A stretch of DNA of 64,000 nucleotides from a virus (taxonomy: Duplodnaviria; Caudoviricetes). Under the pieces are notes generated by a model, which saw nothing but the letters and a program-made list of their open reading frames with translations, had not been told where the DNA came from and did not search any database. The DNA lies in the IMG/VR virus record IMGVR_UViG_2898902220_000006, positions 1 through 64,000 of that record. One strand, given 5' to 3'. Below, piece after piece: positions 1 through 64,000 of the stretch. Position numbers and translations under genes: made by a program. Numbering within the stretch: the stretch's first letter is position 1; every line of letters starts with the position of its first letter.

Positions 1-360
1 ATGCCTAGCAAACCATTAAAGACCTGTCTGCATTCCAGATGCCCAACACTAACAAGAGAAGCTTATTGCCCTTTGCATCAAAAGAAACAAGTACAGCAGT
101 ATGACCGAGAACGTGGGTCATCTACGCAACGTGGCTATGATGCCAAGTGGAGAAAAGCAAGAATAGGATTTTTAAGAAAGCATTCACTCTGCAAACATTG
201 CTATGACAACGGATTACTATCAGGTGCTACAGTAGTTGACCATATCATTCCACACAAGGGAGATAGGACATTGTTTTGGGATAGGAACAACTGGCAACCA
301 TTATGTGAGCAGTGTCATAACCGAAAGACTGCTAGAGAAGATAGAGGCGCTTGGAGATAA
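1..360 (+). CDS. HNH endonuclease (terminase-associated, HK97 gp74-like)
   Basis: CKHC...VVDHIIPH...NWQPLCEQCHNRKT motif directly upstream of terminase. Confidence 0.9.
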   Translation: MPSKPLKTCLHSRCPTLTREAYCPLHQKKQVQQYDRERGSSTQRGYDAKWRKARIGFLRKHSLCKHCYDNGLLSGATVVDHIIPHKGDRTLFWDRNNWQPLCEQCHNRKTAREDRGAWR

Positions 361-521
361 TCTATCAATCTTAGTGGTAAGAAAGGTTAGAAGACTATCA
401 ATACAGAAGGAGAACAACTAGAGGCGTTCACAGAGCCGTAGAAACAGGGTAAGGTGAGTTTTTAAAGTTGCATGAAGGTATTGGGGAGGGGGGTATCAAA
501 AACCTGCACAGTGCCAACGCT

Positions 522-538
522 AGACCGCGTGGTAGTCT
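522..538 (+). other. Candidate cos site (AGAC-cgcgtggta-GTCT)
   Basis: Short inverted repeat around 9 nt, between HNH and terS, the usual cos position in HK97/P27-type phages. Confidence 0.3.
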
Positions 539-591
539 TCCGTAAAAAAAGTTCCCTAAATGGATTTTCAGAAATGAAAGGGGGTGAGGGA

Positions 592-1119
592 ATGGCTAGA
601 CCAAGGCAACCAGTTGACTTGCTGCTCTACAAGGGAAAGAAAAACCTAACAAAAGCTGAAATAGAACAACGTAAAGCCCAAGAAATAAAGGCGGCAAACG
701 ACAAAGTAAAGCCACCTAGCTACCTACCGAAAGACTTGAAAAAAGAATTTAAAAAGATTGCAAGCGAGCTGCTGCAAATCGGCATCATGACTAATCTTGA
801 TGTAGATGCGTTGGCTCGCTTTTTATATGCCCGAAAGATGTATATAAAAGTCACAGACGCCTTGTTACAAACGGAATTGACAGTACAGCGCAAACAAGCA
901 ATTCATGATGAAGACGGGGCTGTAATTGACATGAACGAATGGGAGGAAGCAAACGCAGCTTATTCTGATTTATTGATTAACCAAGATAAATTATTTAAGC
1001 AATGTAGATCAGCAGCAAGCGACCTGGGCCTTACCATTGCTTCTCGATGCAAACTTGTAATACCGAAACAGGAGAAGCAGGAGCCTAGCGAGGTCGAAAA
1101 GACGTTCGGTGATTTATGA
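592..1119 (+). CDS. Terminase small subunit, P27 family
   Basis: ATG at 592 after GGGGGTGAGG RBS; PPSYL...LTIASRCKL motifs. Confidence 0.9.
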   Translation: MARPRQPVDLLLYKGKKNLTKAEIEQRKAQEIKAANDKVKPPSYLPKDLKKEFKKIASELLQIGIMTNLDVDALARFLYARKMYIKVTDALLQTELTVQRKQAIHDEDGAVIDMNEWEEANAAYSDLLINQDKLFKQCRSAASDLGLTIASRCKLVIPKQEKQEPSEVEKTFGDL

Positions 1120-2810
1120 TTAAACAATATCTAATTGACTATAGTCTTGATATCGTAGCTGGCGAGGTAGTTGCTTGTGACAAACACATGTGGGCATGTA
1201 GCCGTTTTTTAGACGATATTAATAATGAAGGTACAGAACATTTTCCTTATGTATTTGACGAGGAAAAAGCACATCGGTTTTTATATTGGATGTCTTTGTT
1301 TCGACATACAAAGGGTAAACTTGCTGGTGAACGAATAACACCTCATGAAATTCAAGTCTTTGTATTCGGGAACATGTATGGATGGGTACATAAGGACACG
1401 AGATTACGGCGTTTTCGGAAAGCGTATTGGCAGGTAGGTAGGAAAAATGCCAAATCGCAATCCTTGGGGGCTGTAGCCAGCTATGAAGCTTCTGCTTTCG
1501 GTGAAAACATGTCAGAGGTTTATATCGGAGCTACCAAAGCCGAGCAAAGCAAAATTGTCTGGAATGAATCACGAACGCAAATTGATAGTTGCCCCGATCT
1601 TAAAGGCAAGTTCAAAGTAGCCTACGGAAAAATACAGCACATCAAAAGTGAATCTTTTATCGCTGCTCTATCAAAGGATGCAGGAAAAACGGGTGACGGT
1701 TTTAACGTACAAGCTGGCATTATTGACGAGTATCACGCACACCCTACATCTGAAATCTATGACGTACTTGTGTCGGGCATGGGCGCACGTAGTCAACCGT
1801 TAATGATGATTATTACAACAGCAGGATTCAACCTGCACCACCCTTGCTATAGTGTGGAATATAAGTATATTTCGAATATCCTTGACCCCCATTCATCCAT
1901 AGAAAATGATGAATATTTTGTAATGGTCAACGAGCTTGACAAGGACGATGATATCAAGGATGAATCTGTCTGGATAAAAGCCAACCCGATCCTATGTTCA
2001 TATGAAGAGGGTATGGCTTATTTGCGTGGCGAGCTTAAAGCGGCTTTAGACGTACCGGAGAAGATGCGAAACTACTTAACCAAGAACATGAATCGGTGGG
2101 TAGATCAGAAGGAAAACGGGTATATGTCACTGAAGGCTTGGGCCAAATGTGGTGTTGATAAGCTGCCCGATCTTGCTGAATTTGAATGTACGGTTGGCAT
2201 TGACTTGTCTAAAAAAATTGACTTAACAAGCGTGTCGTTTGAATTTGATTTAAAAGATGGCCACATTGTCATACTGAACCATTCGTTTATACCAGAGGAT
2301 ACGTTAGCAGTGAAACGAAAAACAGATAGATTCCCCTATGATCTATATATCCAGCAAGGATGGATGACGGCCACTCCTGGTGCTGTTGTGGATTACACCT
2401 TTATTAAGGCGTATATCCAGCGTATGGAGCGTGAAAAGGAATGGAAAATCAAAGAAATCTGTTACGATCCATACAATGCAACGCAATTTGCTGCTGATAT
2501 GGAGGCCGAAGGCTATACCATGATTGAAATTAGGCAAGGGGTACGTACTCTATCAGAACCGACTAAGAATTTCAGAGAAATGGTATTAGAAAAGAAGGTT
2601 CTTCATGACAAAAACCCTGTCCTTGAATGGTCAATTGGAAACGCAGTTACCAAAGTGGACGCCCAGGAGAACATCATGTTGGACAAGTCCAAATCTACGG
2701 AGCGGATCGACCCGATAGCATCGGCGATAAATGCACATGTAAGGGTGATGTGCAACGATCCAAAAGCGGATTTAAACGCCCATATTTTATCAGGAGATTT
2801 CAGTTTTTAA
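1116..2810 (+). CDS. Terminase large subunit
   Basis: Walker A region VGRKNAKS, Walker B IIDEYH, nuclease GIDLSKKID and ERIDPIAS. Confidence 0.97.
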   Translation: MIKQYLIDYSLDIVAGEVVACDKHMWACSRFLDDINNEGTEHFPYVFDEEKAHRFLYWMSLFRHTKGKLAGERITPHEIQVFVFGNMYGWVHKDTRLRRFRKAYWQVGRKNAKSQSLGAVASYEASAFGENMSEVYIGATKAEQSKIVWNESRTQIDSCPDLKGKFKVAYGKIQHIKSESFIAALSKDAGKTGDGFNVQAGIIDEYHAHPTSEIYDVLVSGMGARSQPLMMIITTAGFNLHHPCYSVEYKYISNILDPHSSIENDEYFVMVNELDKDDDIKDESVWIKANPILCSYEEGMAYLRGELKAALDVPEKMRNYLTKNMNRWVDQKENGYMSLKAWAKCGVDKLPDLAEFECTVGIDLSKKIDLTSVSFEFDLKDGHIVILNHSFIPEDTLAVKRKTDRFPYDLYIQQGWMTATPGAVVDYTFIKAYIQRMEREKEWKIKEICYDPYNATQFAADMEAEGYTMIEIRQGVRTLSEPTKNFREMVLEKKVLHDKNPVLEWSIGNAVTKVDAQENIMLDKSKSTERIDPIASAINAHVRVMCNDPKADLNAHILSGDFSF

Positions 2811-2825
2811 GAGAGGGGAAAAAGA

Positions 2826-3014
2826 ATGAAATACGTACGTTTCCTGCTCCTATTCATCGAGGATATTCTTATCCTTTCAGGCTGTATTTGCATCATTACA
2901 GCGACATATTTACTCAATGGTATCGCCGGAATCTATGTAACCGGTATTTTTTTGTGTCTTTTTGGCTACCTGGTTGGCAAAAAACCACCGAAAGTGCCTG
3001 ACGATGGGAGGTGA
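2826..3014 (+). CDS. Small membrane protein between terL and portal
   Basis: RBS, two hydrophobic segments, position typical of this phage head module. Confidence 0.65.
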   Translation: MKYVRFLLLFIEDILILSGCICIITATYLLNGIAGIYVTGIFLCLFGYLVGKKPPKVPDDGR

Positions 3015-4264
3015 AACCGATGATATTCAGGAGTTTATTGCAAGAAAATGAATCAGACTTTCAGAATCCCAAGGACTGGCTGATTAATATGCTAGGTGGC
3101 TCTACTACCTACAGTGGGGAGCGTGTCACAAGTGATACCGCCCTACTAAACAGTAATGTCTACACATGCGCTAGTATCTTAGGCGGTGATATTGGTAAGC
3201 TGCCGATCCAGATTTTCAAAAGAAAAGGGGACAGAATCGAGCGCGAACGTTCTCATCCGGTTGTGAATCTACTAGGCATTCGGCCCAATCCGTATATGAG
3301 CGCCTACACGTTTAAAGAGTTGCTACAGGTGCATGTAATGTTATGGGGAAACGCCTACGCTCTGATTGATTGGGGACGGGATGGCAGACCGCAAGCATTA
3401 TGGCCGTTAAATCCAACTTTGACCGAGGTAACTACCGATCCAAAAACAGGTGAAGTGTGGTATGTAACGACTTTGCCAAATGGAGAACAACGTAAAATTC
3501 CGTGGTTTGATGTACTCCACTTAAAAGCTATTAGTAAGACAGGATTAAAAGGCATTTCCCCTATTTCAGTCATCCGTGAAAAGCTTGGTATACAACAAGC
3601 GTCAGATAAATTCATTGGTGCGTTTTATGCGAATGGAACGACTAGCAGAGGGATTTTAAAAGTACCAGATATCTTGCAGCCGGAGGCGAAAGACCGAACT
3701 AGAACGGAGTGGTTGAAAGTAAATAGCGGATTAAGTAACGCTCATAAGGTTGCGATTTTAGATGGTGGTATGGACTATCAAAGCTTAGGAATGCCATTGA
3801 AAGATGCTGAGTTTATTGAAACCCAAAAGTTCGGTATTGGTGAAATAGCGAAAATCTATAAAATTCCACCCCATAAGTTAGGGCAGTTGGATCGGGCTAC
3901 CTTTTCCAACATTGAACATCAATCCATTGAATACGTAAAAAACACCTTGCAGCCAATCATAACCAATTGGGAGCAAGAAATTGATTATAAGCTATTCACA
4001 AACAAAGAGCGCAAACAGTTTTATTCCAAGTTTAACGTGGAAAGCGAGTTGCGCGGTGATAGTCAAAGTCGCGCCCAGTACTATAAGGACATGGTATCTA
4101 TTTCTGGTATCACGTTTAACGAAGTAAGAGCGAAAGAAAACCAGAACGGCTATGGGGAAATTGGCGATAGACCAATCATTCCATTGAATATGACATGGTT
4201 AGATCAATTAGAAGAACTTCAAAAAACGAAGGCCAGCAAAGGGAGGAACAAAACAGATGAATAA
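3011..4264 (+). CDS. Portal protein, HK97 family
   Basis: LHLK...GLKGISPI, IAKIYKIPPHKLG, ITFNEVRAKEN motifs. Confidence 0.96.
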   Translation: MKPMIFRSLLQENESDFQNPKDWLINMLGGSTTYSGERVTSDTALLNSNVYTCASILGGDIGKLPIQIFKRKGDRIERERSHPVVNLLGIRPNPYMSAYTFKELLQVHVMLWGNAYALIDWGRDGRPQALWPLNPTLTEVTTDPKTGEVWYVTTLPNGEQRKIPWFDVLHLKAISKTGLKGISPISVIREKLGIQQASDKFIGAFYANGTTSRGILKVPDILQPEAKDRTRTEWLKVNSGLSNAHKVAILDGGMDYQSLGMPLKDAEFIETQKFGIGEIAKIYKIPPHKLGQLDRATFSNIEHQSIEYVKNTLQPIITNWEQEIDYKLFTNKERKQFYSKFNVESELRGDSQSRAQYYKDMVSISGITFNEVRAKENQNGYGEIGDRPIIPLNMTWLDQLEELQKTKASKGRNKTDE

Positions 4265-4853
4265 GAGAGAAACAAGGCATATCCTCCACCCTATCGAGGT
4301 TCGATCTGATAAAGAAAATAGTCAACTTTCCATTCGTGGATATATCGTCAAGTTTAACGAGCGAAGCAAATTGATTTATGGTGAGTTCTATGAAAAAGTG
4401 GCTCAAGGTGCGTTCTCTCGAAGTCTTGAAGAAAACACCATTAAAGCCCTATGGAATCATCGAACGGATTATGTGCTTGGTTCAACGAAAAATGAAACTC
4501 TCAGATTGTATGAAGATGATATTGGTCTACGATTCGAACTTGATCTACCTAACAACACCTGGGGTAAGGATGCTTATGAATCTATTCAACGTGGGGATGT
4601 AGACGGGGTTAGTTTCGGGTTCTATGTTCGAAACAATGGAGACGCTTGGGAATACGTAAAGGAAGAAGATGTCTATGTGCGCACCTTACTTGATGTTAAT
4701 CTATTCGAGGTATCCCCTACCCCCTTTCCGGCCTATGAGTCTAGCGAAGTGAACCAACGGAGTATGGAGCAATTTGGAATCACGACAAAAGAGCAGCGCA
4801 AACACGAAAAAGAAAAATTGTTACTAGAAATTGACCTTTTATCAATCCGATAA
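4257..4853 (+). CDS. Prohead protease, HK97 family
   Basis: ALWNH...GS, DDIGLRFE, GVSFGF, LFEVSPTPFPAY. Confidence 0.95.
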   Translation: MNKRETRHILHPIEVRSDKENSQLSIRGYIVKFNERSKLIYGEFYEKVAQGAFSRSLEENTIKALWNHRTDYVLGSTKNETLRLYEDDIGLRFELDLPNNTWGKDAYESIQRGDVDGVSFGFYVRNNGDAWEYVKEEDVYVRTLLDVNLFEVSPTPFPAYESSEVNQRSMEQFGITTKEQRKHEKEKLLLEIDLLSIR

Positions 4854-4866
4854 AGGTCTTTTTTAT
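4833..4866 (+). terminator. Hairpin plus U-tract at end of protease gene
   Basis: GACCTTTTATC...GATAAAGGTC followed by T run. Confidence 0.4.
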
Positions 4867-4892
4867 ATTCTAAAAAGTGAGGGATAAACAAC

Positions 4893-6053
4893 ATGGATGA
4901 AAAAGAACGCGAATTACGTCAAGAACTAGCAGAATTGTTACAGGAAGCACGCAGCGCAACAGAATCAGGTAAGTTAGACGAGGCCCGTAAACATGCCGAC
5001 AAAGCCCAGGAACTACGTAAACAGCTTGATCTAATGGAGGAGCTACGCAATATTAAACCGCCTAAAACAGAGCCAGTACAAGAGGCGCGCAGCGAAGAAG
5101 ATGCCATTGAATATCGGGATGTTTTCATGAAGGGATTGCGCAATAAAAGTCTTACTGGTGAAGAACGCGAGGTGCTTGAAAAGGTAAAAACGGAAGAGCG
5201 CGCCATGTCAGGTTTAACGGAAGAGGATGGAAATTTAATCATTCCGCAGGACATTCAAACGAAAATTAACGAGCTGTCGCGTTCGTTTGATGCTCTAGAG
5301 CAGTTTGTTACTGTCGAGCCAGTAAACACCCGTTCAGGTTCCCGTGTCTTGGAAAAAAACGCCGACATGGTTCCGTTTGCGGAAGTCGATGAAATGGGAC
5401 TAATTAACGAAACGGACAACCCTAAGTTCGGGAAATTGAACTATGCGATTAAGGATCGAGCAGGCATTCTTCCTCTGTCCCGCAGTTTGCTACAGGACAG
5501 TGACCAAAACATTATTTCATACGTGACAAACTGGCTCGGAAAGAAATCCAAGGTAACGAGAAATACGCTTATTTTGGAGAAAGTAAAAACACTAACAAAA
5601 AAACCATTAAAAGAAGTAGACGACATAAAAGACGTTCTTAATGTTGACCTTGACCCTGCTATTTCATCCGGCGCTATCATTTTGACAAACCAGGACGGTT
5701 TCAATCATTTGGATAAACTCAAAGATTCCGAAGGAAAGTATTTGCTACAACCCGATCCAACCCAACCTACCCGTAAAACGTTGTTTGGAAAGACGGTAGT
5801 TGTTGTATCTAACCGATTCTTACCAACCACAGCCAAAAAAGCACCTTGCATCATTGGTGATTTGAAAGAGGCTATCGTGTTGTTCAAACGCGAGCAAATG
5901 GAACTTGCCTCAACGGAAACAGGTGGGGACGCATTTAAACGGAATACGCTAGATGTCCGCGCGATCCAACGCGATGATGTTCGTTTATGGGATGAGCAAG
6001 CTGCTGTATTCGGTGAGCTTGATTTAACACCAAAACCAGCAGAAAGCAAGTAG
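4893..6053 (+). CDS. Major capsid protein, HK97 fold
   Basis: Coiled-coil delta domain, GNLIIPQD, TLDVRAIQRDD. Confidence 0.96.
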   Translation: MDEKERELRQELAELLQEARSATESGKLDEARKHADKAQELRKQLDLMEELRNIKPPKTEPVQEARSEEDAIEYRDVFMKGLRNKSLTGEEREVLEKVKTEERAMSGLTEEDGNLIIPQDIQTKINELSRSFDALEQFVTVEPVNTRSGSRVLEKNADMVPFAEVDEMGLINETDNPKFGKLNYAIKDRAGILPLSRSLLQDSDQNIISYVTNWLGKKSKVTRNTLILEKVKTLTKKPLKEVDDIKDVLNVDLDPAISSGAIILTNQDGFNHLDKLKDSEGKYLLQPDPTQPTRKTLFGKTVVVVSNRFLPTTAKKAPCIIGDLKEAIVLFKREQMELASTETGGDAFKRNTLDVRAIQRDDVRLWDEQAAVFGELDLTPKPAESK

Positions 6054-6064
6054 GTGTGTAAGGA

Positions 6065-6634
6065 ATGCTAACCACCCTAGAAAAGACGAAACAAATGCTA
6101 GGTATGAGGGGAAATGTTGTGAGTGATACACTCCTCTCCACCTTCATTACGGTTGCCTCTCAGCAGATAGAAGCCTATTGCAAGCGAAAGTTTCAAAGGC
6201 AAGACTATACGGAATATCATGACGGAGGACGAAACACGATTAACCTTTTGCATCTACCGATCCATGATGTATATCATGTAAAAGGGCCTTCTGGTTCTAT
6301 GGAGTACAAGCTACTTGAAGCCCACGGGAGTATTTATTGCCCCTATGGGTTTCCTGCCGGCAAGTATGGAATTGAGATTACCTATAACGGTGGGTACGTC
6401 TTACCTGGGGAGGCAACGGAAAACCATCCACAGACGTTACCAGAAGCAATTGAAATGGCTTGTATCCTTCTTGTAAAGGACTTATTACATGAGTCTACAA
6501 GAGTCCAGGGGATTGAATCAGAACGTTTAGATGTCATGCAGGTGAAGTACAGACCGGAGAAAAAAGCAACTCTATCCCAATTGCCACTCCATGTGGCCGC
6601 GTTATTATCTCCTTATGTAAGCAGGTGGATATAG
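6065..6634 (+). CDS. Head-tail connector protein
   Basis: MLTTLEKTK start, ITYNGGY, LPEAIEMAC, LLSPY; position after capsid. Confidence 0.8.
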   Translation: MLTTLEKTKQMLGMRGNVVSDTLLSTFITVASQQIEAYCKRKFQRQDYTEYHDGGRNTINLLHLPIHDVYHVKGPSGSMEYKLLEAHGSIYCPYGFPAGKYGIEITYNGGYVLPGEATENHPQTLPEAIEMACILLVKDLLHESTRVQGIESERLDVMQVKYRPEKKATLSQLPLHVAALLSPYVSRWI

Positions 6635-7149
6635 TGCGTGTGAATGTGAAAGTACGTGAGGATAAAAAGACGCTTCAAAAGGTGAAAAAACAAGTAGCTG
6701 AACTGTCCAGAACACGGGCGAAAGTAGGATATTTGCAAGATAGAGAACAATTGTTGATTGCTATTTTTAATGAATATGGGGCGAAAATACCTGTTACCGA
6801 TAAAGTCAGAGGCTTGTTTATTGCCCTTGGAATGCCATTAAAAAAAGACAAGAAATTTATCATCGTTCCTGAACGTTCCTTCTTGCGCGCTGGTTATGAA
6901 AAAAGTGAACCTTCTCTCTTGCGTGAAATGGAAAAGTTGCTAGACGATGCTCTACAAGGTCGGATTACAGCCGATCAAGCGATGAAGAGAGCTGCCAAAA
7001 AGCTAACTGCCGATGTGAAAGACCATATGCAGTCTGGATCGTTTCAGAAAAACGCACCACTCACACAAAAATTGAAAGGCAGCAATAATCCCCTTATGGA
7101 TGGGAAAAAGTTGATTGATTCACTTGAATTTGAGGTGACAAGATGGTAA
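6625..7149 (+). CDS. Neck / virion morphogenesis protein
   Basis: NEYGA...IVPERSFLR...PLMD motifs; position. Confidence 0.7.
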   Translation: MDIVRVNVKVREDKKTLQKVKKQVAELSRTRAKVGYLQDREQLLIAIFNEYGAKIPVTDKVRGLFIALGMPLKKDKKFIIVPERSFLRAGYEKSEPSLLREMEKLLDDALQGRITADQAMKRAAKKLTADVKDHMQSGSFQKNAPLTQKLKGSNNPLMDGKKLIDSLEFEVTRW

Positions 7150-7496
7150 ACGGAAGGATTTTTCAATTCAGCGATTTACTTAACCGATTCACTACAACGT
7201 TTGACGTTCTTCTGAAAACAAAAGGAGACTATGACGAAACCGGACGTTGGATGGAAGGAACGGAAAAAAATGAGCAGCGCACAGGGGCAATTGTCCCTAT
7301 GCCTATGCGAATTGTAATGGAGCAAGGTGGTCGGTTTACTTTATCCGATCACCTTTTATATTGCCTTGATCCGATAGAGCTACACAGCGAAATCACATAC
7401 GCAGGTAACAGTTATCGCGTGGAAGAACCAACAGACTTTACCGCATATGCAGACTGCTATCGCTATGTGTTAAAGAGGGTGAGTTCGTTTGATTAA
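7143..7496 (+). CDS. Head-tail adaptor/closure protein
   Basis: Position and size in neck module. Confidence 0.65.
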   Translation: MVNGRIFQFSDLLNRFTTTFDVLLKTKGDYDETGRWMEGTEKNEQRTGAIVPMPMRIVMEQGGRFTLSDHLLYCLDPIELHSEITYAGNSYRVEEPTDFTAYADCYRYVLKRVSSFD

Positions 7497-8001
7497 CTAT
7501 AAATACTTTGAACAAAACATCATTACAGGAATGGCGAAAGCCTTGGGAATCAAGGTCATTGCAGCCGATGGATCAGGAGATCAACCCCCCTATCCATTTA
7601 TGACGTACAAGTATGTGACTCCCTATAAAGATCAGTCACCTATGCCTATTGAAAAGTATGTACCCACAGCCGATTCACTAGAGGTTCACGCACAAAAGCA
7701 GGTAGAAATGACATTATCATTCACCTGCTGCCATAAAGACCAGCGAGAGGCGTTACAAATATCTAACCAGTCAAGACAGTGGCTAGTCGGACAGTCAAGA
7801 CAAGGGCTGCGAGATAACGGCATTGTGGTGGTTTCTGTTGGTGATACCCAAGACCGCAATGCCTTGTTTGAAATTGCCTATGAGTACCGCGCAGGCTATG
7901 ACGTGAAATGTAGGCTAATAGATTCGTTTATGTATACCCACAGTGAATGGATTGAAAAAATGAAGGTTTCCGAGGAGGTAGCACCGGATGGCGTTAAGTG
8001 A
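7489..8001 (+). CDS. Tail completion / neck terminator protein
   Basis: PPYPFMTY motif; position before sheath. Confidence 0.7.
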   Translation: MINYKYFEQNIITGMAKALGIKVIAADGSGDQPPYPFMTYKYVTPYKDQSPMPIEKYVPTADSLEVHAQKQVEMTLSFTCCHKDQREALQISNQSRQWLVGQSRQGLRDNGIVVVSVGDTQDRNALFEIAYEYRAGYDVKCRLIDSFMYTHSEWIEKMKVSEEVAPDGVK

Positions 8002-8986
8002 CGTTACAGTTATTATTGATTTACAAAAGCCGTCAGGACGATTGGGCTTTGGTGTCCCATTAATTTTGGGCCAAAAAAAGGGCGGTCAGGAATACAAAAA
8101 GTATTATGACTTGGACGAAGTACAAACAGATTTTCCTGACACAACCACGGAATATAAAATGGCAAAAGCAATTTTTCTGCAAGGTGACAAGGCTCCTGCC
8201 TTTATTACCATTGCAGCCAAAGGGACAGAAGAAGAGGAAACCTATACCAGCCTGCTTGAATCATTGAGTGGGAAAGGCTGGTATTTTGTTTTGGTGGCTG
8301 GAACAGAAGCAGATTACATCGCGATTAACGAGCATTTACAACTACTCGATTACGGAATGTGCGTTGCGCGCGTAACAACGAAAGAAGAGGTAGCCGCCTT
8401 ACAAGCTAAGAAGTTAGAACGAACAATGGCTTGGTATCATCCTAATGTTGCTCAATTTATTGATGCTGCTGTTGTCGGTGCGATTGGATCAGCCCAAGTG
8501 GGTTCCGTCACATGGAAGTTCAAGGAGTTGAAAGGGATTGATCCGGTTGACCTTACCTCTGGTGGATTACAAGCGATTCATGATGCTGGGGCTAACACGT
8601 ATGTAATGAAAGCTGGAGAGCCGCGAACAAGTGAAGGAAAGTTAGTCTATGGCGAGTACATTGACACGATCCACGGCAAGGATTTTGTGAAATACACGAT
8701 GGAAAAAGAACTGCAACATTTGCTAAACAACACGCCAAAAATCCCATACACCAACGCAGGTATTTCACTCATTGAGGGGCGAGTTACCAAGGTGCTTACC
8801 ATGGCATACCAACAAGGCATTATTGCAGATGAAAATGGCATTCCCTTGTATAGCATGAATTTCAAAAAACGCAATGAAGTCAGTGAACAGGATCGAGCCG
8901 AACGCACTTATCAAGGGGGTTCTTTTGCGTTTGAATTAGCAGGGGCGATCCATGAAACGACTGTGAAAGGAATCATTCGATATTAA
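7988..8986 (+). CDS. Tail sheath protein (DUF3383-like)
   Basis: GSVTWKFKELKG, GEYIDTIHGKDF, KIPYTNAG, LAGAIH. Confidence 0.9.
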   Translation: MALSDVTVIIDLQKPSGRLGFGVPLILGQKKGGQEYKKYYDLDEVQTDFPDTTTEYKMAKAIFLQGDKAPAFITIAAKGTEEEETYTSLLESLSGKGWYFVLVAGTEADYIAINEHLQLLDYGMCVARVTTKEEVAALQAKKLERTMAWYHPNVAQFIDAAVVGAIGSAQVGSVTWKFKELKGIDPVDLTSGGLQAIHDAGANTYVMKAGEPRTSEGKLVYGEYIDTIHGKDFVKYTMEKELQHLLNNTPKIPYTNAGISLIEGRVTKVLTMAYQQGIIADENGIPLYSMNFKKRNEVSEQDRAERTYQGGSFAFELAGAIHETTVKGIIRY

Positions 8987-9005
8987 GAAAAGCAGGTGAT
9001 AAGAA

Positions 9006-9404
9006 ATGGCAGTAACCAGTTATGATGCAATGGAAGTAACGGTAACGGTAAACGGTACGTTTATTACGGGGTTTACGGATGGTTCTTTTGTGGAGTGTGA
9101 AAAAGACGAAGATCATTTTTCTACCAGTGTAGGGGCGCAAGGCGATGTTGTTGTCTCTGAGATTAATAACCCACTTGGTACAATTAAAATTACGTTACAA
9201 GCAACGAGTCCGTCTGTTGCTTTCTTGAATGATTTGGCGAAACAAAAGGAAATGAGTGACATTTGGGTTATTTCCAACGGCGAACCCAAAGAAAAAACAG
9301 GTGGCACGAAAGCACGAATTAAGAAACAGGCAGCAGTCAGTTACAGCGATGAGGCAGAAGACCGAGAGTTTGAAATTGTCGTGCTAGATTATACACAAGA
9401 GTAG
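9006..9404 (+). CDS. Tail tube protein (DUF3277-like)
   Basis: Follows sheath; ITGFTDGSFV...VGAQGDV...ITLQATSPS. Confidence 0.88.
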   Translation: MAVTSYDAMEVTVTVNGTFITGFTDGSFVECEKDEDHFSTSVGAQGDVVVSEINNPLGTIKITLQATSPSVAFLNDLAKQKEMSDIWVISNGEPKEKTGGTKARIKKQAAVSYSDEAEDREFEIVVLDYTQE

Positions 9405-9558
9405 GAACCAACAAGCCCCTGCTCTTTTTTTTGTGAAAACCGAACAATAAACGGAAAACATTTGGATCCAAAAGGGTAAAAAGACGAACGAAAAAATCAA
9501 AATTTTGGATCTGATAAACCAAGAAACCGAACAATACAATCCAAGGGAGAGATTATAC

Positions 9559-9858
9559 ATGGCAAAACAACACATTGAAAAGATCAACGAGACAGAATAC
9601 ACCCTGCAACACCCAGGAATGCGAGCAGCCGTCCAGATGCGCGACCGTTGCAAAAATAAGCATGGTGTGTTAATTGAAGAAAATTATTTTGCGGAACTAA
9701 TGAAACACGTCATCGTACATCCCAAAGTATCATGGAGCTACTTTGATGAAGAGAACGGCGAGGATTTTGACGAGCTAATGACTGTGGCCTCAGAGTTTGT
9801 GAATACTTCCTATGCATCTTTTCGCAAGTCCCATCTACAAGATTCGAGCGAAGGATAA
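9559..9858 (+). CDS. Tail assembly chaperone
   Basis: ATG 9559 after GGGAGAG; YTLQHPG motif; between tube and tape measure. Confidence 0.85.
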   Translation: MAKQHIEKINETEYTLQHPGMRAAVQMRDRCKNKHGVLIEENYFAELMKHVIVHPKVSWSYFDEENGEDFDELMTVASEFVNTSYASFRKSHLQDSSEG

Positions 9859-10024
9859 TTGGGCCTTTTGGCGGTTAGTCTTATCGGATGGCGGTATCAC
9901 CTTCCAGGATGCTTGTCAAATGGATTGGGACGATGTTTTCGAAGCAAATGCAGCTTTAGATTATATGGTCGAGTTGCAAAACAAAGCGGGTAATAAAGGC
10001 CGGAAGAGGAAAGGAGGCAGGTAA
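9812..10024 (+). CDS. Tail chaperone extension, probably frameshift-translated
   Basis: Overlaps chaperone in the +1 frame, no convincing RBS, NWAFWRLV...EANAALD. Confidence 0.7.
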   Translation: MHLFASPIYKIRAKDNWAFWRLVLSDGGITFQDACQMDWDDVFEANAALDYMVELQNKAGNKGRKRKGGR

Positions 10025-13000
10025 GTGTCCTTACGGAAACTATTTGTTGATGTCGGTTATAAGATATCGTCCAGTCCTCTAGAAGCCTTAGACAAACGGT
10101 TAACTAGACTTTCTGGCGCAAGTACAAGAACGTTCGATAGCATGAATGAGAGCATGGGCAAAGCTGGCAAGTCGATGAAGGCAGTAGCGGAAAGGTCAGG
10201 GGCGTTAGGCTCGACCGTATCCAAGGTACAACATGCGACTGACCAAGCAACGAAGGCGACTGAACGGGCCAACAAAGCCAATGCACTAGCAGCCAAGGCA
10301 GTAGATCGAGCAGCAGCGGCCCATGAACGGGCCACAAAAGCGGCTGAACGAGCAAAGACGGCTATAGAAAAGGCTACCGCCGTTACCAAAAGCTCAACTT
10401 CTTCCGATGAAGTAAAAGCAAGAGCTTTACAACGGGTACAATCCGCGACAGAAAAAGCGATTAGCTCTGCAACGAAAGCCCAACAAGCGGACGAAAGAGC
10501 AAAGCGCGCAACCATTGCAGCAGCCGAAGCGAGTCGAAATGCTATTCATTCCTCAGAAGGTGTTACGCGCGCGTTGGATCGGCAACAAAAAGCGGCACAA
10601 CGCGCTAGTAGAGAAATGGACGGCTTGCGACAGAAATACGGGGACTTTTCAAACGGCTCCCTGAAAGTGATGAATAAAATAGATCAAGCCTCTGGTGATA
10701 TTCAAGTCGCCGGAGGTTTTTTGTTAGCTGGAGGCGCTGGCCTTGCGGCTGGATTAGGTTCTGCTATTCAAACGGCTACCGATTTTGAATATGCAATGAG
10801 CCGTGTCGGAGCTGTTTCAGGTGCTACTGACACACAAATGGAAGCATTGACCAAGCGAGCCAAAGAGCTTGGAGCATCCACCGTGTTTACCAGTAGCCAA
10901 GCGGCTGAAGGTATGCAGTATTTAGCGATGGCAGGTTTTAAAAGCAATGAAATCATTGAGGCTATGCCTGGTGTATTAGATGCGGCAGCGGCAGGGCAAA
11001 TCGGTTTGGGTGATGCGGCAAACATTACCTCAAACATTATGTCAGGGTTTGGACTTTCTGCTACAGAGTCACAACGCGCAGCAGACGTACTCACGAAAGC
11101 TTTCACAACGTCCAATACAACGTTACTAGGTATCGGTGAAACCATGAAATACGTTGCACCTGCGGCACATGCAGTGGGTTGGTCGCTCGAAGATATGGCA
11201 GCGGCTTCCGGTTATCTCGGAAACGTTGGCCTTGATGCGTCTATGGCTGGTACAGCGTTACGAGCTTCCGTCACTCGACTTGCTGGCCCTACAACGCAAG
11301 CGGCCGACTTAATGAAATATTACGGCATTAGCTTGGAAGATACGAACGGAAAAATGCGTAGGCTACCCGACATTCTAGGTCAAATGAAATCGTCTTTTAC
11401 GAATTTAAGTGATGCAGAACGAGCAAGTGCTGTACAGACGATTTTCGGTACAGAAGCAATGAGCGCCATGCTTGCTTTAATGGACGATCCAAAAGGGTTG
11501 GACACATACAGCCAAACATTAAAGGATTCAACTGGGAAGGCTGCTGAAATCGCTACAAGACAAATGAATAACCTTAAAGGTGCAACTGAGAAAATGAAAT
11601 CGGCGGTAGAAGGCGCTCAGTTATCTATTGGTGAGGCGTTTGTCCCTACTCTGACGTGGCTATCTTCTGGCATAACCAGCGTAGTTGATAAGTTCAACGG
11701 TTTAAGTGATGGAACCAAGAAAACAATTGCCATCATTCTTGCGGTAACGGCTGCTGCTACCCTTTTGGGTGGGGCATTCCTTATTTTTATCTCGCTTCTA
11801 CCTTCCATGATTGCCGGATTCAGCGCTATTTCCGGTGTTGCAGGTATTGTCGCTGGAATCGCAAGCCCTATCCTGGGTGTGATTGCTGCTATTGTGGGGA
11901 TCGGTGCTGCCGTTTATTTTGCCTACCAGAAATTTGAGCCATTCAGAAATATGATAGATTCGGCTATCCGTACCGTTAAAGAGTTTGCAGTCGGTATTTT
12001 TGGTGAGATTCAAACCTTTTTCACGGAAAATAGCGCACTGTTTACCGAAGCTGCCCAAGGTATTTCTATCTTCTTAACCGATACATTTACAGCCTTACAA
12101 CCTGTTTTGACCGTCATTTGGAAAGTCGCTTTATTTGTGATCAAGGGTGTATGGGATAACATCAAGGGCGTTATCCAGGGGGCTGTTGGAATGATCCTTA
12201 ACACGATAAAAATCTTTTCGGCCCTATTCTCTGGAAACTGGGCGGCGTTGTGGGATGGCGTGAAAGGTTTCGTAAGCAGCGCACTGCAATTTGTTTGGAA
12301 CCTTATAAACCTTACTTTTCTTGGTCGATTGCTTGGCCCTATTCGTACAGGTTTCGGGCTGATAAAAGGCATCGTGTCCAGTGGTTGGGCGGCTGTGAAA
12401 TCATTCTTTGTCAGTGGCGTGAATGGAGCTAAAAGCCTTGTTAGTAATATGGTGTCTGCCCTAACAGGCAATTTTACAAACCTGTGGAACAGCGTAAAAA
12501 CCATTGTGACAGGGATTAAAGACAGCATCGTCAATGGCTGGAGGGCTGCCGTTGATTTTCTGAAAAGCATTGATCTATTTGAGATTGGGAAGAATGTCGT
12601 CCAGGGATTCGTGAATGGGATCAAGAGCATGGTCGGTGATATCAAAGAATCCATTGCAGGTATCGCTACATCTGCTGTCGATCAGTTTAAATCAGTCCTT
12701 GATATTCACTCACCTTCTCGCGTGTTTATGGAGCTAGGTGGTTTTACAGGTGAAGGGTACGGGATCGGGATTCAAAACAGTTTGCCGGATGTAAGCAGGG
12801 CTATCTCTTCCCTAGCAGGTGAAACAGTCGGGGGAATGGCTCAGATGCCTAATACGGCTCAGGCTGTTCATTCCTCTATGTATAACCATCATACTACCAA
12901 TAACACCTCTGCCCCGACCAAGGTCGAAATTACGATTAACGTACAAGGCAATGCGGATAGTAGCGTTGTCCAAGATATGAAGCAAGAGGTTAAAAAGGCA

Positions 13001-13057
13001 GTAGATGAGGTTTTCAAATCGTTCGGGCGCAGAAATCCCAAGCATGTGGAGGTATAA
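10025..13057 (+). CDS. Tail tape measure protein (TP901-type core)
   Basis: FEYAMSRVGAV...SASTVFTSSQAAEGMQYLAMAG core; Ala-rich and Trp-periodic repeats. Confidence 0.95.
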   Translation: MSLRKLFVDVGYKISSSPLEALDKRLTRLSGASTRTFDSMNESMGKAGKSMKAVAERSGALGSTVSKVQHATDQATKATERANKANALAAKAVDRAAAAHERATKAAERAKTAIEKATAVTKSSTSSDEVKARALQRVQSATEKAISSATKAQQADERAKRATIAAAEASRNAIHSSEGVTRALDRQQKAAQRASREMDGLRQKYGDFSNGSLKVMNKIDQASGDIQVAGGFLLAGGAGLAAGLGSAIQTATDFEYAMSRVGAVSGATDTQMEALTKRAKELGASTVFTSSQAAEGMQYLAMAGFKSNEIIEAMPGVLDAAAAGQIGLGDAANITSNIMSGFGLSATESQRAADVLTKAFTTSNTTLLGIGETMKYVAPAAHAVGWSLEDMAAASGYLGNVGLDASMAGTALRASVTRLAGPTTQAADLMKYYGISLEDTNGKMRRLPDILGQMKSSFTNLSDAERASAVQTIFGTEAMSAMLALMDDPKGLDTYSQTLKDSTGKAAEIATRQMNNLKGATEKMKSAVEGAQLSIGEAFVPTLTWLSSGITSVVDKFNGLSDGTKKTIAIILAVTAAATLLGGAFLIFISLLPSMIAGFSAISGVAGIVAGIASPILGVIAAIVGIGAAVYFAYQKFEPFRNMIDSAIRTVKEFAVGIFGEIQTFFTENSALFTEAAQGISIFLTDTFTALQPVLTVIWKVALFVIKGVWDNIKGVIQGAVGMILNTIKIFSALFSGNWAALWDGVKGFVSSALQFVWNLINLTFLGRLLGPIRTGFGLIKGIVSSGWAAVKSFFVSGVNGAKSLVSNMVSALTGNFTNLWNSVKTIVTGIKDSIVNGWRAAVDFLKSIDLFEIGKNVVQGFVNGIKSMVGDIKESIAGIATSAVDQFKSVLDIHSPSRVFMELGGFTGEGYGIGIQNSLPDVSRAISSLAGETVGGMAQMPNTAQAVHSSMYNHHTTNNTSAPTKVEITINVQGNADSSVVQDMKQEVKKAVDEVFKSFGRRNPKHVEV

Positions 13058-13060
13058 GAA

Positions 13061-13678
13061 ATGGCAACGATTAATGGAATGGAAATCCATGTGATAAACG
13101 AAAAGCCCTCATACAGTGTAAAGGTTTCCGAGCATCCGGTTGAAAACGGTGCAGCCATTACAGACCACGTAGAACCAGCGCTAAAGAAGTTCGCTATCAC
13201 TGGTCTGATGGTTGGGCCAGAAGCCGCACAGACTCGCCAAAACCTTGTGAACCTTATGAATGCTGGTGAACCAGTAACCTACACGGGACGAAATATTTTT
13301 ACAAAAGGTATTATCGAGTCGATTGAAACGGATCATCACGCCCAGGTAGCAAATGGAATGGCTTTTACCATGCAAATACGTGAGCTACGAAGGGTAGAAC
13401 AAAAATTTAGTGTTAATCTACCAAAACAAGCTATTACGAATGTGAAAGTTGTTTCTACTACAGGTCGAAAACAAGTCAAAACAACCAAGAAAGGGAAAAC
13501 GGCAACGAAAGCAAAAAGCTCTCAACCAACCGGAAAAAAACACACGGTTAGAAAGGGGCAAACCTGGGAGAGTATCGCAGGTCAGTACGGTGTAGACGTG
13601 AAGAAAATGAGGAAATGGAATGGACATATCCCGAAGAGTGTAAGGCTGAAAGAGGGTATGGTTATTACCGTTGGATAG
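13061..13678 (+). CDS. Tail tube initiator / baseplate protein with C-terminal LysM
   Basis: SEHPVENGAAITDHV N-terminus; HTVRKGQTWESIAGQYGV LysM. Confidence 0.85.
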   Translation: MATINGMEIHVINEKPSYSVKVSEHPVENGAAITDHVEPALKKFAITGLMVGPEAAQTRQNLVNLMNAGEPVTYTGRNIFTKGIIESIETDHHAQVANGMAFTMQIRELRRVEQKFSVNLPKQAITNVKVVSTTGRKQVKTTKKGKTATKAKSSQPTGKKHTVRKGQTWESIAGQYGVDVKKMRKWNGHIPKSVRLKEGMVITVG

Positions 13679-13687
13679 GAGGCAAGC

Positions 13688-13999
13688 GTGGAGTATATAC
13701 CAATTGAAAAAGAGTCAATCCCTTACAAAATGGAAATAGAGCTAGGGGTTGAGCTGTTCGAAATCGAGATCAATTACAACGATCGGTTTGGTTTTTTTGC
13801 GCTTGACCTGATGAAAAATAATGAGCTTCTAGTCATGGGGGCCAAGCTGGTATATGGGGTTCCTGTCTTTGAATCATTCGAAGATAACAGGTTTCCATCT
13901 CCCCTGCTTACCCCCATTGATCCAGCAGGAAGAGAAAAACAAATCACCTGGGATAACTTTGGTGAGACGGTTTTGTTGCAGGTTGGTGAGGATGAATGA
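13688..13999 (+). CDS. Baseplate plug-like protein
   Basis: Position; YNDRFGFF...KLVYGVP. Confidence 0.7.
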   Translation: MEYIPIEKESIPYKMEIELGVELFEIEINYNDRFGFFALDLMKNNELLVMGAKLVYGVPVFESFEDNRFPSPLLTPIDPAGREKQITWDNFGETVLLQVGEDE

Positions 14000-14793
14000 G
14001 TTTGGCTTATAAGCGAGTCATTGAGTTACTGGTAGGTAACGTGTCGATTAAAGCTTCTGAGCTTACTCTAGGCTTTGATGTGCCGTTTAGAGATAACGCA
14101 GAGCCGAACGAGAGCCGGATTGATCTATACAACCTATCTGATAACAGCATAAATGCCATTGCCCAATTTGATAGTAAGATCATTGTAAATGCCGGATATG
14201 CTGGCGATGTAGGAACAATATTGGAAGGCAGATTGGTCGATCTTGAAACGTTCTGGGATGGGCCGGACAAACGTACATCCATAATCGTACTGGACAGTGA
14301 GTCGTTAAAAGGAAGAACGATCGAAAGCAAGGCTTATAAAAAACAAACGTCTGCCTCTACCGTCTTACGAGATTTGATTAGTACGGCCAACTTACAAATT
14401 GGGGAATGGTCACTGCAAAAGGATATCAAATACGAGGAAGGAATAACGGTTGAGGGATCGGTCACAGAAGCCATTAAAAAAATTGCAGAGGATTGTGAGA
14501 CGCCATTTTATATCAACAAAGGGCGTCTTTTTTTACGTCCGCACAACAGCGGAGACAAGACGAATTTTATTTTGTCACCACGTACGGGGTTGATTGGTTC
14601 CCCCCAACTGTTTGTTAGTGAGGGAGAACAAGGTTATAGGGCTAAGAGTCTGTTACAACACAGAATTACAACAAGTAGCTTGATAACCATTCAAAGCAAA
14701 GTGGTGCAGGGTTCCCTACGAGTAGCGCGCGGACGTCATGTGTATGACGGGAACAACTTTGTTACAGAAATGGAGGCGGTATTCAATGGATGA
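13996..14793 (+). CDS. Baseplate hub protein
   Basis: IDLYNLS...NAGYAGD...GLIGSP...KSLLQHRI. Confidence 0.85.
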   Translation: MSLAYKRVIELLVGNVSIKASELTLGFDVPFRDNAEPNESRIDLYNLSDNSINAIAQFDSKIIVNAGYAGDVGTILEGRLVDLETFWDGPDKRTSIIVLDSESLKGRTIESKAYKKQTSASTVLRDLISTANLQIGEWSLQKDIKYEEGITVEGSVTEAIKKIAEDCETPFYINKGRLFLRPHNSGDKTNFILSPRTGLIGSPQLFVSEGEQGYRAKSLLQHRITTSSLITIQSKVVQGSLRVARGRHVYDGNNFVTEMEAVFNG

Positions 14794-15154
14794 GGTACTA
14801 AAGGATTGGCTGGAAAGTGAATTACGCCAACTACACACCGCCACAGTAGCAAAAGTCGTCAAGTATGATAAGGCAACGCGTAGAGCCTCTATACAGCCTC
14901 TTGTGAAACAAAAAGTCAAAGGGAGAGGAATTGTCCCCCTTCCCCTATTAGAAGGTGTACCCGTGTTAAAACAGCACTTTGAAGTGGGCGGTATGGAGCA
15001 AGAATATATTCCTGTTTTGAAGCCTGGTCAAATTGTGCTGGTTGTCTTTTCGGAACGAGCGATGGATCAAGCGTTAAAAGGCGAACATGCCTTACCAAAT
15101 GCTAGGCGTAGACACAGCTTGTCAGATGCCGTTGTTGTTGGGGTGTTAGGATGA
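14786..15154 (+). CDS. Baseplate spike (Gp138-like)
   Basis: LHTATVAKV...SIQPL...VFSERAMD...RRHSLSDA. Confidence 0.85.
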   Translation: MDEVLKDWLESELRQLHTATVAKVVKYDKATRRASIQPLVKQKVKGRGIVPLPLLEGVPVLKQHFEVGGMEQEYIPVLKPGQIVLVVFSERAMDQALKGEHALPNARRRHSLSDAVVVGVLG

Positions 15155-15507
15155 GGTCTTTTCTTCTGAAGGACGGCGATCTGGTTTTTGACAAGGGAGA
15201 ACTTGTCATGGTGGGTGAAAAAAAAGAATTAAATCAAGCAGTTGAAATTGCCATGAACACCAATAAAAATGAGTTCTTTTTGGATGGCGAACACGGTTTT
15301 AAACAAGCTGTTTTCCACGATAAAAAACCGAATGAAGATTTGATTCGGGAGGCTGTATTTGAAACCCTTGCCCAAGAGGAACGAATTGAGCGAGTAACCA
15401 AGGTCGATATCCAGTTTGACCGTAAAACGAGAAAACTTTTTAGTACATTCGAAGCTGTGGCTCGTGACGGTACAGAGATCAAGGAGGTGCTGACACGGGA
15501 TGCTTAA
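15151..15507 (+). CDS. Baseplate wedge protein (DUF2634 / gp25-like)
   Basis: GDLVF...EFFLDGEHG...QEERI. Confidence 0.8.
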   Translation: MRSFLLKDGDLVFDKGELVMVGEKKELNQAVEIAMNTNKNEFFLDGEHGFKQAVFHDKKPNEDLIREAVFETLAQEERIERVTKVDIQFDRKTRKLFSTFEAVARDGTEIKEVLTRDA

Positions 15508-16657
15508 CGAACAGGGATTTAAACGCAAACGATACAGCGACCTACTTACAGAGATAGAAGAACGAGCGCGTACGTTATTCGGTGAGGACATCAATACTAC
15601 CTTACGTTCCCCTCTTGGAATCCTTATTCGGTTGTTTGCTTGGTTCCTCTCTCTTGTATGGCAGAATGCCGAAGAAGTGTACCACAGTGGATTCCGTGAC
15701 ACGGCTACAGGGGTAAGTTTGGATAAATTGGGCGCAGCAGATGGAATTTATCGTTTGCCCGAAAGTGCGGCTATAGGTGTGATAGAAATTGAAGGGAAAC
15801 CATTTTATGAAGTGCCGGAGGATACCGTAGTTGGAACCGATCAAGAAGTATGGTTTCGAACCATTGATAGTGTGATTCTTAATGACAGCGGTAAAGGTAC
15901 GGTGCAAGTTACGGCTATGATACCAGGAGGTAGCGGTAATGTACCATCTGATAGAATTACCCGTTTGCTGCTGGCTGACTCTAATATTATCGCTGTAACA
16001 AACCCTACACCTACCAGCGAAGGCCGAGGCCATGAAACAGATAAAGAGTATCGGGAGCGGATGAAAAAAGCAAAAGTCGGCTTGCTCAATGGAGCGCTGT
16101 ATAAAGTACCTGGTGTGCGATCTGTGACAATCATCGAAAATAAGACAATGCAACCGGATGCAGAGGGCCGGAACCCAAAAAGTTTTGAGGTTTTTGTTTT
16201 GGGCGGTACGGATCGGGAGGTTGCCCAGGCAATTTTCGAAAACAAACCAGCCGGAATAGAAACTCATGGGGGAATTACGCAAGAGATCACAGACCTATCC
16301 GGTGAAAAGCAAATCATTACATTTAGTCGCACCGAAAACGTTCCCGTCTGGATCAAAGCTATTCTTACTACTTCTTCTGCGTTCCTACTTGATGGGGCCG
16401 ATAAAGTTCGAACTGAAATTGTTCAGGTGATCGGCGGACAAGATGAAGACGGAATAAATTATGAGGGAATGAAATCGGGGCAGCATGTCATTATTAATCA
16501 ATTGATTGGGGCTGTGATGAAGGTTGAAGGCATTGAGGATGTCGAGATCAAAGTAAGCACAGATGGAAACACGTTCCATGCTCAAAACATCCCCATTGAA
16601 ACGTATAAAAAAGCCGTTGTCCCCTACTCGAATATCGAGGTGACAACAAATGTTTAA
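15500..16657 (+). CDS. Baseplate J/gp47 family protein
   Basis: TATGVSLDKLG, GRGHETDKEYRER, KPAGIETHG. Confidence 0.92.
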   Translation: MLNEQGFKRKRYSDLLTEIEERARTLFGEDINTTLRSPLGILIRLFAWFLSLVWQNAEEVYHSGFRDTATGVSLDKLGAADGIYRLPESAAIGVIEIEGKPFYEVPEDTVVGTDQEVWFRTIDSVILNDSGKGTVQVTAMIPGGSGNVPSDRITRLLLADSNIIAVTNPTPTSEGRGHETDKEYRERMKKAKVGLLNGALYKVPGVRSVTIIENKTMQPDAEGRNPKSFEVFVLGGTDREVAQAIFENKPAGIETHGGITQEITDLSGEKQIITFSRTENVPVWIKAILTTSSAFLLDGADKVRTEIVQVIGGQDEDGINYEGMKSGQHVIINQLIGAVMKVEGIEDVEIKVSTDGNTFHAQNIPIETYKKAVVPYSNIEVTTNV

Positions 16658-17228
16658 CATAAAGGACTTTCTTGTACGGCTTACCGACAACTACGAAAAA
16701 GACCCTGATAGCAACATGGGTAAAGTCATCCGGTTGTTCCAGGAGCAAATTCAGCAACTCGATGAGTCATATCATTTGATTGCAGATAATCGGGTTGAAA
16801 ATCAAGCTACAGGCGAATGGCTCGATACCATAGGCAAAGAAGTAGGACAACCACGCGGTAAGGCTTCCGATGCAGAATACCGAATGCTAATTAAGAGCAA
16901 AAGGGCAAAGAACCGTTCTCACGGTGAAATAAATACCATTATCCAGGTGCTTGCTGATTCTCTGCAAGTGCCTGTTTCTGATGTAAAGGTTGAGGAGCTA
17001 TTCAATAGCGATCTGTTAAAAGAGCCAGCAGCCTTTCTAGTAAAGATCAAAGGATATGAGCAACTAAACAAGACAACCCTGGACGCCTTTTCAGAACTTG
17101 CTGGCCCTGGAATACGAATGTACTTCCAACCGTTAAGCAACTTCACAGAGCTGTCAGGATGGCAGGAAGATATTACACACGTTGGCTTTAGTTGTCCTAT
17201 CCCGAATGAAGAACTTTACCCTTGTTAG
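16650..17228 (+). CDS. Baseplate wedge protein
   Basis: ATGEWLDTIGKEVGQPR...YRMLIK. Confidence 0.8.
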   Translation: MFNIKDFLVRLTDNYEKDPDSNMGKVIRLFQEQIQQLDESYHLIADNRVENQATGEWLDTIGKEVGQPRGKASDAEYRMLIKSKRAKNRSHGEINTIIQVLADSLQVPVSDVKVEELFNSDLLKEPAAFLVKIKGYEQLNKTTLDAFSELAGPGIRMYFQPLSNFTELSGWQEDITHVGFSCPIPNEELYPC

Positions 17229-17239
17229 GAGGAAATATC

Positions 17240-17710
17240 ATGATTGAATGTGGCGGTTGGGCTGGCGCGTACAACGTAACTGTCCGTAAAGGCGATGGTA
17301 CAGAAACAAAGCTGCACATAAAAAATATGATTACGGACGCTGGATTGAATTTTTTAAGAGACGGGCTATCAGGGAAACACAGCGATTTAAAAATTAAGTA
17401 TCTGGCGTTGGGAGATTCAGCCGATCCGGTGCAAAGGAATCAATGGAAGTTAGGCAATGAACGATTTAGAATTGCATTTGCTGCTCAGGAAGATGGCGGA
17501 ATTGGAGCATTGCGGTCGGTATGTGCAATCCCTGATGATGAAGCGCTATTTCATATTCGTGAATTGGGTATTTTCGCTGGTAAAGATGCTGACCAAAACC
17601 AGAATACGGGAATCATGGTGTCTCGCATTCTTTTTGATTTTGATAAATCGAGGGAATCAGTGCCGTTTTCGTTGCGTTTCGAGCGGATTGACACCATAGG
17701 GAGGTTATAG
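17240..17710 (+). CDS. Tail-fibre attachment / collar protein
   Basis: NMITDAG...YLALGD...IRELGIF...SRIL. Confidence 0.7.
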   Translation: MIECGGWAGAYNVTVRKGDGTETKLHIKNMITDAGLNFLRDGLSGKHSDLKIKYLALGDSADPVQRNQWKLGNERFRIAFAAQEDGGIGALRSVCAIPDDEALFHIRELGIFAGKDADQNQNTGIMVSRILFDFDKSRESVPFSLRFERIDTIGRL

Positions 17711-17711
17711 C

Positions 17712-17990
17712 ATGCCTTATAACAAAACAGTCTGGAAAAACGGTGCTGCTCCTGGTATTAGCGCTGGCAGATTAAATAACATGGAGGATGGGATCGAAGC
17801 AGCTCATGTTGTAATTGATTCCCTTAAAAGCACTGTCTCAAATCTAGAAACAAGAACAAAAACACTAGAAGATTCATTGCTAAACGACTTTAAAAACAAC
17901 ATTTTCTTTGTCAATTTTAAAGAGATACAAAAGGTCAAGGTTTCATCTGGATGGTATGACCAGACAAATAATAGGCTGTTAATTTTGTAA
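17712..17990 (+). CDS. Small tail-fibre-associated protein
   Basis: YNKTVWKN...LNNMEDGI motif. Confidence 0.7.
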   Translation: MPYNKTVWKNGAAPGISAGRLNNMEDGIEAAHVVIDSLKSTVSNLETRTKTLEDSLLNDFKNNIFFVNFKEIQKVKVSSGWYDQTNNRLLIL

Positions 17991-18015
17991 TGGATACAGA
18001 AAGTGGAGGGATATC

Positions 18016-20202
18016 ATGCCTAGTATTACATTTACATTTCAAAATACCGATGTGCAGGATACATATATCACAGAAGGTTCAACATCAAGCAATGGAGGAA
18101 GTTCTCTGCTGGCTATATCAAACAAAACGTCATATATAAGACGATCCTTGATAAAATTCGATATAAAAGCAATTCCCAAGAATGCGGTGATTGAGAGCGC
18201 AACACTACGATTAATACTGTCAAACTATCCAAGCGAAAATAGGAAGATAGGGGTTCACCTTATCACTCAGGATTGGAATAATAATACGAATTGGAATACA
18301 CAACCGACTTTTAACGATGTTCAAGAATTTCGCAACTTACAAAGTATGCAGAAGGTTGTTGATATTCCGGTTACATCAATTGTACAGGAGTGGGTGAATG
18401 GAACCGAGAATCATGGTTTCTTATTGTCCGATCAAACCCCTAACTCTACTAATTTATCAGTCATTAATTTTTATTCAGTGGATGACAGTTCCTTTTCGAA
18501 CCGTCCAACATTAACGATACAATACAAAAATCCAACATCGGGACAAGCATCCTATATGGGGCTTGTCAAAATGGGTACACTTAGAAACCAAAGAGGCATA
18601 AAGCCACGTCCATCCCGTCCTTGGAGTATCGATCAAGTCCCTACGGGCACGCCTGGTAAGGGTAATATATCAAGCTTCCTTACAGACCCCAACATAGAGA
18701 ATTGGACTATAGGAGATTCGGACGATTATGAGCCGGATAATAATTTATACTGGCATAAAATCAAAGAAGGAAACAAAGTAATTTTAATTTGTGATCGGGT
18801 AATCCTCTCGAATGTTAGTTGGGAAGACCTTAACAAGGGTGGTTTTGTTTCTGGGAAAACCGTTATGATTGATGGACAATACTATAAAATACGTTTACTA
18901 TCGGGTGGATCATCTTCACGATTCGAAAAATCGAATGCGGTAGGTGGAGCACCTCTCAATAATGAATGGGATCGTTTCATTTCAAACGAGGATGAAATAA
19001 ATGGAATACCTTCTATCATTTCTTCTGATTTTGATGAGTTTTTTACAACAACCGATTTAGAGAGTCCAAGTAATAAATTTTGGAATTGGGCTGGTATGTT
19101 CTCATTTTGTATGGAAAAAAGGCTCAGGAGTAATGATTGGTTAGGTGTCGAAAGAGGCTGGCGTTCAGTACGTCTATGGGAAGAAACACTATCAAGTGCT
19201 AGATATTCAAATGCAGGCTGGCGGCCTGTACTCGAAGTTTTAAATCAGCCACCAACCCTATCTTTAAAGACACCTTCTGATAATCAAACACTAACGGAAA
19301 ATGATGTTTTAAAAATCGAGGGGACGGTATCAGATAACGACAAAGACGATGTAGTCGTCACAAAATACCGTATCAACAACGGCACAACAAGGGCTATTGC
19401 TTCCGGTGTATCGGATGGCAGCAGTCCTATTTCTTTTGCCAAAACGTTACTATTCCACAACAAACGGCTCTACGATGGCACAACCGATATTATAGGCACA
19501 GACCTAGAAGAAAATATTGACCATATTCTAACCATTTGGGCAGAGGACGACAAAGGCGGAAAATCTACAGAGGTTACACGCAAGTTTCGTGTCGTTCACA
19601 ACCGACCACCTGTTATTAGTGGTCAGAATAAGGATTTAGGAATAATCGAGGCAGCCCCTTCAGAAACGTATAGCGTTACCGATCCAGAAGGCGACAGTTT
19701 CACCGTTGTTGAAAAGATAAATGGAACCGTAATCCGTTCGTTTCCAGGGGTAGCAGATAGAGAAGAAACGGTCACAATTACACCTGATATATGGCTAACA
19801 CTACAACCTGATGAAACACACACCCTTACGGTTACAGCTACAGACAAGCAAGGCATGATGTATACTCGATCCTACACGTTCAAAAGATTTGAAAGCAAAA
19901 TTGTGATTGACGGTCTTGCCGTACCATTCACCACAGACATTGCTGCCAAGCGTGTGTTGATTACACCAGATTGGGTTGTCCCTCTTGGAACGATCATCAA
20001 GGTAGAGACATGTAACAACGCTTTTGATGAATCCCCTACCTGGGAAGATTGCACATTAGTTGTGAAGCTTGGGCGTGGTTATCTGTTTACAAACGAAACA
20101 AAGACAGCAGCAGAATGGGGAATAGATATTCGCTTTCGCATCGAAAAAGGCGAGGCAGTAAGCCCAATTTCATTCAAAGGATTCGGGGGTGCATTTGATT
20201 GA
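18016..20202 (+). CDS. Multidomain tail fibre / receptor-binding protein (DNRLRE-like N-terminus, Ig-like C-terminal repeats)
   Basis: DTYI...RSLIKFD...NHGFLL...RPTLTIQY; LLSGG...NNEWDRFI; N(Q/R)PP Ig-like repeats. Confidence 0.75.
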   Translation: MPSITFTFQNTDVQDTYITEGSTSSNGGSSLLAISNKTSYIRRSLIKFDIKAIPKNAVIESATLRLILSNYPSENRKIGVHLITQDWNNNTNWNTQPTFNDVQEFRNLQSMQKVVDIPVTSIVQEWVNGTENHGFLLSDQTPNSTNLSVINFYSVDDSSFSNRPTLTIQYKNPTSGQASYMGLVKMGTLRNQRGIKPRPSRPWSIDQVPTGTPGKGNISSFLTDPNIENWTIGDSDDYEPDNNLYWHKIKEGNKVILICDRVILSNVSWEDLNKGGFVSGKTVMIDGQYYKIRLLSGGSSSRFEKSNAVGGAPLNNEWDRFISNEDEINGIPSIISSDFDEFFTTTDLESPSNKFWNWAGMFSFCMEKRLRSNDWLGVERGWRSVRLWEETLSSARYSNAGWRPVLEVLNQPPTLSLKTPSDNQTLTENDVLKIEGTVSDNDKDDVVVTKYRINNGTTRAIASGVSDGSSPISFAKTLLFHNKRLYDGTTDIIGTDLEENIDHILTIWAEDDKGGKSTEVTRKFRVVHNRPPVISGQNKDLGIIEAAPSETYSVTDPEGDSFTVVEKINGTVIRSFPGVADREETVTITPDIWLTLQPDETHTLTVTATDKQGMMYTRSYTFKRFESKIVIDGLAVPFTTDIAAKRVLITPDWVVPLGTIIKVETCNNAFDESPTWEDCTLVVKLGRGYLFTNETKTAAEWGIDIRFRIEKGEAVSPISFKGFGGAFD

Positions 20203-20375
20203 TTATTGGATTACAACATGCAAAGCCACTTTCAGAGATTCGCGAAGAAAAAGACATGAGTAATGTTACACCGGAGTTGCTTGCTGCTTATGAAGCTATA
20301 GCAAAGTTAGACGAAAAAATAGCCTTGTTGGAAAGAAAAATTCTATTACTTGAAGGAGAGAACAAACATGACTAA
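20199..20375 (+). CDS. Small coiled-coil tail-associated protein (58 aa, not in ORF track)
   Basis: TTG start overlapping fibre stop; LIIGLQHAKPLSEIREEK... Confidence 0.6.
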   Translation: MIIGLQHAKPLSEIREEKDMSNVTPELLAAYEAIAKLDEKIALLERKILLLEGENKHD

Positions 20376-20496
20376 ACAATATATGGTTCCTGTCTATGGC
20401 TTGCTGGTGAAGGCTGGACGTCGAGAAATTGAATCGATACCTGAGGAATATCAAATCCCTGTTGCCGAGTATTTAGCTTCACAAGTAGAAATGTAG
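20368..20496 (+). CDS. CD1375-family small phage protein (42 aa, not in ORF track)
   Basis: GAAGGAG RBS; MTKQYMVPVYGLLVKAGRREIESIPEEYQIPVAEYL. Confidence 0.75.
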   Translation: MTKQYMVPVYGLLVKAGRREIESIPEEYQIPVAEYLASQVEM

Positions 20497-20497
20497 A

Positions 20498-20528
20498 GCG
20501 TCTTTCTCATCTGAGAGGGGCGCTTTTT
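20498..20528 (+). terminator. Intrinsic terminator before lysis genes
   Basis: AGCGTCTTTCTCA-tc-TGAGAGGGGCGCT followed by T run. Confidence 0.55.
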
Positions 20529-20587
20529 AGATTCAAAAATAAAAGGGGGCTACGGCTCCCTATCTCTTAATTTGAAAGGGGTATGGT

Positions 20588-20983
20588 ATGGAAACTTTTT
20601 ATAAACTTCTGGTAGCAATCGGGGGTGGACTTATCTCCTTTTTGTACGGTGAATGGCACTACTTGCTTACCATTTTGATTGCGTTTGTTTTTTTTGATTA
20701 TCTTAGCGGAATGACTGCTGGATGGCTCGAAGGGGAATTAAAAAGCAGAATAGGAATGATTGGTATTGCCCGAAAGATTTTTATTTTCGGTGTGGTTGCG
20801 GCTGCTCATTTAATTGATACGGCACTAGGCAATCAAGATATCATTCGTAATGCATCAATCTTCTTTTATTTGGCTAACGAGCTGCTTTCCATTCTTGAAA
20901 ATGCTGGTAGGATCGGTGTTCCTGTACCAGACGTAATTAAACGGGCTGTAGAGGTTTTGAAAGATAAAGGAGAGGGTAAGTAA
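20588..20983 (+). CDS. Holin (toxin secretion/phage lysis family)
   Basis: FDYLSG...KSRIGMIGIARK...NELLSILENAGRIGVPVP. Confidence 0.93.
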   Translation: METFYKLLVAIGGGLISFLYGEWHYLLTILIAFVFFDYLSGMTAGWLEGELKSRIGMIGIARKIFIFGVVAAAHLIDTALGNQDIIRNASIFFYLANELLSILENAGRIGVPVPDVIKRAVEVLKDKGEGK

Positions 20984-21756
20984 TGCAAGCTAAAAATGAA
21001 ACCAACATCAAAGGGATTGACGTATCCCATCATAATAGCCTGATTGATTGGAAGCAGGTTGCCTCAGACGGCGTGAAATACGCTTTTATTAAAGCGACAG
21101 AAGGAACGGGATTTGTTGATAAAAAGTTACGTGAGAACGCCACACAAGCCCATGAAAACGGAATCAAGGTTAGTTATTATCACTTTGCCCATCCTGATAT
21201 GTCCCCACAGGCTCAGGCAAATCATTTTCTTACCACTATACAAGGGTTACCCCTTGATTTTCCAGTGGTGCTAGATATAGAAACAACGAAAGGATTACAA
21301 GCATCACAGATTACAACGTTTTGTTTAGCGTTTCTTACTCACATCAAGGCTCGCACAGATAAGACCCCTATCCTTTATACAGGAGCTTCTTTTGCTAAGA
21401 CTCACTTAGGTAAAGAGCTTGTTGGCTTCCCATTGTGGGTTGCTCATTATAACGTTGACCAGCCGATGAAGAATAACACATGGAACCGTTGGGCTGTATT
21501 TCAATACACGGACAGTGGGAAGGTACGCGGCATCAATGGAAACGTAGACATGAACTGGATGGAAAAAGAATTTTGGGATATACACATGAAGGAGGAAACA
21601 ACTGTGGATAAAATGTTAGCAAATGAGCTTATTTTGGTTTTGAAAACACAATGGAAAGTTAGTGACGCAATGGGAATGAAGGAGCAAGCGAAATACCTTG
21701 GTGAACTTGCCGATCGGGTACGTGTTGCTAGTGGACAGGAGCCACAGAATAAATAG
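20983..21756 (+). CDS. Endolysin, glycoside hydrolase family 25
   Basis: GIDVSHHN, FIKATEG, YHF, VLDIE, LWVAHY, FQYTDSG...VDMN. Confidence 0.95.
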   Translation: MQAKNETNIKGIDVSHHNSLIDWKQVASDGVKYAFIKATEGTGFVDKKLRENATQAHENGIKVSYYHFAHPDMSPQAQANHFLTTIQGLPLDFPVVLDIETTKGLQASQITTFCLAFLTHIKARTDKTPILYTGASFAKTHLGKELVGFPLWVAHYNVDQPMKNNTWNRWAVFQYTDSGKVRGINGNVDMNWMEKEFWDIHMKEETTVDKMLANELILVLKTQWKVSDAMGMKEQAKYLGELADRVRVASGQEPQNK

Positions 21757-21775
21757 TTAACGCTTTAAGGGAACA

Positions 21776-21812
21776 AGAAAACGTCCGAGGGAGATTCGGA
21801 CGTTTCTCTTTG
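21776..21812. terminator. Bidirectional terminator between lysin and convergent lipoprotein gene
   Basis: AAACGTCCGA...TCGGACGTTT with A and T tracts. Confidence 0.75.
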
Positions 21813-21824
21813 CATAATGATGCC

Positions 21825-22445
21825 TCAATCTAGATCAGTTATATCTTCAATAAGGTAATGATCCTTATCTTTGACAAGATTGAATTGTACCTTTACTATA
21901 ATTTGTTGTTTATTTTTGAAATTAGAGGAATCGTATCCAATACCTGTTATCAGAACGCTTGTATTTGTTTCACTTTTCTTTTGGAGGTCTACTTTTAGGT
22001 CTTCCAAAATCCCTTGTAAGCTTGTTGTGAATCGTTCTGTCTCAATGCACTCATAAGTGCCATCATCTTTCTTTTTAAAATAAAAAGCAAAGATTTCTTC
22101 TGCTTTAGTAGGAGTAAAATATTTTGTTAATGTTGAAACAATGACATCTTTCGAATTGCCATCAATGAACTGCTTTGATCTTGTTAACCATAAAAATTCG
22201 CTTGTCCATGTTTGCAATTTTTCAAACCAAATCCACTTAGGTATATCTCCTTTACTGGTAAGGACTTCATCACTCAGTACCTCAGGAGCAGATTTTTCTA
22301 CAAGAGATGCTATGAGAGTTATGTTTTCTTTTGTTAGTAAATCATTCCGTATACTACTTGTAGTTTCAACTTTACTTGGAGAACACGCTGAAATTGAAGT
22401 GGTAGCAATTATGGAAATCAGTAAGAAAAGAAAAACTTTTTTCAT
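21825..22445 (-). CDS. Lipoprotein of unknown function
   Basis: MKKVFLFLLISIIATTSISAC signal with lipobox Cys; RBS GGAGGG. Confidence 0.8.
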   Translation of the reverse strand: MKKVFLFLLISIIATTSISACSPSKVETTSSIRNDLLTKENITLIASLVEKSAPEVLSDEVLTSKGDIPKWIWFEKLQTWTSEFLWLTRSKQFIDGNSKDVIVSTLTKYFTPTKAEEIFAFYFKKKDDGTYECIETERFTTSLQGILEDLKVDLQKKSETNTSVLITGIGYDSSNFKNKQQIIVKVQFNLVKDKDHYLIEDITDLD

Positions 22446-22531
22446 CACCAAACCCTCCATTCTGTATTCAATTTTTTATTTTAAAAGCAAGAACCCCCTT
22501 ATTATAAAGGGGGCACAAGGCATTTGTCAAT

Positions 22532-23182
22532 TTATTCCAAAGGTATTCCTAATTCAGTACGTTGCTCAGGTGTCATTGCACGAATTTCTTCAAGGCTATA
22601 AAAAATGGAGTCTTCATTCGTTAGCTCTGGAGGTAGCATGTCTGTCTCAATACTATCTATATCGAATTCTTGTATCTTTGTAGTAAAGGTTTTAATCTTA
22701 GGGAAATATGGCAATGGATCAAAAGGTACGTTTCCAAAATCATATTTTGTACCATTTCTTGTTTCAAAGTGTAAGTGAACACCATCGGCGCCACCTGTTT
22801 CTCCCATTTCCCCGATCTGTTCTCCTTCAGAAACTTTCTCATCATCCGAAACCAAGGGTTCTTTATTTAGATGAGCATACCAAGTTTGCACATTTTTTTT
22901 ATCGACAGTATGGTTAATTACCACCAAATAACCATAACTACTCTTTTTACCTTTCTTGCTTTCATGGTATCCAGAAAAAGCAACTTTACCACCAAAAGCT
23001 GAAACTATAGAATCTCCAGCCTTCCCTGCTTTCTTAGCTCCAATATCTAGTCCCTTATGACCATTTCCGTACTTTTGTGTCACTCTAGTAGAGTCGGGAA
23101 CAGGCCATGTTGCGGCTAATGCTGTAGTGGATGAGGTTAGAATTGCTATTGCAGTCAGTAGTGCGAATCCTTTTTTCATCAT
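22532..23182 (-). CDS. Secreted M23-family metallopeptidase
   Basis: Sec signal ending ALA; HKGLDIG, YAHL, HLHFE zinc motifs. Confidence 0.9.
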   Translation of the reverse strand: MMKKGFALLTAIAILTSSTTALAATWPVPDSTRVTQKYGNGHKGLDIGAKKAGKAGDSIVSAFGGKVAFSGYHESKKGKKSSYGYLVVINHTVDKKNVQTWYAHLNKEPLVSDDEKVSEGEQIGEMGETGGADGVHLHFETRNGTKYDFGNVPFDPLPYFPKIKTFTTKIQEFDIDSIETDMLPPELTNEDSIFYSLEEIRAMTPEQRTELGIPLE

Positions 23183-23272
23183 TTATCACCTTTCTACTTT
23201 TCGATATAGAATTGCTCAAACAATTCTTTTGAAAATTAATTAAATATTTACATTGTATCCTTATGAAAATGA

Positions 23273-23293
23273 TGTAAATATTTACAATTGTAA
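23273..23293. promoter_or_regulatory. Overlapping palindromes upstream of M23 gene (TGTAAATATTTACA; TTACAATTGTAA)
   Basis: Perfect 14-bp and 12-bp palindromes; TAAATATTTACA also at 23241-23252. Confidence 0.4.
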
Positions 23294-23554
23294 GGTTAGT
23301 TCATCGCTTTTTTTCTAGCAAAATCTTTTTAGCTTTATCTTTAAGATCAAGTCGGCGTTCAGACCATTCTTGTTTTAATTCTTGTTTTCGTAATATTTCC
23401 TCTGGCTCTATCAATTTCAATTTCTTGATAAGAGTCACCCCATACCAACATAATGGACATTCTAATTGTCTTAAAGGAATAGCTGAAACACGGCTGTTTT
23501 CTTTTCAAAAGGTTTATTCCGTACAGCTTATTCTCATATCCGACAACTACTTTT

Positions 23555-23731
23555 CTAATAAAAAAAATTTTTTCCCTTTAAACGCAAGGGCATGATAAAC
23601 TTGAATGGAGCATTTTTTAAATGCTTGGAGTGTCGGGGTGTTCCTAAGCTTTCGTCGGGCCTATGGGAACATCCCGTTTTTATTTCCCTCTTAACTTCCT
23701 TCTCTGGACATTTATTGTCCCATACTAGCAT
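23555..23731 (-). CDS. 58-aa hypothetical protein (not in ORF track)
   Basis: Strong RBS AGAAAGGAG; MLVWDNKCPEKEVKREIKTG...KNFFY. Confidence 0.45.
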   Translation of the reverse strand: MLVWDNKCPEKEVKREIKTGCSHRPDESLGTPRHSKHLKNAPFKFIMPLRLKGKNFFY

Positions 23732-23850
23732 GTGCCAACTCCTTTCTATGAGTATTCCTTATTTGCTACCCTCCCTTCTCTGGCAACCACAAAAATGATA
23801 AAAATAACGTATTTTTCTATATTTTTCATGTGTTGCCATTTGTTGACTTA

Positions 23851-23880
23851 ATTATATATCAGTAGGAACAAATTTTCCTA
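23851..23880 (-). promoter_or_regulatory. Leftward promoter (-10 TATAAT) with LexA/DinR-like box GAAC-AAAT-TTTC
   Basis: TATAAT on minus at 23851-23856; TAGGAA-N6-TTCCTA inverted repeat at 23863-23880; one mismatch to GAAC-N4-GTTC. Confidence 0.4.
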
Positions 23881-24118
23881 ATAGAAATTTGTGTTAATTA
23901 ATTAAGTCTTTTTGTTTGATTCTCTTATTTTCTCTTAAAAATTAAATCTGGTAATTTTAGTGAAACTATTATCGTGATAAATAATAAGATGCATCGTGTC
24001 CAGAAGGACAAGTCTGGAATCATGTTAATCGAATAAAAGGATAAAAATAGTAGAACTACTGTTAATAAAGTGTTTTTTATAGTGATCATAAAGTAGATTC
24101 TCCTCCTAATTCATTCCA

Positions 24119-24144
24119 AAAAAAAAGAGAGGATGCCCTCTCTA
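24119..24144 (-). terminator. Terminator after peptide gene
   Basis: AGAGAGGGCATCCTCTCTTTTTTTT on minus strand. Confidence 0.75.
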
Positions 24145-24145
24145 A

Positions 24146-24268
24146 TTACCAACCTTCACCTACGCTTTTTGAAGAAGCTGTTGTTTCCAATTCCTTAACC
24201 TCAAAATTCGTTTCTGTAAAGCCGTACAAGGAAAGAATCGCTAGTAAGAAAATTATTCCTCGCTTCAT
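24146..24268 (-). CDS. 40-aa secreted propeptide, RRNPP-type signalling peptide candidate (not in ORF track)
   Basis: RBS AGAAAGGGACGGTG; MKRGIIFLLAILSLYGFTETNFEVKELETTASSKSVGEGW; own terminator. Confidence 0.8.
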   Translation of the reverse strand: MKRGIIFLLAILSLYGFTETNFEVKELETTASSKSVGEGW

Positions 24269-25550
24269 GTAAATCACCGTCCCTTTCTGTCATGACATCG
24301 ACAAATTTGTCTTTTTGTTCTGGTGTTGCAAGATAATCATATTCATAATACTTCAAAATAATGCTACGGACTCTTTCTACATTTTTAAACATGATAGCTA
24401 GGTCTAGAGCTTCAAAGATGTATTCAAACCCTTTATTGCTATCCTCAATTATAAAATAATATGAGGCTAATGCTTGATAAAGTTTTAGCTTATGTCTTTT
24501 GGTAGGAATGCTTGTTTGACAAGCAATTTTTTTGATTTGTTCTTCAAAGGTACAGATCAGTTTTTGAATGCTTTCTATATCTTTATTCTGTAAATATGTT
24601 TCAACAGCAACTGGCAATAACATAAATATTTCAACATCAGTAGCTAAACTAGCAAAGTTGTCAATGTATTCGACATGGCCCATTTCTATTGAAAATAATA
24701 ATTCGTTTAATTTTGAAATTTGCTGATAGCCTTCATAGTTAGCATATTCTTTAGTTATAAGCAATGCTTTATTATAATCTTTCATTTCTCGATAACTAAA
24801 GGATTCATATAGTAAGGCTTCCGCTATGAATTTGTTATCGTTTAATGTGATAGCCAATTCCTTCAATTCTGCTGCATACTTTAATAATTCCCCCCATTTT
24901 TCTACGGCATTATAAAAAGTTAATATTTTATAATACGCTTCTAGTTTATATTCTTCTGGAAGTATAGGAAAGTATTCTAAAAATTGGTAAAGAGTTTGAT
25001 ACCCAGAGACAGTAAGGTCTATATCTCTAGCTATTACAAATCGTTTAAAATAAGAAATGGCTGCTCGTTCATTACGAGTTGTACTGTTCGCGGTCACGAT
25101 ATCATACAAGGGCAGACTGTAGTTTCTTTGATCGGATGAAAAAATATGCTCTGCCATCTTAAAGGTGTTATCAAGAAGCCTTCTTCTATCTGTATCATCT
25201 TTGATCAATTCTATGATCCTCTTTGTAATGTCATATCGTTCTACGTTGATACAACTTGTGAAAAAATCAGCAGTTTTAACAGGTGACAATTTTCCTGATT
25301 CGTTAAAGCATTCCCCAATAAAATACTCATAGAAGGTGTCTTTCGGTAATCCTAAAGCTTCTGTAATAGCGTCTAATTGAGGTAATGTCAATCCCCGTTT
25401 GTTGTTCATTATTTGACTCAAAGTAACTGAATCAATTCCGGTGGCGAGAATCAAATCTTTTTGTTTCCATTCTTTTTTATCAAGTGCATCTTGCAAATGC
25501 TGACGTAGTTCTATTTGTGCCTCTTGATAACTGTATTCCAAAGCTTGCAT
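24201..25550 (-). CDS. XRE-HTH plus TPR-like regulator (RRNPP-like receptor)
   Basis: N-terminal HTH (KQKDLILATGIDSVTLSQIMNNKR); helical TPR-like C-terminus (ALLYESFSY...YNKAL; LASYY...KGFEYIFEALDLA). Confidence 0.8.
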   Translation of the reverse strand: MQALEYSYQEAQIELRQHLQDALDKKEWKQKDLILATGIDSVTLSQIMNNKRGLTLPQLDAITEALGLPKDTFYEYFIGECFNESGKLSPVKTADFFTSCINVERYDITKRIIELIKDDTDRRRLLDNTFKMAEHIFSSDQRNYSLPLYDIVTANSTTRNERAAISYFKRFVIARDIDLTVSGYQTLYQFLEYFPILPEEYKLEAYYKILTFYNAVEKWGELLKYAAELKELAITLNDNKFIAEALLYESFSYREMKDYNKALLITKEYANYEGYQQISKLNELLFSIEMGHVEYIDNFASLATDVEIFMLLPVAVETYLQNKDIESIQKLICTFEEQIKKIACQTSIPTKRHKLKLYQALASYYFIIEDSNKGFEYIFEALDLAIMFKNVERVRSIILKYYEYDYLATPEQKDKFVDVMTERDGDLHEARNNFLTSDSFLVRLYRNEF

Positions 25551-25730
25551 TTACCTATCCCCCTTATTGGTCTTGGAAATATAAGGAAAAACGTAACTTC
25601 CCATATGATACTGTAATTAGATAATATTGTAAACTATAATGAAAGGAAATAAATGATTTTTTTAGAAATATTAAGTACCTATAGGTTCTCAAATATTGTA
25701 GGAGAGAGTAGAAAATCTACTCATCAATGC

Positions 25731-25973
25731 CTATTGTTCCCGTTCCCATTCGTAGAGGTCTTCCATGCGGAAGTTTGGCATGTACGCCTGAATGATGCAA
25801 GTAATGGTATACATAGCTTCTGGAGACATCGGTTTTGTATTGGTAGCATAATGCGATATCATTCTGGCTGAATAACCTGTTCGCCTCGCTAACTCAGCTT
25901 GTTTCATACCAATAAAGTTCAGGACGGGCTGTAATAGGCATTTCCCACGTAGGTAAGATACCATTACATTCAT
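25731..25973 (-). CDS. Small XRE-family HTH regulator
   Basis: GKCLL...MKQAELARRTGYSARMISHY...EDLYEW. Confidence 0.85.
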   Translation of the reverse strand: MNVMVSYLRGKCLLQPVLNFIGMKQAELARRTGYSARMISHYATNTKPMSPEAMYTITCIIQAYMPNFRMEDLYEWEREQ

Positions 25974-26026
25974 TCCCTATAGGTTAATATTTGATTTATC
26001 AGAGGCAAAATTATTTCCTAAAACCA

Positions 26027-26056
26027 GAACATACATTCCCGTTTTTATGTTATAAT
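26027..26056 (+). promoter_or_regulatory. Extended -10 promoter (TGtTATAAT) with LexA/DinR-like box GAAC-ATAC-ATTC over the -35 region
   Basis: TG at 26048, TATAAT at 26051-26056; box has one mismatch to GAAC-N4-GTTC. Confidence 0.55.
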
Positions 26057-26119
26057 AGTTTTAACAACATTTAACAACTATGAAGAGAATTTAAAAGTAA
26101 TAGGATGGGGGATTGATCA

Positions 26120-26299
26120 ATGGTACGTGATCGCGTAATTGTAGATATAGACAAATTAGCAAATGTAATAAAGATCAATTTACGAAATGTAATAGATGTT
26201 ACACCTAATATTATTCGTAATCGCGTTCAACACGAAGAAAGGCAATTAACTTTTTCCATTCCTTCTCGGTCAACTCCCGACCATCCACAACTACTTTGA
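26120..26299 (+). CDS. 59-aa ORF convergent with and overlapping the repressor 3' end (not in ORF track)
   Basis: RBS AGGATGGGGG; MVRDRVIVDIDKLANVIKINLRNV... Confidence 0.45.
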   Translation: MVRDRVIVDIDKLANVIKINLRNVIDVTPNIIRNRVQHEERQLTFSIPSRSTPDHPQLL

Positions 26300-26642
26300 A
26301 CTGTTTTCTTAATTCTTCATCGGATAGATCAATATTTTTTAGAAACTCTTTTTCGTTTTTATACGAATCAGGGTTTTCTTTTTTTTGCAGTTTTTCATCA
26401 TCAGAAGGAGCGTAGTCATATAAGTTAACATCAGTTTTACATAATAAATAATCTGTAGTGACATTAAACAACTCAGCTAGTTTTGCTACAACTTCACTAG
26501 GAACATTGGTAATTTTTTCACGTTCATAATTTGAGATATTAGCTCTATTCATATTGAGAAGTTTTGCTAGGTCATCTTGTGAAAATCCTCTTTTTTTTCT
26601 TAACTCGGCAAGTCTTTTTCCGAATGTCATACTGGAATTCAT
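26211..26642 (-). CDS. Prophage A immunity repressor, XRE family
   Basis: FGKRLAELRKKRGFSQDDLA...ISNYERE...FNVTTDYLL; no S24 peptidase domain. Confidence 0.9.
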   Translation of the reverse strand: MNSSMTFGKRLAELRKKRGFSQDDLAKLLNMNRANISNYEREKITNVPSEVVAKLAELFNVTTDYLLCKTDVNLYDYAPSDDEKLQKKENPDSYKNEKEFLKNIDLSDEELRKQFKVVVDGRELTEKEWKKLIAFLRVERDYE

Positions 26643-26669
26643 CTCCTATATTACGATGAGTAATTTTTA

Positions 26670-27035
26670 ATTTCGAAATTCACACTTGCGCAATTTTGAA
26701 TTACATGTTATCTTAATCTACGAAAGGAGGTGAACCCATGAAAGGTTCAACAAAGAAGCCTGTTAGAAAACCTCGATTACGTTTTAAAGAATTGAGAGAA
26801 TCTAAAGGCACTCAGTTAAAGGTTGCGCAAGATATGGGAGTTACTGAGACAACTGTGAGATATTTAGAGAATGGTTACATTAATCCTAGTGTAACTACGT
26901 TATTTGGTTTTGCTCATTACTTTGGAACAGATGTTTATGATCTTTGGCCTGACTTAGCATTTCAAGGTGTAGAAGTTTAAGAAAGATAATTGTTCTGTTG
27001 AGATTAGTATATTACGTAATTCATAATTACGCAAC
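26670..27035. promoter_or_regulatory. Operator-like palindromes ATTNCGNAAT
   Basis: ATTTCGAAAT at 26670, CTTGCGCAAT at 26685, ATTACGTAAT at 27011, ATTACGCAAC at 27026; weaker copies at 26130 and 26179. Confidence 0.55.
26738..26980 (+). CDS. Cro-like XRE regulator
   Basis: Divergent from repressor; TQLKVAQDMGVTETTVRYLENG. Confidence 0.88.
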   Translation: MKGSTKKPVRKPRLRFKELRESKGTQLKVAQDMGVTETTVRYLENGYINPSVTTLFGFAHYFGTDVYDLWPDLAFQGVEV

Positions 27036-27174
27036 TGGCATTTTACAATTTGTGCAAATGTTTCTTTGTTATGCCCATAGAGTAATTAATAATTACTTTC
27101 GTAGAGGAATTACAAATTACTATTGCCATCCAATCATCAATTCATACTTAAAAATAAAAGCGAGGAGATTTCAA

Positions 27175-27888
27175 ATGAAACAACTACAGGTGATTAATCA
27201 AAATGGACAACTATTAGCGGACAGCCGAGAAGTGGCTGAAATGGTAGGGAAACGGCACGATCATTTGATTAGAGATATTGAGGGGTATGTAGCTGTTTTG
27301 GATCAAAACCCAAATTTGGGGACTGACCATTTTTTCTTTGAAAGTAGCTACACATCTGGAACAGGGAAACGATACAAATGCTATCTACTAACCCGCAAAG
27401 GTTGCGACATGGTAGCTAATAAAATGACTGGCGAAAAAGGTGTTCTATTTACTGCCGAGTATGTTACTCGATTCGAAGAAATGGAAAAACAGCTAAGTGG
27501 CAACAACTTTACTGGATTGAGTAAGGAGTTACAAGCAATCTTCTTTCTGGATAAAAAAACGCAGGAGATTGAAAGTCGTGTAACACATTTAGAACAAACG
27601 TCAACGATTGATTACGGGCAACAACTAGAGATTAGTAATTCATGCAGAAGTCGAGTTATGCACATTACTAGCGGTCGCGAGAGCAATGCATATAAAGATA
27701 TAAACCTACGTTCTAAAGTTTTCAAAGCTATATGGAGAGATTACAAGAATTATTTCAAGGTTGATTCTTACCGCAATACTTCTCCATTGGATTATCAAAA
27801 GGCCCGTGAATATATTCAGACATGGAAACCGGATGGGAAGCTGTTACGCGAGATTGACGAAGCTAACAACCAATTAAGTTTTGTATAG
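27175..27888 (+). CDS. Rha-family regulator / antirepressor with ORF6C-like C-terminus
   Basis: ATG 27175 after GAGGAG; DSREVAEMVGKRHDHLIRDI, YLLTRKGCDMVANKMTGEKG. Confidence 0.9.
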   Translation: MKQLQVINQNGQLLADSREVAEMVGKRHDHLIRDIEGYVAVLDQNPNLGTDHFFFESSYTSGTGKRYKCYLLTRKGCDMVANKMTGEKGVLFTAEYVTRFEEMEKQLSGNNFTGLSKELQAIFFLDKKTQEIESRVTHLEQTSTIDYGQQLEISNSCRSRVMHITSGRESNAYKDINLRSKVFKAIWRDYKNYFKVDSYRNTSPLDYQKAREYIQTWKPDGKLLREIDEANNQLSFV

Positions 27889-27995
27889 GAAGGAGAAAAG
27901 TAAATTGACACTTTTAAAATTGGCTGAGATTTGGGGAAAGAAGCCTTTGCAACAGGCTATCATTCTACGAAACGCACAACGAGAGGAGAAAAACC

Positions 27996-29513
27996 GTGGA
28001 AATTAAGTTTATATCTATTAAACTGCACAATTTTAAAAGTCACCGTGATCTTGTCGTAGAGTTTGGCGACCTTACCAAGATCACAGGTGACAACGCAAGA
28101 GGGAAATCTAGTATTTTAGAATCCATCTCATGGACATTGTACGGTACAGATACGTTAGGTAGCAAGACCGATCCAACACCTACCAATTATGAATACGACC
28201 ATATATACACAGAATTTTTACTATCTGTTGATAACAAGCAGATTTTACTTGGTCGCTCGATTGAAAAAGGCAAGAGCAAACTGTATGTAAATGAAGTCCC
28301 GACAAAATCCACAGAGTTTGACGAACTGGTCAAGTCTCTATTTGATAAAGATTTATTCTTAGCTCTATTTAATCCGGTCTACTTCTCTTCTCTACATTGG
28401 GAGAAACAGCGTAGTATGTTGCTTCAATACGTTACACCACCACTAAACAAAGAAGTATTTGCACAACTACCAGAAACACAAGCAAAAAAGCTGTCTGAGC
28501 AATTGAAAAAACACACATTATCAGATTTAGAAAAGATTCATCGGGACAATAAAAACAAGATGGACAAGGCTCTTATAGCGGAAGCAAGTCGTACTAGAAC
28601 TTTGCAAAATCAACTCAAACATGTATCTCAACTTGATATCAATGTGGAAGAAACGAAATCAGAAATTGAAAAGCTCACAAATCAGATCAAAGAGATAGAA
28701 GCTACCACGTTTTCAGCAAGTGAAAACAATCAACGATACAGTTCTTTACATGCTCAAATCCAGTCCCTACAAGAACAAGTTAGTTCCTCAGCTTCAAAGT
28801 GGCCCTCATTACGTGACGAGGCTATTGAGGACACATGCAGAACATGCAAGCGGCTATTAGATGCGGATTCAATTGAAGTAGTAAAGACAGACAAAGCAGA
28901 GCGAGAAGAACAGTACAAAGTTAATCACAAGTTGTTGGTGACAAAAAGAAACGAACTTCAATCTCAACTTGGGCATTTTGAATTTATTGATGTGTCGGAA
29001 CAACTCGAAAAAATTCGGGAGCTAGAAAAAAAACAAAAATCATTACTTGCTAACATTGCGGTACAAGATCAAAGAGAACTGCTACTAGACCAGATTAAAC
29101 AGGCTGAGAGTGCGGAAATTGAAACTCGTGAAAGTCGAAATGAATCCATCCTAGTGTTGGATGCAATCAAGGCCTATGAAGCTAAAGCCGCAGAGTTACA
29201 AGCAATGAAAGTGCAAGACCTATTTACTACCCTATCCGTTCGCTTGTTTAAACAGAACAAAGGTGACGGTGAATATAAACCAGATTTTGAAATTGAAATG
29301 GACGATAAACCATATCGAAAGCTTTCCCTCTCTGAAACCATCCGAGCAGGTTTGGAATTGCGAGACGTTTTGAGTAAACAGTCAGGAATTATTGCCCCTT
29401 GCTTTGTGGATAATTCAGAATCTATCACTCGCTTTACTAGACCTTTAGGACAGTTAATTACATCCAGAGTGGTAGCAGATCAAGAATTGATAATCGAGAC
29501 GGAGGGCAAATAA
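27996..29513 (+). CDS. SMC/Rad50-like AAA ATPase
   Basis: Walker A GDNARGKSS, coiled coil with CRTC hook, LSLSE signature, FVDNSES. Confidence 0.9.
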   Translation: MEIKFISIKLHNFKSHRDLVVEFGDLTKITGDNARGKSSILESISWTLYGTDTLGSKTDPTPTNYEYDHIYTEFLLSVDNKQILLGRSIEKGKSKLYVNEVPTKSTEFDELVKSLFDKDLFLALFNPVYFSSLHWEKQRSMLLQYVTPPLNKEVFAQLPETQAKKLSEQLKKHTLSDLEKIHRDNKNKMDKALIAEASRTRTLQNQLKHVSQLDINVEETKSEIEKLTNQIKEIEATTFSASENNQRYSSLHAQIQSLQEQVSSSASKWPSLRDEAIEDTCRTCKRLLDADSIEVVKTDKAEREEQYKVNHKLLVTKRNELQSQLGHFEFIDVSEQLEKIRELEKKQKSLLANIAVQDQRELLLDQIKQAESAEIETRESRNESILVLDAIKAYEAKAAELQAMKVQDLFTTLSVRLFKQNKGDGEYKPDFEIEMDDKPYRKLSLSETIRAGLELRDVLSKQSGIIAPCFVDNSESITRFTRPLGQLITSRVVADQELIIETEGK

Positions 29514-29514
29514 A

Positions 29515-30423
29515 TTGACTACTCAACTACAAGAAGCAAATACAAACGTAGTTATCGGCAATTTCACGCAAAGGGAACTAGATACACTCAAAGCGACTGT
29601 TGCGAAAGGAACAACTAATGAACAATTCTCCTTGTTCGTTCAAACGTGCGTAAGTTCTGGATTAAACCCTTTTCTTAATCAAATATATTGCATCGTTTAT
29701 AGAGGGCGTGACGGGGCAGTAATGAGTATGCAAATTGCTGTTGAGGGTATTGTTTCCCTAGCTAAAAGAAACCCACATTACAAGGGCTTTATAGCTTCTG
29801 AGGTTAAAGAACAAGATGAGTTTGAAATTAACGTAGCGGCAGGAGAAGTAACACACAAAATCACAGCCATGCAACGTGGTAAAACGATCGGGGCCTATTG
29901 CGTAGCTTACCGTGAGGGGGCGCCGAACGTTGCGGTTGTAATAACCATAGACCAAATCGAACATTTAATTAAAGGTCGCAATAAAGATATGTGGCGCGAT
30001 TACTTTGACGACATGATCGTAAAGCATGCAATGAAACGAGCGTTCAAACGTCAATTCGGGATCGAAATTGCTGAAACTGAAAATGTTCCTTCTGAAACCT
30101 CTATCGAGAACATGCCCGAATATGAACCTACACAACGCGAAGTTGTGGTTGAGGTGAACGGTGAAGAAGTTAGAAATAAGAGTGAAAATGTACCTTCCTC
30201 TAATGCCGAAGATGAAGAAAGTCATATTAAGCGGATCAAGAAGGAATTAAAACATAAGTTTGAAGTGTTAGGTATTAGCGGAAAAGAAGAAATAAACGCA
30301 TATATGCAACAGCATTGCCCAATCAAAGGAAATGCCCCTACTCTAGCAGAGCTAACGGGCCTACTAAAAATCATGGATAAGCACATTGCTGAAATGAACA
30401 GCAACGATGATGAACTGGAATAG
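29515..30423 (+). CDS. recT: RecT/Bet-family single-strand annealing protein
   Basis: GLNPFLNQIY...IAVEG...GAYC...MIVKHAMKRAFK. Confidence 0.88.
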   Translation: MTTQLQEANTNVVIGNFTQRELDTLKATVAKGTTNEQFSLFVQTCVSSGLNPFLNQIYCIVYRGRDGAVMSMQIAVEGIVSLAKRNPHYKGFIASEVKEQDEFEINVAAGEVTHKITAMQRGKTIGAYCVAYREGAPNVAVVITIDQIEHLIKGRNKDMWRDYFDDMIVKHAMKRAFKRQFGIEIAETENVPSETSIENMPEYEPTQREVVVEVNGEEVRNKSENVPSSNAEDEESHIKRIKKELKHKFEVLGISGKEEINAYMQQHCPIKGNAPTLAELTGLLKIMDKHIAEMNSNDDELE

Positions 30424-30432
30424 GAGAAATCA

Positions 30433-31188
30433 ATGAAAGTCAAAATCCTTGCATCCGGTTCAAATGGAAACTGCATAGCGATTCAATACGGTGATAAATG
30501 CATTCTTATTGATGCCGGAGTTGCCAAAACAAAGATAGAAAAGGCTCTACTAGAACAGGGCATCTACCCTACTAATGTACAAGCCATATTCATTACACAC
30601 GCACATGGGGATCATGTAAAAGGTTTGCCATTTGCGAACAAGTACAAAATTCCAGTGTTCGCCACTTATGGCGAATGGAGAAGTATATCAAAAGTGGATA
30701 TGGAGCTACAAAAACCAATAGAAACGATCTATGGGGCATACCAAGTAATTAATATACATGGGGCGAGTGTTTGCCCCTTCCCTACTCATCACGATGCATA
30801 CGAGCCTGTAGGGTTCTCAATCATACATGACCAGATGAAAGTTAGTGTGTGCTTGGATACTGGCAAGGTGGATAAGGAAATGTTAGAAGCTATGAGAGAT
30901 TCAGACATTTACATTATTGAGTCGAATCATGAACCAGAAATGGTTGAAGTAGGTCAATATCCTAGCAACGTAAAAGAACGTATCTTGTCAGACAATGGAC
31001 ATTTAAGCAACGAGCAAACAGCGAGGGCATTACAGCGATTAGTACAGGGGAATGGTGAACATATCTATCTGGTGCATTTATCTAGTAAAAATAATTTGCC
31101 GTCTCTAGCAGAGCTAACAGTAAAACAATTTTTGAAGCAAAAGGGCCTAGTAATAGGAGAACAATATAAAGTAGAGGTGATTTCATGA
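30433..31188 (+). CDS. Metallo-beta-lactamase-fold nuclease (YycJ-like)
   Basis: [28 protein letters not shown]. Confidence 0.92.
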
Positions 31189-31601
31189 ATAAGGTATTTC
31201 TTATTGGACGACTTACTAAAGACCCTGAGTTGAGATATACGTCCAATGGTGTTGCAGTAGCTACATTTACCCTAGCCATTGATCGGAATTTTACTGGTAC
31301 TGATGGGCGGAAAGAAGCGGATTTCATTGGGATTGTGGCTTGGAAGCAACTAGCCGATCTATGCGCTAACTATCTGGCTAAAGGTAGACAATGCGCCATT
31401 GACGGACGAATACAGACTAGAAGCTATGACAACAAGGAAGGCAAGAGAGTTTATGTCACGGAGATTGTAGCAGAGCATGTGCAGTTTTTAGGGGGAAGCA
31501 AAGGCGAACAAGATAGACAGGGAACCGCAGCGCAACCAAGCGATCCATTTTATAGCCCAGGTCAGAAAGTTCAAATAAAAGATGAAGATTTACCGTTCTA
31601 A
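31185..31601 (+). CDS. ssb: Single-stranded DNA-binding protein
   Basis: [19 protein letters not shown]...DEDLPF. Confidence 0.96.
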
Positions 31602-31626
31602 TAAAAATTATGGGAGATGTTTATAT

Positions 31627-32103
31627 ATGAGAATTCCGATAGATTGTAGAGCATTACAAAGTGAAATCAATAGACTTTCTGACAAGGTAAAAACTCTTAC
31701 ACAGGAAAAAGAATTGCTACAAGGTGAGATTAACAACCTAACTCTTTCTAAAAAATTAAAATTGCCACGCGAGGTTGCAGAAGCGATTGAGCAGGAGTTC
31801 GGGAAAGCATCAAATGATAAAAAACAATGGGGATTTTTCAACATCGTTGTTTGCCGACCAATAAGCTTAAATCACAATGCACGGATCATAAAAAGTTATT
31901 TTCATCCTGATAAATATATCGACCTTGCAACTGCTCTAGTAGCAGGCTATACGATCGAAGAAACCAAGGAAGAACGGATAAAACGTGGGATACAAGCAAT
32001 TTATAACCAATGGACTAGAGAACCATCTATCAATGATGAAGAAGACGGAAAGGACTTAGGTCAACGAGTCTATACTCTGGTAAAAAGGGAATTGAATCTA
32101 TAA
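31627..32103 (+). CDS. Phage hypothetical protein (DUF1642-like core)
   Basis: KLPREVAEAIE...LATALVAGYTIE. Confidence 0.7.
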   Translation: MRIPIDCRALQSEINRLSDKVKTLTQEKELLQGEINNLTLSKKLKLPREVAEAIEQEFGKASNDKKQWGFFNIVVCRPISLNHNARIIKSYFHPDKYIDLATALVAGYTIEETKEERIKRGIQAIYNQWTREPSINDEEDGKDLGQRVYTLVKRELNL

Positions 32104-32115
32104 GTTGGTGGTTTA

Positions 32116-32895
32116 ATGTCTACCCAATTAGAAGATGGTTTTACAAGAATTGCAAATAAAATACTTGAAGATATTAGTAAGATCAGTTTGAACGGCACTC
32201 AATTTAGAATTGTTCTCACGGTGTGGAGATTTACCTACGGCTTTCAGAGAAAGGAACACGAGTTATCAATAGCTTTCTTAGTGAAATCTACAGAAATTGC
32301 TAGGGGACAGATTGACCGTGAGCTTACCGCACTGATTGAACGCAAAATATTAACAGTCGTTCGAACTGGTCGAAGGGGGTCAAGAGTGATTATGTTTAAC
32401 AAAAATCGTGAGGAATGGAATGACCGTCCTCCAATCCGAGGACTGTCCTCTAAAACGAGGACGGAACTGTCCGCTAATTCGAGGACACTACTGTCCTCTA
32501 AAACGAGGAACAAGAAAGAAAGTATTAAAGAAAAAGATAAAGATAATATGTCGTGTTATGAAGAAATCATTTCTTATCTTAACGAAAAAGCTGGTAAAAG
32601 ATTTTCTCATAAATCACCTGCAAATAGAAAATTAATCAATGGCAGACTAGCTGAAGATCGTACAATTGATGATTTTAAATATGTGATTGATGTTAAGTGC
32701 AATCATTGGCTAGGTAATCCAGAAATGGAGGACTATTTACGACCAGCTACTTTGTTTGCCCAAAAGAACTTTGAAAACTATTTAAACCAGAAGGTAAAAC
32801 AACAAGTCGTTAAACAAGACCCTCGAGACAAAGAAACGGATTTCCAAAGATGGGTACAAGGAGGTAATGATCCTGATGAATTTGATTGGTCATGA
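32116..32895 (+). CDS. Replication initiator (lambda O-like N-terminus)
   Basis: QLEDGFTRIAN...WRFTYGF; EIISYLNEKAGK...YLRPATLF...FENYLNQ. Confidence 0.9.
   Translation: MSTQLEDGFTRIANKILEDISKISLNGTQFRIVLTVWRFTYGFQRKEHELSIAFLVKSTEIARGQIDRELTALIERKILTVVRTGRRGSRVIMFNKNREEWNDRPPIRGLSSKTRTELSANSRTLLSSKTRNKKESIKEKDKDNMSCYEEIISYLNEKAGKRFSHKSPANRKLINGRLAEDRTIDDFKYVIDVKCNHWLGNPEMEDYLRPATLFAQKNFENYLNQKVKQQVVKQDPRDKETDFQRWVQGGNDPDEFDWS
32423..32509 (+). repeat. Iteron-like 20-bp repeats in the initiator gene (probable origin)
   Basis: ACTGTCCTCTAAAACGAGGA at 32442 and 32490, variant at 32466 (24-bp period), degenerate copy at 32423. Confidence 0.75.
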
Positions 32896-34207
32896 TACTA
32901 ATATCGACATGATGGCGGAACAAAGTGTACTGGGTGCTGTGCTGTTAAAGCAAAGTGTTTTAGATAAAATAACTTTCCTAGAACCCCGGGATTTTTCAAT
33001 AGACAGCCACCAAAAACTATTTGAAGTTATGCGGTATATGGATTCAAACAGTATTCCAATTGATATCGTGACTGTCACAACTGAATATCTCAATTTAAAT
33101 AGACTAGCAGACCCTAGCTTTGTAACGTATATCACAGAGCTTGCAGGGGCTTGCCCTACTGCTTCAAACGTAAAACACTACGCAAAGCTCCTTAAATCAA
33201 AATCGATCCGTAGAAGAGGTACAGAAGCATTGTATGAGGCTTCCAAACTTTCGGAAAAAAACTTTGAATCGGATGAAGAATACTACTCAGCAATAGAGGC
33301 GGCAGTTTCTAACCTTAGACCAAGTAATACAGGTAAGATGCAACATGTAAAAGATTTTCGAGATGAATATTTTGAGCATTTGAACAAGGAACCTGACTCT
33401 TTGAAAACTGGATTCATAGGATTTGATGATTGGGCAGGCGGTGTACGTAGAGGATGGTTGTACGTTCTTGCAGGTCGACCGTCCGCAGGTAAAACAGCTA
33501 AGTTGTTACAGATGTTGCAGAACATAGCGGAACAGAAAAAAGGTGCTGTTTTTCTTTGGTCGCAAGAAATGGGACGTACTCAAATTATGGACAGGCTAGT
33601 TTCAAGTACATGTGAAATTAACTTCAAACGTTTCATAAGCAAAAAGTTTGAACCGGGTGATATAGAGAAAATAAATCTAGCTTACAATTACCTAGAAAAA
33701 CTACCAATTTACGTAGAAGATAGTTCGGGTGTAACGATCGACGAAGTGCATTCAATCGCTAAGAATTTTGTTAGAAAAGGCGGTAAGCTTGCGGCTGTTG
33801 CGGTTGATTACCTTCAAATCATGTCCATTCCTCAGAAAAATGGCGAACGTAGAGATCAAGCAATTGGACGTGTGACGACAACGGCAAAACGGATAGCAAG
33901 GGAGCTAGATTGTTGCTTTATCATGCTATCGCAAATGACAAGGGACTCTGAAAATGCCGCCAAGCCGCAACTATCGCATTTGAAAGAATCTAGCAGTATT
34001 GAGCAAGATGCTGACGTTGTAGAGTTCCTATGGCACGATTCAAATGATGTAGACACGGGCGGTAAGGTCATACAGTCATTCATCGCAAAAGGACGGGATA
34101 CGGGCATAAACGACTTTAGACTCTTGTTCAAAGGATGGATTCAGCGGTTCTCATGGCTTCCTAACTTAACAGGGGGCGGAAATCATGGAAAGAAAAATAA
34201 AAAATGA
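32867..34207 (+). CDS. dnaB: Replicative DNA helicase, DnaB family
   Basis: AEQSVLGA, AGRPSAGKT, VDYLQ, LSQMTR, LKESSSIEQDADVV. Confidence 0.95.
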   Translation: MILMNLIGHDTNIDMMAEQSVLGAVLLKQSVLDKITFLEPRDFSIDSHQKLFEVMRYMDSNSIPIDIVTVTTEYLNLNRLADPSFVTYITELAGACPTASNVKHYAKLLKSKSIRRRGTEALYEASKLSEKNFESDEEYYSAIEAAVSNLRPSNTGKMQHVKDFRDEYFEHLNKEPDSLKTGFIGFDDWAGGVRRGWLYVLAGRPSAGKTAKLLQMLQNIAEQKKGAVFLWSQEMGRTQIMDRLVSSTCEINFKRFISKKFEPGDIEKINLAYNYLEKLPIYVEDSSGVTIDEVHSIAKNFVRKGGKLAAVAVDYLQIMSIPQKNGERRDQAIGRVTTTAKRIARELDCCFIMLSQMTRDSENAAKPQLSHLKESSSIEQDADVVEFLWHDSNDVDTGGKVIQSFIAKGRDTGINDFRLLFKGWIQRFSWLPNLTGGGNHGKKNKK

Positions 34208-34421
34208 TGAGCAGTTTATGAAATCAGTAGAATGGCTAGTAGAAAAAGCGTATCAAATAGAACACCCCCTAATGGATGAGAAGACAAAAGTCGAGCTGAT
34301 TGCCAAGTACGACTATGTAAGTGAGAGGGTTATCGAATATCGGAAACGCGACCTAGATAAGCTGCTTTATCCAACAGAGAAAGTACAGAAAGTGAATTTA
34401 TCCGATTGGTTAAATGAATAG
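34185..34421 (+). CDS. Phage hypothetical protein
   Basis: RBS GGGGGCGG; coupled to helicase stop. Confidence 0.7.
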   Translation: MERKIKNDEQFMKSVEWLVEKAYQIEHPLMDEKTKVELIAKYDYVSERVIEYRKRDLDKLLYPTEKVQKVNLSDWLNE

Positions 34422-34431
34422 GAGGAATAAC

Positions 34432-34596
34432 GTGTCTGTAAGTTCCAAAAAGGCCCATAAACCTAGAAAAAATCATCCGTGGCGAAATGATTTAATGATT
34501 CACAAAAAAGTAAGTGACTTTGTTACTCTTTCAAATTCAGTTGGCAGAACGAATATAAATGCTATAGGTGGCGGTAGACCATCTTATATGAAATAA
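34432..34596 (+). CDS. Small basic hypothetical protein
   Basis: GTG after AGGAGG; ends IGGGRPSYMK, similar to the end of 53047-53202. Confidence 0.55.
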   Translation: MSVSSKKAHKPRKNHPWRNDLMIHKKVSDFVTLSNSVGRTNINAIGGGRPSYMK

Positions 34597-34678
34597 GAGA
34601 TAGCCACTAATAAGGGCGTAGCTAAAAAAAATGTTCAATAATATTTGAACTATAATACAAAATATAGGAGATAAGATA

Positions 34679-35206
34679 ATGAGATTTGTTGGAATTGACC
34701 CATCAACAAAGACCGGATTAGTTGCTTTAGATGAGCAAGGAAAAGTATTACGAGCCAAGGAGATTACTGGGGCTGGAAGTAAAGACCCTTACCGTATGCG
34801 TACCATGATTGAAGATGTAATGTGCCACATTCACCCGTGCGACTTGATCTGCATAGAGGGATTCGGGTACGCCTCACAGCAAGCCGTACAGAACGGTGGG
34901 ATTGGTTGGGGAATCCGAATGGCACTTGATAAACATGGAATTGACTATAAAGACGTAGCTCCTAATACCGTCAAAAGTTTTGTCGGCGTTACGGGATGGA
35001 CTGGAGAAAAAGGCAGTAAAGTCCGTTTGCAAGGTAAGGCAAAAAAAGATGCGGTTGCTGTAGCTGTCGAGGAAATGTTCGGATATAGTCATGCAAGTGA
35101 TAACGTCATTGACGCTTATGTATTAGCCAGAATTGCCCTTCATCAATATCGGGAGTCCGTAAGAAAGTACAACCTACGCCTTTTAAATAAAAAATATACC
35201 AACTAA
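34679..35206 (+). CDS. RuvC-like Holliday junction resolvase
   Basis: VGIDPSTKTG, ICIEG, PNTVKSF, NVIDAYVL. Confidence 0.88.
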   Translation: MRFVGIDPSTKTGLVALDEQGKVLRAKEITGAGSKDPYRMRTMIEDVMCHIHPCDLICIEGFGYASQQAVQNGGIGWGIRMALDKHGIDYKDVAPNTVKSFVGVTGWTGEKGSKVRLQGKAKKDAVAVAVEEMFGYSHASDNVIDAYVLARIALHQYRESVRKYNLRLLNKKYTN

Positions 35207-35220
35207 GGAGAGAACAATAT

Positions 35221-35631
35221 ATGAAAACATTAGTTAAAGCTACATTCCTTGATTTTAATGCAGGTTCAAAAAAGGACATTTTGAAATTTGAGATTAAAGG
35301 CGATCTTACAGATGCACAAATTGTCAATTTGCATAAATTAAAAGGCAATATTGTGTTCCTGAATATTTCAAGCGACCAGCTCGATATTTACGATTACGAC
35401 AGTGAATCAAACGTACATGAAGGCATTTGGTACAACGTAGAATCAGGCGGAAATGTTGAGGTAACAGAAGATCAATTGACCATTGAAGACGTTCCTACTC
35501 CAGTAGATGAGTTTAACAAGGCAAAAGAAGCTCATGACAATGAAGAAAAGGAACCGCTAGAAGAGACGGAACAAGAAGAATCTAACGTAGATTCTACAAA
35601 TAATGAAAATGACGATGATTTACCATTCTAA
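35221..35631 (+). CDS. Phage hypothetical protein with SSB-like acidic tail (DDDLPF)
   Basis: RBS AAGGAG; acidic C-terminus. Confidence 0.7.
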   Translation: MKTLVKATFLDFNAGSKKDILKFEIKGDLTDAQIVNLHKLKGNIVFLNISSDQLDIYDYDSESNVHEGIWYNVESGGNVEVTEDQLTIEDVPTPVDEFNKAKEAHDNEEKEPLEETEQEESNVDSTNNENDDDLPF

Positions 35632-35697
35632 ATTGTTCATGGCCCCTGCTACTAACAGGGGCAAAATCTTTCAATCCAGGTATTAAGGGGAGATACG

Positions 35698-36153
35698 ATG
35701 CAGATGAGCTTTTTTGCAGAAATAGACCAGAAAGAAACTCATAGGGCTGTAGAGTCTGCATTTGAACAATATCGGTTAAATAAATATTTGATGTTTGAAG
35801 AGCGAGAAGCAAGTACAACAGCGGGATATACAGAAAGGTTTCATGGGCCAACGAATGTAACCAGCGATCAAACTGCTTCTATAGCAATACACAATGTTGA
35901 TACTCTGAACGCAAGAAAGGCTTATTGTAGTTTAGTGGAACGTGCAGTAAATAACTTGCCACGTAAGGAACGTTATTTAATAGAAGAAAGGTACATGTGT
36001 AGAGAAGCAGAGTATATCACTGACTACAATGTATATAATTTTAAGTTTGATCCACCCATTAGTAAGGACACCTACAGAAAAATTCGAAAGAAAGCATTTC
36101 GCAAACTAGCTATGGTATTAAATATCCAAGTCGAAAAAAGTTCTTCATTATAA
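35698..36153 (+). CDS. ArpU-family transcriptional activator
   Basis: IDQKETHRAVE...VERAVNNLPRKERYLIEERY...YRKIRKKAFRKLA. Confidence 0.9.
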   Translation: MQMSFFAEIDQKETHRAVESAFEQYRLNKYLMFEEREASTTAGYTERFHGPTNVTSDQTASIAIHNVDTLNARKAYCSLVERAVNNLPRKERYLIEERYMCREAEYITDYNVYNFKFDPPISKDTYRKIRKKAFRKLAMVLNIQVEKSSSL

Positions 36154-36212
36154 CGGTTAAGTCTAGAAGGCGATTTGAATAAAATATACAACTAGAAAAA
36201 AGGGGGAGTTAG

Positions 36213-36416
36213 ATGCATTCTGTTAAGTCAGAAAATCCAGCAGTTTTAAAAGACATTAGAGAACGGGTTACGCTATGGATTGATGGTAAACATGGCAGAA
36301 TTGGCATTATAGCCCCTAAAGAAAAACCAACACGCAAAGAATGGATTGAACTACATAGGGAAATAGCAAGCATAATAGTTCAATCAGCCAAGAGAAAAAA
36401 TGAGGCCTCCGAATAG
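36213..36416 (+). CDS. Hypothetical protein, last gene of prophage A
   Basis: RBS GGGGGAG; followed by terminator. Confidence 0.65.
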   Translation: MHSVKSENPAVLKDIRERVTLWIDGKHGRIGIIAPKEKPTRKEWIELHREIASIIVQSAKRKNEASE

Positions 36417-36432
36417 GGGCCTCTTCTTTTTT
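36402..36432 (+). terminator. Intrinsic terminator at right end of prophage A
   Basis: GAGGCCTCC-gaata-GGGGCCTC followed by TTCTTTTTT. Confidence 0.75.
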
Positions 36433-36485
36433 GTTCAGTATATTTATATCGCAAGAAATGCATGACTATAGGATTTTTATTTTAG

Positions 36486-37541
36486 GTGTATGAGATAATA
36501 ACGGATGAGCTTATAATTGCTCATACAAACGAAACGGAATACAAAACCTTTATCGGAAATAAAAAGAATGAAGCATTACAGTCTAGAATGATTGTCATGC
36601 CAGTTCCTTACAATCTGCGGGTAGCAGAAGAAGAAAAGATTTATGATAAATTAATTAAGCAATCTGATTTAGGCCATGTTCATATTGCTCCACATGCGCT
36701 ATATACGGCGGCCATTTTTTCTATTTTAACCCGTTTAAAAGAGTCCAAGAAACAAGGCGCTGATCTATTAAAGAAATTACGTTTGTATAATGGTGAATCG
36801 GTTGAAGGCTTCAAAGGCTCTGACATCGAGGAATTACGTAATGAGCATGTGGATGAGGGAATGTCTGGAATTGATCCTCGTTATGTCATAAACCGGATTT
36901 CCAGTGCACTCATTCGTCGTGATACTGAGTCTATTAATGCCTTGGATATTTTGCGGGCATTAAAAGAAGGGCTCGATCAGCATGCTTCCATTAGCAAGGA
37001 ACAGCGAGAGCGTTACTTAAATTTCATCTCTATCGCACGTAAAGAGTACGATGAGATTGCGAAAAAAGAAGTTCAGAAGGCTTTTGTGTACAGCTATGAG
37101 GAATCAGCTAAAACCATGATGGATAATTATCTGGATAATGTTGAGGCGTATTGCAACTCTAACCGCTTACGTGATCCAGTAACAGGTGAAGAATTGGAAC
37201 CAGATGAACGTCTCATGCGGTCTATTGAAGAGCAGATTGGTATTTCCGAAAATGCCAAACGTGCATTCCGTGAAGAGATTCTTATTCGAATATCAGCTTA
37301 TGCGCGTAAAGGTAAACGTTTTGACTACAACACGCATGATCGTCTGCGGGAAGCGATTGAGAAAAAATTATTTGCAGATTTAAAAGATGTGGTTAAAATA
37401 ACAACCTCCACGAAAACACCAGATGAGCATCAATTGAAGAAAGTGAATGAAGTGACACGTCGTTTGGTTGAAGAACACGGATATACGCCAATTTCAGCAA
37501 ATGAACTGCTGCGTTATGTGGGTAGTTTGCTGAATCGATAG
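36486..37541 (+). pseudogene. prkA: 3' half of PrkA/YeaG-family ATPase/Ser kinase, split by prophage A
   Basis: DELIIAHTNETEY...NEALQSRMIVMPVPYNL...GMSGIDPRYV...VGSLLNR; N-terminal Walker A half absent. Confidence 0.92.
36487..36527. other. Candidate att junction of prophage A within prkA
   Basis: TGTATGAG/CTCATACA 8-bp inverted repeat centred near 36507, inner ATGAGC-N8-GCTCAT; PrkA similarity begins at GAT GAG (D-E-L-I). Confidence 0.6.
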
Positions 37542-37549
37542 GAGGGGGA

Positions 37550-38614
37550 ATGATGAACGACTCCTCGTTTATCGTCTCCAAAGAAGACTGGTCTCTGCAT
37601 CGCAAAGGTCATCAGGACCAGAGCAGACATCAGGAAAAGGTAAAAGAGGCGATCAAGAAAAACCTGTCTGATTTAGTAAGTGAAGAAAACATCATTATGT
37701 CTAATGGGCGAGAAATTATTAAAATACCAATCAGATCGCTGGATGAGTATCGCTTCCGTTACAATTTTAATAAAGGCCAGCATACAGGCCAAGGTCAAGG
37801 GAATTCCAAGATAGGAGATGTGGTAGCTAAAGACGGTGAACCGGCTGATGCTACTGCGGGCCAAGGTCAAGGAGCTGGCGATCAACCTGGTAACGATTAT
37901 TATGAAGCGGAGATTACAGTAGAAGAGTTGCAGGAAATGCTGTTTGCTGAGTTGGAGTTGCCTAATCTCCAAACGAAAGACGAACAGAAAATTACCATAG
38001 AAGATATTCAGTTTAATGATGTTCGGAAAAAAGGTTTAATGGGTAACATTGATAAAAAGCGTACCTTGATGTCTGCAATTCGCCGAAATGCACTAGCTGG
38101 GTATGACGATCTGGAGCTAGGTATCTCTATGGATGACTTGCGATTTAAAACATGGGAAGAGATTGTGAAGCCACATTCCAATGCCGTAATTTTGGCAATG
38201 ATGGATACGAGTGGATCTATGGGAGTTTTTGAAAAATACGTAGCCCGCAGCTTTTTCTTTTGGATGCTTCGCTTTTTGCGTACCAAGTATGAAAAGGTGG
38301 AGATCGCCTTCATCGCGCATCATACGGAAGCGAAGGAAGTGACGGAGGATGCGTTCTTTTCTAAAGGAGAGAGCGGCGGAACCATCTGCTCATCTGCCTA
38401 TCGAAAAGCTTTGGAAATTATCGACGCACGATATCCGGTAAGCCAATACAATATTTATCCGTTTCATTTTTCCGATGGGGATAACCTGACTTCGGATAAT
38501 GAACGGTGCGTGAAATTGGTGAAAGAATTGATGGAGAGGTCTAATATGTTTGGGTATGGTGAAGTGAATCAGTATAACTCACTGTTGTATACACAAAACG
38601 GTTCCACTATGTAG
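37550..38614 (+). pseudogene. yhbH: Sporulation protein YhbH (YeaH/DUF444), C-terminus replaced at prophage B junction
   Basis: [15 protein letters not shown]...MMDTSGSM...SGGTICSS...HFSDGDN...YGEVNQYN, then unrelated [11 protein letters not shown]. Confidence 0.92.
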
Positions 38615-38622
38615 GGAACCGT
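38564..38622. other. Candidate att junction of prophage B plus adjacent hairpin
   Basis: YhbH similarity ends at CAGTATAAC (38570-38578); ACGGTTCC/GGAACCGT hairpin at 38598-38622 spans the recombinase stop. Confidence 0.6.
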
Positions 38623-40181
38623 AAGATAATTTCAATTTCAAATTGCTCTGGTTTCTTCCACTCTTTCTTGCGAATATAGATTACCTTCTCAATAATGGTT
38701 TTGAGGAGGTTATTTTTTTGCTCTGGATCATCTAAGGATTTGTAAGCTTGAATAACCTTGTGAATTTTAGGGATAACCTGAGCTTGCATTTTAAGTCGGC
38801 TTTTCAATTGATTGATTTCGTTCTGAGACTTTTCTATTTCTGCCTCAAGTTGTTTTATCTTATCAGAGATGGTTTTATGTCGTTGTAAGAATAACTCTTC
38901 TGTATAAATTTTTCTTTCTAACATTTCGAATGTTGTTTCTCTCATACTGTGTTGCTCTTTCAATTCGGTAGTAGCTTTTTGAATATAATTAGTTAGTGCT
39001 GACATACGTTCTTCATTCTTATCTTTTCGTTTATTACGACTACTCAGTTCTGTTTGTGTCATTTCTTTTTGTTCCACTAACTCTTCTAAGCCAGCTATGA
39101 TTTTTTCTTCAACCAAGTAAGTTACAATACCTTTCTGTATTGTCTTACATGCAACATTGGTACATCTTATTTGGGGATTAGGTCTTTCAGGATTAACAAG
39201 CTGTGCTAATGTGCGCCCGCATACTCCACATCTTGCGATACCAGCAAGAGGATTAGATACAGATGAGCCTTCTTTTCTAGAGACTCGAAAACGCCCTGTG
39301 TGAGCTTCATTAGCTTTAATAAATAATTCCTGACTAACTATTGGTTCATGCGCATTGTCATGTCTAGTCCATAATTCTGGGGGGAGTCTTTTAGTGACTC
39401 TTTTTCCGTTACGTTTCGTATGTTTCTTCCTGCCCCATACAATGTGACCGATATAGACTTCATTTTTAACTAAATAACTTATGGTAGAGTGTTCCCAGAT
39501 ATCTCTTTTCGAGGGAGCCTTATACCCTGCCTGCATAAGATACTCTATGACTTTAAAACGTCCATATCCTTCAGCCAGTAGCTCGAAGATTTTTTTAACA
39601 ACTGGAGCTTCTTCGGGATGAGGATAGAGCTTTAGGTTTTCGTCTCTTAAATATCCATAAGGGGGGGTTTTAGCGATATGTCGACCATCTTTTACTGCAC
39701 GCCGCCGACCACCTTGCAAACGCTTATTAATCTGTTTTAACTCTTCACGAGCGATGATAGACTTCACACCAAACAATAGTTCTGCACCTTCGGCGTTGCA
39801 GTCGATCACTTCTGAGGGGGTAATAATCAGTGTTTCAGAATATTTAAAAGCTCTGAATATCGTTCCTGCATCGATCATATCTCCACGCCCAAGACGATCT
39901 AAGTCCATCACTATTACGCCATCGCATTCTCCATCTTCAACGTTACGCAGCATCTCTTGTGCTTCTGGTCTTTCCGATAGAAACTCACCTGATACAATTT
40001 CCTCAAAGATTTTTATAACATTATGCTGCTCTCTTCGTACAAGCTCCATTAGCTCACGTTTGTGCTTATCAAGAGTATCGAAGGGGATGCCAGTTTCAAG
40101 GGCCTTTTTTTCTTCTTCGATGTCTTTTCGGCTTTTGCGTAGATGGATAATCACGTCAAGGTTTGTAGGTCTACTCATCAA
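38607..40181 (-). CDS. Large serine recombinase (integrase); ATG at 40178
   Basis: IIHLRKSR catalytic Ser, SGE...[26 protein letters not shown] zinc ribbon, coiled coil. Confidence 0.96.
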
Positions 40182-40264
40182 ATCACCTCACCATCGATTA
40201 TACACAAGTTTTGAAATGTACACATTGTGGGTTGAACGAAAGTAGAGAATAGTAAAATTTTTCA

Positions 40265-40273
40265 TGTTATAAT
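40265..40273 (+). promoter_or_regulatory. Extended -10 promoter for toxin mRNA
   Basis: TGtTATAAT about 7 nt upstream of the structured leader. Confidence 0.6.
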
Positions 40274-40353
40274 AACCAAGTACAATAGAATCGGCTCTCT
40301 CAATGGCGATCCTGGCTCATCCCCATGTCACAAATAGCAAGGGGGTGACGCTC

Positions 40354-40446
40354 ATGTCCGTATATGAAGCTCTTATGGTAATGTTTGCTTTCGGAACATT
40401 TATCATTGCTTTAATTGGACTATTTGTCAAAATGACAAAAAAGTAA
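40354..40446 (+). CDS. 30-aa holin-like type I toxin (not in ORF track)
   Basis: RBS AAGGGGGTGA; MSVYEALMVMFAFGTFIIALIGLFVKMTKK, a single TM helix with basic tail. Confidence 0.85.
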   Translation: MSVYEALMVMFAFGTFIIALIGLFVKMTKK

Positions 40447-40560
40447 GATCGCCATTGAGCCGTGGAAAGCTAGACGATCTTACTCCGTGATTTGAGCCAA
40501 TCCCATTGAGGGATGGTCTATTGTACAAACCGTAGGTGCTCTAACACCTGCGGTCTTTTT
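40447..40560 (-). ncRNA. Putative antisense antitoxin RNA overlapping the toxin 3' UTR
   Basis: Long structured 3' UTR; possible minus-strand TATAAT near 40592-40597; ends not determinable. Confidence 0.4.
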
Positions 40561-40561
40561 T
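40529..40561 (+). terminator. Toxin mRNA terminator
   Basis: ACCGTAGGTG-ctctaa-CACCTGCGGT followed by T run. Confidence 0.8.
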
Positions 40562-40767
40562 ATTATATGCGCTTGTACTTCTATAATACCATATTATAGG
40601 CATTCTGAAACAATATAAATGATTAGAGGAGGTAAAAAATTAATGTTTTATGTGTAGAAAGAAAAGAGAATGAAGAGTAAAATGTTAATGAAGTGAAAAA
40701 AAGATACTGAACGAAAGGAGAAAAGTTATAAGAGAGATTTTACTACTGATAGATTGAGGTAATATGA

Positions 40768-41436
40768 ATGGACACTTTCATGTACATAATTTTAGGTAGC
40801 ATCGATATTCTGGCGATATTAGTCCTGGCGTTCAAGATATTTCGCTTCCCTCTGGCGTGGAAAAAAGAGTTTTTAATCATATCAATCACAGCATCATTAA
40901 TATCATACTTGAATAGGGTAATACTTGATATTCCAAATGTTGACAGTTGGTTGCAATATTCGATAATTATTTTGTTTTTCAGATATATGTTAAAGGTGAA
41001 GTTATTTGACAGTATAGTAGTAGCAACTGTAGGATATTTAGGCTTTAACATCGTACAATACAGTACATACGTAGTTATGCTCTGGACAGGGATAGTATCG
41101 TTTGCTGATGGACAAGCACTAACAAACTTGGGTACTTACCTAATACAGTTAACAACTCATCTATTTATGTTTGGTGTAGCCTGGTTAATCTACAGATACA
41201 ATCATGGATTTTCATTTATTATGGTCCCGCCACATGATGTCCATATAAAGATTAAAATGACACCTTTAAAATATCTAATAATGACAATGGTGTTTCTATC
41301 ATCAACAACAATTTTAGTTGTAACAAATTGGATGCTTGCATTCAATGGAAACCCAACTTGGTTAGTGCCTGTTTTCATAATCTATTTAATTATCCTTATC
41401 AAGTTATTGGAGAAAAAGGAAATGACCAATGATTGA
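40768..41436 (+). CDS. Polytopic membrane protein resembling an AgrC-type sensor domain without a kinase
   Basis: About 7 hydrophobic segments, 222 aa, stop overlaps agrB start; no H-box or HATPase. Confidence 0.75.
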   Translation: MDTFMYIILGSIDILAILVLAFKIFRFPLAWKKEFLIISITASLISYLNRVILDIPNVDSWLQYSIIILFFRYMLKVKLFDSIVVATVGYLGFNIVQYSTYVVMLWTGIVSFADGQALTNLGTYLIQLTTHLFMFGVAWLIYRYNHGFSFIMVPPHDVHIKIKMTPLKYLIMTMVFLSSTTILVVTNWMLAFNGNPTWLVPVFIIYLIILIKLLEKKEMTND

Positions 41437-41941
41437 AAAACTATCCTATTCTCTTGCGGTTAAGATTCACGATGCCAATCCCGATAAAAAAGAGAGTGTG
41501 GATGTCTTGTCTTATTCATTGTCCATTACCCTTAATTATTTACTAGTATTATTTTTTTCTTTATTGATCGGTTACTTAACAAATGAATTTGTTGACACAA
41601 TTATTTCAATGGTGAGTTTTATTGCTCTACGTATTTTTTCAAAGGGGTATCATGCAAAATCATTAACTACATGCTTTATTTTGACAACAGCGATCATAGC
41701 ATTGATTCCTCATGTTCCAATGCAAGATTATCTGAGTGTTACTAATATAGTAAACGTTTTTCTGGTGCTATTTCTCGCGCCAAATGGTAGATTCGAGGAA
41801 GAAGTAATCCCTCAAAAAAGAGTTTATTTACTAAAAGGAATTTCATTGATTATAGTCCTATCCAACTTTATTATCTCGTCGCATATTGTGGCTCTATCTT
41901 TTTTTGCGCAATCATTATTATTACTACCTAAAAGGAGGTGA
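41429..41941 (+). CDS. agrB: AgrB-family peptide-processing membrane protein
   Basis: FIALRIFSKGYHAKSLTTC (R..GG.H...C-type motif), LAPN. Confidence 0.88.
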   Translation: MIEKLSYSLAVKIHDANPDKKESVDVLSYSLSITLNYLLVLFFSLLIGYLTNEFVDTIISMVSFIALRIFSKGYHAKSLTTCFILTTAIIALIPHVPMQDYLSVTNIVNVFLVLFLAPNGRFEEEVIPQKRVYLLKGISLIIVLSNFIISSHIVALSFFAQSLLLLPKRR

Positions 41942-41946
41942 GGACA

Positions 41947-42066
41947 ATGAATAAACAGTTCGCGAAAACAATTTCAAAGGGATTAGGTACTTTGGGTAAG
42001 GTTTATACAAAGCTTGCCAAAGTTACAATCGGTAGCCCGGTTGTACCTAAAGAATTAAGAAAGTAA
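41947..42066 (+). CDS. agrD: AgrD-like 39-aa propeptide (not in ORF track)
   Basis: RBS AAGGAGGTGAGG; MNKQFAKTISKGLGTLGKVYTKLAKVTIGSPVVPKELRK; amphipathic leader and PxxPKEL tail. Confidence 0.8.
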   Translation: MNKQFAKTISKGLGTLGKVYTKLAKVTIGSPVVPKELRK

Positions 42067-42076
42067 GAGTAGAGCT

Positions 42077-42445
42077 ATGGGGAATTCGCCAAAGTTTTTT
42101 GGAATAACGCCGTCGGGGAATAGAAGCGATAGATCAGCGTATGTAGAACTCTCAATAGATGACTTTAATTTCGTTAATCGGTATAACGATACAACCATTG
42201 CATACAATACGAATAAAGGGTTATTCTTACCTGTGAACTCGTTGGAAGGTATGTTCATTTGTCTTGAAAAATACGGATTCACAAACTTAGACTCAACGAA
42301 TGTCACAAATCTTAAAAATATAGAAAGTATAGATGTTAGTCCATATGGGATCGGCGTCCACTTTCCAAACGGAATGCATACAACTGCATCTCGGATCAAG
42401 TATAAACAATTTTTAAAAGACTTACCGAAAAGGCCACCTAAATAA
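42077..42445 (+). CDS. Stand-alone LytTR DNA-binding domain protein
   Basis: GFTNLDSTNVTNLKNIESI...VHFPNG...ASRIKYK; no receiver domain. Confidence 0.82.
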   Translation: MGNSPKFFGITPSGNRSDRSAYVELSIDDFNFVNRYNDTTIAYNTNKGLFLPVNSLEGMFICLEKYGFTNLDSTNVTNLKNIESIDVSPYGIGVHFPNGMHTTASRIKYKQFLKDLPKRPPK

Positions 42446-42718
42446 GGTGGTTTTTTTGTGTCTTTTATTCAATGTTTTAAGTGGGGTATTATACATCAGG
42501 ATAATGCAAAAGTAAAGTTAAATTGACCTAGGGGTCTATTGACACTTAACAATCGCAAGATTCGACAAAAAACTAACTTTTTAGATGGTACATTTTTTAA
42601 AGAAATAAAAATTCATTCATTATCACTTTAAATAAATTAAAATTACGAATCATTACTCAGCGTTCTATCTGTAAGAGCAAGAATGTAGCGATTTTATTTT
42701 CCGCTGGAGGTGCGTGTT

Positions 42719-42850
42719 ATGGATAAAACCAAAAAAGTAAATATACCTTTTACTACAAAAGATGTTGAAATACTTAAGGATATTCTTACGAATAAAAAGC
42801 AGTTAGCAAAAACGTATAAAGAAAAACTAAAAGCCATCCTTTCATCTTAA
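42719..42850 (+). CDS. 43-aa basic protein convergent on repressor (not in ORF track)
   Basis: RBS GGAGGTG; MDKTKKVNIPFTTKDVEILKDILTNKK... Confidence 0.6.
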   Translation: MDKTKKVNIPFTTKDVEILKDILTNKKQLAKTYKEKLKAILSS

Positions 42851-42865
42851 AAAGGATGGCTTTCT
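42827..42865. terminator. Bidirectional terminator between 43-aa ORF and repressor
   Basis: AAAGCCATCCTTT...AAAGGATGGCTTT. Confidence 0.7.
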
Positions 42866-43247
42866 AATTATCTATCTCTGATTTAAAGGCTTCTAGAAGC
42901 TCTTTTACTAAATGCTTTTTGTTTGGAGGTAGGTTACGGATTAGATTGATAATATTTTTGTCTTCTTCAGAAAGAGTCGGGTCATTAATGGTAGAGATAA
43001 ATGGATCAGTTATATCTGTACTGCATTTTTCATTAGTTCTTCCTAATAAGTAGTCAACAGAAACATTAAAGAAATCAGCTATTTTTTCTAATCGTTCATG
43101 CCTTGGCAAACTTTGATCTGATGATTCTAATCTTCTGATTGTAGACTCGGGTATGTCTAAAGCTCTAGCTAATTCTTCTTGTGTTATCATTTTTTCTGCT
43201 CTTAATTCTTTTAAACGTTTTTTAAAAATCATAGATATCACGCTCAT
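42864..43247 (-). CDS. Prophage B immunity repressor, XRE family
   Basis: FKKRLKELRAEKMITQEELARAL...FFNVSVDYLLGRT. Confidence 0.9.
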   Translation of the reverse strand: MSVISMIFKKRLKELRAEKMITQEELARALDIPESTIRRLESSDQSLPRHERLEKIADFFNVSVDYLLGRTNEKCSTDITDPFISTINDPTLSEEDKNIINLIRNLPPNKKHLVKELLEAFKSEIDN

Positions 43248-43273
43248 TTCTTGACTTGATTATACACAAAAAC

Positions 43274-43367
43274 GCTCATTTAATAAACGTTCAATAATTG
43301 AACAAAAAGATGTTGACATGCTCATAATTTGAACGTATACTAGCATTATAAAGTTCATTAAACGAGC
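43274..43367. promoter_or_regulatory. Operators GYTCA-N5-TGARC in the repressor/cro intergenic region
   Basis: GTTCAATAATTGAAC at 43289, GCTCATAATTTGAAC at 43320, GTTCATTAAACGAGC at 43353; another copy at 43590. Confidence 0.65.
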
Positions 43368-43376
43368 TAAAGGAGG

Positions 43377-43622
43377 TTGAACATGAAAAAACTTATACCC
43401 TTAGAAAATTTAATTAAAACGCGTCTAGGTTTAAAGTTGACGCAAGGTGAGTTAGCTAAAAGAGCTGATTTATCTAGAGCAATGCTATCTAACATAGAAC
43501 GAGGATATGCACTGCCATCCCTACCTGTTGCTTACCGTATTTCAAAAGTATTAAAAAAACCAATTGAATATATTTTTTTTAATGAAAACGCTCGAAATAT
43601 GAGCGGAAAACGATCAGCATAA
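43377..43622 (+). CDS. Cro-like XRE regulator
   Basis: LTQGELAKRADLSRAMLSNIERG...PSLPVAYRI. Confidence 0.9.
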   Translation: MNMKKLIPLENLIKTRLGLKLTQGELAKRADLSRAMLSNIERGYALPSLPVAYRISKVLKKPIEYIFFNENARNMSGKRSA

Positions 43623-43675
43623 GAGTGATTACATGGACGAGCAGAACAAGGAGAGATGAGCCGCCAGTAAGACGG

Positions 43676-43900
43676 CTATTGATTAGTTAAAACACGCTTA
43701 ATCAGCTTAATATCCGTTTCAAGAGCTTCAATTTTACTAGTAGCCTCGTTTAAATTAGCTTCTTGCTCAGTGTTGTGAGCAACTTGTGTATAGATGGTAT
43801 CAAGTTTTTGTTTAATCTCGTTTACATCATCTTTGGTAGCCATTGTTGACTTAATGATTGTGAGTTCTTCAAGGATTTGTTTAAGAAGCTTTTCATTCAT
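43676..43900 (-). CDS. Small coiled-coil hypothetical protein
   Basis: RBS GGGAAGGGTG; overlaps stop of the upstream XRE gene. Confidence 0.7.
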   Translation of the reverse strand: MNEKLLKQILEELTIIKSTMATKDDVNEIKQKLDTIYTQVAHNTEQEANLNEATSKIEALETDIKLIKRVLTNQ

Positions 43901-44213
43901 TAGAATTCACCCTTCCCAAAATGGTTTGGAGCATATCAGTAACTTTCTTCCGTTCCTCTGGAGTTAGCTTCTTTGCTGTCTCGATGAGTTGAAGTAGGTC
44001 AGTTGGCACAGCTGGTTCTTTACCAGCAAAGAAATCATATAGCGTGACTCCAAGAGCAGTACAGATAACCGAAAGTGCTTCTAAGTCAATTCGTCGTTGC
44101 CCGTTTTCGAGTTTACTTATTGCAGACTGTGACATGCCTGTTAGTTTCGCAAGTTCTACAGTCGACAGGCCAGATAGTTGTCTTAATTCTTTTAATCTAT
44201 CAGAAAAAATCAT
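43893..44213 (-). CDS. Second XRE-family regulator
   Basis: FSDRLKELR...SQSAISKLENGQRR...TLYDFF. Confidence 0.88.
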   Translation of the reverse strand: MIFSDRLKELRQLSGLSTVELAKLTGMSQSAISKLENGQRRIDLEALSVICTALGVTLYDFFAGKEPAVPTDLLQLIETAKKLTPEERKKVTDMLQTILGRVNSNE

Positions 44214-44390
44214 TGGTCATCTCTCCGGATTTATTCCATTTTGGAATTTAGTTAGTTCTAGTTTAAGTGGCTGGAACTGATTGAACAAGGGATGACTAAA
44301 AATTTCATAATAATATTCTTTAATGGACTAGACAAACTAATCCAAAATAGAATATAATCGTAATAAGACCAACTATGAAAAGTCAAGGAG

Positions 44391-44606
44391 GTGAGATTAA
44401 TGACTGGACAAAGGCTAAAACTTATTCGGGAAAGTAAAAACATTACACAGCATGAGCTTGCTGTAAGAACAGGGTTCACTCAGTCAAAAATCAGTAAACT
44501 TGAACGAGGTTCCATTAGATTAAAACTTGATGACTTAATATTGATCGCTGGTACTCTAAGCGTCCCAATAACAGACTTGCTTGATGAAGAAAAACAATCA
44601 GCATAG
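44391..44606 (+). CDS. Second Cro-like XRE regulator
   Basis: GQRLKLIRESKNITQHELA...SKISKLERG. Confidence 0.88.
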   Translation: MRLMTGQRLKLIRESKNITQHELAVRTGFTQSKISKLERGSIRLKLDDLILIAGTLSVPITDLLDEEKQSA

Positions 44607-44765
44607 GAGTGATAAGAATGTCAATTACAACTCAACAAGAGTTAGAAAAAACTATTGTTATTTTATGCGGATGGGTCAACGAGCGAGTTACAGGTACATG
44701 CTCGGAAGAACAGAGAGAAATCCTTCCGAGCGTAATACAAAGTATTTCAGGTTTAGTCGAGGCAA

Positions 44766-44951
44766 TTAAAAGCTAACTGGCCTTTCGCTTCCCTCTTTGA
44801 CAGTTTGAAGGGTTGTTTTATAAAACTTTGAAATTTCTTCTGCTCTTTTTTCATTATCTTCGTGTAAATCTGTAGATTTATGTAACCGAATGTAACCTGC
44901 ATTAAGAGCAGCAATAACAATATCACGAGTTATTTCTTCAGGTTTAGCCAT
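44766..44951 (-). CDS. Hypothetical protein (counter-oriented)
   Basis: RBS GAGAGGAGGTG; own promoter-like GGTAAAAT. Confidence 0.7.
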   Translation of the reverse strand: MAKPEEITRDIVIAALNAGYIRLHKSTDLHEDNEKRAEEISKFYKTTLQTVKEGSERPVSF

Positions 44952-45107
44952 TTAAATCACCTCCTCTCATGGTTATGAAGTCGGACAACTCCATTTTACC
45001 AGAAGGAGGAAATTTAATGTAGTTAAAGGAGCAAGCAAATGTCGATATCATCTAGGGTTGTCCCATTAACATCACCACATATAAATAGGTCAAGAGGTGA
45101 TGAGAGA

Positions 45108-45530
45108 ATGGAAAAATTCGGTCCTTGGTTCAAAGTGCTACGTGAGTCAAAAAAGATGACGGTTGATGAACTATCTAACATCTCAGATGTAAGCATTGAT
45201 TACATCACAGAGATGGAGGAGGAAGAAAGATTCCTGATCGAACCGGAAGCCTTCAGAAAGATAGCTCATGTTTTGAAAGTGGACTTTGTGGACTTGATTT
45301 CCAAAGCAAGCTTCTTAGCAAAAAGAGAAGATCGACCTTTATTTGTAAAACAACATGGCTTAACAACCATAAAAATCAGATCTACTCTTCCGTTCATGAC
45401 ACCAGACGAAAGAGATAAATGGTACGACGATAATGCTGATTTACCAGAAGTGAAGAACTATCGTAGAGCTTTGGCTCAAGCAAACATTTATCTTCACGAA
45501 CGAGATCAAAACAATGTATCTACAGCATAA
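45108..45530 (+). CDS. XRE-HTH protein
   Basis: FGPWFKVLRESKKMTVDELS...FRKIAHVLKV. Confidence 0.75.
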   Translation: MEKFGPWFKVLRESKKMTVDELSNISDVSIDYITEMEEEERFLIEPEAFRKIAHVLKVDFVDLISKASFLAKREDRPLFVKQHGLTTIKIRSTLPFMTPDERDKWYDDNADLPEVKNYRRALAQANIYLHERDQNNVSTA

Positions 45531-45657
45531 ATGCCCAGACTGGGCATGGTGGACAAGCTTACAAAAATTCCCCCAGGTGAGCAGCCCGAGGGAAAGCATG
45601 AAAGATGAACACAATTTAATTGTAATGCCTGATGAAGGCGAAAGGGAGACTAATTTC

Positions 45658-46257
45658 ATGGCGATTCAACCGAGTTTTATGTGGAATTTCGGGGAGTTTT
45701 TACGACATTTCAGGGTTCATGGAGGTAATCATGACTTTTCAACGCAGGTCAAACTTGCCAAGCACCTGCGTATTGATCCAAAGAAAATTTCAAAAGTGGA
45801 ATGCGAAAACGAAGGCATTGACATCGAGACAGCAGCCAAATGGTGCAAAGCAGTTGGATGGTACGAAGGGCTGGACCTCCTCTCAAGCAAGCTAGGTCTT
45901 GACCCTTTTGGTCTCATCCCTGTAAATCCAAAGCTTAATGAAAACGTACTGGCAGCGCTCAATAATCTACACACTCAGCTAACAGATGCATTACGTGCAG
46001 TGGAGAAATTGCAGGAAGAAGAACGTAAAGCTCAGCCAGCTATAGCAAGAGGAGTATATAAACCAAACAAAAACATGGTGATGTACAAAAAAGAAATTGC
46101 TGACTGCATCCCTGCTGTTAAAACATTCTTCTACGCTAATGAGCGACAAAACCGAATTGGAATGAAAGAAATAGGAGCCTTATGGAACCAGCAAGCTTTA
46201 GATGACCTAGTTGCAATGCCAAAGATTGATGAGTTTAGAGCACCAGTAGCTCTGTGA
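45658..46257 (+). CDS. HTH-containing phage regulator
   Basis: RBS AAGGGAG; TQVKLAKHLRIDPKKISKVE. Confidence 0.7.
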   Translation: MAIQPSFMWNFGEFLRHFRVHGGNHDFSTQVKLAKHLRIDPKKISKVECENEGIDIETAAKWCKAVGWYEGLDLLSSKLGLDPFGLIPVNPKLNENVLAALNNLHTQLTDALRAVEKLQEEERKAQPAIARGVYKPNKNMVMYKKEIADCIPAVKTFFYANERQNRIGMKEIGALWNQQALDDLVAMPKIDEFRAPVAL

Positions 46258-46448
46258 AGGGAGGTGAGAAGGTGAAAGAAATGTTAGACGGTCTAGATGA
46301 AGAGGAGCTGTATCACATCATAAATGGGATGCTTGATCTTTCGAAGATTAGTCTAAGAGATGGAAAAATCATTGATGCAAAAAAAGCAAGAGATTATTGC
46401 AAGAAAGGTATCGGATATCAAGGTAACACGTCAGGTCGAACAAGCTAA
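46254..46448 (+). CDS. Hypothetical protein
   Basis: Coupled small early gene. Confidence 0.55.
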   Translation: MKGGEKVKEMLDGLDEEELYHIINGMLDLSKISLRDGKIIDAKKARDYCKKGIGYQGNTSGRTS

Positions 46449-46475
46449 ACAAATCCTAAACAGGGAGGTAACAGC

Positions 46476-46745
46476 TTGAACATTCAATTTCCTGAACTGG
46501 ATGAAGCAGTTAGCAAATTCCTTGAAGACAACAAAAAATGTAGTTCCAAGATTTTATCAGATAAAACGCATCTGAGTACAAACATACCATTTCGAGAAGT
46601 TTGTATTGCAACATCATCTATCATGGATATCTTTCGTCAAGGTTACGACTTGGATTTTAAAAAGTACACAGAGCTTGAACGCGTGTGGATCAGCATACAA
46701 CATGCAAAGGATTTTCTGAATCACTATGAAGGAAAGGGTGAGTGA
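46476..46745 (+). CDS. Hypothetical protein
   Basis: TTG after GGGAGG. Confidence 0.65.
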   Translation: MNIQFPELDEAVSKFLEDNKKCSSKILSDKTHLSTNIPFREVCIATSSIMDIFRQGYDLDFKKYTELERVWISIQHAKDFLNHYEGKGE

Positions 46746-46747
46746 CT

Positions 46748-46909
46748 ATGACGTTGGCGACCTTAGAAAGGAAATTAAGAAAGGCGCAACTTGAAATGAT
46801 GAAAAGCAAAAGCGATGCAATAGCTCATGAAGCTATGAGAGCATACGTGAGGGAGTTGGAAAGCCAGATAAAAGAAAAAACCGCCTGCTCTCAACAGACG
46901 GCATCTTGA
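46748..46909 (+). CDS. 53-aa hypothetical protein (not in ORF track)
   Basis: RBS AAGGGTGAG; MTLATLERKLRKAQLEMMK... Confidence 0.55.
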   Translation: MTLATLERKLRKAQLEMMKSKSDAIAHEAMRAYVRELESQIKEKTACSQQTAS

Positions 46910-46969
46910 AAAATTATCTTATGTATATTTTAGCACATCAAACAAAAAACCAAAAGGGGCTGTTGATCA

Positions 46970-47515
46970 ATGAAAACTAGAGTTGGCCATGTGTACTGGG
47001 TAGATGAATTTTACTTGCATTCTGAAACAAGTACTCATCAAACCTACGGTAGAGCGAATCGAAAGAAGCGCTCAAGAGAAATAAAGAGTCGAAACCAAGG
47101 GGAATATCCTTGGTCTACCGGAAATGACCTCCCGGTACTGATGAGACAGGTTGTGAAAGGAGTTGCTATACGGAACAAGACAAACAAAAATCCCCTGCTA
47201 CCAACAGGGGACCTTGAAACAAAATATGTACCTCTACCATACCAAATGATTGGAGGATGGACAAGCATGGAACGAAATATTAGAACCGTTCAAATGGAGC
47301 TAAACGAACAAAATCGTGCTATCGATCGCTTAAATACAGAAATTATATCAATGGATGAAGAAATGCGAGCTTTAGAAGAAAAAATCAATAAGATCGGTAG
47401 AGAGCTTGCTGAAATGGAATCAACAAGAAGTGGATTACGGGAAGAGTTATGGCGCCGCGAAGACTATGTAGCAGCCTTAGTACGGGAGGGAAAACATCAT
47501 GCCAACATTGCTTGA
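46970..47515 (+). CDS. Coiled-coil hypothetical protein (second strong start at 47267)
   Basis: GGAGG RBS before ATG 47267; heptad repeats. Confidence 0.6.
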   Translation: MKTRVGHVYWVDEFYLHSETSTHQTYGRANRKKRSREIKSRNQGEYPWSTGNDLPVLMRQVVKGVAIRNKTNKNPLLPTGDLETKYVPLPYQMIGGWTSMERNIRTVQMELNEQNRAIDRLNTEIISMDEEMRALEEKINKIGRELAEMESTRSGLREELWRREDYVAALVREGKHHANIA

Positions 47516-47756
47516 TTTTCCAGAGTATACAGAGCGTGTTGAACCAGATCGGCAAGGGTATCTCCTTCATGGCATTACAACCTTTAATGAACCTGGGGAT
47601 GAGCTACGGGAAAAGGTAGAAAGCATTAACGAGGATTTAAAATACCTACTTTTATCTTGGGAAGAGTTTTCATCAGAACAAAATTTTGAATATCTAATGG
47701 ATGTGAAAAAACACTTTGACCAAGTGATGAAGCTCTACGGAGGTGTTGGACTGTGA
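47499..47756 (+). CDS. Hypothetical protein
   Basis: RBS GGGAGGG. Confidence 0.65.
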   Translation: MPTLLDFPEYTERVEPDRQGYLLHGITTFNEPGDELREKVESINEDLKYLLLSWEEFSSEQNFEYLMDVKKHFDQVMKLYGGVGL

Positions 47757-48238
47757 GGCTGTATGATCTAGCTGGCGCTTACGCAGAGGTTGCACAAATC
47801 ATAATGGATGATGAGACGCAAATAGAGGCTCTAGGCGACACCCTCCAATCCCTAGAGGGTGCTATCGAAAACAAGGCTGATAACATTGCAAAAATGGTGC
47901 GTAATATCGCGGCTGAAGTAGACATGATTAAGCTCGAAGAGGTTCGTCTAGCTGAACGTAGGAGGCGCCTAGAAAAGAAGCAGGAGGGCTTAAAACTCTA
48001 TCTTAAAGAGCAACTAGAGATTGCCGGATTACAAAAAGTCAAAACACCGATCTTCACTATCTCACTTAGAAAGAGTCCCGGTTCAGTACAAGTGGTAAAC
48101 GAAATTGAAATCCCACAAATGTTCTGGGTAACGCCACCACCGATTCTTGATAAAAAGTCGATGTCAGAACGTTTGAAATCAGGTGAGGAAATACCAGGTG
48201 TAACGCTAGTAAAAGGTACTTCCTTACAGATCAAATAG
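47753..48238 (+). CDS. Siphovirus Gp157-family protein
   Basis: LYDLAGAY...IENKADNIAK...LKSGEEIPGVTL. Confidence 0.9.
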   Translation: MRLYDLAGAYAEVAQIIMDDETQIEALGDTLQSLEGAIENKADNIAKMVRNIAAEVDMIKLEEVRLAERRRRLEKKQEGLKLYLKEQLEIAGLQKVKTPIFTISLRKSPGSVQVVNEIEIPQMFWVTPPPILDKKSMSERLKSGEEIPGVTLVKGTSLQIK

Positions 48239-48248
48239 GAGTGAGAAC

Positions 48249-48845
48249 ATGAGTGTATACAAAAAGATTCTCGCTGTCATGAATGATGTGTCTTATCTCC
48301 AGAAAGATGACAAAGTGGAGTTTAAAACCACGAAATATAAGGCTATCTCAGAAGAGAAAGTAACGTCTGCTGTAGGAAAAGCAATGAGGGAACATGGGCT
48401 TGTGATAATTCCTATTCATCAAGAGCATTCCAAAGTGGATCAGCTTACCACAGTGAATGTTCGGTACCGGATTGTTGATGTAGATACAGGGGACAGCATA
48501 GAAGCCGTTTCAAGTGGAACAGGAGTAGATACACAAGATAAAGGTGTAGGTAAGGCTATGACATACGCCTACAAGTATCTGCTTCTAAGAACCTTTGCGA
48601 TTCCTACAGGAGAGGACCCAGACAAAGTAAGTTCTGCTGAACTAGATGAAAAGCCTAAAGCTCAACCGAATGTTAGCAACAGTAAAGAAGCTACTTTAAA
48701 AGCCAAATGGCAGTTACTCGCTGGATCGCTAAATGGATTTGATGATTGGTATCAGAAGAAGCGAAGTGATGATCATACTGACCAAGATATTGAACAGTTC
48801 TTAACAGAAAAGCTAAAAGAGAAAGGAGTACAGCAAAGTGCTTAA
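48249..48845 (+). CDS. ERF-family single-strand annealing protein
   Basis: KVEFKTTKYK...SGTGVDTQDKGVGKAMTYAYKYLL...IPTGEDPD. Confidence 0.88.
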   Translation: MSVYKKILAVMNDVSYLQKDDKVEFKTTKYKAISEEKVTSAVGKAMREHGLVIIPIHQEHSKVDQLTTVNVRYRIVDVDTGDSIEAVSSGTGVDTQDKGVGKAMTYAYKYLLLRTFAIPTGEDPDKVSSAELDEKPKAQPNVSNSKEATLKAKWQLLAGSLNGFDDWYQKKRSDDHTDQDIEQFLTEKLKEKGVQQSA

Positions 48846-49251
48846 CAGAGTAATCCTGATCGGCAACTTAACAAAGGACCCCGAGTTGCGCTATACCTCA
48901 AACGGTGTTGCAGTAACTACTTTCACTCTAGCAATCAATCGTCCTTATTCGGGGGCAGGAAAAGAAAAGGAAGTCGACTACATCAATATAGTGGCATGGA
49001 GACAATTAGCTGACCTATGCGCTCAATATTTGGCTAAAGGTAAGAAATGCGCTGTAGAAGGTCGATTGCAAACTAGAAGCTATGACAACAAAGAAGGTAA
49101 AAGAGTCTTTGTCACTGAGGTAGTGGCTGAAAACACACATTTCCTAAGCAGTAAAGATGGACAAGCTCAACAAAGCAATGAGCGATCATTCGAAGACCCT
49201 TTTGCAAGTAACAAACCAATCAATATATCAGATGATGACTTACCTTTCTAG
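48838..49251 (+). CDS. ssb: Single-stranded DNA-binding protein
   Basis: [19 protein letters not shown]...DDDLPF. Confidence 0.96.
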   Translation: MLNRVILIGNLTKDPELRYTSNGVAVTTFTLAINRPYSGAGKEKEVDYINIVAWRQLADLCAQYLAKGKKCAVEGRLQTRSYDNKEGKRVFVTEVVAENTHFLSSKDGQAQQSNERSFEDPFASNKPINISDDDLPF

Positions 49252-49264
49252 GATGGTGATAAAC

Positions 49265-49612
49265 ATGGGATTGTTTGATGAAGTAAGAGCTGTACAAAAG
49301 CCGAATTTCAAGCGTAGAACGAAAAAACGTGTAGCCCGGGGAAGAATTTCCCCGGAGGTCTATGACGAAGTGATGAAGCGAGATAACGGGCGTTGTGTGC
49401 TATGTGGCAAGACTACATGGTTACAAGCACACCACATCATTTTTAGAAGCGAGGGAGGCACTGGAGAGGCCGATAACCTTGCCTTAGCTTGCGGGCCATC
49501 TACTCAAACAGGCACGTGCCATTGGAAGGCTCATCACACGAAGGAAGGTCGGCAAGCGTTTCGGGATTATCGAGAGAATGTATTGCTTCCATTGTATCAA
49601 GGAGCATCGTAA
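49265..49612 (+). CDS. HNH endonuclease
   Basis: RDNGRCVLCG...AHHIIFRSEGG...NLALAC...CHWKAH. Confidence 0.88.
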   Translation: MGLFDEVRAVQKPNFKRRTKKRVARGRISPEVYDEVMKRDNGRCVLCGKTTWLQAHHIIFRSEGGTGEADNLALACGPSTQTGTCHWKAHHTKEGRQAFRDYRENVLLPLYQGAS

Positions 49613-49631
49613 CAAGAGGGGAGCGCGAAGG

Positions 49632-50699
49632 ATGGACACAACAGATAAATACGGGGCGGGCTTCGTGGTCATCCCCCGTATAACCTTTGAACATTTTATA
49701 GATGAGGTACTTTATAACTACCTGATGAAGGGTGCGAATTACAAGGCATCTAGCGAGTGCCAGAGAGGACAAATGATTGTGTCGGTTAGGAAATTACCCG
49801 AAGTAATGGGATGGACTTACCAGCAGATCAGGACTTCACTAGACAGATTATCAAGCAACCATCTAATCAAAATGGAGCAGATAAAATACAAAGGCAACAA
49901 AGCTTCACTAATCACAATTGTAAATTATGACGGGTTTCAGCAGCTAGAAAACTACTCAAAAATTAACGCACCGAACAACGCACCGAACAACGCAAGTGCT
50001 AACGCACCTGATAACGCACCTAACGAACCTGAAAACGACGTTGTACCAAGCGTTTCGAGTGATGGAGAAGATGCGAACAACGCACCGAACAACGCAGGTA
50101 CAAACGCACCGAACAGCGCACCGAACAACGCTAATAGAACATCAGTTAAACAACAAGATAAACAACAAGTAAAACATATAAAAGAATCTTGTCGGAGTCG
50201 TGAAGACATTACCTCTTTTGTTGACTCGCAACAGCTCCTCAACCGGATTGAATTACCTAATCGTTTGTTTGTTGAATACTTCGATCTAGTGAGACTTCAA
50301 AGAAAATCAGGAAAGATAGCAAACAGCGTTCTTGAAGGACTGTGGGGCAGGCTAGTTAAACAGGCTGCTAATGCAAAACAATCAGCAGAAGCAAATCAGG
50401 CCATCGTCACCTATGCGCTATCTACATACATCGTGGACTACGGTCATAAGCCTGCTGAGTATGCATTCGGTATCATTCGCAATACAAGCGAGCCTGAAGC
50501 AAGACAGGGGCTTATCAGATTGCAGAACATGAAAGAAGACAAATCCTCTAGAGGTGATAAACATGATCCAAGCAGGGGCGGGGCTAGAAGAAAAGTTCCG
50601 GGAGTTGCAAAGAAAAATGGCGATCAATTCGCCCACCTCAACATCAATTCAGTACCAGTGCTTAACGTGCAAGGATTTAGGTGGGAAGATGTCCAGTGA
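49632..50699 (+). CDS. Replication initiator protein
   Basis: RGQMIVSVRKL...WTYQQIRTSL...ITIVNYDGFQ wHTH; internal NAPN repeats; upstream of DnaC. Confidence 0.8.
   Translation: MDTTDKYGAGFVVIPRITFEHFIDEVLYNYLMKGANYKASSECQRGQMIVSVRKLPEVMGWTYQQIRTSLDRLSSNHLIKMEQIKYKGNKASLITIVNYDGFQQLENYSKINAPNNAPNNASANAPDNAPNEPENDVVPSVSSDGEDANNAPNNAGTNAPNSAPNNANRTSVKQQDKQQVKHIKESCRSREDITSFVDSQQLLNRIELPNRLFVEYFDLVRLQRKSGKIANSVLEGLWGRLVKQAANAKQSAEANQAIVTYALSTYIVDYGHKPAEYAFGIIRNTSEPEARQGLIRLQNMKEDKSSRGDKHDPSRGGARRKVPGVAKKNGDQFAHLNINSVPVLNVQGFRWEDVQ
49965..50131 (+). repeat. 12-bp AACGCACCGAAC iteron-like repeats in two clusters (probable origin)
   Basis: About 10 exact or degenerate copies encoding NAPN. Confidence 0.8.
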
Positions 50700-51378
50700 T
50701 GAATATGATTACAAGGGCAAGAAAATCAAGTATGAGATTTGGCAAGAATGCGAGTGCAGAGAACTCAAGAGGATTGAACGTATGTTTCAGTCCAGTCATA
50801 TCACAGAGGGATTCCGAAAAATGGGATTCAAAAGTTTTATTTGCGACAACAGACCACCAGTCATTCAGCAAGCTTTTGATATTGCAGCCGCATACTTCAA
50901 AAATTTTGAACAGATACGAAAAGAGGAACGAAATAGTATAGCTCTTCTAGGGAGACCAGGTTCAGGGAAAACGCACCTACTAATGGCAATATCAAACAAC
51001 CTAATTAAAAGAGGTGTACCAGTTTTTTACTTCCCATGGGTTGAGGGTCTTAACGAGTTGAAGGATGACTTTGACCAGTTGAATGCAAAAGTTAGAAGGT
51101 TACAAACGGTTGAAGTATTGTTTCTGGATGATCTGTTCAAAGCAAGAGCAAACCCTACTGATTTTCAACTAGAGCAGCTATTCGCCATCGTCAATTACCG
51201 GTATTTAAATAATCTACCGATCTTAGTTTCGTCAGAAAGAACATTCAAGGAGATGTGCATTATTGATGAGGGAACAGGGTCTCGGCTATACAAAATGACA
51301 AAAGATTATCGAGTTACATTCGAAGGCGAAGGATTGAACTACAGATTAAAAGATGTGGAGGGATATACACATGTTTAA
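50563..51378 (+). CDS. DnaC/IstB-like helicase loader
   Basis: CLTCKD...CEC zinc site, GRPGSGKTHL, LFLDDL, VSSE. Confidence 0.92.
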   Translation: MIQAGAGLEEKFRELQRKMAINSPTSTSIQYQCLTCKDLGGKMSSDEYDYKGKKIKYEIWQECECRELKRIERMFQSSHITEGFRKMGFKSFICDNRPPVIQQAFDIAAAYFKNFEQIRKEERNSIALLGRPGSGKTHLLMAISNNLIKRGVPVFYFPWVEGLNELKDDFDQLNAKVRRLQTVEVLFLDDLFKARANPTDFQLEQLFAIVNYRYLNNLPILVSSERTFKEMCIIDEGTGSRLYKMTKDYRVTFEGEGLNYRLKDVEGYTHV

Positions 51379-51640
51379 ACGACTAACACAAGATGAGCTT
51401 AGTCAAATACGTACAGACATTTTCCAAGGGCGTCCAGACAGAGTGACAACACACGATCTACAACGCCTAGTAAACGAACGAGATGCGTTTGAGTTCATGG
51501 TGAAACAGCAGGAGGCAGGACAACAACGAATCAATGAGTTTTTAACAGTTCTAGAGATTCAAAGCCAGCAAGAAGAAGAAATCAAGGCGCTTAAACAACG
51601 ATTAGAAAAATATGAGCCAACACTAAATCAAGCTGTCTAG
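51371..51640 (+). CDS. Hypothetical protein
   Basis: RBS GGAGGG. Confidence 0.65.
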   Translation: MFKRLTQDELSQIRTDIFQGRPDRVTTHDLQRLVNERDAFEFMVKQQEAGQQRINEFLTVLEIQSQQEEEIKALKQRLEKYEPTLNQAV

Positions 51641-51652
51641 GAGGAATCGAGC

Positions 51653-52459
51653 ATGAATCAATTACAAGTAATCGAACAGCGTGAGGTATTAGGCAAAGGA
51701 TTCACCGTTTACGGAGACTTGGACCAGCCTTTATTTTTGGCAAAGGACGTTGCAGGATGGATCGAACATAGTAATCCTAGATCAATGCTACGTACAGTTG
51801 ACGAGAGTGAAAAAGCGAAAATCTCCTACCCTGTAAACAATCCTTACGGCGGGTACCAGGAGGAAGAACAGTGGTTTCTCACGGAAGATGGGGTTTACGA
51901 AGTCTTAATGCAAAGTCGTAAGCCAATTGCTAAACAGTTCAAGAAACAAGTAAAAGAAATTCTAAAGTCTATCCGCAAACACGGTATGTATGCCAAGGAC
52001 GAGATTTTAGACAATCCTGACTTGTTGCTGGATGTAGTCACTAAACTCAAAGATGAACGGGATAAGCGTTTAACAGCCGAAATGAAAGCATTGACCTTGG
52101 AACAACAAGTAGCAGAGTACGAACCAAAAATTACGTATCTGGACCAGATTCTACAAAGCAAGGATGCTGTAACCATTACGCAAATCGCAAAGGATTACGG
52201 CATGACTGGAACAGAGCTTAACCGTTTACTTAACGAAGAAGGCATACAGTACAAACAGAACGATCAATGGCTCTTATATCGCAAGTATCAAAGCGAAGGC
52301 TATACAAAGTCTATGACCCTAACCATTCCACGATCAGACGGCTCACAAATGGTCAAAATGAATACTCGCTGGACCCAAAAAGGACGGCTATTCATTCATG
52401 AACTACTGAAGAAACGAAACATTACCGCAATAATTGATCGGAAAGACATCGGGGCATAG
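51653..52459 (+). CDS. BRO-N / KilAC antirepressor
   Basis: PLFLAKDVA...FLTEDGVYEVLM...IRKHGMY; ITQIAKDYG...WTQKGRLFI. Confidence 0.93.
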   Translation: MNQLQVIEQREVLGKGFTVYGDLDQPLFLAKDVAGWIEHSNPRSMLRTVDESEKAKISYPVNNPYGGYQEEEQWFLTEDGVYEVLMQSRKPIAKQFKKQVKEILKSIRKHGMYAKDEILDNPDLLLDVVTKLKDERDKRLTAEMKALTLEQQVAEYEPKITYLDQILQSKDAVTITQIAKDYGMTGTELNRLLNEEGIQYKQNDQWLLYRKYQSEGYTKSMTLTIPRSDGSQMVKMNTRWTQKGRLFIHELLKKRNITAIIDRKDIGA

Positions 52460-52470
52460 GAGAAGATCAG

Positions 52471-52680
52471 ATGAACAACGACAAAGCAGTATTAGCCTTA
52501 CAAATTAACTACTTTAAAAAATACGTACATGAGTTAGAAGAGGATATCAAAAACGTGCAGTATGACTACTCTAAAAGAATTCTGGAGGGCAGTCTCAAAG
52601 ACTATCAGAAGGGCTTGGCAGAGGTTCAAGCTAGATGGGAGGCACTAGATGCGAGAGATAAAGTTCCGTGCTTGGGATGA
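52471..52680 (+). CDS. Hypothetical protein
   Basis: RBS AGGAG. Confidence 0.6.
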   Translation: MNNDKAVLALQINYFKKYVHELEEDIKNVQYDYSKRILEGSLKDYQKGLAEVQARWEALDARDKVPCLG

Positions 52681-53029
52681 CGTAAGTAAAGTAATGTCAT
52701 TTAGTAATTTCGAACAGTTCGATGACATGATGGGGTTCCGATTTTCTCACTTTGAAACAGTGAAACCTATTTACATGCAGTGTACTGGGATTCGTGATAA
52801 AAACGGCAAGGAGATTTACGAGGGGGATTTTGTACGAGTACTTATACAAGGTGGTTACAGTCAACATTTTATCGATCAAGAAGTAGTGACATCAGTCATG
52901 TACATTCCGAGTAAAGCTCACTATAAACCGTTTGATCAATGCAGAATATGGATGGAAGACGGGAAATTGCCGAAAGTGGAAGTCATCGGTAACATTTACG
53001 AGCATCCACATCTGTTAAATCAAGAGTGA
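52649..53029 (+). CDS. YopX-family protein
   Basis: MREIKFRAWD...MQCTGIRDKNGKEIYEGD...EVIGNIYE. Confidence 0.92.
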   Translation: MREIKFRAWDDVSKVMSFSNFEQFDDMMGFRFSHFETVKPIYMQCTGIRDKNGKEIYEGDFVRVLIQGGYSQHFIDQEVVTSVMYIPSKAHYKPFDQCRIWMEDGKLPKVEVIGNIYEHPHLLNQE

Positions 53030-53046
53030 GCAAACGGAGGGAGAGC

Positions 53047-53202
53047 ATGAACGAACACAAGCTTGACCAGAGCAAAAGCCATAAGAAGGGCAAACCATTT
53101 ATTCATGTACCAAGACATATAAGCGAATGGGCAAAGAACAGCAGTACAAACGCCACAGTAAACAACTACAAAATAGGCGGCGGTAGAGCATCCAATAAAT
53201 AA
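53047..53202 (+). CDS. 51-aa basic hypothetical protein (not in ORF track)
   Basis: RBS GGAGGAG; ends IGGGRASNK. Confidence 0.55.
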   Translation: MNEHKLDQSKSHKKGKPFIHVPRHISEWAKNSSTNATVNNYKIGGGRASNK

Positions 53203-53395
53203 AAAAATAGGGGAGCGATCTCAGATGAATACACAGGACAATCAAAAAGTTCAACAATCATTGAACAAAAAGCAGCTGGATTGGCAGAAACAAGTCATTC
53301 GTGAGGAGATGGGTACCGATGTCAAATAGCTACGGCTTTACATGGGTTGAAGTTGATGAGGGGCAAGCGCTGAGAGAGTGGTCGGACAGCAAGAA

Positions 53396-53608
53396 TTACC
53401 CTCCAGACAAGGGATAAGCTTCACCAGCTCTTCCAAACAACAAATGCACGACATGATACTGCCGCACTGGTAGATCAGGAAAAACAAACCTAACGTTATC
53501 GCTGTTTCGGATAGCTTCTACATCAAACACTATGCCGTGTCGTCGAAACTTTCTAACTAACCTAGCAGATCGGCTACACGGCACTAGATAATAAAACGAT
53601 TTTTGCAT
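53396..53608 (-). CDS. Counter-oriented hypothetical protein
   Basis: RBS AAAAGGAG. Confidence 0.6.
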   Translation of the reverse strand: MQKSFYYLVPCSRSARLVRKFRRHGIVFDVEAIRNSDNVRFVFPDLPVRQYHVVHLLFGRAGEAYPLSGG

Positions 53609-53670
53609 GATATCAACTCCTTTTGATAGAGCGTAACACTAGCATTTGGGACAAAAATAGGAGGTACAAG

Positions 53671-54087
53671 ATGCGAGAAGTAAAGTTCAGAATTTGGGAT
53701 AAAGCAAATGAAATCATCATTCAAGACGACGGGCATTTTTATATTACAGCAGATGGAGATGTAATTGGTGTAAACGATGATTTAGATATTTCAGAGAGTG
53801 TTATCCTCATGCAATACACCGGACTCAAAGACCGCAACGCTAAGGAAATATACGAAGGGGATATTTTCCAAACAGGCAACTATCCACTAACTAAAGAAGA
53901 TGATTACGTGGGTGTAGTTGAATATGACCATGATAGATTTTGGGGCGTAAAGAGAGTTAAAGCTGGCTCAGATGTACGAGGTATTTCAGACGGTATGGCA
54001 GATGGTCTTTGGGAGTTTATAGATGAATCAATTGAAGTCATCGGCAATATCTACGAACGTCCAGAGTTACTGGAGGAAGCACGATGA
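53671..54087 (+). CDS. Second YopX-family protein
   Basis: MREVKFRIWD...MQYTGLKDRNAKEIYEGD...EVIGNIYE. Confidence 0.92.
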   Translation: MREVKFRIWDKANEIIIQDDGHFYITADGDVIGVNDDLDISESVILMQYTGLKDRNAKEIYEGDIFQTGNYPLTKEDDYVGVVEYDHDRFWGVKRVKAGSDVRGISDGMADGLWEFIDESIEVIGNIYERPELLEEAR

Positions 54088-54144
54088 CCGAACAGCAGAT
54101 CACTTGGGACAAAAAGATATGTTAAATGGTCAGCAACGAGAGAG

Positions 54145-55161
54145 GTGAACGAAGTGATAAAAATACTTGAATTATTCGGAGGAATTGGAGCACCAAGGAA
54201 GGCGCTCGTTAACTTAGGAATCGATCATAAAGCAATTGATTATGTGGAATGGCAAGCGAACAGAGTAAAGGCATATAACGCTCTTTATGACCATCTACAC
54301 AAACCACAAGATGTTAAAGGATGGAATTTAAAGCCTGACATTCTAGTTCATGGGTCACCTTGTCAAGATAACAGTAGAGCAAATAAAAAACGTAAAGGTA
54401 CTGCTAAAGATTCACGTTCGCAATTGTTGCTTGAAACGTTGCGGATAATCAAAGAAATGGGTGAATGGCGACCGAAAGTTGTTATTTGGGAGAACGTGAA
54501 AGGTGTACTTGATCGTAATGTAGTGCCAGTTTTTAATTATTATCTTCAAGAAATGAAAATGTTAGGTTATACAAACACCTTTGATGTATTGGATGCTAGA
54601 AATTTCGGTATTCCCCATGCGAGAGAAAGAGTGTTTTGTATCTCATTATTAGGAAACGAAACATTTGATTTTAGTAAGCTGCGGTATAAACCAATGAAGA
54701 ACATTAAAGAGTTTTTAGAGTATGAACCAGATGATGAGATTCCATCACAATACTTAATTAATATTCCATCGATGTTAAGTAAAATTAAAGAATTTAATCC
54801 AAGGGTAAGTGGGAGTTATAAACGACAGTTAGATGTTATTAATGATTATTGTTATACGATTACCGAAAGACAAGATAGATGCCCAAACGCTGGAATTATT
54901 CGACTAAACAAACCGCAATATCGTTATTTAACAGAGCGTGAGTGTTGGCGATTACTAGGTTTTGATGATGAAGATTATGAGCTTATGTTAAAAGAATTTC
55001 CAAGTAAGAATGGGAAGCGTAATGCAACTCTTTATGCTCTAGCTGGAAATAGCATTGTAGTTGATGTGCTAGAAGCAATTTTTGAAGTGTTGCTGACAGG
55101 AAACCACGAGCAAATAGAAATCAATACTAACAGATCCGGTCAACTGGAGTTGGTTTGTTAA
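54145..55161 (+). CDS. Orphan C5-cytosine DNA methyltransferase
   Basis: LELFGGIG (I), GSPCQ (IV), WENV (VI), HARERVF (VIII), LAGNSI (X). Confidence 0.93.
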   Translation: MNEVIKILELFGGIGAPRKALVNLGIDHKAIDYVEWQANRVKAYNALYDHLHKPQDVKGWNLKPDILVHGSPCQDNSRANKKRKGTAKDSRSQLLLETLRIIKEMGEWRPKVVIWENVKGVLDRNVVPVFNYYLQEMKMLGYTNTFDVLDARNFGIPHARERVFCISLLGNETFDFSKLRYKPMKNIKEFLEYEPDDEIPSQYLINIPSMLSKIKEFNPRVSGSYKRQLDVINDYCYTITERQDRCPNAGIIRLNKPQYRYLTERECWRLLGFDDEDYELMLKEFPSKNGKRNATLYALAGNSIVVDVLEAIFEVLLTGNHEQIEINTNRSGQLELVC

Positions 55162-55195
55162 GCTATTCAACACATTAAGTAGGGAGGAATGAACG

Positions 55196-55588
55196 GTGCT
55201 GAAACTAAACAAGCAGCAACGCATTGAGATAGTAAATAGGATCATCAAGGAAATATCACAAAGAGGACGTGGATTCTTTTATTCCAAGGATAAGGAGCGT
55301 ACGGCTTACTTTGTTCAAGGCGAACGTACTTTGTGGTTTATAGACGAATACACAGGAATTCCTATCAAGATGGTAAAAGGACAAATGTACAACGATAGAG
55401 GATTTTCTCATGGCGGTACATTGTGGGGGTTAGTCAATGACTTTAAAGATTTTATTAATGGCGATGATGATGCTAACCACAACAATGGTTATGGCGGTCT
55501 GTATTGTCCGCATTGGGGCTATCCAGAAGAAGATATGGAAGCCATACAAAAATATGCAATTGAATTAGGATATTTGAAATCAACTTAA
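55196..55588 (+). CDS. Phage hypothetical protein
   Basis: GTG after GGGAGG; FSHGGTL motif. Confidence 0.7.
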   Translation: MLKLNKQQRIEIVNRIIKEISQRGRGFFYSKDKERTAYFVQGERTLWFIDEYTGIPIKMVKGQMYNDRGFSHGGTLWGLVNDFKDFINGDDDANHNNGYGGLYCPHWGYPEEDMEAIQKYAIELGYLKST

Positions 55589-55612
55589 CACAATAGTTAG
55601 GGAGGAAGCACA

Positions 55613-55960
55613 ATGACCGAACAACAGATCATTGTAACACTGGCAACTAAGGTGATGGGGTGGAAAAGGTATCAAGAAACAGACTTTTGGTTTGGCTATA
55701 ATGGTAATTTGTTTAATTCTAGTCTTTGGAATCCACTCCAAAATATAGCTGATGCGTGGATGATCATGGAGGAAATGCGAAAACGACAGTATTATCTAGT
55801 GATTTCACCTTGTTTCATTGGGTATGAAGTTTATCCACAAAGAGTAAACGGATCAAGAATATGTGAGGAAGTTTATGCGAAAACAGTACAAGAAGCCATC
55901 TGCAACGCTGCTATGCGGTTGGTTGGAAAGGAGAAGCATGATGGCGAGACAGCGAAATGA
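55613..55960 (+). CDS. Phage hypothetical protein
   Basis: LATKVMGW...WNPLQNIADAW...EAICNAA. Confidence 0.75.
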   Translation: MTEQQIIVTLATKVMGWKRYQETDFWFGYNGNLFNSSLWNPLQNIADAWMIMEEMRKRQYYLVISPCFIGYEVYPQRVNGSRICEEVYAKTVQEAICNAAMRLVGKEKHDGETAK

Positions 55961-56063
55961 GATGAAAGAAGCTTTAGGATTCTTGGCTATATTGGCTGGA
56001 GTTGGACTGCTTTCATTGGTTGGGTTGATTATATACGGTATTTATTGGGCGGTGACAGGATGA
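55938..56063 (+). CDS. Small membrane protein
   Basis: RBS AAGGAG; single TM helix. Confidence 0.55.
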   Translation: MMARQRNEMKEALGFLAILAGVGLLSLVGLIIYGIYWAVTG

Positions 56064-56149
56064 GGAAGCTTATGTGCTACTTTTTCGGACACAAGCTCTT
56101 TGATCGCAAAGGGATAATGCACGCTTATTGCCTGCGATGCGACAGGTAA
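56060..56149 (+). CDS. 29-aa DUF1660-like Cys/His peptide (not in ORF track)
   Basis: MRKLMCYFFGHKLF...YCLRCDR. Confidence 0.6.
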   Translation: MRKLMCYFFGHKLFDRKGIMHAYCLRCDR

Positions 56150-56182
56150 CACAACATACGATTTGTTTAATGGGGTGATGAA

Positions 56183-56377
56183 GTGGAAGATCATAAAGCT
56201 GGCTTCAAGGTAATATGTCTGGCATGCGGTAGCGAAGTGATCATCACCAACGATTACAAACGAGATTGTCCAATTGAAATATATACACGCCATGATGACA
56301 GTTGGACGGGATGCTCAAGCATTGAAGTAAATATTGATTGTAAGTGCGGTCAAATGATCGAGTTCAGAACGTGGTGA
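56183..56377 (+). CDS. Small zinc-ribbon protein
   Basis: CLACG...CKCG. Confidence 0.65.
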   Translation: MEDHKAGFKVICLACGSEVIITNDYKRDCPIEIYTRHDDSWTGCSSIEVNIDCKCGQMIEFRTW

Positions 56378-56414
56378 TTAGACGTAAAAAATTGATAAAT
56401 AGGAGGGTAATGAA

Positions 56415-56618
56415 ATGGATATAAATGACCTGTTCGTTAAGGTTGTTGATAACGGTCATTCAATAATTGCTCAGAAAGGGAACCAACGGCATGTATATAC
56501 GAGGGAATATCTAACAAAATGCTGGCTGACTATGAGTAATGATTGCTTTTTTAACATGTTTGGCTTTAATTGGGTTCCACCAACCAGTTTACAAGATCGG
56601 GTAAGAAAAACGCTTTGA
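56415..56618 (+). CDS. Hypothetical protein
   Basis: RBS AGGAGGG. Confidence 0.65.
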   Translation: MDINDLFVKVVDNGHSIIAQKGNQRHVYTREYLTKCWLTMSNDCFFNMFGFNWVPPTSLQDRVRKTL

Positions 56619-56635
56619 TAAGGAGTGAAAGCGAC

Positions 56636-56830
56636 ATGCCGAAAACGTTTGAAATCGAATGTAATGGGGAAGCGACGGAGCATGAAGTTGGGGCAACAGA
56701 GTGCCCTGGTTGTTTCAAAAAACCAGAACCATGCGAGTGTGGAGGATTGGTACATTGTCAATTTATAGATTACGTCGAAAGTGGCACAGCAGTGATTTAT
56801 CAGTGTGACAAGTGTGGGGAAATATCATAA
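56636..56830 (+). CDS. Small zinc-ribbon protein
   Basis: CPGC...CECGGLVH...CDKCG. Confidence 0.65.
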   Translation: MPKTFEIECNGEATEHEVGATECPGCFKKPEPCECGGLVHCQFIDYVESGTAVIYQCDKCGEIS

Positions 56831-56864
56831 CAAACCATCACTTGTGATAAGGGAGGAATAAATC

Positions 56865-57065
56865 ATGAAACAAGAAGTGTACGAGAAAAAATTGGTTGAT
56901 CTAATGAATGATTTACAAGTGGTTAAAACTAACGCAGGTCGCGAAGCTATTAATGCTCATATTAATCAGTTGAACGAAGTGATCATGAGAGAAAAGGGCT
57001 TATCGAGTGCATGCACTTGCGAAGAACATGAATGTTGTCCAGAATGTTCACCGGATGAGAACTGA
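56865..57065 (+). CDS. Hypothetical protein with Cys-rich tail
   Basis: RBS GGGAGG; CTCEEHECCPEC. Confidence 0.65.
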   Translation: MKQEVYEKKLVDLMNDLQVVKTNAGREAINAHINQLNEVIMREKGLSSACTCEEHECCPECSPDEN

Positions 57066-57161
57066 ACACAACGCATGATTTGTAAAAGAAGTTATCGCTC
57101 ATTACAAGGTAACTCCTGTTAAAAAGAATGAGCCATTACTTGTGATAAGGGAGGATGCGGA

Positions 57162-57809
57162 ATGAAGAACCGGCAACGTAAAAAGATTTTGAAGATAGTT
57201 GCTCGTCAGATTAACAGTGGTGATTTCACTAAGTTAAAACCAGTCTACTTCCGATGCGTTGATAAAACAATTGACGACTACATCTATAACAAATACATTA
57301 CGGAGTTTCAGCCGTGGTGGTACGACCAAATCGACAACTGGAGCAATATGAATCTTGGAGAAGAGCATGGGAAGCACTACGATAAAACTATCGCAGAGCT
57401 ACAAAATTGGACAGGTATTAACATGGAACAATACCGCCAGTATTTTGAACTCAACGACAAATATGTTCCAAAAAGAAAGCGTGGTAAACGCAAGTCGAGA
57501 AAATCAAAGGAGCAACCAATCAGGAAACTGAAAAATCCTAAGGAGTACAAAATCAGGGTTATCCAAGACGGTAAACCAGAATGGGAAAGTATTATTGCTG
57601 AACAAGCCTTTCAATACCGTGGTTGTGAGTTCTTTATTACTCATTATCATGGTTGGTGGGTAGTATCAGATGTTGCAGCAGGAATTCAAATTGCTCGCCA
57701 TGACCGATATAAGAAGTCGATTCAACTTGCTAAGGAACGGATAGAGAATAATTTTGAAAAGTATGTCTCGCAGGTTACTAGCAGCTATTTGAAGGAGGAT
57801 GCAGAATGA
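57162..57809 (+). CDS. Hypothetical protein
   Basis: RBS GGGAGG; 215 aa. Confidence 0.7.
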   Translation: MKNRQRKKILKIVARQINSGDFTKLKPVYFRCVDKTIDDYIYNKYITEFQPWWYDQIDNWSNMNLGEEHGKHYDKTIAELQNWTGINMEQYRQYFELNDKYVPKRKRGKRKSRKSKEQPIRKLKNPKEYKIRVIQDGKPEWESIIAEQAFQYRGCEFFITHYHGWWVVSDVAAGIQIARHDRYKKSIQLAKERIENNFEKYVSQVTSSYLKEDAE

Positions 57810-58234
57810 TCGGTGGGATAGATATAACTCCTGATAAGTGGTACCACAAACTCTGGTTTTACCCATTAATAATTACTTTGTGTATTGGATGGGCAATATA
57901 CGGTTTTATAGAATGTGCGGTTATATGGCTGAAACGAAAATTTGAAATACGGGGGAGTAAGCCAATGACCAAAACAACGCATGCAAGCAATTGGAAAAGA
58001 TTCGCTACTGGAGTTAATTGGCGGAGCTGGTGCATTGGGTTACAAATACATGATTTGAGAGACAGTTACGGCTACGTCATTACTGAGATCAATATATTGC
58101 CATTAACGTTTTTGCTGAGATTTGGTGACGGAACCAAAAAGCTGAAATGTAAAAAATGCAAAAAGGTACTAGATAGAGTGAATGTGGATGAAAGCGAAGA
58201 GGTTAAATGTTTGGACTGTTACAACAATTCATAA
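57806..58234 (+). CDS. Membrane-anchored hypothetical protein with C-terminal zinc finger
   Basis: N-terminal TM helix; CKKC...CLDC. Confidence 0.6.
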   Translation: MIGGIDITPDKWYHKLWFYPLIITLCIGWAIYGFIECAVIWLKRKFEIRGSKPMTKTTHASNWKRFATGVNWRSWCIGLQIHDLRDSYGYVITEINILPLTFLLRFGDGTKKLKCKKCKKVLDRVNVDESEEVKCLDCYNNS

Positions 58235-58326
58235 GGAAATGAGCAATAAAAAAGCCCCCTCACCGGGAGCAACATGTGTTCGCTAAAACTATTATACCAT
58301 GAGCAGATGGTGAGGGGGAATGGAAG

Positions 58327-58842
58327 ATGAACACAATGCAAGAACTTTTAAAAGAGTACAAAGAGACAAGAAAGAATTTGAAAAAAGCATACGCTGATCT
58401 AAGAGCAACAGAGACAGTACTTGATGATGTGACAGAAACAGAAAAAAACTACCTCTCTGAAATGATTAGCGATGTAGAGTATGTAATTGAATGGCTAGAG
58501 ACAGGACGTAGACCAAAGAGTAAACGTGGGATTGAGAGAAGAGCAGCCTATCAACGAGAAAAACTAGTAGATCCTATCAGAATGCAGGCGTTTGTTTTTA
58601 GAGGAACAGCAGGCAGTCCTTGCAACCTTACAGAGTGGGAGAAAGAACAACTAGAGGATGCGCTGTGTTGCCTGTCACCAAGAGAAAAAGAGTGCTATAT
58701 CCTAACTCACGGTGAAGGATTTTCATTTGAGGAAACGGCTAGATTTTTGTGTATTTCGAGAAGTAGTGTACAAACACTTGTAACGCGGGCACAAAATAAA
58801 ATTGCAAATCGTGTAGTTTCAAGCCTATTCCTTGTTGGATAG
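58327..58842 (+). CDS. Sigma-70 region-4 type late-gene activator
   Basis: MISDVEYVIEWLETGRRP...LSPREKECY...SVQTLVTRAQNK. Confidence 0.88.
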   Translation: MNTMQELLKEYKETRKNLKKAYADLRATETVLDDVTETEKNYLSEMISDVEYVIEWLETGRRPKSKRGIERRAAYQREKLVDPIRMQAFVFRGTAGSPCNLTEWEKEQLEDALCCLSPREKECYILTHGEGFSFEETARFLCISRSSVQTLVTRAQNKIANRVVSSLFLVG

Positions 58843-58914
58843 GCTTTTTTTGTCATGCAAAAGCCACCTATAAGCAGAAGGGTAAAACGAGATATTCGAT
58901 AAAGGAGATGTAAA

Positions 58915-59253
58915 ATGAAAATTTCCCATGAACTAAACGGGATAACTTTGGAAGAAATGAAAGTAATGGGCGCTACTTTTGGAATTGGTTTAGCAATTTA
59001 TTTGATGAAAGAAGACCACATTCGAGTAGCCCGTAAAGGATGGAACGGAAAAGACATGTTCCTTGTTTATCAAAAAGGTTATCCAGATGGTATTCCAATT
59101 AACAATAACACAGCCGAGGCTACTGGATTAAAAGAAGGAACAGTTTGCAGGTTTCAACCGTACATCATGATGAAAACAGCAGATAATACATTTGTTCCAT
59201 GGTTAGCGTCACAAACAGATTTGTTAGCTGAGGACTTCTATATTGTTGAATAG
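58915..59253 (+). CDS. DUF2829 protein (Tad2-like anti-defence sponge family)
   Basis: VARKGWNGKDMFL...PYIMMKTAD...VPWLASQTDLLAEDF. Confidence 0.85.
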   Translation: MKISHELNGITLEEMKVMGATFGIGLAIYLMKEDHIRVARKGWNGKDMFLVYQKGYPDGIPINNNTAEATGLKEGTVCRFQPYIMMKTADNTFVPWLASQTDLLAEDFYIVE

Positions 59254-59265
59254 AGGAGGGATAAC

Positions 59266-59526
59266 ATGGCATCAACTGCAATTACAGTTAAAGTTAATGG
59301 GATCGAGGAACTAAAGGAGCTTACAAAAGCGATAGAAGATGTTGTAACAGCGCTTGAGAAGCTAAATAAATGTACGAACAAAAGTAATTACGTAACGCTA
59401 TCACCTACTGTAAATATCACAACGGGCCAATGTGTAGATGCTGTTTCTACCAATATTATAGATCGGATAAATGATGAGCTTACCAAGTCTCTTGAAGTGC
59501 ATGGTGGAAAATATGGACTAGGATAA
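59266..59526 (+). CDS. Hypothetical protein
   Basis: RBS GAGGAGGG. Confidence 0.65.
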   Translation: MASTAITVKVNGIEELKELTKAIEDVVTALEKLNKCTNKSNYVTLSPTVNITTGQCVDAVSTNIIDRINDELTKSLEVHGGKYGLG

Positions 59527-59564
59527 AAAACAAAACAAACTCAATAGGTGGTGGTGATCATGTA

Positions 59565-60332
59565 ATGGCAAAAGCAAGAAGTCCTAACCGCGACAAAGCT
59601 GAAACAATGTATCTGGAAAGTGGCGGAAACATGCTCTTGAAAGACATTGCTGAACAGCTTGGAGTAAGCGATTCACAAATACGTAAGTGGAAAAACCAAG
59701 ATCAATGGGAATCTAAGCTCAATAGTAACGTTACCAATGAGAATAGTAACGTTACCAAACGAGTAGGAGCACCAGAGGGGAATAAAAACGCCGTTGGCAA
59801 TCGCGGAGGAGCTGCGCCCAAGAGGAACAGTAACGCGGTAAGCCACGGCTTTTTTCGTAAGTACTTTCCTGAGGAAACGGCTGATATCATGCAGGAGATT
59901 GAAACGAAGTCATCTATAGACATGTTATGGGATACCATCACGATCCAGTATGCGGCAATTATCAGGGCACAGAGGATTATGTTTGTGCAGGACAAAGATG
60001 AGATGATCAAGGAGCTTAAAAAGAGAAAGTACGAGATTCATAATGTTGGTTCAAAAGAGCAGCCGATTCTTGAACAGATGATGACAGAAGAGGAGCACGA
60101 ATTCCAATTCTCTTGGGATCGCCAAGCCACTTTCCTAAACGCTCAATCTAGGGCTATGGCTACTTTGCAAGGGTTAATCAAACGCTACGAGGATATGCTC
60201 AATGGTCATCTAGCTACCGAGGAGCAACGTTTGCGTATAGAGAAGTTAAAAGCAGAAGTACAAGCTATCGGTACGAATGAGAGTGCTGGCGTAACCATCA
60301 TTGATGATATCGGTGGTGAGGTTGATGGTTAA
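59565..60332 (+). CDS. Terminase small subunit
   Basis: ARSPNRDKA...LKDIAEQLGVSDSQIRKWK...GAPEGNKNAVGN...HGFF. Confidence 0.92.
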   Translation: MAKARSPNRDKAETMYLESGGNMLLKDIAEQLGVSDSQIRKWKNQDQWESKLNSNVTNENSNVTKRVGAPEGNKNAVGNRGGAAPKRNSNAVSHGFFRKYFPEETADIMQEIETKSSIDMLWDTITIQYAAIIRAQRIMFVQDKDEMIKELKKRKYEIHNVGSKEQPILEQMMTEEEHEFQFSWDRQATFLNAQSRAMATLQGLIKRYEDMLNGHLATEEQRLRIEKLKAEVQAIGTNESAGVTIIDDIGGEVDG

Positions 60333-61581
60333 GGTTAAACTATCCGAGATCGTAACAACACATTTTCAAAGCTTCTGGAAGGTAGCCAACTCTCGCAAAT
60401 ATCTAAAGCATGTATTAAAAGGTGGTCGTGGTTCTGCTAAATCAACTCACATAGCCATTCTGTTGATTATCTACATGATGAAGTATCCAGTAACTACCCT
60501 GTGTGTCCGTAAAGTAGCGAATACGCTTGGTGAATCTGTCTTCGAGCAGTTGAAAGAGGCTATAGAGATACTTGGCGTAGGAGCTTACTGGAAGGTTCAG
60601 AAAAGCCCTATGCAGTTGATCTACAGGCCAAGAGGCAACAAGATCATATTCCGTGGTGCAGATGATCCAGCTAAGATCAAATCTATCAAGATGAGTAAGT
60701 TTCCATTAGCTTTCCTATGGATCGAGGAGCTTGCTGAGTTCAAAACAGAAGATGAAGTAACAACCATCGAAAATTCCGTATTACGTGCGGAGCTACCAGA
60801 TGGTCTTTTTTATGCCTTCTTCTACTCATACAATCCACCTAAACGTAAACAATCATGGGTGAATAAGAAGTATGAGACGCAATTCCAAGCTAGTAACACA
60901 TATGTTCATCATAGTAGTTATTTACAGAATCCTTATATCTCCAAGGCATTCATAACTGAGGCTGAGGGAGTAAAGGAAAAGAACGTACAGAAATACGAGT
61001 GGGAGTATCTAGGTAAAGCGATAGGCAGTGGCGTTGTGCCGTTTGATAATCTGAATTTCAGACGCATTACAGATGAAGAGATCAAGACGTTTGACAATAT
61101 ACGCCAAGGAATTGACTGGGGCTATGGTGTTGATCCATTCGCATTTGTTCGCTGGCATTATGACAAGACAAGGCGCAAGATATATGCGCTAGATGAAGTG
61201 TATGGTGTTAAACTCTCCAACAGAGAAGCAGCCGATAAGATCAAAGCAAAAGGCTACGATACTACTATGAGTATTGCTGATAGTGCAGAGCCTAAATCAG
61301 TCGATGAAATGAAACGTGATTATCAATTGCGTATCAAAGGAGCTAAGAAGGGACCGGGTTCAGTGGAATACGGTGAAAAGTGGCTTGATGACTTAGAAGA
61401 GATTGTCATTGATGCTGTACGTACCCCTAACCTTGCTAGAGAGTTTGAGAATATTGACTATCAAACAGACTCAGACGGTGATCCTAAAGCTCGTTTAGAA
61501 GATAAGGACAATCACACCATAGATGCTACTCGCTATGCATTTGAAAACGATATGAAAAAGTCAGGATTATCTTTTGACTAG
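60325..61581 (+). CDS. Terminase large subunit, PBSX family
   Basis: KGGRGSAKST, WIEELAEF, SYNPP, GIDWGY...DP, NHTIDATRYA. Confidence 0.96.
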   Translation: MVKVKLSEIVTTHFQSFWKVANSRKYLKHVLKGGRGSAKSTHIAILLIIYMMKYPVTTLCVRKVANTLGESVFEQLKEAIEILGVGAYWKVQKSPMQLIYRPRGNKIIFRGADDPAKIKSIKMSKFPLAFLWIEELAEFKTEDEVTTIENSVLRAELPDGLFYAFFYSYNPPKRKQSWVNKKYETQFQASNTYVHHSSYLQNPYISKAFITEAEGVKEKNVQKYEWEYLGKAIGSGVVPFDNLNFRRITDEEIKTFDNIRQGIDWGYGVDPFAFVRWHYDKTRRKIYALDEVYGVKLSNREAADKIKAKGYDTTMSIADSAEPKSVDEMKRDYQLRIKGAKKGPGSVEYGEKWLDDLEEIVIDAVRTPNLAREFENIDYQTDSDGDPKARLEDKDNHTIDATRYAFENDMKKSGLSFD

Positions 61582-61593
61582 AAAGGAGGCCAT

Positions 61594-63042
61594 ATGTTCT
61601 CTACTGAAACAGATCGGATTAACAAAATAATTACCGAGGGCGCTAAGTCAGGTATGACACTAGAAGAGTTTATTCAACGCGAAGTAGATGAGTGGGAAAC
61701 ATCAAAAATCCGTGAGCTTATGATCAAGGGTGATAAATACTACCGTGGCGACAGTGAGATTTTAAACAGGAAGCGAGAAGTGATTGGCGATGGTGGTAAG
61801 GTGGAGGATAAGAACCTAGCCAATAACAAGCTTGTACACAACTTCGCAAGGAAACTAGCAGATCAAAAGGTTGGCTATCTACTCTCTAAACCAATGAGTG
61901 TACAAACGAATAACAACACATACCAAACCTTGCTAGGAGATTACATCGGCAAGGCTTTTTTGCGTACTCTCAAAAACGTAGGTAAGGAATCTATCAATAA
62001 GGGTAAGGCGTGGCTCCAAGTCTATTACAACGAGGCAGGAGAGCTATCATTCAAGCGTATTCCAAGCGAAGAGGTCATTCCTATGTGGAAAGATAGTGCA
62101 CACACTGAATTGGACGCGGTTATCCGAGTCTATGAGGTTGAAACGTATGAAGGTAAAGAGAAGAAGACTATCAAAAAAGTTGAATACTGGGACACTCAGG
62201 GCGTTAAGCGCTATGTGCATGATGGACAACTCATACCAGATGTAGAGATTGGTGACGAAGGTAGTCATTTTGCTGTAACGGATGCAAGAGGTCAGGAACA
62301 GGGCTTTAATTGGGAGCGAGTGCCGTTCATCTGTTTCAAGTACAACGATGAAGAAATACCGTTAATCAAATTTATTCAATCACTTATTGACGACTACGAT
62401 TATCGTAAATCAGACAATGCGAACAATCTAGAAGACATGCCGAACAGTATCTATGTGTTAAAAGACTATGACGGTACCGACTTAGGAGAGTTCCGATACA
62501 ATCTAGCTGCTTACCGAGCTGTTAAAGCAACGGGTGATGGTGGAGTCGATACCATTAGCTTGCCGATTGACACCGAGGCGTTTAAAACTCATGTGGAGAT
62601 GAACAGAAAAGATATCTATGAGTTTGGACGTGGGGTTGATACGCAGTCTAGTAACTTCGGAAACGACCCGTCAGGCATCGCCTTGAAATTCCTATATGCC
62701 GACCTAGACATGGATGCAAACATGATTGAAACAGAGTTCCAAGCGTCTATGGAGCATCTACGCTGGTTCATTGATCAGCACGTAGTTAACACAACCCAAC
62801 AAGATTTCAGCAATGAAACAGTAGAATTCATATTCAATCGAGACATTTTAATCAACGAAACGGATGCGATTACAAATGCAAAGGATAGTGTGGGCATCAT
62901 ATCTGACGAAACAATTGTCGCTAACCACCCATGGACAACCAATGCGCAAGACGAGATTGCGAGGAAAAAGAAAGAGCGTGAGGACACGGTTTCACAAACT
63001 GATCCATACGCTGGTTTCGATCCTAAGGAAGAACCTGAATGA
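61594..63042 (+). CDS. Portal protein, SPP1 type
   Basis: NNKLVHNF...VGYL, VPFICFKYN, SGIALKFLY, ISDETIVANHPW. Confidence 0.95.
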   Translation: MFSTETDRINKIITEGAKSGMTLEEFIQREVDEWETSKIRELMIKGDKYYRGDSEILNRKREVIGDGGKVEDKNLANNKLVHNFARKLADQKVGYLLSKPMSVQTNNNTYQTLLGDYIGKAFLRTLKNVGKESINKGKAWLQVYYNEAGELSFKRIPSEEVIPMWKDSAHTELDAVIRVYEVETYEGKEKKTIKKVEYWDTQGVKRYVHDGQLIPDVEIGDEGSHFAVTDARGQEQGFNWERVPFICFKYNDEEIPLIKFIQSLIDDYDYRKSDNANNLEDMPNSIYVLKDYDGTDLGEFRYNLAAYRAVKATGDGGVDTISLPIDTEAFKTHVEMNRKDIYEFGRGVDTQSSNFGNDPSGIALKFLYADLDMDANMIETEFQASMEHLRWFIDQHVVNTTQQDFSNETVEFIFNRDILINETDAITNAKDSVGIISDETIVANHPWTTNAQDEIARKKKEREDTVSQTDPYAGFDPKEEPE

Positions 63043-64000
63043 AAAAGGGTAAACAGCCACCACGTAGTTATTGGCAAAAGCGTAGTGAGCAGGTAGCGCA
63101 ACTATCCTTTGATGAGGCTGACAAATATGCCGAGCAACTTAGAAAAGAGTATGACCGCGCTATAGCAAGTATTAATCGTGATATCGAGGTATTCTATCAA
63201 CGTTTTGCTCACAACAACCAGATTGATCTAGCAGATGCTCGTAGGCTATTAACTGGCAATCAAATGAAAGAGTTTAAAATGACACTAGAGGATTTTACAG
63301 CACGGGCAAAGGATAACGTAGATGGTCGATGGACAAAGGAATTAAACAACGTCTACTACAAAACTCGCGTAAGCCGTTTAGAGGCACTTTTAGTTCAGAT
63401 CAGGCAATCAGTCGAGGAGTTAACTGCAAAGCAAGAACAAGGCACCAAGAGACTTCTGGGGAGCAACTACACAGACACCTATTATAGAACTGTATTTGAG
63501 GTTCAAAAGGGTACAGGAATAGGTGTTTCTTTTGCTCGAGTGGATAAGGAATCGCTAGAGAAAACGCTACAGATCAACTGGAAGGATGGCAACTACAGCG
63601 AACGTATCTGGAGCAATCGAGATAAATTGCTATCTGAGGTTCAAACACTACTCTCTCAATCGTTTATACGTGGGGATAGTTCCGATAAGACAGCAAAGGC
63701 GCTGTCAGAAAGAATGAACGTCTCCTATTCGCATGCGGCAAGGATAGTGAGGACAGAGAGTAGCTACATTACTCATCAAGCTACTATGGATGGTTATAAG
63801 GCAAGTGGAGTGGTCCAAAAATATGAATTTTTAGCTGCTCTTGATAGCCGGACCAGTCATGTATGTAGAGGTATGGATGGCAAGGTGTTCAAACTAAGCG
63901 AACAAGAGGTCGGTGTGAATTTCCCTCCTCTTCATCCGAATTGCAGATCAACTACAGTTGCTTACTTTGATGATGAGATCGATCCGGGTGAACGAATTGC
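63039..64000 (+). CDS. Minor capsid protein (SPP1 gp7 / Mu F-like), truncated by window end
   Basis: YWQKR start; RIVRTE, ALDSRTSHVC, PPLHPNCRST. Confidence 0.9.
   Translation, partial: MKKGKQPPRSYWQKRSEQVAQLSFDEADKYAEQLRKEYDRAIASINRDIEVFYQRFAHNNQIDLADARRLLTGNQMKEFKMTLEDFTARAKDNVDGRWTKELNNVYYKTRVSRLEALLVQIRQSVEELTAKQEQGTKRLLGSNYTDTYYRTVFEVQKGTGIGVSFARVDKESLEKTLQINWKDGNYSERIWSNRDKLLSEVQTLLSQSFIRGDSSDKTAKALSERMNVSYSHAARIVRTESSYITHQATMDGYKASGVVQKYEFLAALDSRTSHVCRGMDGKVFKLSEQEVGVNFPPLHPNCRSTTVAYFDDEIDPGERI

Follow-up and report, generated by a model that had tools for sequence, protein, structure and literature searches.

The locus described here is probably a peptide quorum-sensing cassette of the RRNPP type, belonging to the Alo family and carried as an accessory module by a Brevibacillus laterosporus prophage, with the lysis genes on one side of it and the CI/Cro switch on the other. 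It lies within a 64,000-nucleotide stretch of viral DNA, referred to below as the window. The original prediction, made from this sequence, was of an RRNPP-type receptor-propeptide pair sitting on a prophage beside its lysogeny module, and that description is borne out by the predicted fold of the receptor, the adjacency of the two genes, the covariation between receptor and peptide, and the surrounding gene context. The accompanying suggestion that the pair might represent an undescribed family did not hold, since a homologue 61% identical to the receptor appears in a published table of AloR-like proteins (Voichek et al., 2020; PMC7425212) and homology to AloR itself can be detected.

The receptor and its propeptide

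The receptor is a 449-aa protein encoded on the minus strand (24201-25550), which we assign as an HTH plus TPR-fold transcription factor of the Alo (AloR-like) family from its ORF, Pfam matches, AlphaFold2 model, BLASTP alignments, and the Voichek et al. Table S2. A Cro/C1-type HTH occupies residues 18-71 at its N-terminus (Pfam HTH_26 and HTH_3). Scans against Pfam, PHROGs, and NCBIfam matched the HTH and nothing else; a Pfam TPR match is absent from the receptor, as it is from most AloR proteins (Voichek et al., PMC7425212). The AlphaFold2 model (pLDDT 86) is all-helical and forms a TPR-like superhelix whose best fold match is the NprR-NprX complex (4gpk; Z 18.1, rmsd 6.5 Å, 286 residues), followed by Rap, RapI, AimR, and PlcR, with the match to AimR (Z 14.9, rmsd 11.4 Å) being weak and generic. 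ORF, Pfam HTH, and modelled superhelix agree with the 449-aa HTH plus TPR-like protein that had been predicted, the TPR fold itself finding matches in NprR, Rap, and AimR. Fold matches of this kind are generic for helical repeats, and Foldseek against the PDB returned generic TPR proteins, phi3T Rap included. When the receptor was compared with all PDB sequences, AimR chains included, using phmmer and a family profile (E <= 10), the matches covered only the HTH, in keeping with the earlier view that the receptor is not AimR. A promoter-like site lies 5' of the receptor gene (TTTACA-17-TATCAT; 25605-25633, minus strand) and is called from its consensus match only, at 10 of 12 positions.

The propeptide gene, also on the minus strand, encodes 40 aa plus a stop codon and ends in SVGEGW (24146-24268 from its ATG; an alternative GTG start would extend the ORF to 24146-24277). 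It overlaps the 3' end of the receptor gene by 68 nt and is preceded by a purine-rich candidate RBS, GGGA...GGTGA, 5 nt 5' of the ATG. The N-terminus is signal-like, with two K/R within the first five residues followed by a hydrophobic core (11-residue hydropathy of 2.9 at residues 4-14) and a polar tail, and immediately 3' of the gene is an intrinsic terminator (24126-24143, minus strand), formed by a stem at 24143-24126 and then T9, that is kept in related loci. The overlapping 40-aa ORF, its RBS, signal-peptide-like start, SVGEGW end, and terminator are thus all where they had been predicted to be. No family in Pfam, PHROGs, or NCBIfam matches the propeptide.

We examined homologues at 14 close loci and three distant ones, and at every one of them a small ORF occupies the same position at the 3' end of the receptor gene; the peptide ORF expected beside homologous receptors was present in 14 of 14 close and 3 of 3 distant cases. 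All of the propeptides share the K/R residues, hydrophobic core, and polar tail, and all end in G-x-G-W (GEGW, GDGW, GIGW, or GTGW). Receptors down to 24-33% identity are still accompanied by an ORF with the same frame, start context, signal-like N-terminus, and G-x-G-W end, also at three loci (L005, L027, and that of Brevibacillus phage Emery) where the peptide gene does not overlap the receptor gene. Because an in-frame ORF of the same architecture, with the same type of end, stands beside every homologous receptor examined, the propeptide ORF is not a chance ORF. B. laterosporus and B. halotolerans account for all of the close homologues; the next closest are in other Brevibacillus species, followed by Paenibacillus.

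The two residues preceding the motif vary (SV, TY, IY, SF, and GY), which defines five peptide types in the close family, and the covariation sought across homologues was found: peptide type tracks divergence in receptor residues 136-449, over which identity is 77% or more among receptors that share a peptide and 71% or less between receptors whose peptides differ. Physical linkage would account for part of this co-segregation, since the peptide gene overlaps the receptor 3' end. The window's receptor is itself a mosaic, with residues 1-135 being 98-99% identical to receptors that have other peptides and residues 301-449 reaching 96% identity only with the receptor that shares SVGEGW, a pattern suggesting, at the level of sequence, that specificity modules have been swapped. 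A plausible candidate for the mature signal is SVGEGW, the last six residues, as had been proposed, because the variable positions directly precede the invariant GEGW and because the Emery propeptide repeats the six-residue unit HGGIGW.

Placement in the Alo family

Judged by homology, this family is one already catalogued, the Alo family of Paenibacillaceae. BLASTP against the AloR13-like receptor of pBRLA33 (L014 3060-4493) gives 21.7% identity (E 5.7e-23, 91% query coverage), and the AloR-like Table S2 of Voichek et al., 2020 (PMC7425212), whose authors identified AloR-like proteins by BLAST at E <= 1e-5 and then a profile search, includes the 61%-identical homologue, BRLA_00812 (766743-768116, 457 aa). 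The locus shows the family's homology to AloR, its N-terminal HTH and C-terminal TPR-like domain, its small propeptide with a hydrophobic start, and its Paenibacillaceae host. From sequence and model, it would also have the hallmarks of the RRNPP superfamily: a TPR fold, an adjoining gene for a Sec-type propeptide, and covariation as a sign of specificity. It resembles the described Alo systems (PMC7425212) in having a receptor of about 450 aa with an HTH and divergent TPRs, a gene for a 32-50-aa propeptide with a hydrophobic N-terminus at or just after the receptor 3' end, several paralogues per genome, and a regulated unit immediately downstream. It differs in that AloR13-like receptors are only about 22% identical to the window's receptor, the Alo peptide is SHGRGG whereas those here end in G-x-G-W, the Alo output is a spo0E-like gene whereas a conserved 375-nt unit and secreted hydrolases are found here, and the close family occupies prophages and prophage remnants, beside the lysis cassette.

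Other RRNPP systems share some of these features. NprR-NprX of the Bacillus cereus group, the best structural match, likewise pairs an HTH-TPR regulator with an adjacent propeptide and controls an adjacent gene for a secreted protease, but it is chromosomal and has no sequence-level match to the receptor in the PDB sequence searches, and NprX matures from an internal heptapeptide rather than from the C-terminus (PMC10075063). RRNPP_detector cluster 8 (subfam_08; Bernard et al., 2023; PMC10075063) comes from the same host genus, combines an HTH-TPR receptor with a Sec-type propeptide, occurs on chromosomes, plasmids, and phages, and has a small HTH gene upstream, but its peptides end in ..DPGY rather than G-x-G-W. 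Membership in cluster 8 is defined by at least 30% identity over at least 80% of both receptors, and we rejected it here, the alignment with the AIG28938-type receptor of pBRLA33 (L014 1394-2692) being partial, at 18% identity and E 0.026. The part of the supplementary RRNPP_detector tables of Bernard et al. that was searched does not contain the receptor family. The phage Emery pair gp60-gp61 (KC595516) consists of a homologous receptor (24% identity, E 1e-24, 86% coverage) and a propeptide ending in GIGW, located, in this sequenced phage, close to the XRE switch genes; it differs from the window's pair in carrying two HGGIGW copies in the propeptide and in lacking the gene overlap. The two Emery genes are annotated just as 'DNA binding protein' and 'hypothetical protein'. 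A megablast of window positions 17000-32000 against 50,697 phage records gave no match.

Candidate target, neighbouring genes, and mechanism

Sequence conservation suggests that the receptor likely acts directly on a promoter downstream of the peptide gene, one that is kept across loci and carries an operator-like box. The promoter has an extended -10 element, TGATATATAAT (23851-23861, minus strand), recognized by conservation, and the box is an operator-like inverted repeat, ACAAATTT-N9-AAATTTGT (23868-23892), which is the sole perfect match in the window, looser matches there occurring at chance level. The promoter box is kept in 14 of 14 close loci, and the sequence TATATAAT is identical in 13 of the 14, reading GATATAAT in L020. 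Because some loci retain the left half of the inverted repeat only poorly, the box may be something other than a dimer operator. A single copy of the promoter element is present in one whole genome, adjoining the only close receptor.

Downstream of this promoter is a conserved unit of about 375 nt (23477-23850, minus strand; 83% mean column identity over 14 loci) that is probably the output of the receptor. It contains a 58-codon ORF (23555-23731, minus strand) in which differences fall across the codon positions as 372:427:503, with 250 synonymous versus 810 non-synonymous, a weak coding signal unlike that expected of a protein under constraint; on the other hand, the indels preserve the frame, and the ORF is intact in 11 of the 14 loci. 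The transcript of the unit would begin at about 23844, and a hairpin with a T-run lies at about 23560. RNAalifold gave a covariation term of -0.36, with compensatory change in 4 of 64 pairs, on sequences that are very similar to one another. An Rfam search of positions 21500-27000 found no family for the conserved unit; its lone match, rli48, was below threshold (E 0.75) and was rejected. The unit is also present in two viral contigs without a close receptor, so it can work under other regulators or alone.

Between the peptide terminator and the conserved promoter, the window has a 54-aa hydrophobic ORF (23925-24089, minus strand), a window-specific insertion absent from all other loci in the alignment (A2). 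The conserved unit is followed on the same strand by a 45-aa ORF (23301-23438) with a 71%-identical copy in L006, a cargo gene for a secreted M23 peptidase of 216 aa (22532-23182; Pfam Peptidase_M23, E 2e-21, and PHROG peptidase and endolysin families), a terminator-like site (22514-22493), and a gene for a predicted lipoprotein of 211 aa (21825-22460), the last before the convergent lysis cassette. Pfam, PHROGs, and NCBIfam have no family for the 58-aa, 54-aa, and 45-aa ORFs or for the lipoprotein. On the other side, directly upstream of the receptor, is a small XRE-type HTH gene (80 aa; 25731-25973, minus strand) whose HTH_3 match is sub-threshold (E 8e-4, 19.9 bits versus a cut-off of 23); copies lie upstream of the receptors in L011 (89% identical) and L008 (74%). 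Beyond it come a CI-type repressor of 143 aa (26211-26642, minus strand; HTH_19 and HTH_3, E 1e-15; repressor families phrog_8 and phrog_3) and, divergent from it, a Cro-like regulator of 80 aa (26738-26980, plus strand; HTH_3, E 2e-10; PHROG regulator families). The small XRE gene and an immunity repressor some 650 bp from the receptor had both been predicted, and the measured distance from repressor to receptor start is 661 bp. The prophage's holin/endolysin genes are on one side of the cassette and cI/cro on the other. The prophage itself interrupts prkA, and a C-terminal fragment of PrkA is encoded at 36486-37541.

We propose the following mechanism. The 40-aa propeptide would be exported by the Sec pathway, as its signal-like N-terminus suggests, and processed extracellularly to release a peptide from its C-terminus, most likely SVGEGW given the motif pattern and the Emery repeat. 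The peptide would be re-imported and bind in the TPR groove of the receptor, consistent with the fold similarity and the receptor-peptide covariation. The receptor's HTH would act on the box and extended -10 promoter about 250 bp 3' of the peptide terminator, which conservation and the uniqueness of the box in the window single out, and this promoter would drive the unit of about 375 nt, as a small ORF or RNA, along with the secreted cargo behind it, here the M23 peptidase. In Alo13, the gene immediately downstream, which is spo0E-like, is activated by AloR and repressed by the peptide (PMC7425212). If the locus works as Alo13 and arbitrium do, its promoter is probably activated by the receptor in its peptide-free state and would be shut off by the peptide at high lysogen density.

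Alternative roles and significance

The cassette might instead be arbitrium-like, gauging phage or lysogen density to set lysis-lysogeny or induction, with the conserved unit in the role of aimX, a reading that we consider possible but rather unlikely. As in arbitrium (AimR-AimP-AimX of Bacillus phages), a phage-borne receptor, propeptide, and terminator are followed by a single small regulated unit (a candidate here), the predicted signal is a hexapeptide, and the pherotypes have diversified. The cassette and the CI-type repressor are close together and in the same orientation; the repressor has only a Pfam HTH match and lacks an S24 peptidase domain; and prophage contig L003 has the same gene order (cro, cI, receptor, peptide, small unit, cargo, endolysin/holin), found partly in remnant L009 as well, with L004 retaining the part from receptor to lysis genes. 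Against this role, the profile search of PDB sequences showed no sequence relationship between the receptor and AimR, the fold match to AimR is weak, and AimP motifs are unlike G-x-G-W. A window search found no copy of the box near cI/cro, and the genes behind the unit encode variable secreted proteins (M23 peptidase, C92 amidase, and unknowns) rather than lysogeny genes. Further, the cassette survives outside functional phages, kept with the same promoter and unit in loci without cI/cro: decayed remnants (with an endolysin fragment only), a plasmid, and an integrase-linked island. Its persistence in decayed remnants and a plasmid counts against an arbitrium role because there is no lysis-lysogeny decision to make there. 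The parallel in layout is one that Voichek et al. also saw between Alo13 and arbitrium (PMC7425212). The more specific proposal, that Brevibacillus temperate phages recruited a non-AimR (Alo-type) system to do arbitrium's job, with SVGEGW setting lysogeny or induction via the 375-nt unit as an aimX analogue, is likewise improbable; if true, phage 'arbitrium' would have arisen convergently in at least two receptor families, and the five G-x-G-W pherotypes would be phage-specific private channels.

A link to sporulation, in which lysogen density tunes host sporulation or excision of the prkA-interrupting prophage much as Alo13 acts on its spo0E-like gene, is very unlikely. The prophage does sit in prkA, the related locus L009 also adjoins a PrkA gene, in L023 a related Brevibacillus-type system is followed by a Spo0E-like ORF, and Bernard et al. 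have proposed that phage quorum-sensing systems hijack sporulation. But the genes downstream of the receptor include no homologue of Spo0E, Rap, or AbrB, the 58-aa and 45-aa ORFs there matching no family, and there is no recombinase gene near the cassette. That the receptor is an ordinary XRE-type regulator and the small ORF incidental would fit an ORF that is short, overlaps the receptor, and has no family match, but is scarcely credible given the conservation of that ORF beside distant, even non-overlapping, receptors and the covariation of peptide type with receptor.

Experimental proof of phage-borne peptide signalling comes mainly from arbitrium and Rap-Phr, in Bacillus. As a probable Alo-family cassette, the locus offers a clean, testable Brevibacillus example, in which the peptide occurs in five natural variants that covary clearly with the receptor, the receptor is a mosaic, and one well-defined promoter stands out as the candidate target. 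Since the family is already catalogued, the gain is a well-annotated member and a set of hypotheses rather than a new kind of system. These raise the questions of what the conserved 375-nt unit is and whether Alo-type systems of prophages regulate phage decisions or instead traits of the lysogen, such as the secreted M23 peptidase.

The receptor and its paired propeptide

The receptor and the overlapping small ORF form a real receptor-propeptide pair. Each element of the original prediction was found at its coordinates: the 449-aa receptor gene (24201-25550, minus strand) shares 68 nt with the propeptide ORF (40 codons, 24146-24268, minus strand), which is followed by a terminator (24143-24126, minus strand). 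The predicted adjacency extends to every homologous receptor collected, both in the 14 close loci (receptors 58-87% identical to the window's) and in distant relatives (L005/L026 at 33% identity, L027 at 31%, and gp60 of Brevibacillus phage Emery at 24%), with an ORF of 38-46 aa at or just past the receptor 3' end. Two K/R residues among the first five, a hydrophobic core, and a polar tail are present in all close propeptides and in those of L005 and Emery, the distant relatives scored for these features. All propeptides collected terminate in G-x-G-W. In the close family the end is GEGW preceded by the dipeptide SV, TY, IY, SF, or GY; among distant relatives it is DPGDGW (L005), EGTGW (L027), or, in Emery gp61, HGGIGW, a six-residue unit present in two copies, one internal and one C-terminal. 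We favor SVGEGW over KSVGEGW as the probable mature signal, because a signal formed by the last six residues would predict both the duplicated unit and the varying dipeptide ahead of a fixed tail. The propeptide ribosome binding site (24269-24290, with equivalent sites in related loci) lies inside conserved receptor codons, the ..ARGN.. region in most homologues, which couples the receptor's sequence to the signal for translating the peptide.

Receptor and peptide covary across homologues: over residues 136-449, receptors with the same peptide type share at least 77% identity (mean 88%) and those with different types at most 71% (mean 63%), with the greatest divergence at residues 226-350. The window receptor is a mosaic. 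Over residues 1-135 it is 98-99% identical to the L004 (peptide TYGEGW) and L008 (SFGEGW) receptors, and over residues 301-449 just 42-45% identical to them; for the receptor of L006, a locus that also encodes SVGEGW, the values are reversed, 73% for the N-terminal and 96% for the C-terminal part. The C-terminal half of the receptor thus travels with the peptide gene, and the DNA-binding end is exchanged. Linkage contributes to this co-segregation because the peptide gene overlaps the receptor 3' end, and despite linkage the pattern is that of pherotype-diversified systems.

Fold and family of the receptor

An AlphaFold2 model built with 18 homologues is all-helical (mean pLDDT 86). In a structure search independent of Foldseek it matched the NprR-NprX complex (4gpk; Z 18.1, rmsd 6.5 Å over 286 aligned residues), Rap of phi105 (Z 16.1), RapI (Z 15.1), AimR of SPbeta (Z 14.9, rmsd 11.4 Å), and PlcR (Z 12.5), and because unrelated TPR proteins score in the same range, the modeled fold indicates RRNPP compatibility only, with no single family membership implied. 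By sequence, the receptor matched none of the solved RRNPP receptors. It aligns to the AloR13-like receptor of plasmid pBRLA33 at 21.7% identity (E 5.7e-23, 91% coverage), and a full HMMER scan returned 170 representative clusters at E <= 1e-3, led by sequences from other Brevibacillus species, with Paenibacillus regulators of 463-467 aa next. The suggestion that the receptor family might be undescribed did not hold up: homologue P0005 (766743-768116 on the chromosome of B. laterosporus LMG 15441) is the gene for BRLA_00812 (457 aa), which Voichek et al. 2020 (PMC7425212) tabulate among their AloR-like proteins alongside further B. laterosporus entries of 447-449 aa. The family is thus already on record as Alo.

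Identity with the Brevibacillus 'cluster 8' of Bernard et al. 2023 was ruled out (E 0.026; cluster-8 peptides end in DPGY). A cluster-8-type receptor is present on IMG/VR contig L023 (1786-3696), accompanied by a propeptide of 45 aa that ends in DDPGY and a Spo0E-like ORF of 66 aa, a layout matching the sporulation-linked arrangement described by Bernard et al. Phage Emery (KC595516) appears from its gene content to carry two peptide-signaling systems, gp60 followed by propeptide gp61 (3450-4933) and the AgrB-family gp55 followed by a 38-aa ORF (1754-2396), both annotated merely as DNA-binding or hypothetical proteins.

A conserved promoter, the likely target, and the unit behind it

A shared box lies downstream of the peptide terminator in each of the 14 close loci, with an extended -10 element, TGATATATAAT, after it. 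The window box is a perfect inverted repeat, ACAAATTT-N9-AAATTTGT (23868-23892), and occupies the -35 position, the placement expected for an activator. This perfect repeat has a single site in 64 kb, with looser matches at chance level, and a search of the 64-kb window found no box copy around cI/cro or at the receptor's own promoter. Between terminator and promoter, the window alone carries an inserted 54-aa hydrophobic ORF (23925-24089, minus strand, AGGAGG ribosome binding site) with no homologue in 13 related loci.

The ~375-nt unit behind the promoter (23477-23850, minus strand) has 83% mean column identity, above that of the receptor gene, and one complete genome has a single copy, adjoining the sole close receptor. 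The unit may encode a protein or act as a leader RNA or sRNA. Its 58-64-codon ORF has a good ribosome binding site, keeps its frame through indels, and is unbroken in 11 of the 14 loci, which counts toward a protein; against a constrained protein, substitutions are near-even across codon positions, and an 8-nt deletion disrupts the ORF in L023, where the remainder is conserved. No positive sign of an RNA emerged: RNAalifold gave invariant hairpins and no covariation, and Rfam has no family for the unit. The unit also lies at 4826-5115 of L023 and 1794-2071 of L025.

The genes after the unit vary by locus: a secreted M23 peptidase in the window (22532-23182, minus strand; Pfam E 2e-21), a C92 amidase in L006, and unknown proteins in other loci. 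To go by signal-like N-termini in the ORFs, many of these gene products are apparently secreted, and in the two viral contigs L023 and L025, neither with a close receptor, the unit likewise lies 5' of secreted-protein genes. Before the M23 peptidase gene (23239-23286) is a perfect 14-bp palindrome, TGTAAATATTTACA, with a degenerate copy 20 bp away, a pair that another regulator may use as its operator.

Prophage setting and probable role

The IMG/VR provirus record is 84.9 kb long, the window being its first 64 kb, and the close homologues of window genes all come from Brevibacillus laterosporus or B. halotolerans. The receptor-peptide region sits between a lysis cassette (holin, 20588-20983, and GH25 endolysin, 20983-21756, both plus strand) and the lysogeny switch (CI-type repressor, 26211-26642, minus strand; Cro-like gene, 26738-26980, plus strand). 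From the repressor, the minus-strand order is an XRE gene (80 aa, 25731-25973), receptor, propeptide ORF, terminator, 54-aa ORF, conserved promoter region, ~375-nt unit with its 58-codon ORF, 45-aa ORF, M23 peptidase, terminator-like site, and 211-aa lipoprotein. Antisense to the repressor 3' end is a 59-codon ORF (26120-26299, plus strand) kept in L009 and L003 (80% and 67% identity). The cassette-bearing prophage terminates near 36.4 kb at a PrkA gene beginning mid-protein, whose AAA_PrkA match enters the profile at position 271 of 358. In the stretch 36486-42000, this PrkA fragment is followed by a DUF444/YhbH gene and then a second prophage with a large serine integrase (38607-40181, minus strand) and an AgrB gene (41429-41941).

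The evidence best supports an Alo-type quorum-sensing cassette in which the adjacent promoter is under the receptor's control. In Alo13 the downstream gene is activated by AloR and turned off by nanomolar peptide; by analogy, and with modest confidence, we assume the same polarity here, in which peptide-free receptor would activate the adjacent promoter and peptide would shut it off. The arbitrium-like lysis-lysogeny role originally proposed, for which position and layout speak, seems unlikely to us: in its favor, the gene order cro, cI, receptor, peptide, unit, cargo, endolysin/holin is repeated in prophage contig L003, partly in remnant L009, and from receptor to lysis genes in L004, but the same cassette is kept without cI/cro and without a functional phage, in remnants with only an endolysin fragment (L006, L019), on a 414-kb plasmid (L017), and on an island adjoining a tyrosine integrase (L015). 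A sporulation-linked role, to which the prkA insertion of the prophage and the Alo13 target spo0E might point, is very unlikely, as no sporulation regulator lies downstream of the window receptor.

Prophage-borne RRNPP systems, AloR family members included, are known from large screens (Bernard et al. preprint). In the literature, including part of the RRNPP_detector supplementary tables, we found no account of the peptides, covariation, or target unit of the G-x-G-W clade, which is a new, well-delimited branch of an already known kind of system. Retention of the cassette outside functional phages is more in keeping with a benefit to the lysogen than with a switch between lysis and lysogeny.

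Follow-up and report, generated by a model that had tools for sequence, protein, structure and literature searches.

A putative gene-intervening prophage in the sporulation gene prkA of Brevibacillus laterosporus

PrkA is an AAA+ protease that was formerly called a serine kinase. In a strain of the Brevibacillus laterosporus group, an open reading frame at the edge of a prophage resembles PrkA only from the middle of the protein onward, which raises the question of whether prkA is truly split in this strain and, if so, whether the phage supplies a new start for the downstream half or the gene is rebuilt by excision. The DNA analyzed here, referred to as the window, is a stretch of 64,000 nucleotides (positions 1 to 64,000 of the 84.9-kb IMG/VR provirus record IMGVR_UViG_2898902220_000006) and starts at base 359 of NCBI contig QJJD01000006.1 (contig 6, 189 kb; assembly GCA_003265735.1). 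The part of PrkA encoded in it shares 97-98% protein identity and 88-90% DNA identity with other B. laterosporus genomes.

An intact B. laterosporus prkA-yhbH locus (L006; prkA 9134-11041, yhbH 11050-12195) was used as reference to place the boundaries between phage and host DNA. Homology to this locus is confined to window positions 36504-38578, with prophage A on the left and a second element, prophage B, on the right. The reading frame in question (36486-37541, 351 aa) matches the Pfam AAA_PrkA profile from position 271 of 358 (to 356) and the whole PrkA C-terminal domain (PrkA_C positions 1-255), and DNA homology to the intact prkA begins at 36504, at the GATGAG encoding Asp-Glu of ...ISADELIIAH. 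This bears out the first-pass annotation, which had placed the start of PrkA similarity mid-protein at DELIIAH. The six codons preceding GATGAG (MYEIIT) are phage-derived. The features on this side of the junction are:

1..36503, plus strand: the part of prophage A lying in the window (Pfam and PHROG matches; left part like sister provirus L092)
36487..36527, no strand: attR, with phage arm TGTATGAGATAATAACG, core GATGA (36504-36508) and host arm GCTTATAATTGCTCATACA
36504..37541, plus strand: prkA 3' part, host DNA, 345 codons and stop (Pfam, alignment)

Read across attR, the order is TGTATGAGATAATAACG, GATGA and host GCTTATAATTGCTCAT. An att-like inverted repeat had also been noticed at the junction, and a perfect 8-nt repeat formed by TGTATGAG (36487-36494) and CTCATACA (36520-36527) is indeed centered on 36507, within the crossover core. 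The corresponding attB is the GATGA of the Asp-Glu codons in ...GRFALISADELIIAH..., and these 5 bp constitute the attachment core of prophage A, being the only sequence common to attL and attR.

Because contig 6 begins inside prophage A, the left end of the element had to come from other sequences. In the sister provirus L092, whose DNA is 92-94% identical to that of prophage A in its left part, the prkA 5' part comes first and a gene for a 546-aa large serine recombinase lies next to it on the opposite strand; small genes and those for HNH, terminase and portal come after, and these match the first genes of the window in order and sizes. Using the L092 recombinase as query, its 90% cluster led to RAP19272.1 on QJJD01000060.1 (contig 60, L120), which belongs to the same assembly, GCA_003265735.1. 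The strain's own 5' fragment had been missed by the initial search for PrkA N-terminal fragments and was reached only through this recombinase cluster; when viral contigs were scanned for exact matches to the start of contig 6, none was found. Contig 60 contains host genes, including 243-aa and 157-aa genes also found upstream of prkA in L006, followed by a 305-aa prkA 5' ORF (AAA_PrkA positions 2-278) and the gene for a 546-aa recombinase, which overlaps the end of the prkA ORF. Here attL reads host ...TTTCGGCT, GATGA and ATCAGTTGTTATCTCATGG, with ATCAGTTGTTATCTCAT as its phage arm. The phage arms of attL and attR are inverted copies of each other at 12 of 13 positions, as expected for the attP of a serine integrase. 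No free phage with the prophage A recombinase was found at the DNA level in the phage collection, so attP could be reconstructed only from attL and attR; the result has 13-bp inverted arms around a GGATGAATC-type spacer.

When the host sides of the two junctions were joined in silico at GATGA, the sequence GCT GAT GAG CTT (...ADEL...) was obtained, giving ...ISADELIIAH... in frame and in the register of L006 PrkA. With both halves present and att sites that join in frame, prkA is truly split, and precise excision would rebuild the gene. The AAA_PrkA and PrkA C-terminal domains, the set found in intact PrkA, are both present but divided over two ORFs, with a 5' part of ~292 host codons, a 3' part of 345 codons and at least about 40 kb of phage DNA between them. 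Contigs 60 and 6 are not physically joined, and the assembly gap interrupts a cargo gene that lies between recombinase and HNH. The end of contig 60 (L120 1-486, minus strand) holds the 5' part of an ETX/MTX2-family pore-forming-toxin-like gene (Pfam E 9e-14), and the first ~36 bases of contig 6 (L115) hold the last codons of an ORF, followed by a hairpin. This toxin-like gene is prophage A cargo, and L092 has no such insert at that place.

Within the window, the genes of prophage A begin with HNH and the small and large terminase; portal, protease, capsid, sheath, tape measure and baseplate come next, and then holin with endolysin. The lysis genes are followed by minus-strand HTH regulators, an anti-repressor, RecT, SSB and replication genes, and the last genes encode a RuvC-like resolvase, an ArpU-like activator and a 67-aa protein. 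With lysis, lysogeny and replication modules in place, the gene content suggests a complete-looking prophage. A metallo-beta-lactamase-fold protein with a Pfam Anti-Pycsar_Apyc1 match (window 30433-31188) is encoded as well and is a possible anti-defense nuclease. The closest characterized relative of the 546-aa recombinase is SprA (YokA) of SPbeta, with 42.5% identity over 97% of the length. Pfam domains PF00239 and PF07508 were matched above their cut-offs and PF13408 (zinc ribbon) weakly, below cut-off, and on these sequence grounds the protein belongs with the SprA-clade large serine recombinases. Upstream of the recombinase genes a conserved sigma-A-type promoter, TTTACA-17-TATAAT, was read by eye, and a motif scan of the same regions found no sigma-E or sigma-K match. 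In SPbeta, sprA is expressed vegetatively while SprB sets the timing and direction of recombination (PMC4191935), a regime that is matched by a sigma-A-type recombinase promoter free of sigma-E/K motifs.

Excision by such a recombinase would call for a directionality factor. In SPbeta, the gene order closes with sprB (yotN, 58 aa) and a hairpin before attP is reached, on the side opposite sprA. The right end of prophage A shows a similar arrangement, with a terminator and then attR after the last gene:

36213..36416, plus strand: 67-aa gene, last phage gene before attR, candidate recombination directionality factor (position, linkage, weak structural match)
36402..36432, plus strand: intrinsic terminator closing the phage operon (hairpin 36402-36423 and T tract)

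The 67-aa protein belongs to a small family, which comprises ~30 clusters at 50% identity. Genes for homologues lie at the corresponding place in L110, L113, B. laterosporus LMG 15441 and Paenibacillus algicola, and also in L114, which comes from a different host and has the element at the same prkA site. Two divergent members were examined, and one of them is on a 3.8-kb contig (L127, 1862-3742) with a free-phage arrangement. There a 58-aa family member, preceded by an ArpU-like gene, faces an SprA-like recombinase gene, and the 82-bp spacer between them has arms inverted at 11 of 12 positions, as in an attP. Its attP differs from the prkA type, and the family is therefore linked to the recombinase rather than to prkA. 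The other divergent member (L126) is adjoined by a partial minus-strand ORF. The AlphaFold model of the 67-aa protein (pLDDT 85.6) consists of a helix, a hairpin and a long helix, and its top match among 350,542 PDB chains was the SprB chain of 9DXD, although the similarity is weak both by Foldseek (E 1.5, TM 0.45-0.50) and by VIA-align (Z 4.0, rmsd 5.0 Å over 57 residues). BLASTP gave no alignment of the protein with SprB or with the 66-aa ORF of an Alicyclobacillus element described below, and neither Pfam nor PHROG yielded a match. Inspected by eye, the regions upstream of the 67-aa genes contained only partial ATATACA-type matches and no convincing sigma-E or sigma-K promoter. Overall, we consider the 67-aa protein a reasonably good candidate for the directionality factor.

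The prkA site is shared well beyond this strain. Some 40 of the top 120 clusters of N-terminal PrkA fragments (157-503 aa) end exactly at ISADE plus 0-5 foreign residues. In three genomes that were examined, those of Virgibacillus sp. SK37, P. algicola and Alicyclobacillus acidoterrestris, a large serine recombinase directly follows the prkA fragment and the junction is GATGA-A. The prkA-site recombinases of Brevibacillus, Virgibacillus, P. algicola and A. acidoterrestris are 35-63% identical. Judged from these comparisons, the ISADE segment of prkA is a widely used attB for SprA-like recombinases in several spore-former families. The elements themselves differ. The one in A. acidoterrestris (L116 10001-18047) is a non-phage element of ~6 kb that holds, besides a recombinase, a gerA-type germinant-receptor operon and a 66-aa ORF; the prkA 3' part, yhbH and spoVR lie beyond it. 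In a second A. acidoterrestris strain (L117), the prkA element is present as a tandem duplicate. The complete genome of B. laterosporus LMG 15441 (CP007806.1, ~753-772 kb; L122, L124) carries in prkA an ~18-kb decayed prophage remnant, with fragmentary portal and lysin genes and an IS3 element inserted into the terminator beside attR. The recombinase of this remnant is still intact, its 67-aa gene and the two att sites have been kept, and yhbH is intact in that strain.

In the strain studied here, the next gene is interrupted as well. yhbH begins 8 bp downstream of prkA, and the two are thus probably co-transcribed, but yhbH is itself truncated by prophage B:

37550..38614, plus strand: yhbH 5' part, ~343 host codons and 11 foreign codons, host DNA ending at 38578 (Pfam, L006 alignment/BLAST)
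38558..38577, no strand: 20-bp identity block of prophage B attL, with the same 20 bp at attR ~47.9 kb downstream
38607..40181, minus strand: prophage B large serine recombinase, 524 aa (Pfam, PHROG), only 22-25% identical to the prkA-site recombinases

The 5' part matches Pfam DUF444 up to position 377 of 418, and the split lies at codon ~343. The 20 bp shared by both prophage B ends are GGTGAAGTGAATCAGTATAA. The far side of the split, ~47.9 kb downstream (L090 6690-6944), has attR outside the window and the yhbH 3' fragment beyond the IMG/VR record. Prophage B also carries an AgrB-family gene (window 41429-41941) and, adjoining its recombinase, a small Hol_Tox-family ORF at about 40303-40446 (both by Pfam). 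A provirus of a different Brevibacillus source (L113/G005) shows the same double split of prkA and yhbH. In Brevibacillus, insertions also occur at two or more other places in prkA, about residues 142-148 and ~511, and at ~residue 221 in yhbH (L102-L108; G002 and G003, the records of L094 and L095; G004, the record of L110). From the distribution of these insertions, the prkA-yhbH operon is an integration hotspot in Brevibacillus.

Following from this organization, prophage A is probably an SPbeta-style gene-intervening prophage in prkA, whose excision with a directionality factor would rebuild the gene. The SprA-family recombinase encoded at the far left end (contig 60) recombined attP with attB in prkA. 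The prkA promoter is thereby separated from the prkA 3' part and from yhbH, which is co-transcribed with it, and a phage terminator stands just upstream of them. In the integrated state no functional PrkA would be made, and the gene would be rebuilt only by precise excision through the recombinase and a directionality factor, most likely the 67-aa product. Such excision is predicted upon phage induction, although the sequence data examined contain no excised attB or attP molecule. By analogy with SPbeta in spsM and skin in sigK, it may also take place in the sporulating mother cell, which we put forward tentatively, with slightly less than even confidence. The earlier suggestion that prkA is split in the manner of skin or SPbeta therefore stands in its structural part, given that both halves are in one assembly, the recombinase is of the SprA family, the frame is restored on joining and the site is reused across Bacillota; its developmental part is held at the tentative level just given.

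Three other accounts of the locus were weighed against this reading. A chimeric join or other assembly artefact, with prkA truly intact in the strain, could be suspected from the fragmented assembly and from prophage A being broken over two contigs, but it has next to no probability: the attR junction recurs in an independent Logan assembly of the strain, at least four other Brevibacillus genomes (the complete CP007806 among them) have equivalent junctions, and the matching attL is in the same assembly. The first-pass annotation had further proposed that the phage re-drives the downstream operon while integrated, by means of a start codon of its own:

36486..36488, plus strand: in-frame GTG, proposed restart codon, overlapping the attP-derived arm

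Under this account, a phage-side promoter and GTG 36486 would give a C-terminal half PrkA and drive yhbH from the integrated prophage. The arrangement it described, a phage-side terminator followed after ~50 bp by an in-frame GTG (MYEIIT-DELII), is present. The terminator (36402-36423; 8-bp stem, 6 G-C pairs, T tract) lies about 54 bp upstream of the GTG, two terminator-like sites were found in the region against 0.3 expected in shuffles, and a related hairpin and T tract occur in sister prophages. Besides being in frame with the prkA 3' part, the GTG has an AGGA 12 nt upstream, a weak Shine-Dalgarno sequence and the only one there, and two promoter-like pairs can be read in the region, a weak one of the sigma-E type and one of the sigma-70 type (36490-36517, 10/12 matches). 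The start codon and the sigma-E-like motif are, however, not conserved. The GTG directly follows a TAG stop. L110, L113 and LMG 15441, three sister prophages integrated at this site, have GTA in its place and no canonical start between stop and core. The sigma-E-like CATGACT (36461) is replaced by unrelated bases in sister prophages, and promoter-like matches near the junction (one, against a shuffle mean of 2.3) are not enriched; the sigma-70-like pair would, moreover, start transcripts downstream of the GTG. Related elements do not share a conserved start codon with ribosome-binding site at the junction. In other genomes, 12 of 30 clusters of prkA 3' fragments split at this site start in frame within element-derived DNA, with extensions of 2-54 aa that are unrelated and heterogeneous in sequence, while the remaining 18 start at a host Leu or Met codon directly after Asp-Glu. 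With three start and three stop codons, about half of random junctions would have an upstream in-frame start, so that 12/30 fits chance. The terminator upstream of the junction also speaks against phage-driven expression, as does the truncation of yhbH by prophage B. Walker A Lys108, needed for ATPase activity and sporulation (PMC9512850), is in the separated 5' half, and the 3' half-protein would thus lack it. We therefore regard a restart as very improbable; the in-frame GTG is most likely a chance part of the attP arm.

A stronger competitor is that prophage A may be an ordinary inducible prophage with an attB that lies by chance in a conserved gene. prkA would then be off in lysogens and restored only on induction or loss, with no excision in the mother cell, and the strain would sporulate with reduced or altered efficiency or manage without PrkA. 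Large serine recombinases often target conserved coding sequence as a reliable attB, and the complete-looking modules of prophage A and the lack of a sigma-E or sigma-K motif near the recombinase or 67-aa gene agree with this account. The prkA 3' part, however, has no defects, and its dN/dS is 0.019-0.022 at dS 0.63-0.67 against other split-carrying strains, in line with the 0.016 against the intact allele (overall dS range 0.63-0.76). The decayed LMG 15441 remnant and the ~6-kb non-phage Alicyclobacillus element, both at the same site and with both prkA halves intact, have kept their recombinases, which together with the low dN/dS favors continued function through excision. The low dN/dS could instead reflect recent independent integrations rather than selection on the split gene. 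In B. subtilis, sporulation drops when prkA is lost (PMC9512850), and the closest relative of the recombinase is SprA, whose element, SPbeta, excises during sporulation (PMC4191935); both points count against an ordinary prophage. This account is credible, but on the evidence as a whole we consider it somewhat unlikely.

The closest parallel to prophage A is SPbeta in spsM of B. subtilis. Both are inducible-looking prophages inside a mother-cell sporulation gene, with related recombinases, sigma-A-type recombinase promoters and a small last gene before attP, opposite the recombinase and followed by a hairpin, and excision restores the reading frame in SPbeta as it would in prophage A. The two differ in target (prkA, not spsM), in the attachment site (a 5-bp GATGA core vs the 16-bp site annotated in the SPBc2 record), in size and type (~40-kb myovirus vs 134-kb SPbeta-like phage) and in the directionality factor, the prophage A candidate having no sequence similarity to SprB. 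Excision during sporulation is established for SPbeta and is a tentative proposal for prophage A. Skin in sigK (SpoIVCA; B. subtilis, C. difficile) is likewise a serine-recombinase element that splits a mother-cell gene, and the LMG 15441 prkA element resembles it as a decayed prophage remnant that retains its recombinase. In contrast to skin, the element in the window is a complete-looking prophage, and no sigma-E promoter was seen at its recombinase gene. The gene-intervening elements vrin in spoVR of Geobacillus thermoglucosidasius and vfbin in spoVFB of B. weihenstephanensis (cited in PMC4191935) also lie in mother-cell sporulation genes, with targets different from that of prophage A; in the prkA-yhbH-spoVR cluster, spoVR comes third (order in L116). 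Growth-phase-dependent excision has been reported for gin in gerE of B. cereus (PMC5595907) and yin in yabG of C. botulinum (PMC10747680), serine-recombinase elements in sporulation genes that differ in targets and cargo from the prkA elements; the 6-kb A. acidoterrestris element is likewise non-phage.

According to field reviews, the sporulation genes documented as split by excisable elements are sigK, spsM, spoVFB, spoVR, gerE and yabG. Full-text literature searches returned no paper naming prkA or yhbH as the target of an intervening element, in agreement with the first-pass remark that no prkA-intervening element was known. prkA is thus not among the handful of documented split genes in the literature searched, yet its ISADE segment is a widely used attB. 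A broader and more speculative proposal is that the two prophages lock prkA-yhbH so that both must excise in the mother cell, that the 67-aa family represents new directionality factors for SprA-like recombinases, and that PrkA-YhbH-SpoVR is a preferred landing pad in spore-forming Bacillota (at least three prkA and two yhbH sites in Brevibacillus); taken as a whole, we think this unlikely. A strain with a complete-looking prophage in prkA and a second one in yhbH nevertheless poses the question of two coordinated rearrangements in sporulation. In prophage A, a serine integrase comes with a defined attP/attB pair and with a candidate for a new directionality factor; the repeated use of one attB and the interruption of two genes of the same operon are of some interest as well.

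Follow-up and report, generated by a model that had tools for sequence, protein, structure and literature searches.

The agr system is the textbook two-component system of peptide quorum sensing, and the prophage locus described here raises the question of how an agr-like unit can work when it encodes neither a kinase nor a receiver domain. The window, by which we mean the whole 64,000-nucleotide stretch analysed, belongs to a Brevibacillus laterosporus prophage and carries at positions 40768-42445 four intact, coupled genes flanked by two terminator-like hairpins, one upstream of the operon (40529-40554) and an intrinsic-terminator-like one that closes it (42426..42458, + strand). The genes encode a protein with seven transmembrane helices (7TM), an AgrB, an AgrD-like propeptide and a LytTR protein, in this order and with intergenic gaps of -8, +5 and +10 nt. 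Promoter and leader were assigned to 40555..40767 (+ strand) from the sequence, an alignment of five upstream regions and pattern searches; they contain TATAAT (40582-40587) as well as a 13-nt block, GTAAAATGTTAAT (40677-40689), that is invariant across five Brevibacillus cassettes in the upstream-region alignment. The cassette lies between the genes of a large serine recombinase (integrase; 38607-40181, - strand) and an XRE repressor (42864-43247, - strand), with a small Hol-Tox gene (40303-40446), absent from the earlier note, on the integrase flank. That note had described four tightly coupled genes between integrase and repressor; all four ORFs were found in place, and the observation of a kinase-less, receiver-less agr-like cassette is confirmed. 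Because both the kinase and the receiver are missing, any signal must travel without phosphotransfer.

The first gene (40768..41436, + strand) encodes a protein of 222 aa that AF2, hhalign and loop counts characterise as an AgrC sensor-module homologue standing on its own. Its structure is predicted with a pLDDT of 95.9 and the chain ends after helix 7; K+R counts of the loops in 68 family sequences, the odd loops being K+R-rich, predict an N-out, C-in topology. Pfam and NCBIfam searches with the protein gave no match. When the 68-sequence family was compared by hhalign with 22 Brevibacillus AgrC-type kinases carrying HATPase_c_5, it aligned to kinase residues 2-147 (97.5%, E 4.9e-12, 144 columns), a match that covers helices 1-5 only; the remainder of the protein, including a conserved cytoplasmic loop joining helices 5 and 6 (G147, P154-P155-H156), is family-specific. 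Furthermore, in hmmsearch the 7TM profile aligned over positions ~4-216 to the N-terminal halves of AgrB-adjacent proteins of 406-454 aa, and it matched the kinase of locus L130, which sits beside AgrB; with the AgrC-type kinases included, the proteins aligned by the two methods span 406-465 aa. These profile comparisons make the 7TM protein homologous to the AgrC sensor module, which forms the polytopic N-terminus of HPK10 kinases. The earlier note had held that the protein stops where a kinase domain would begin and had suggested a profile comparison with the AgrC sensor, and the homology found agrees with its reading.

Relatives of the 7TM protein form 143 clusters at 50% identity, with complete members of about 203-248 aa, 15 shorter fragments and two proteins of 291 and 293 aa; none of the clusters contains a kinase-length relative, and no other kinase is encoded within the window operon. 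A sequence-profile search of the PDB with the family gave no match. Foldseek of the model against the PDB returned nothing at E <= 0.001, which is not informative on fold novelty, and a wide VIA-align search reached at best Z 6.9, to unrelated helical proteins. The best 30 neighbouring clusters in the protein atlas were all labelled 'hypothetical protein' and had no Pfam family. A CPBP/MroQ-like protease identity was rejected on the lack of a CPBP/Abi Pfam match and of a conserved acidic or His catalytic set.

The second gene (41429..41941, + strand) encodes an AgrB-family membrane peptidase of 170 aa (PF04647, E 1.1e-19). Residues G73, H75 and C82 are invariant in 39/39 AgrB sequences, and H75 and C82 show the same 7-residue spacing as His77 and Cys84, the catalytic pair of S. 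aureus AgrB; judged by these residues, the AgrB of the cassette looks active. It is followed by an AgrD-like propeptide of 39 aa (41947..42066, + strand) whose ATG is preceded by a GGAGG site; the GTG at 41938 is a possible alternative start. The propeptide has an amphipathic N-terminus, the core K-V-T-I and a tail ending in PKELRK, which is of the P-x-E-L type; the same C-terminal tail is found in 34 distinct AgrD relatives in an alignment that includes phage homologues, and gp46 of phage Abouo carries the annotation 'cyclic lactone autoinducer peptide'. The peptide lacks Cys and has Ala at the canonical ring position, five residues before the cleavage site, where Cys or Ser normally stands. 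A Lys is located 9 residues ahead of the P-x-E-L Pro, one residue after the canonical nucleophile position, and at this -9 position Lys is invariant in 19 of the 34 distinct relatives. By atom count, a Lys-based lactam from Lys(i) to the C-terminus (i+3) would form a ring of 16 atoms, equal to that of the canonical Cys(i) to (i+4) thiolactone. Possibly, then, the ring in this AgrD subfamily is closed through Lys rather than through Cys or Ser.

The fourth gene (42077..42445, + strand) encodes a stand-alone LytTR protein of 122 aa, with the DNA-binding domain at residues 23-114 and no receiver domain, as the earlier note had it. Its own score against PF04397 (18.1 bits, E 0.0033) is below the gathering cut-off of 22.6; what identifies it as LytTR is the family profile together with the predicted fold. 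PF04397 was matched by 18/23 relatives of the protein at E 0.01 (best 1.6e-14), the family profile found the AgrA DNA-binding domain 3bs1 (E 3.6e-6), and the AF2 model (pLDDT 88.8) had LytTR domains as all of its top ten Foldseek matches. By profile and predicted fold the protein is thus a LytTR domain, closest to the DNA-binding domain of AgrA. A word-indexed homologue search recovered only five close relatives, and the wider set was drawn from related loci. In phages Davies, Abouo and Harrison the fourth gene is annotated as 'peptidase', an assignment contradicted by the family profile, by the Pfam matches in relatives and by Foldseek.

The cassette is not confined to one prophage. It is present in phages Davies, Emery, Abouo, Harrison and Paisley, and the window cassette shares 74-79% DNA identity with those of Davies and Emery; the occurrence of similar cassettes in Brevibacillus phages had been anticipated in the earlier note. 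AgrB lies directly downstream of the 7TM gene in 36/36 loci, and a LytTR-like protein of 110-134 aa follows AgrD in 24 loci, these calls being based on a crude HMM, the A3 alignment and Pfam matches in 18/23. Short 7TM proteins mostly accompany receiver-less LytTR proteins, and the regulators adjacent to long forms in loci L125, L129 and L131 are REC-LytTR proteins of 240-245 aa. The five Brevibacillus 7TM types are 75-99% identical within and 26-51% identical between types, and AgrD cores differ among the types with an AgrD of their own (KV(T/S)I, KFGL, KA(G/A)I, KWFV), which supports a co-diversification of receptor and peptide. On this comparative evidence, the unit is a real, conserved agr-derived module without kinase or receiver.

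Compared with canonical agr (agrBDCA in S. aureus, Listeria and Clostridium, lamBDCA in Lactiplantibacillus), the window unit shares the AgrB His/Cys pair and a short AgrD propeptide with amphipathic N-terminus and P-x-E-L tail, its sensor is homologous to the AgrC N-terminus and its LytTR output is closest to AgrA. In contrast to canonical agr, it has no DHp, ATPase or receiver domain and hence no phosphotransfer, its operon begins with the sensor gene, to which agrB is coupled, its peptide lacks Cys or Ser at the ring position, and no P2/P3-like direct repeats were found. A second relation is to the LytTR regulatory systems (LRS), such as HdrRM and BrsRM of Streptococcus mutans, in which a receiver-less LytTR factor is paired with a membrane inhibitor (Zou et al. 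2018, PMC6193735). Both combine a receiver-less LytTR regulator and a polytopic membrane protein in one operon, a phosphorylation-independent design. However, agrBD is absent from the described LRS, no peptide ligand is known for them (PMC6193735), and they encode the regulator before the inhibitor, whereas in the window the membrane protein comes first with agrBD between it and LytTR; their membrane proteins (e.g. DUF2154) are unrelated to the window 7TM. In addition, LRS promoters have 9-bp direct repeats spaced by about 12 bp immediately ahead of the -35 of the operon, serving autoregulation, and such repeats were not found in the window.

Phage-borne agr genes have been described in the temperate Clostridioides difficile phage phiCDHM1, whose agr3 locus has a full AgrC kinase and no regulator (PMC3901668), whereas the window has LytTR and no kinase. 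The earlier note's statement that such cassettes have no functional description holds, but Hargreaves et al. 2014 had already drawn attention to the HATPase-less cassette of phages Davies, Emery and Abouo (PMC3901668), with the LytTR gene unrecognised, the homology untested and no mechanism given. The likeness to arbitrium (AimP/AimR) and RRNPP systems of temperate Bacillus phages, namely a secreted phage peptide with its own receptor in the lysogeny region, is a functional analogy only. The proteins are unrelated, and the arbitrium peptide is linear, imported and bound by a cytoplasmic TPR regulator, whereas the window cassette is expected to use a peptide processed by AgrB and a receptor in the membrane.

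Taking these comparisons together, we give about an even chance to the reading that the window unit is a phage copy of a widespread, uncharacterised agr peptide-signalling variant of Brevibacillus and Paenibacillus, in which a 7TM receptor gates LytTR without phosphotransfer. AgrB would process the AgrD-like propeptide at its conserved P-x-E-L terminus, and the product released would be a small peptide, probably a macrocycle. Its receptor would be the 7TM protein, which is an AgrC sensor module without DHp or ATPase domain and would control the receiver-less LytTR protein by direct contact, as LRS membrane inhibitors do, with the conserved cytoplasmic loop and the C-terminal tail as the likely contact surface. 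The LytTR protein, once freed or captured, would alter transcription of its targets; along with the earlier note, we infer that it is the peptide that frees it from the membrane protein. We give only a low probability to a fuller version, a complete phosphorylation-free quorum circuit with a new autoinducer chemistry, in which the side-chain amine of the Lys resolves the AgrB thioester to a lactam, the kinase-less sensor directly sequesters or releases the bare LytTR, and temperate phages carry private pherotypes, with an extra orphan receptor in Davies and Emery, to sense lysogen density or kin.

Several observations count against the direct 7TM-LytTR coupling: the gene order is unlike that of the described LRS, the peptide has no canonical ring nucleophile, the hhalign match is limited to helices 1-5, and operator repeats were not found. 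Searches for 9-bp direct repeats (at least 8/9 identity, 20-22-bp period) returned none in 40447-40770 or in the repressor/cro intergenic regions, where degenerate sites could still be present, and no paired LytTR half-sites matched the consensus pattern. The same direct repeats are also lacking in 30/34 related upstream regions. The leader has two copies of a GTAAAA-rich 13-mer at a distance of 45 bp, an AT-rich pattern that does not exceed chance level (7 matches versus 4.85 expected). No link of the cassette output to lysogeny was found, and the earlier proposal that the cassette controls lysogeny gained no support, LytTR-type direct repeats being absent both from the region before the operon and from the repressor/cro region. 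The cassette is located in the lysogeny module as a terminator-bounded unit, and its probable benefit to lysogens is a private signal of density or kin.

The partnership of the short 7TM protein with a receiver-less LytTR is not obligatory, given that in loci L111 and L112 a short 7TM protein is paired with a REC-LytTR regulator. In loci L115-L119, moreover, no LytTR gene was found within ~950 nt downstream, and in L126 and L128 the long-form membrane proteins stand beside a separate soluble HisKA/HATPase kinase. L111, L112 and L115-L119 count against the preferred reading, and together with L126 and L128 they speak for an alternative in which the 7TM protein is a peptide receptor that signals by a different route (a host kinase recruited in trans, for instance, or regulated proteolysis) and LytTR is controlled by its expression level only. 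We consider this rather unlikely, as no kinase gene was found in or beside the cassette in the window, the five phages and loci L006, L009 and L133, and as most loci lack kinase and receiver together, which favours a phosphate-free route.

The 7TM protein might instead serve AgrB, in peptide maturation, export or producer immunity, the cassette being then a peptide-production moron with a constitutive LytTR. The two genes are invariably neighbours, with an 8-nt overlap, 7TM diverges together with AgrB and AgrD, and there is a precedent in S. aureus, where maturation of the AIP requires a second membrane protease, MroQ. We regard such an accessory role as unlikely, for the protein shares homology with the sensor half of AgrC-type kinases and shows neither the Pfam match nor the catalytic set of CPBP/Abi proteases. 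Moreover, there are 7TM paralogues without an AgrB of their own, either orphans (Davies gp44, Emery gp53) or tandem copies, three in a row in some genomes of Paenibacillaceae, and these are more in keeping with receptors than with processing factors.

The earlier proposal that the cassette might jam the host agr gained no support: no kinase-type agr is present in the reference genome of B. laterosporus, whose chromosomal cassette is also kinase-less. This chromosomal cassette of the B. laterosporus group is of a different type (7TM 36% identical) and lies between cotE/miaB and sugar genes, and could be cross-inhibited by the phage peptide, a decoy 7TM or the receiver-less LytTR, much as cross-inhibition between pherotypes is established for staphylococcal agr. 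Such interference appears quite improbable, since the phage cassette encodes a full and self-consistent set of producer, receptor and regulator, more than interference requires, and no evidence of shared DNA targets was found. Finally, a decaying remnant of canonical agrBDCA, from which truncation removed the kinase and receiver domains, is scarcely credible, for although some long-form relatives appear to have lost the acceptor His and ATPase motifs, decay is contradicted by conservation and selection: relatives in all 143 clusters are ~220 aa or shorter (two of ~290) and never of kinase length, the frameshifted kinase remnants that the earlier note named as a sign of decay were not seen, dN/dS values of 0.04-0.22 without internal stops indicate purifying selection on the 7TM, AgrB and LytTR genes, and the 7TM family persists in 24/61 Brevibacillaceae and 79/136 Paenibacillaceae genomes, with the cassette retained in five sequenced phages.

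Under the reading we prefer, a 7TM receptor that gates LytTR directly, this would be a very common natural form of agr in which signal factory, sensor module and DNA-binding domain are retained while both phosphotransfer domains are gone. It would show a membrane receptor gating a transcription factor without a kinase, and would connect agr to the poorly understood LRS, providing the first candidate ligand for the latter. Furthermore, the Lys-type propeptides suggest a hydrolytically stable autoinducer ring. Carried near the lysogeny switch by phages of bee pathogens (B. laterosporus, P. larvae) and with divergent pherotypes, the cassette is a candidate for a second class of phage peptide communication besides arbitrium.

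The window represents the initial 64 kb of an 84.9-kb IMG/VR provirus record, and since a fragment of PrkA encoded at 36486-37541 shares 97% identity with Brevibacillus laterosporus, the host was assigned to this species. The region 40768-42445 comprises four ORFs, all on one strand: a 222-aa seven-helix membrane protein (7TM; 40768-41436), AgrB (41429-41941), a small peptide gene with the most likely start at ATG 41947, 6 nt behind a GGAGGTG site, and a fourth protein of 122 aa (42077-42445). The agrB start lies inside the end of the 7TM gene (8-nt overlap) and the remaining intergenic gaps measure 5 and 10 nt. One terminator-like hairpin (40529-40554) is located 3' of a small Hol-Tox gene and another at 42426-42458. 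To the left a large serine recombinase with Resolvase and Recombinase domains (38607-40181, minus strand) overlaps with its end a truncated yhbH; to the right lie a minus-strand XRE repressor (42864-43247) and a divergent Cro-like gene. The ORFs, gaps, hairpins and flanking genes thus bear out the four-gene cassette between integrase and repressor described in the earlier note. As the terminal residues of yhbH (37550-38614) are foreign and overlap the stop of the recombinase, the cassette-bearing prophage interrupts this gene at its 3' end; prkA is present as its C-terminal 351 codons alone. A second prophage (approximately 1-26000) lies upstream and carries a 449-aa minus-strand ORF (24201-25550) in a low-GC region. 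The Hol-Tox gene, between integrase and cassette (40303-40446; 47 aa; PF16935, E 2e-13), has its own terminator; many Brevibacillus phages (Jimmer, Osiris, Powder) share this conserved element.

Neither the 7TM protein nor 68 relatives matched a Pfam or NCBIfam family, and sequence-profile and fold searches found no solved structure resembling it. AlphaFold2 with the 68-sequence alignment predicted a seven-helix bundle (pLDDT 95.9). In this alignment mean K+R counts were high in loops 1, 3 and 5 and the C-terminus (1.35, 1.34, 2.71 and 2.50) and low in the N-terminus and loops 2, 4 and 6 (0.06-0.29), hence the topology is N-out, C-in, the orientation of the AgrC sensor. The most conserved motif of the family, G147 and P154-P155-H156, maps to the cytoplasmic loop that joins helices 5 and 6. 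Searched exhaustively with phmmer, 1.84 billion representatives yielded 143 related clusters, with complete members of about 203-248 aa, 15 shorter fragments, two members at 291 and 293 aa, and none of kinase length. The 7TM profile run against 401 Bacilli genomes also picked up, at weaker scores (E 1e-15 to 1e-7), the N-terminal ~215 residues of ORFs of 418-454 aa, which adjoin AgrB in the five loci where an AgrB ORF was called (L125, L126, L127, L130, L131); in L129 a 191-aa ORF occupies the AgrB position. The long ORF of L130, from Brevibacillus sp. SYSU BS000544, bears HATPase_c_5. We built a comparison profile from 22 relatives of this kinase, which all contain HATPase_c and HATPase_c_5 and mostly also a SpoOB-type DHp domain. 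The 7TM family matched it over 144 columns covering helices 1-5 (hhalign probability 97.5%, E 4.9e-12), which makes the 7TM protein a homologue of the AgrC sensor module that stands alone. For the other long forms (L125, L126, L127, L128, L129 and L131; 406-450 aa) no ATPase domain was detectable in the C-terminal ~200 aa, even at E 5. The sole pairwise alignment, L125 with the L130 kinase, places Ser at the acceptor-His position, and the other long forms appear similar by eye. These six proteins may be pseudokinases. REC-LytTR regulators adjoin L125, L129 and L131, whilst next to L126 and L128 a soluble HisKA/HATPase kinase (about 270 aa) is encoded separately.

The fourth protein scores below the Pfam LytTR threshold on its own (E 0.0033; 18.1 bits, cut-off 22.6). 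PF04397 is matched by 18 of 23 relatives at the same position (best 1.6e-14), and the best PDB sequence for the family profile, covering the whole domain, is the AgrA DNA-binding domain 3bs1 (E 3.6e-6). The ten best Foldseek matches of its AlphaFold2 model (pLDDT 88.8) are all LytTR domains, among them 3d6w, 3bs1 and 4cbv (probability 0.99-1.00), and 122 aa are too few to hold a receiver domain. Thus the kinase-less, receiver-less agr architecture proposed in the earlier note holds, as do the homologies of its membrane protein to the AgrC sensor and of its regulator to LytTR. By the same profile and Foldseek evidence, the RefSeq name "peptidase" for Davies gp48 (L001 5255-5620), Abouo gp47 (L003 4812-5180) and Harrison gp41 (L004 4797-5153) is a misannotation, as is the dipeptidyl aminopeptidase of the Harrison/Paisley paper (PMC5056774). 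One chromosomal cassette (L101 122-847, minus strand) encodes a 242-aa regulator made of two LytTR-like halves in tandem, which agrees with LytTR factors acting as dimers on direct repeats.

AgrB matched PF04647 (E 1.1e-19). G73, H75 and C82 are invariant among 39 distinct cassette AgrB sequences, the H75-to-C82 spacing being that of the S. aureus catalytic His/Cys pair. The N-terminus of the small peptide is amphipathic, its last residues (P-K-E-L-R-K) form the AgrD recognition tail, and Cys is absent. We extracted the peptide genes from every related locus and aligned the 34 distinct sequences on the Pro of P-x-E-L. Fourteen carry Ser or Cys at -10, as in the canonical five-residue ring. In 19, among them the peptides of the window and of all five phages, position -10 is neither Ser nor Cys and an invariant Lys stands at -9; the remaining sequence shows Ser at -9. 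Were the Lys side-chain nitrogen to form a lactam with the carbonyl of residue i+3, the ring would by our count contain 16 atoms, the same as a Cys(i)-(i+4) thiolactone, which makes closure of the ring through Lys plausible; a linear product, or a Lys that serves leader cleavage, is possible.

The four genes are kept in order in the Brevibacillus phages Davies (gp45-48), Emery (gp54-57) and Abouo (gp44-47) and in Harrison (gp38-41), a phage of Paenibacillus larvae; Paisley gave a corresponding 7TM hit. Phage cassettes always lie in the integrase/regulator region, the integrases being of differing classes. Other cassettes are plainly chromosomal, among them L006, L009 and one that the B. laterosporus group carries between cotE/miaB and genes for sugar uptake. 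AgrB directly follows the ~220-aa 7TM gene in all 36 loci, and AgrD is followed by a LytTR-like protein of 110-134 aa in 24; a tandem LytTR-LytTR protein occurs in one locus and a REC-LytTR regulator in two, and in five no LytTR gene was found in ~950 nt of downstream flank. Of the species genomes, 24 of 61 in Brevibacillaceae and 79 of 136 in Paenibacillaceae encode members of the 7TM family, and a single genome can carry as many as six. Among the window, Davies and Emery, dN/dS amounts to 0.08-0.14 for the 7TM gene, 0.14-0.22 for agrB and 0.04-0.12 for the LytTR gene. Conservation, wide distribution and these ratios (0.04-0.22) contradict decay of a kinase, a refuting condition set in the earlier note.

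The Brevibacillus 7TM proteins form at least five types (75-99% identity within, 26-51% between): A (window, Davies gp45, Emery gp54, L091, L096), B (orphan copies: Davies gp44, Emery gp53 and the upstream gene of L091), C (Abouo gp44), D (the chromosomal copy) and E (L097). Each type with its own AgrD has a distinct peptide core, KV(T/S)I, KFGL, KA(G/A)I or KWFV, and Davies and Abouo, identical in their upstream regions, differ in their cassettes. Such diversity is reminiscent of the hypervariable specificity groups known from staphylococcal agr, and the sequence co-diversity fits a receptor-ligand pair. The three orphans, directly upstream of complete cassettes (L001 3205-3864, L002 3521-4186, L091 2234-2905), share 81-84% identity with each other, 32-35% with the cognate receptor and ~50% with that of Abouo. 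Some Paenibacillaceae genomes (G533, G448, G445) carry three tandem 7TM genes. Such orphan and tandem genes may encode eavesdropping receptors. The earlier note also considered jamming of the host agr; as AgrB of the B. laterosporus reference genome was found inside kinase-less cassettes only, this could mean only cross-talk with another such cassette.

The most economical reading is that AgrB and AgrD would produce a secreted peptide, that the 7TM module would sense it, and that the signal would pass to LytTR by direct protein contact, a route suggested by the lack of both kinase and receiver and by analogy to LytTR regulatory systems (LRS), where direct contact with a LytTR factor has precedent (PMC6193735). 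Coupling is supported by correlated architectures, short 7TM proteins being paired mostly with bare LytTR and the long forms L125, L129 and L131 with REC-LytTR. LytTR-type direct repeats were found neither upstream of the operon nor in the switch region nor in 30 of 34 related upstream regions, and position is the sole link of the output to lysogeny, both of which lower our certainty on the mechanism. The sole lead is a 13-nt leader block (40677-40689), invariant in five Brevibacillus cassettes, with a second copy (two mismatches) 45 bp upstream at 40632-40644; upstream of L112, a REC-LytTR locus, its ATGTTAA core is also repeated, at a spacing of 22 bp. The block is a candidate LytTR half-site or RNA element.

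The tables of the phage genome papers give only "accessory gene regulator B". Our literature search on kinase-less agr with LytTR, or on lactam AgrD products, found nothing beyond Hargreaves et al. (PMC3901668), who pointed out the HATPase-less cassette in Davies, Emery and Abouo and mention neither the LytTR gene nor a mechanism. The cassette is a further member of a recurrent, uncharacterised variant that joins agr to LRS.
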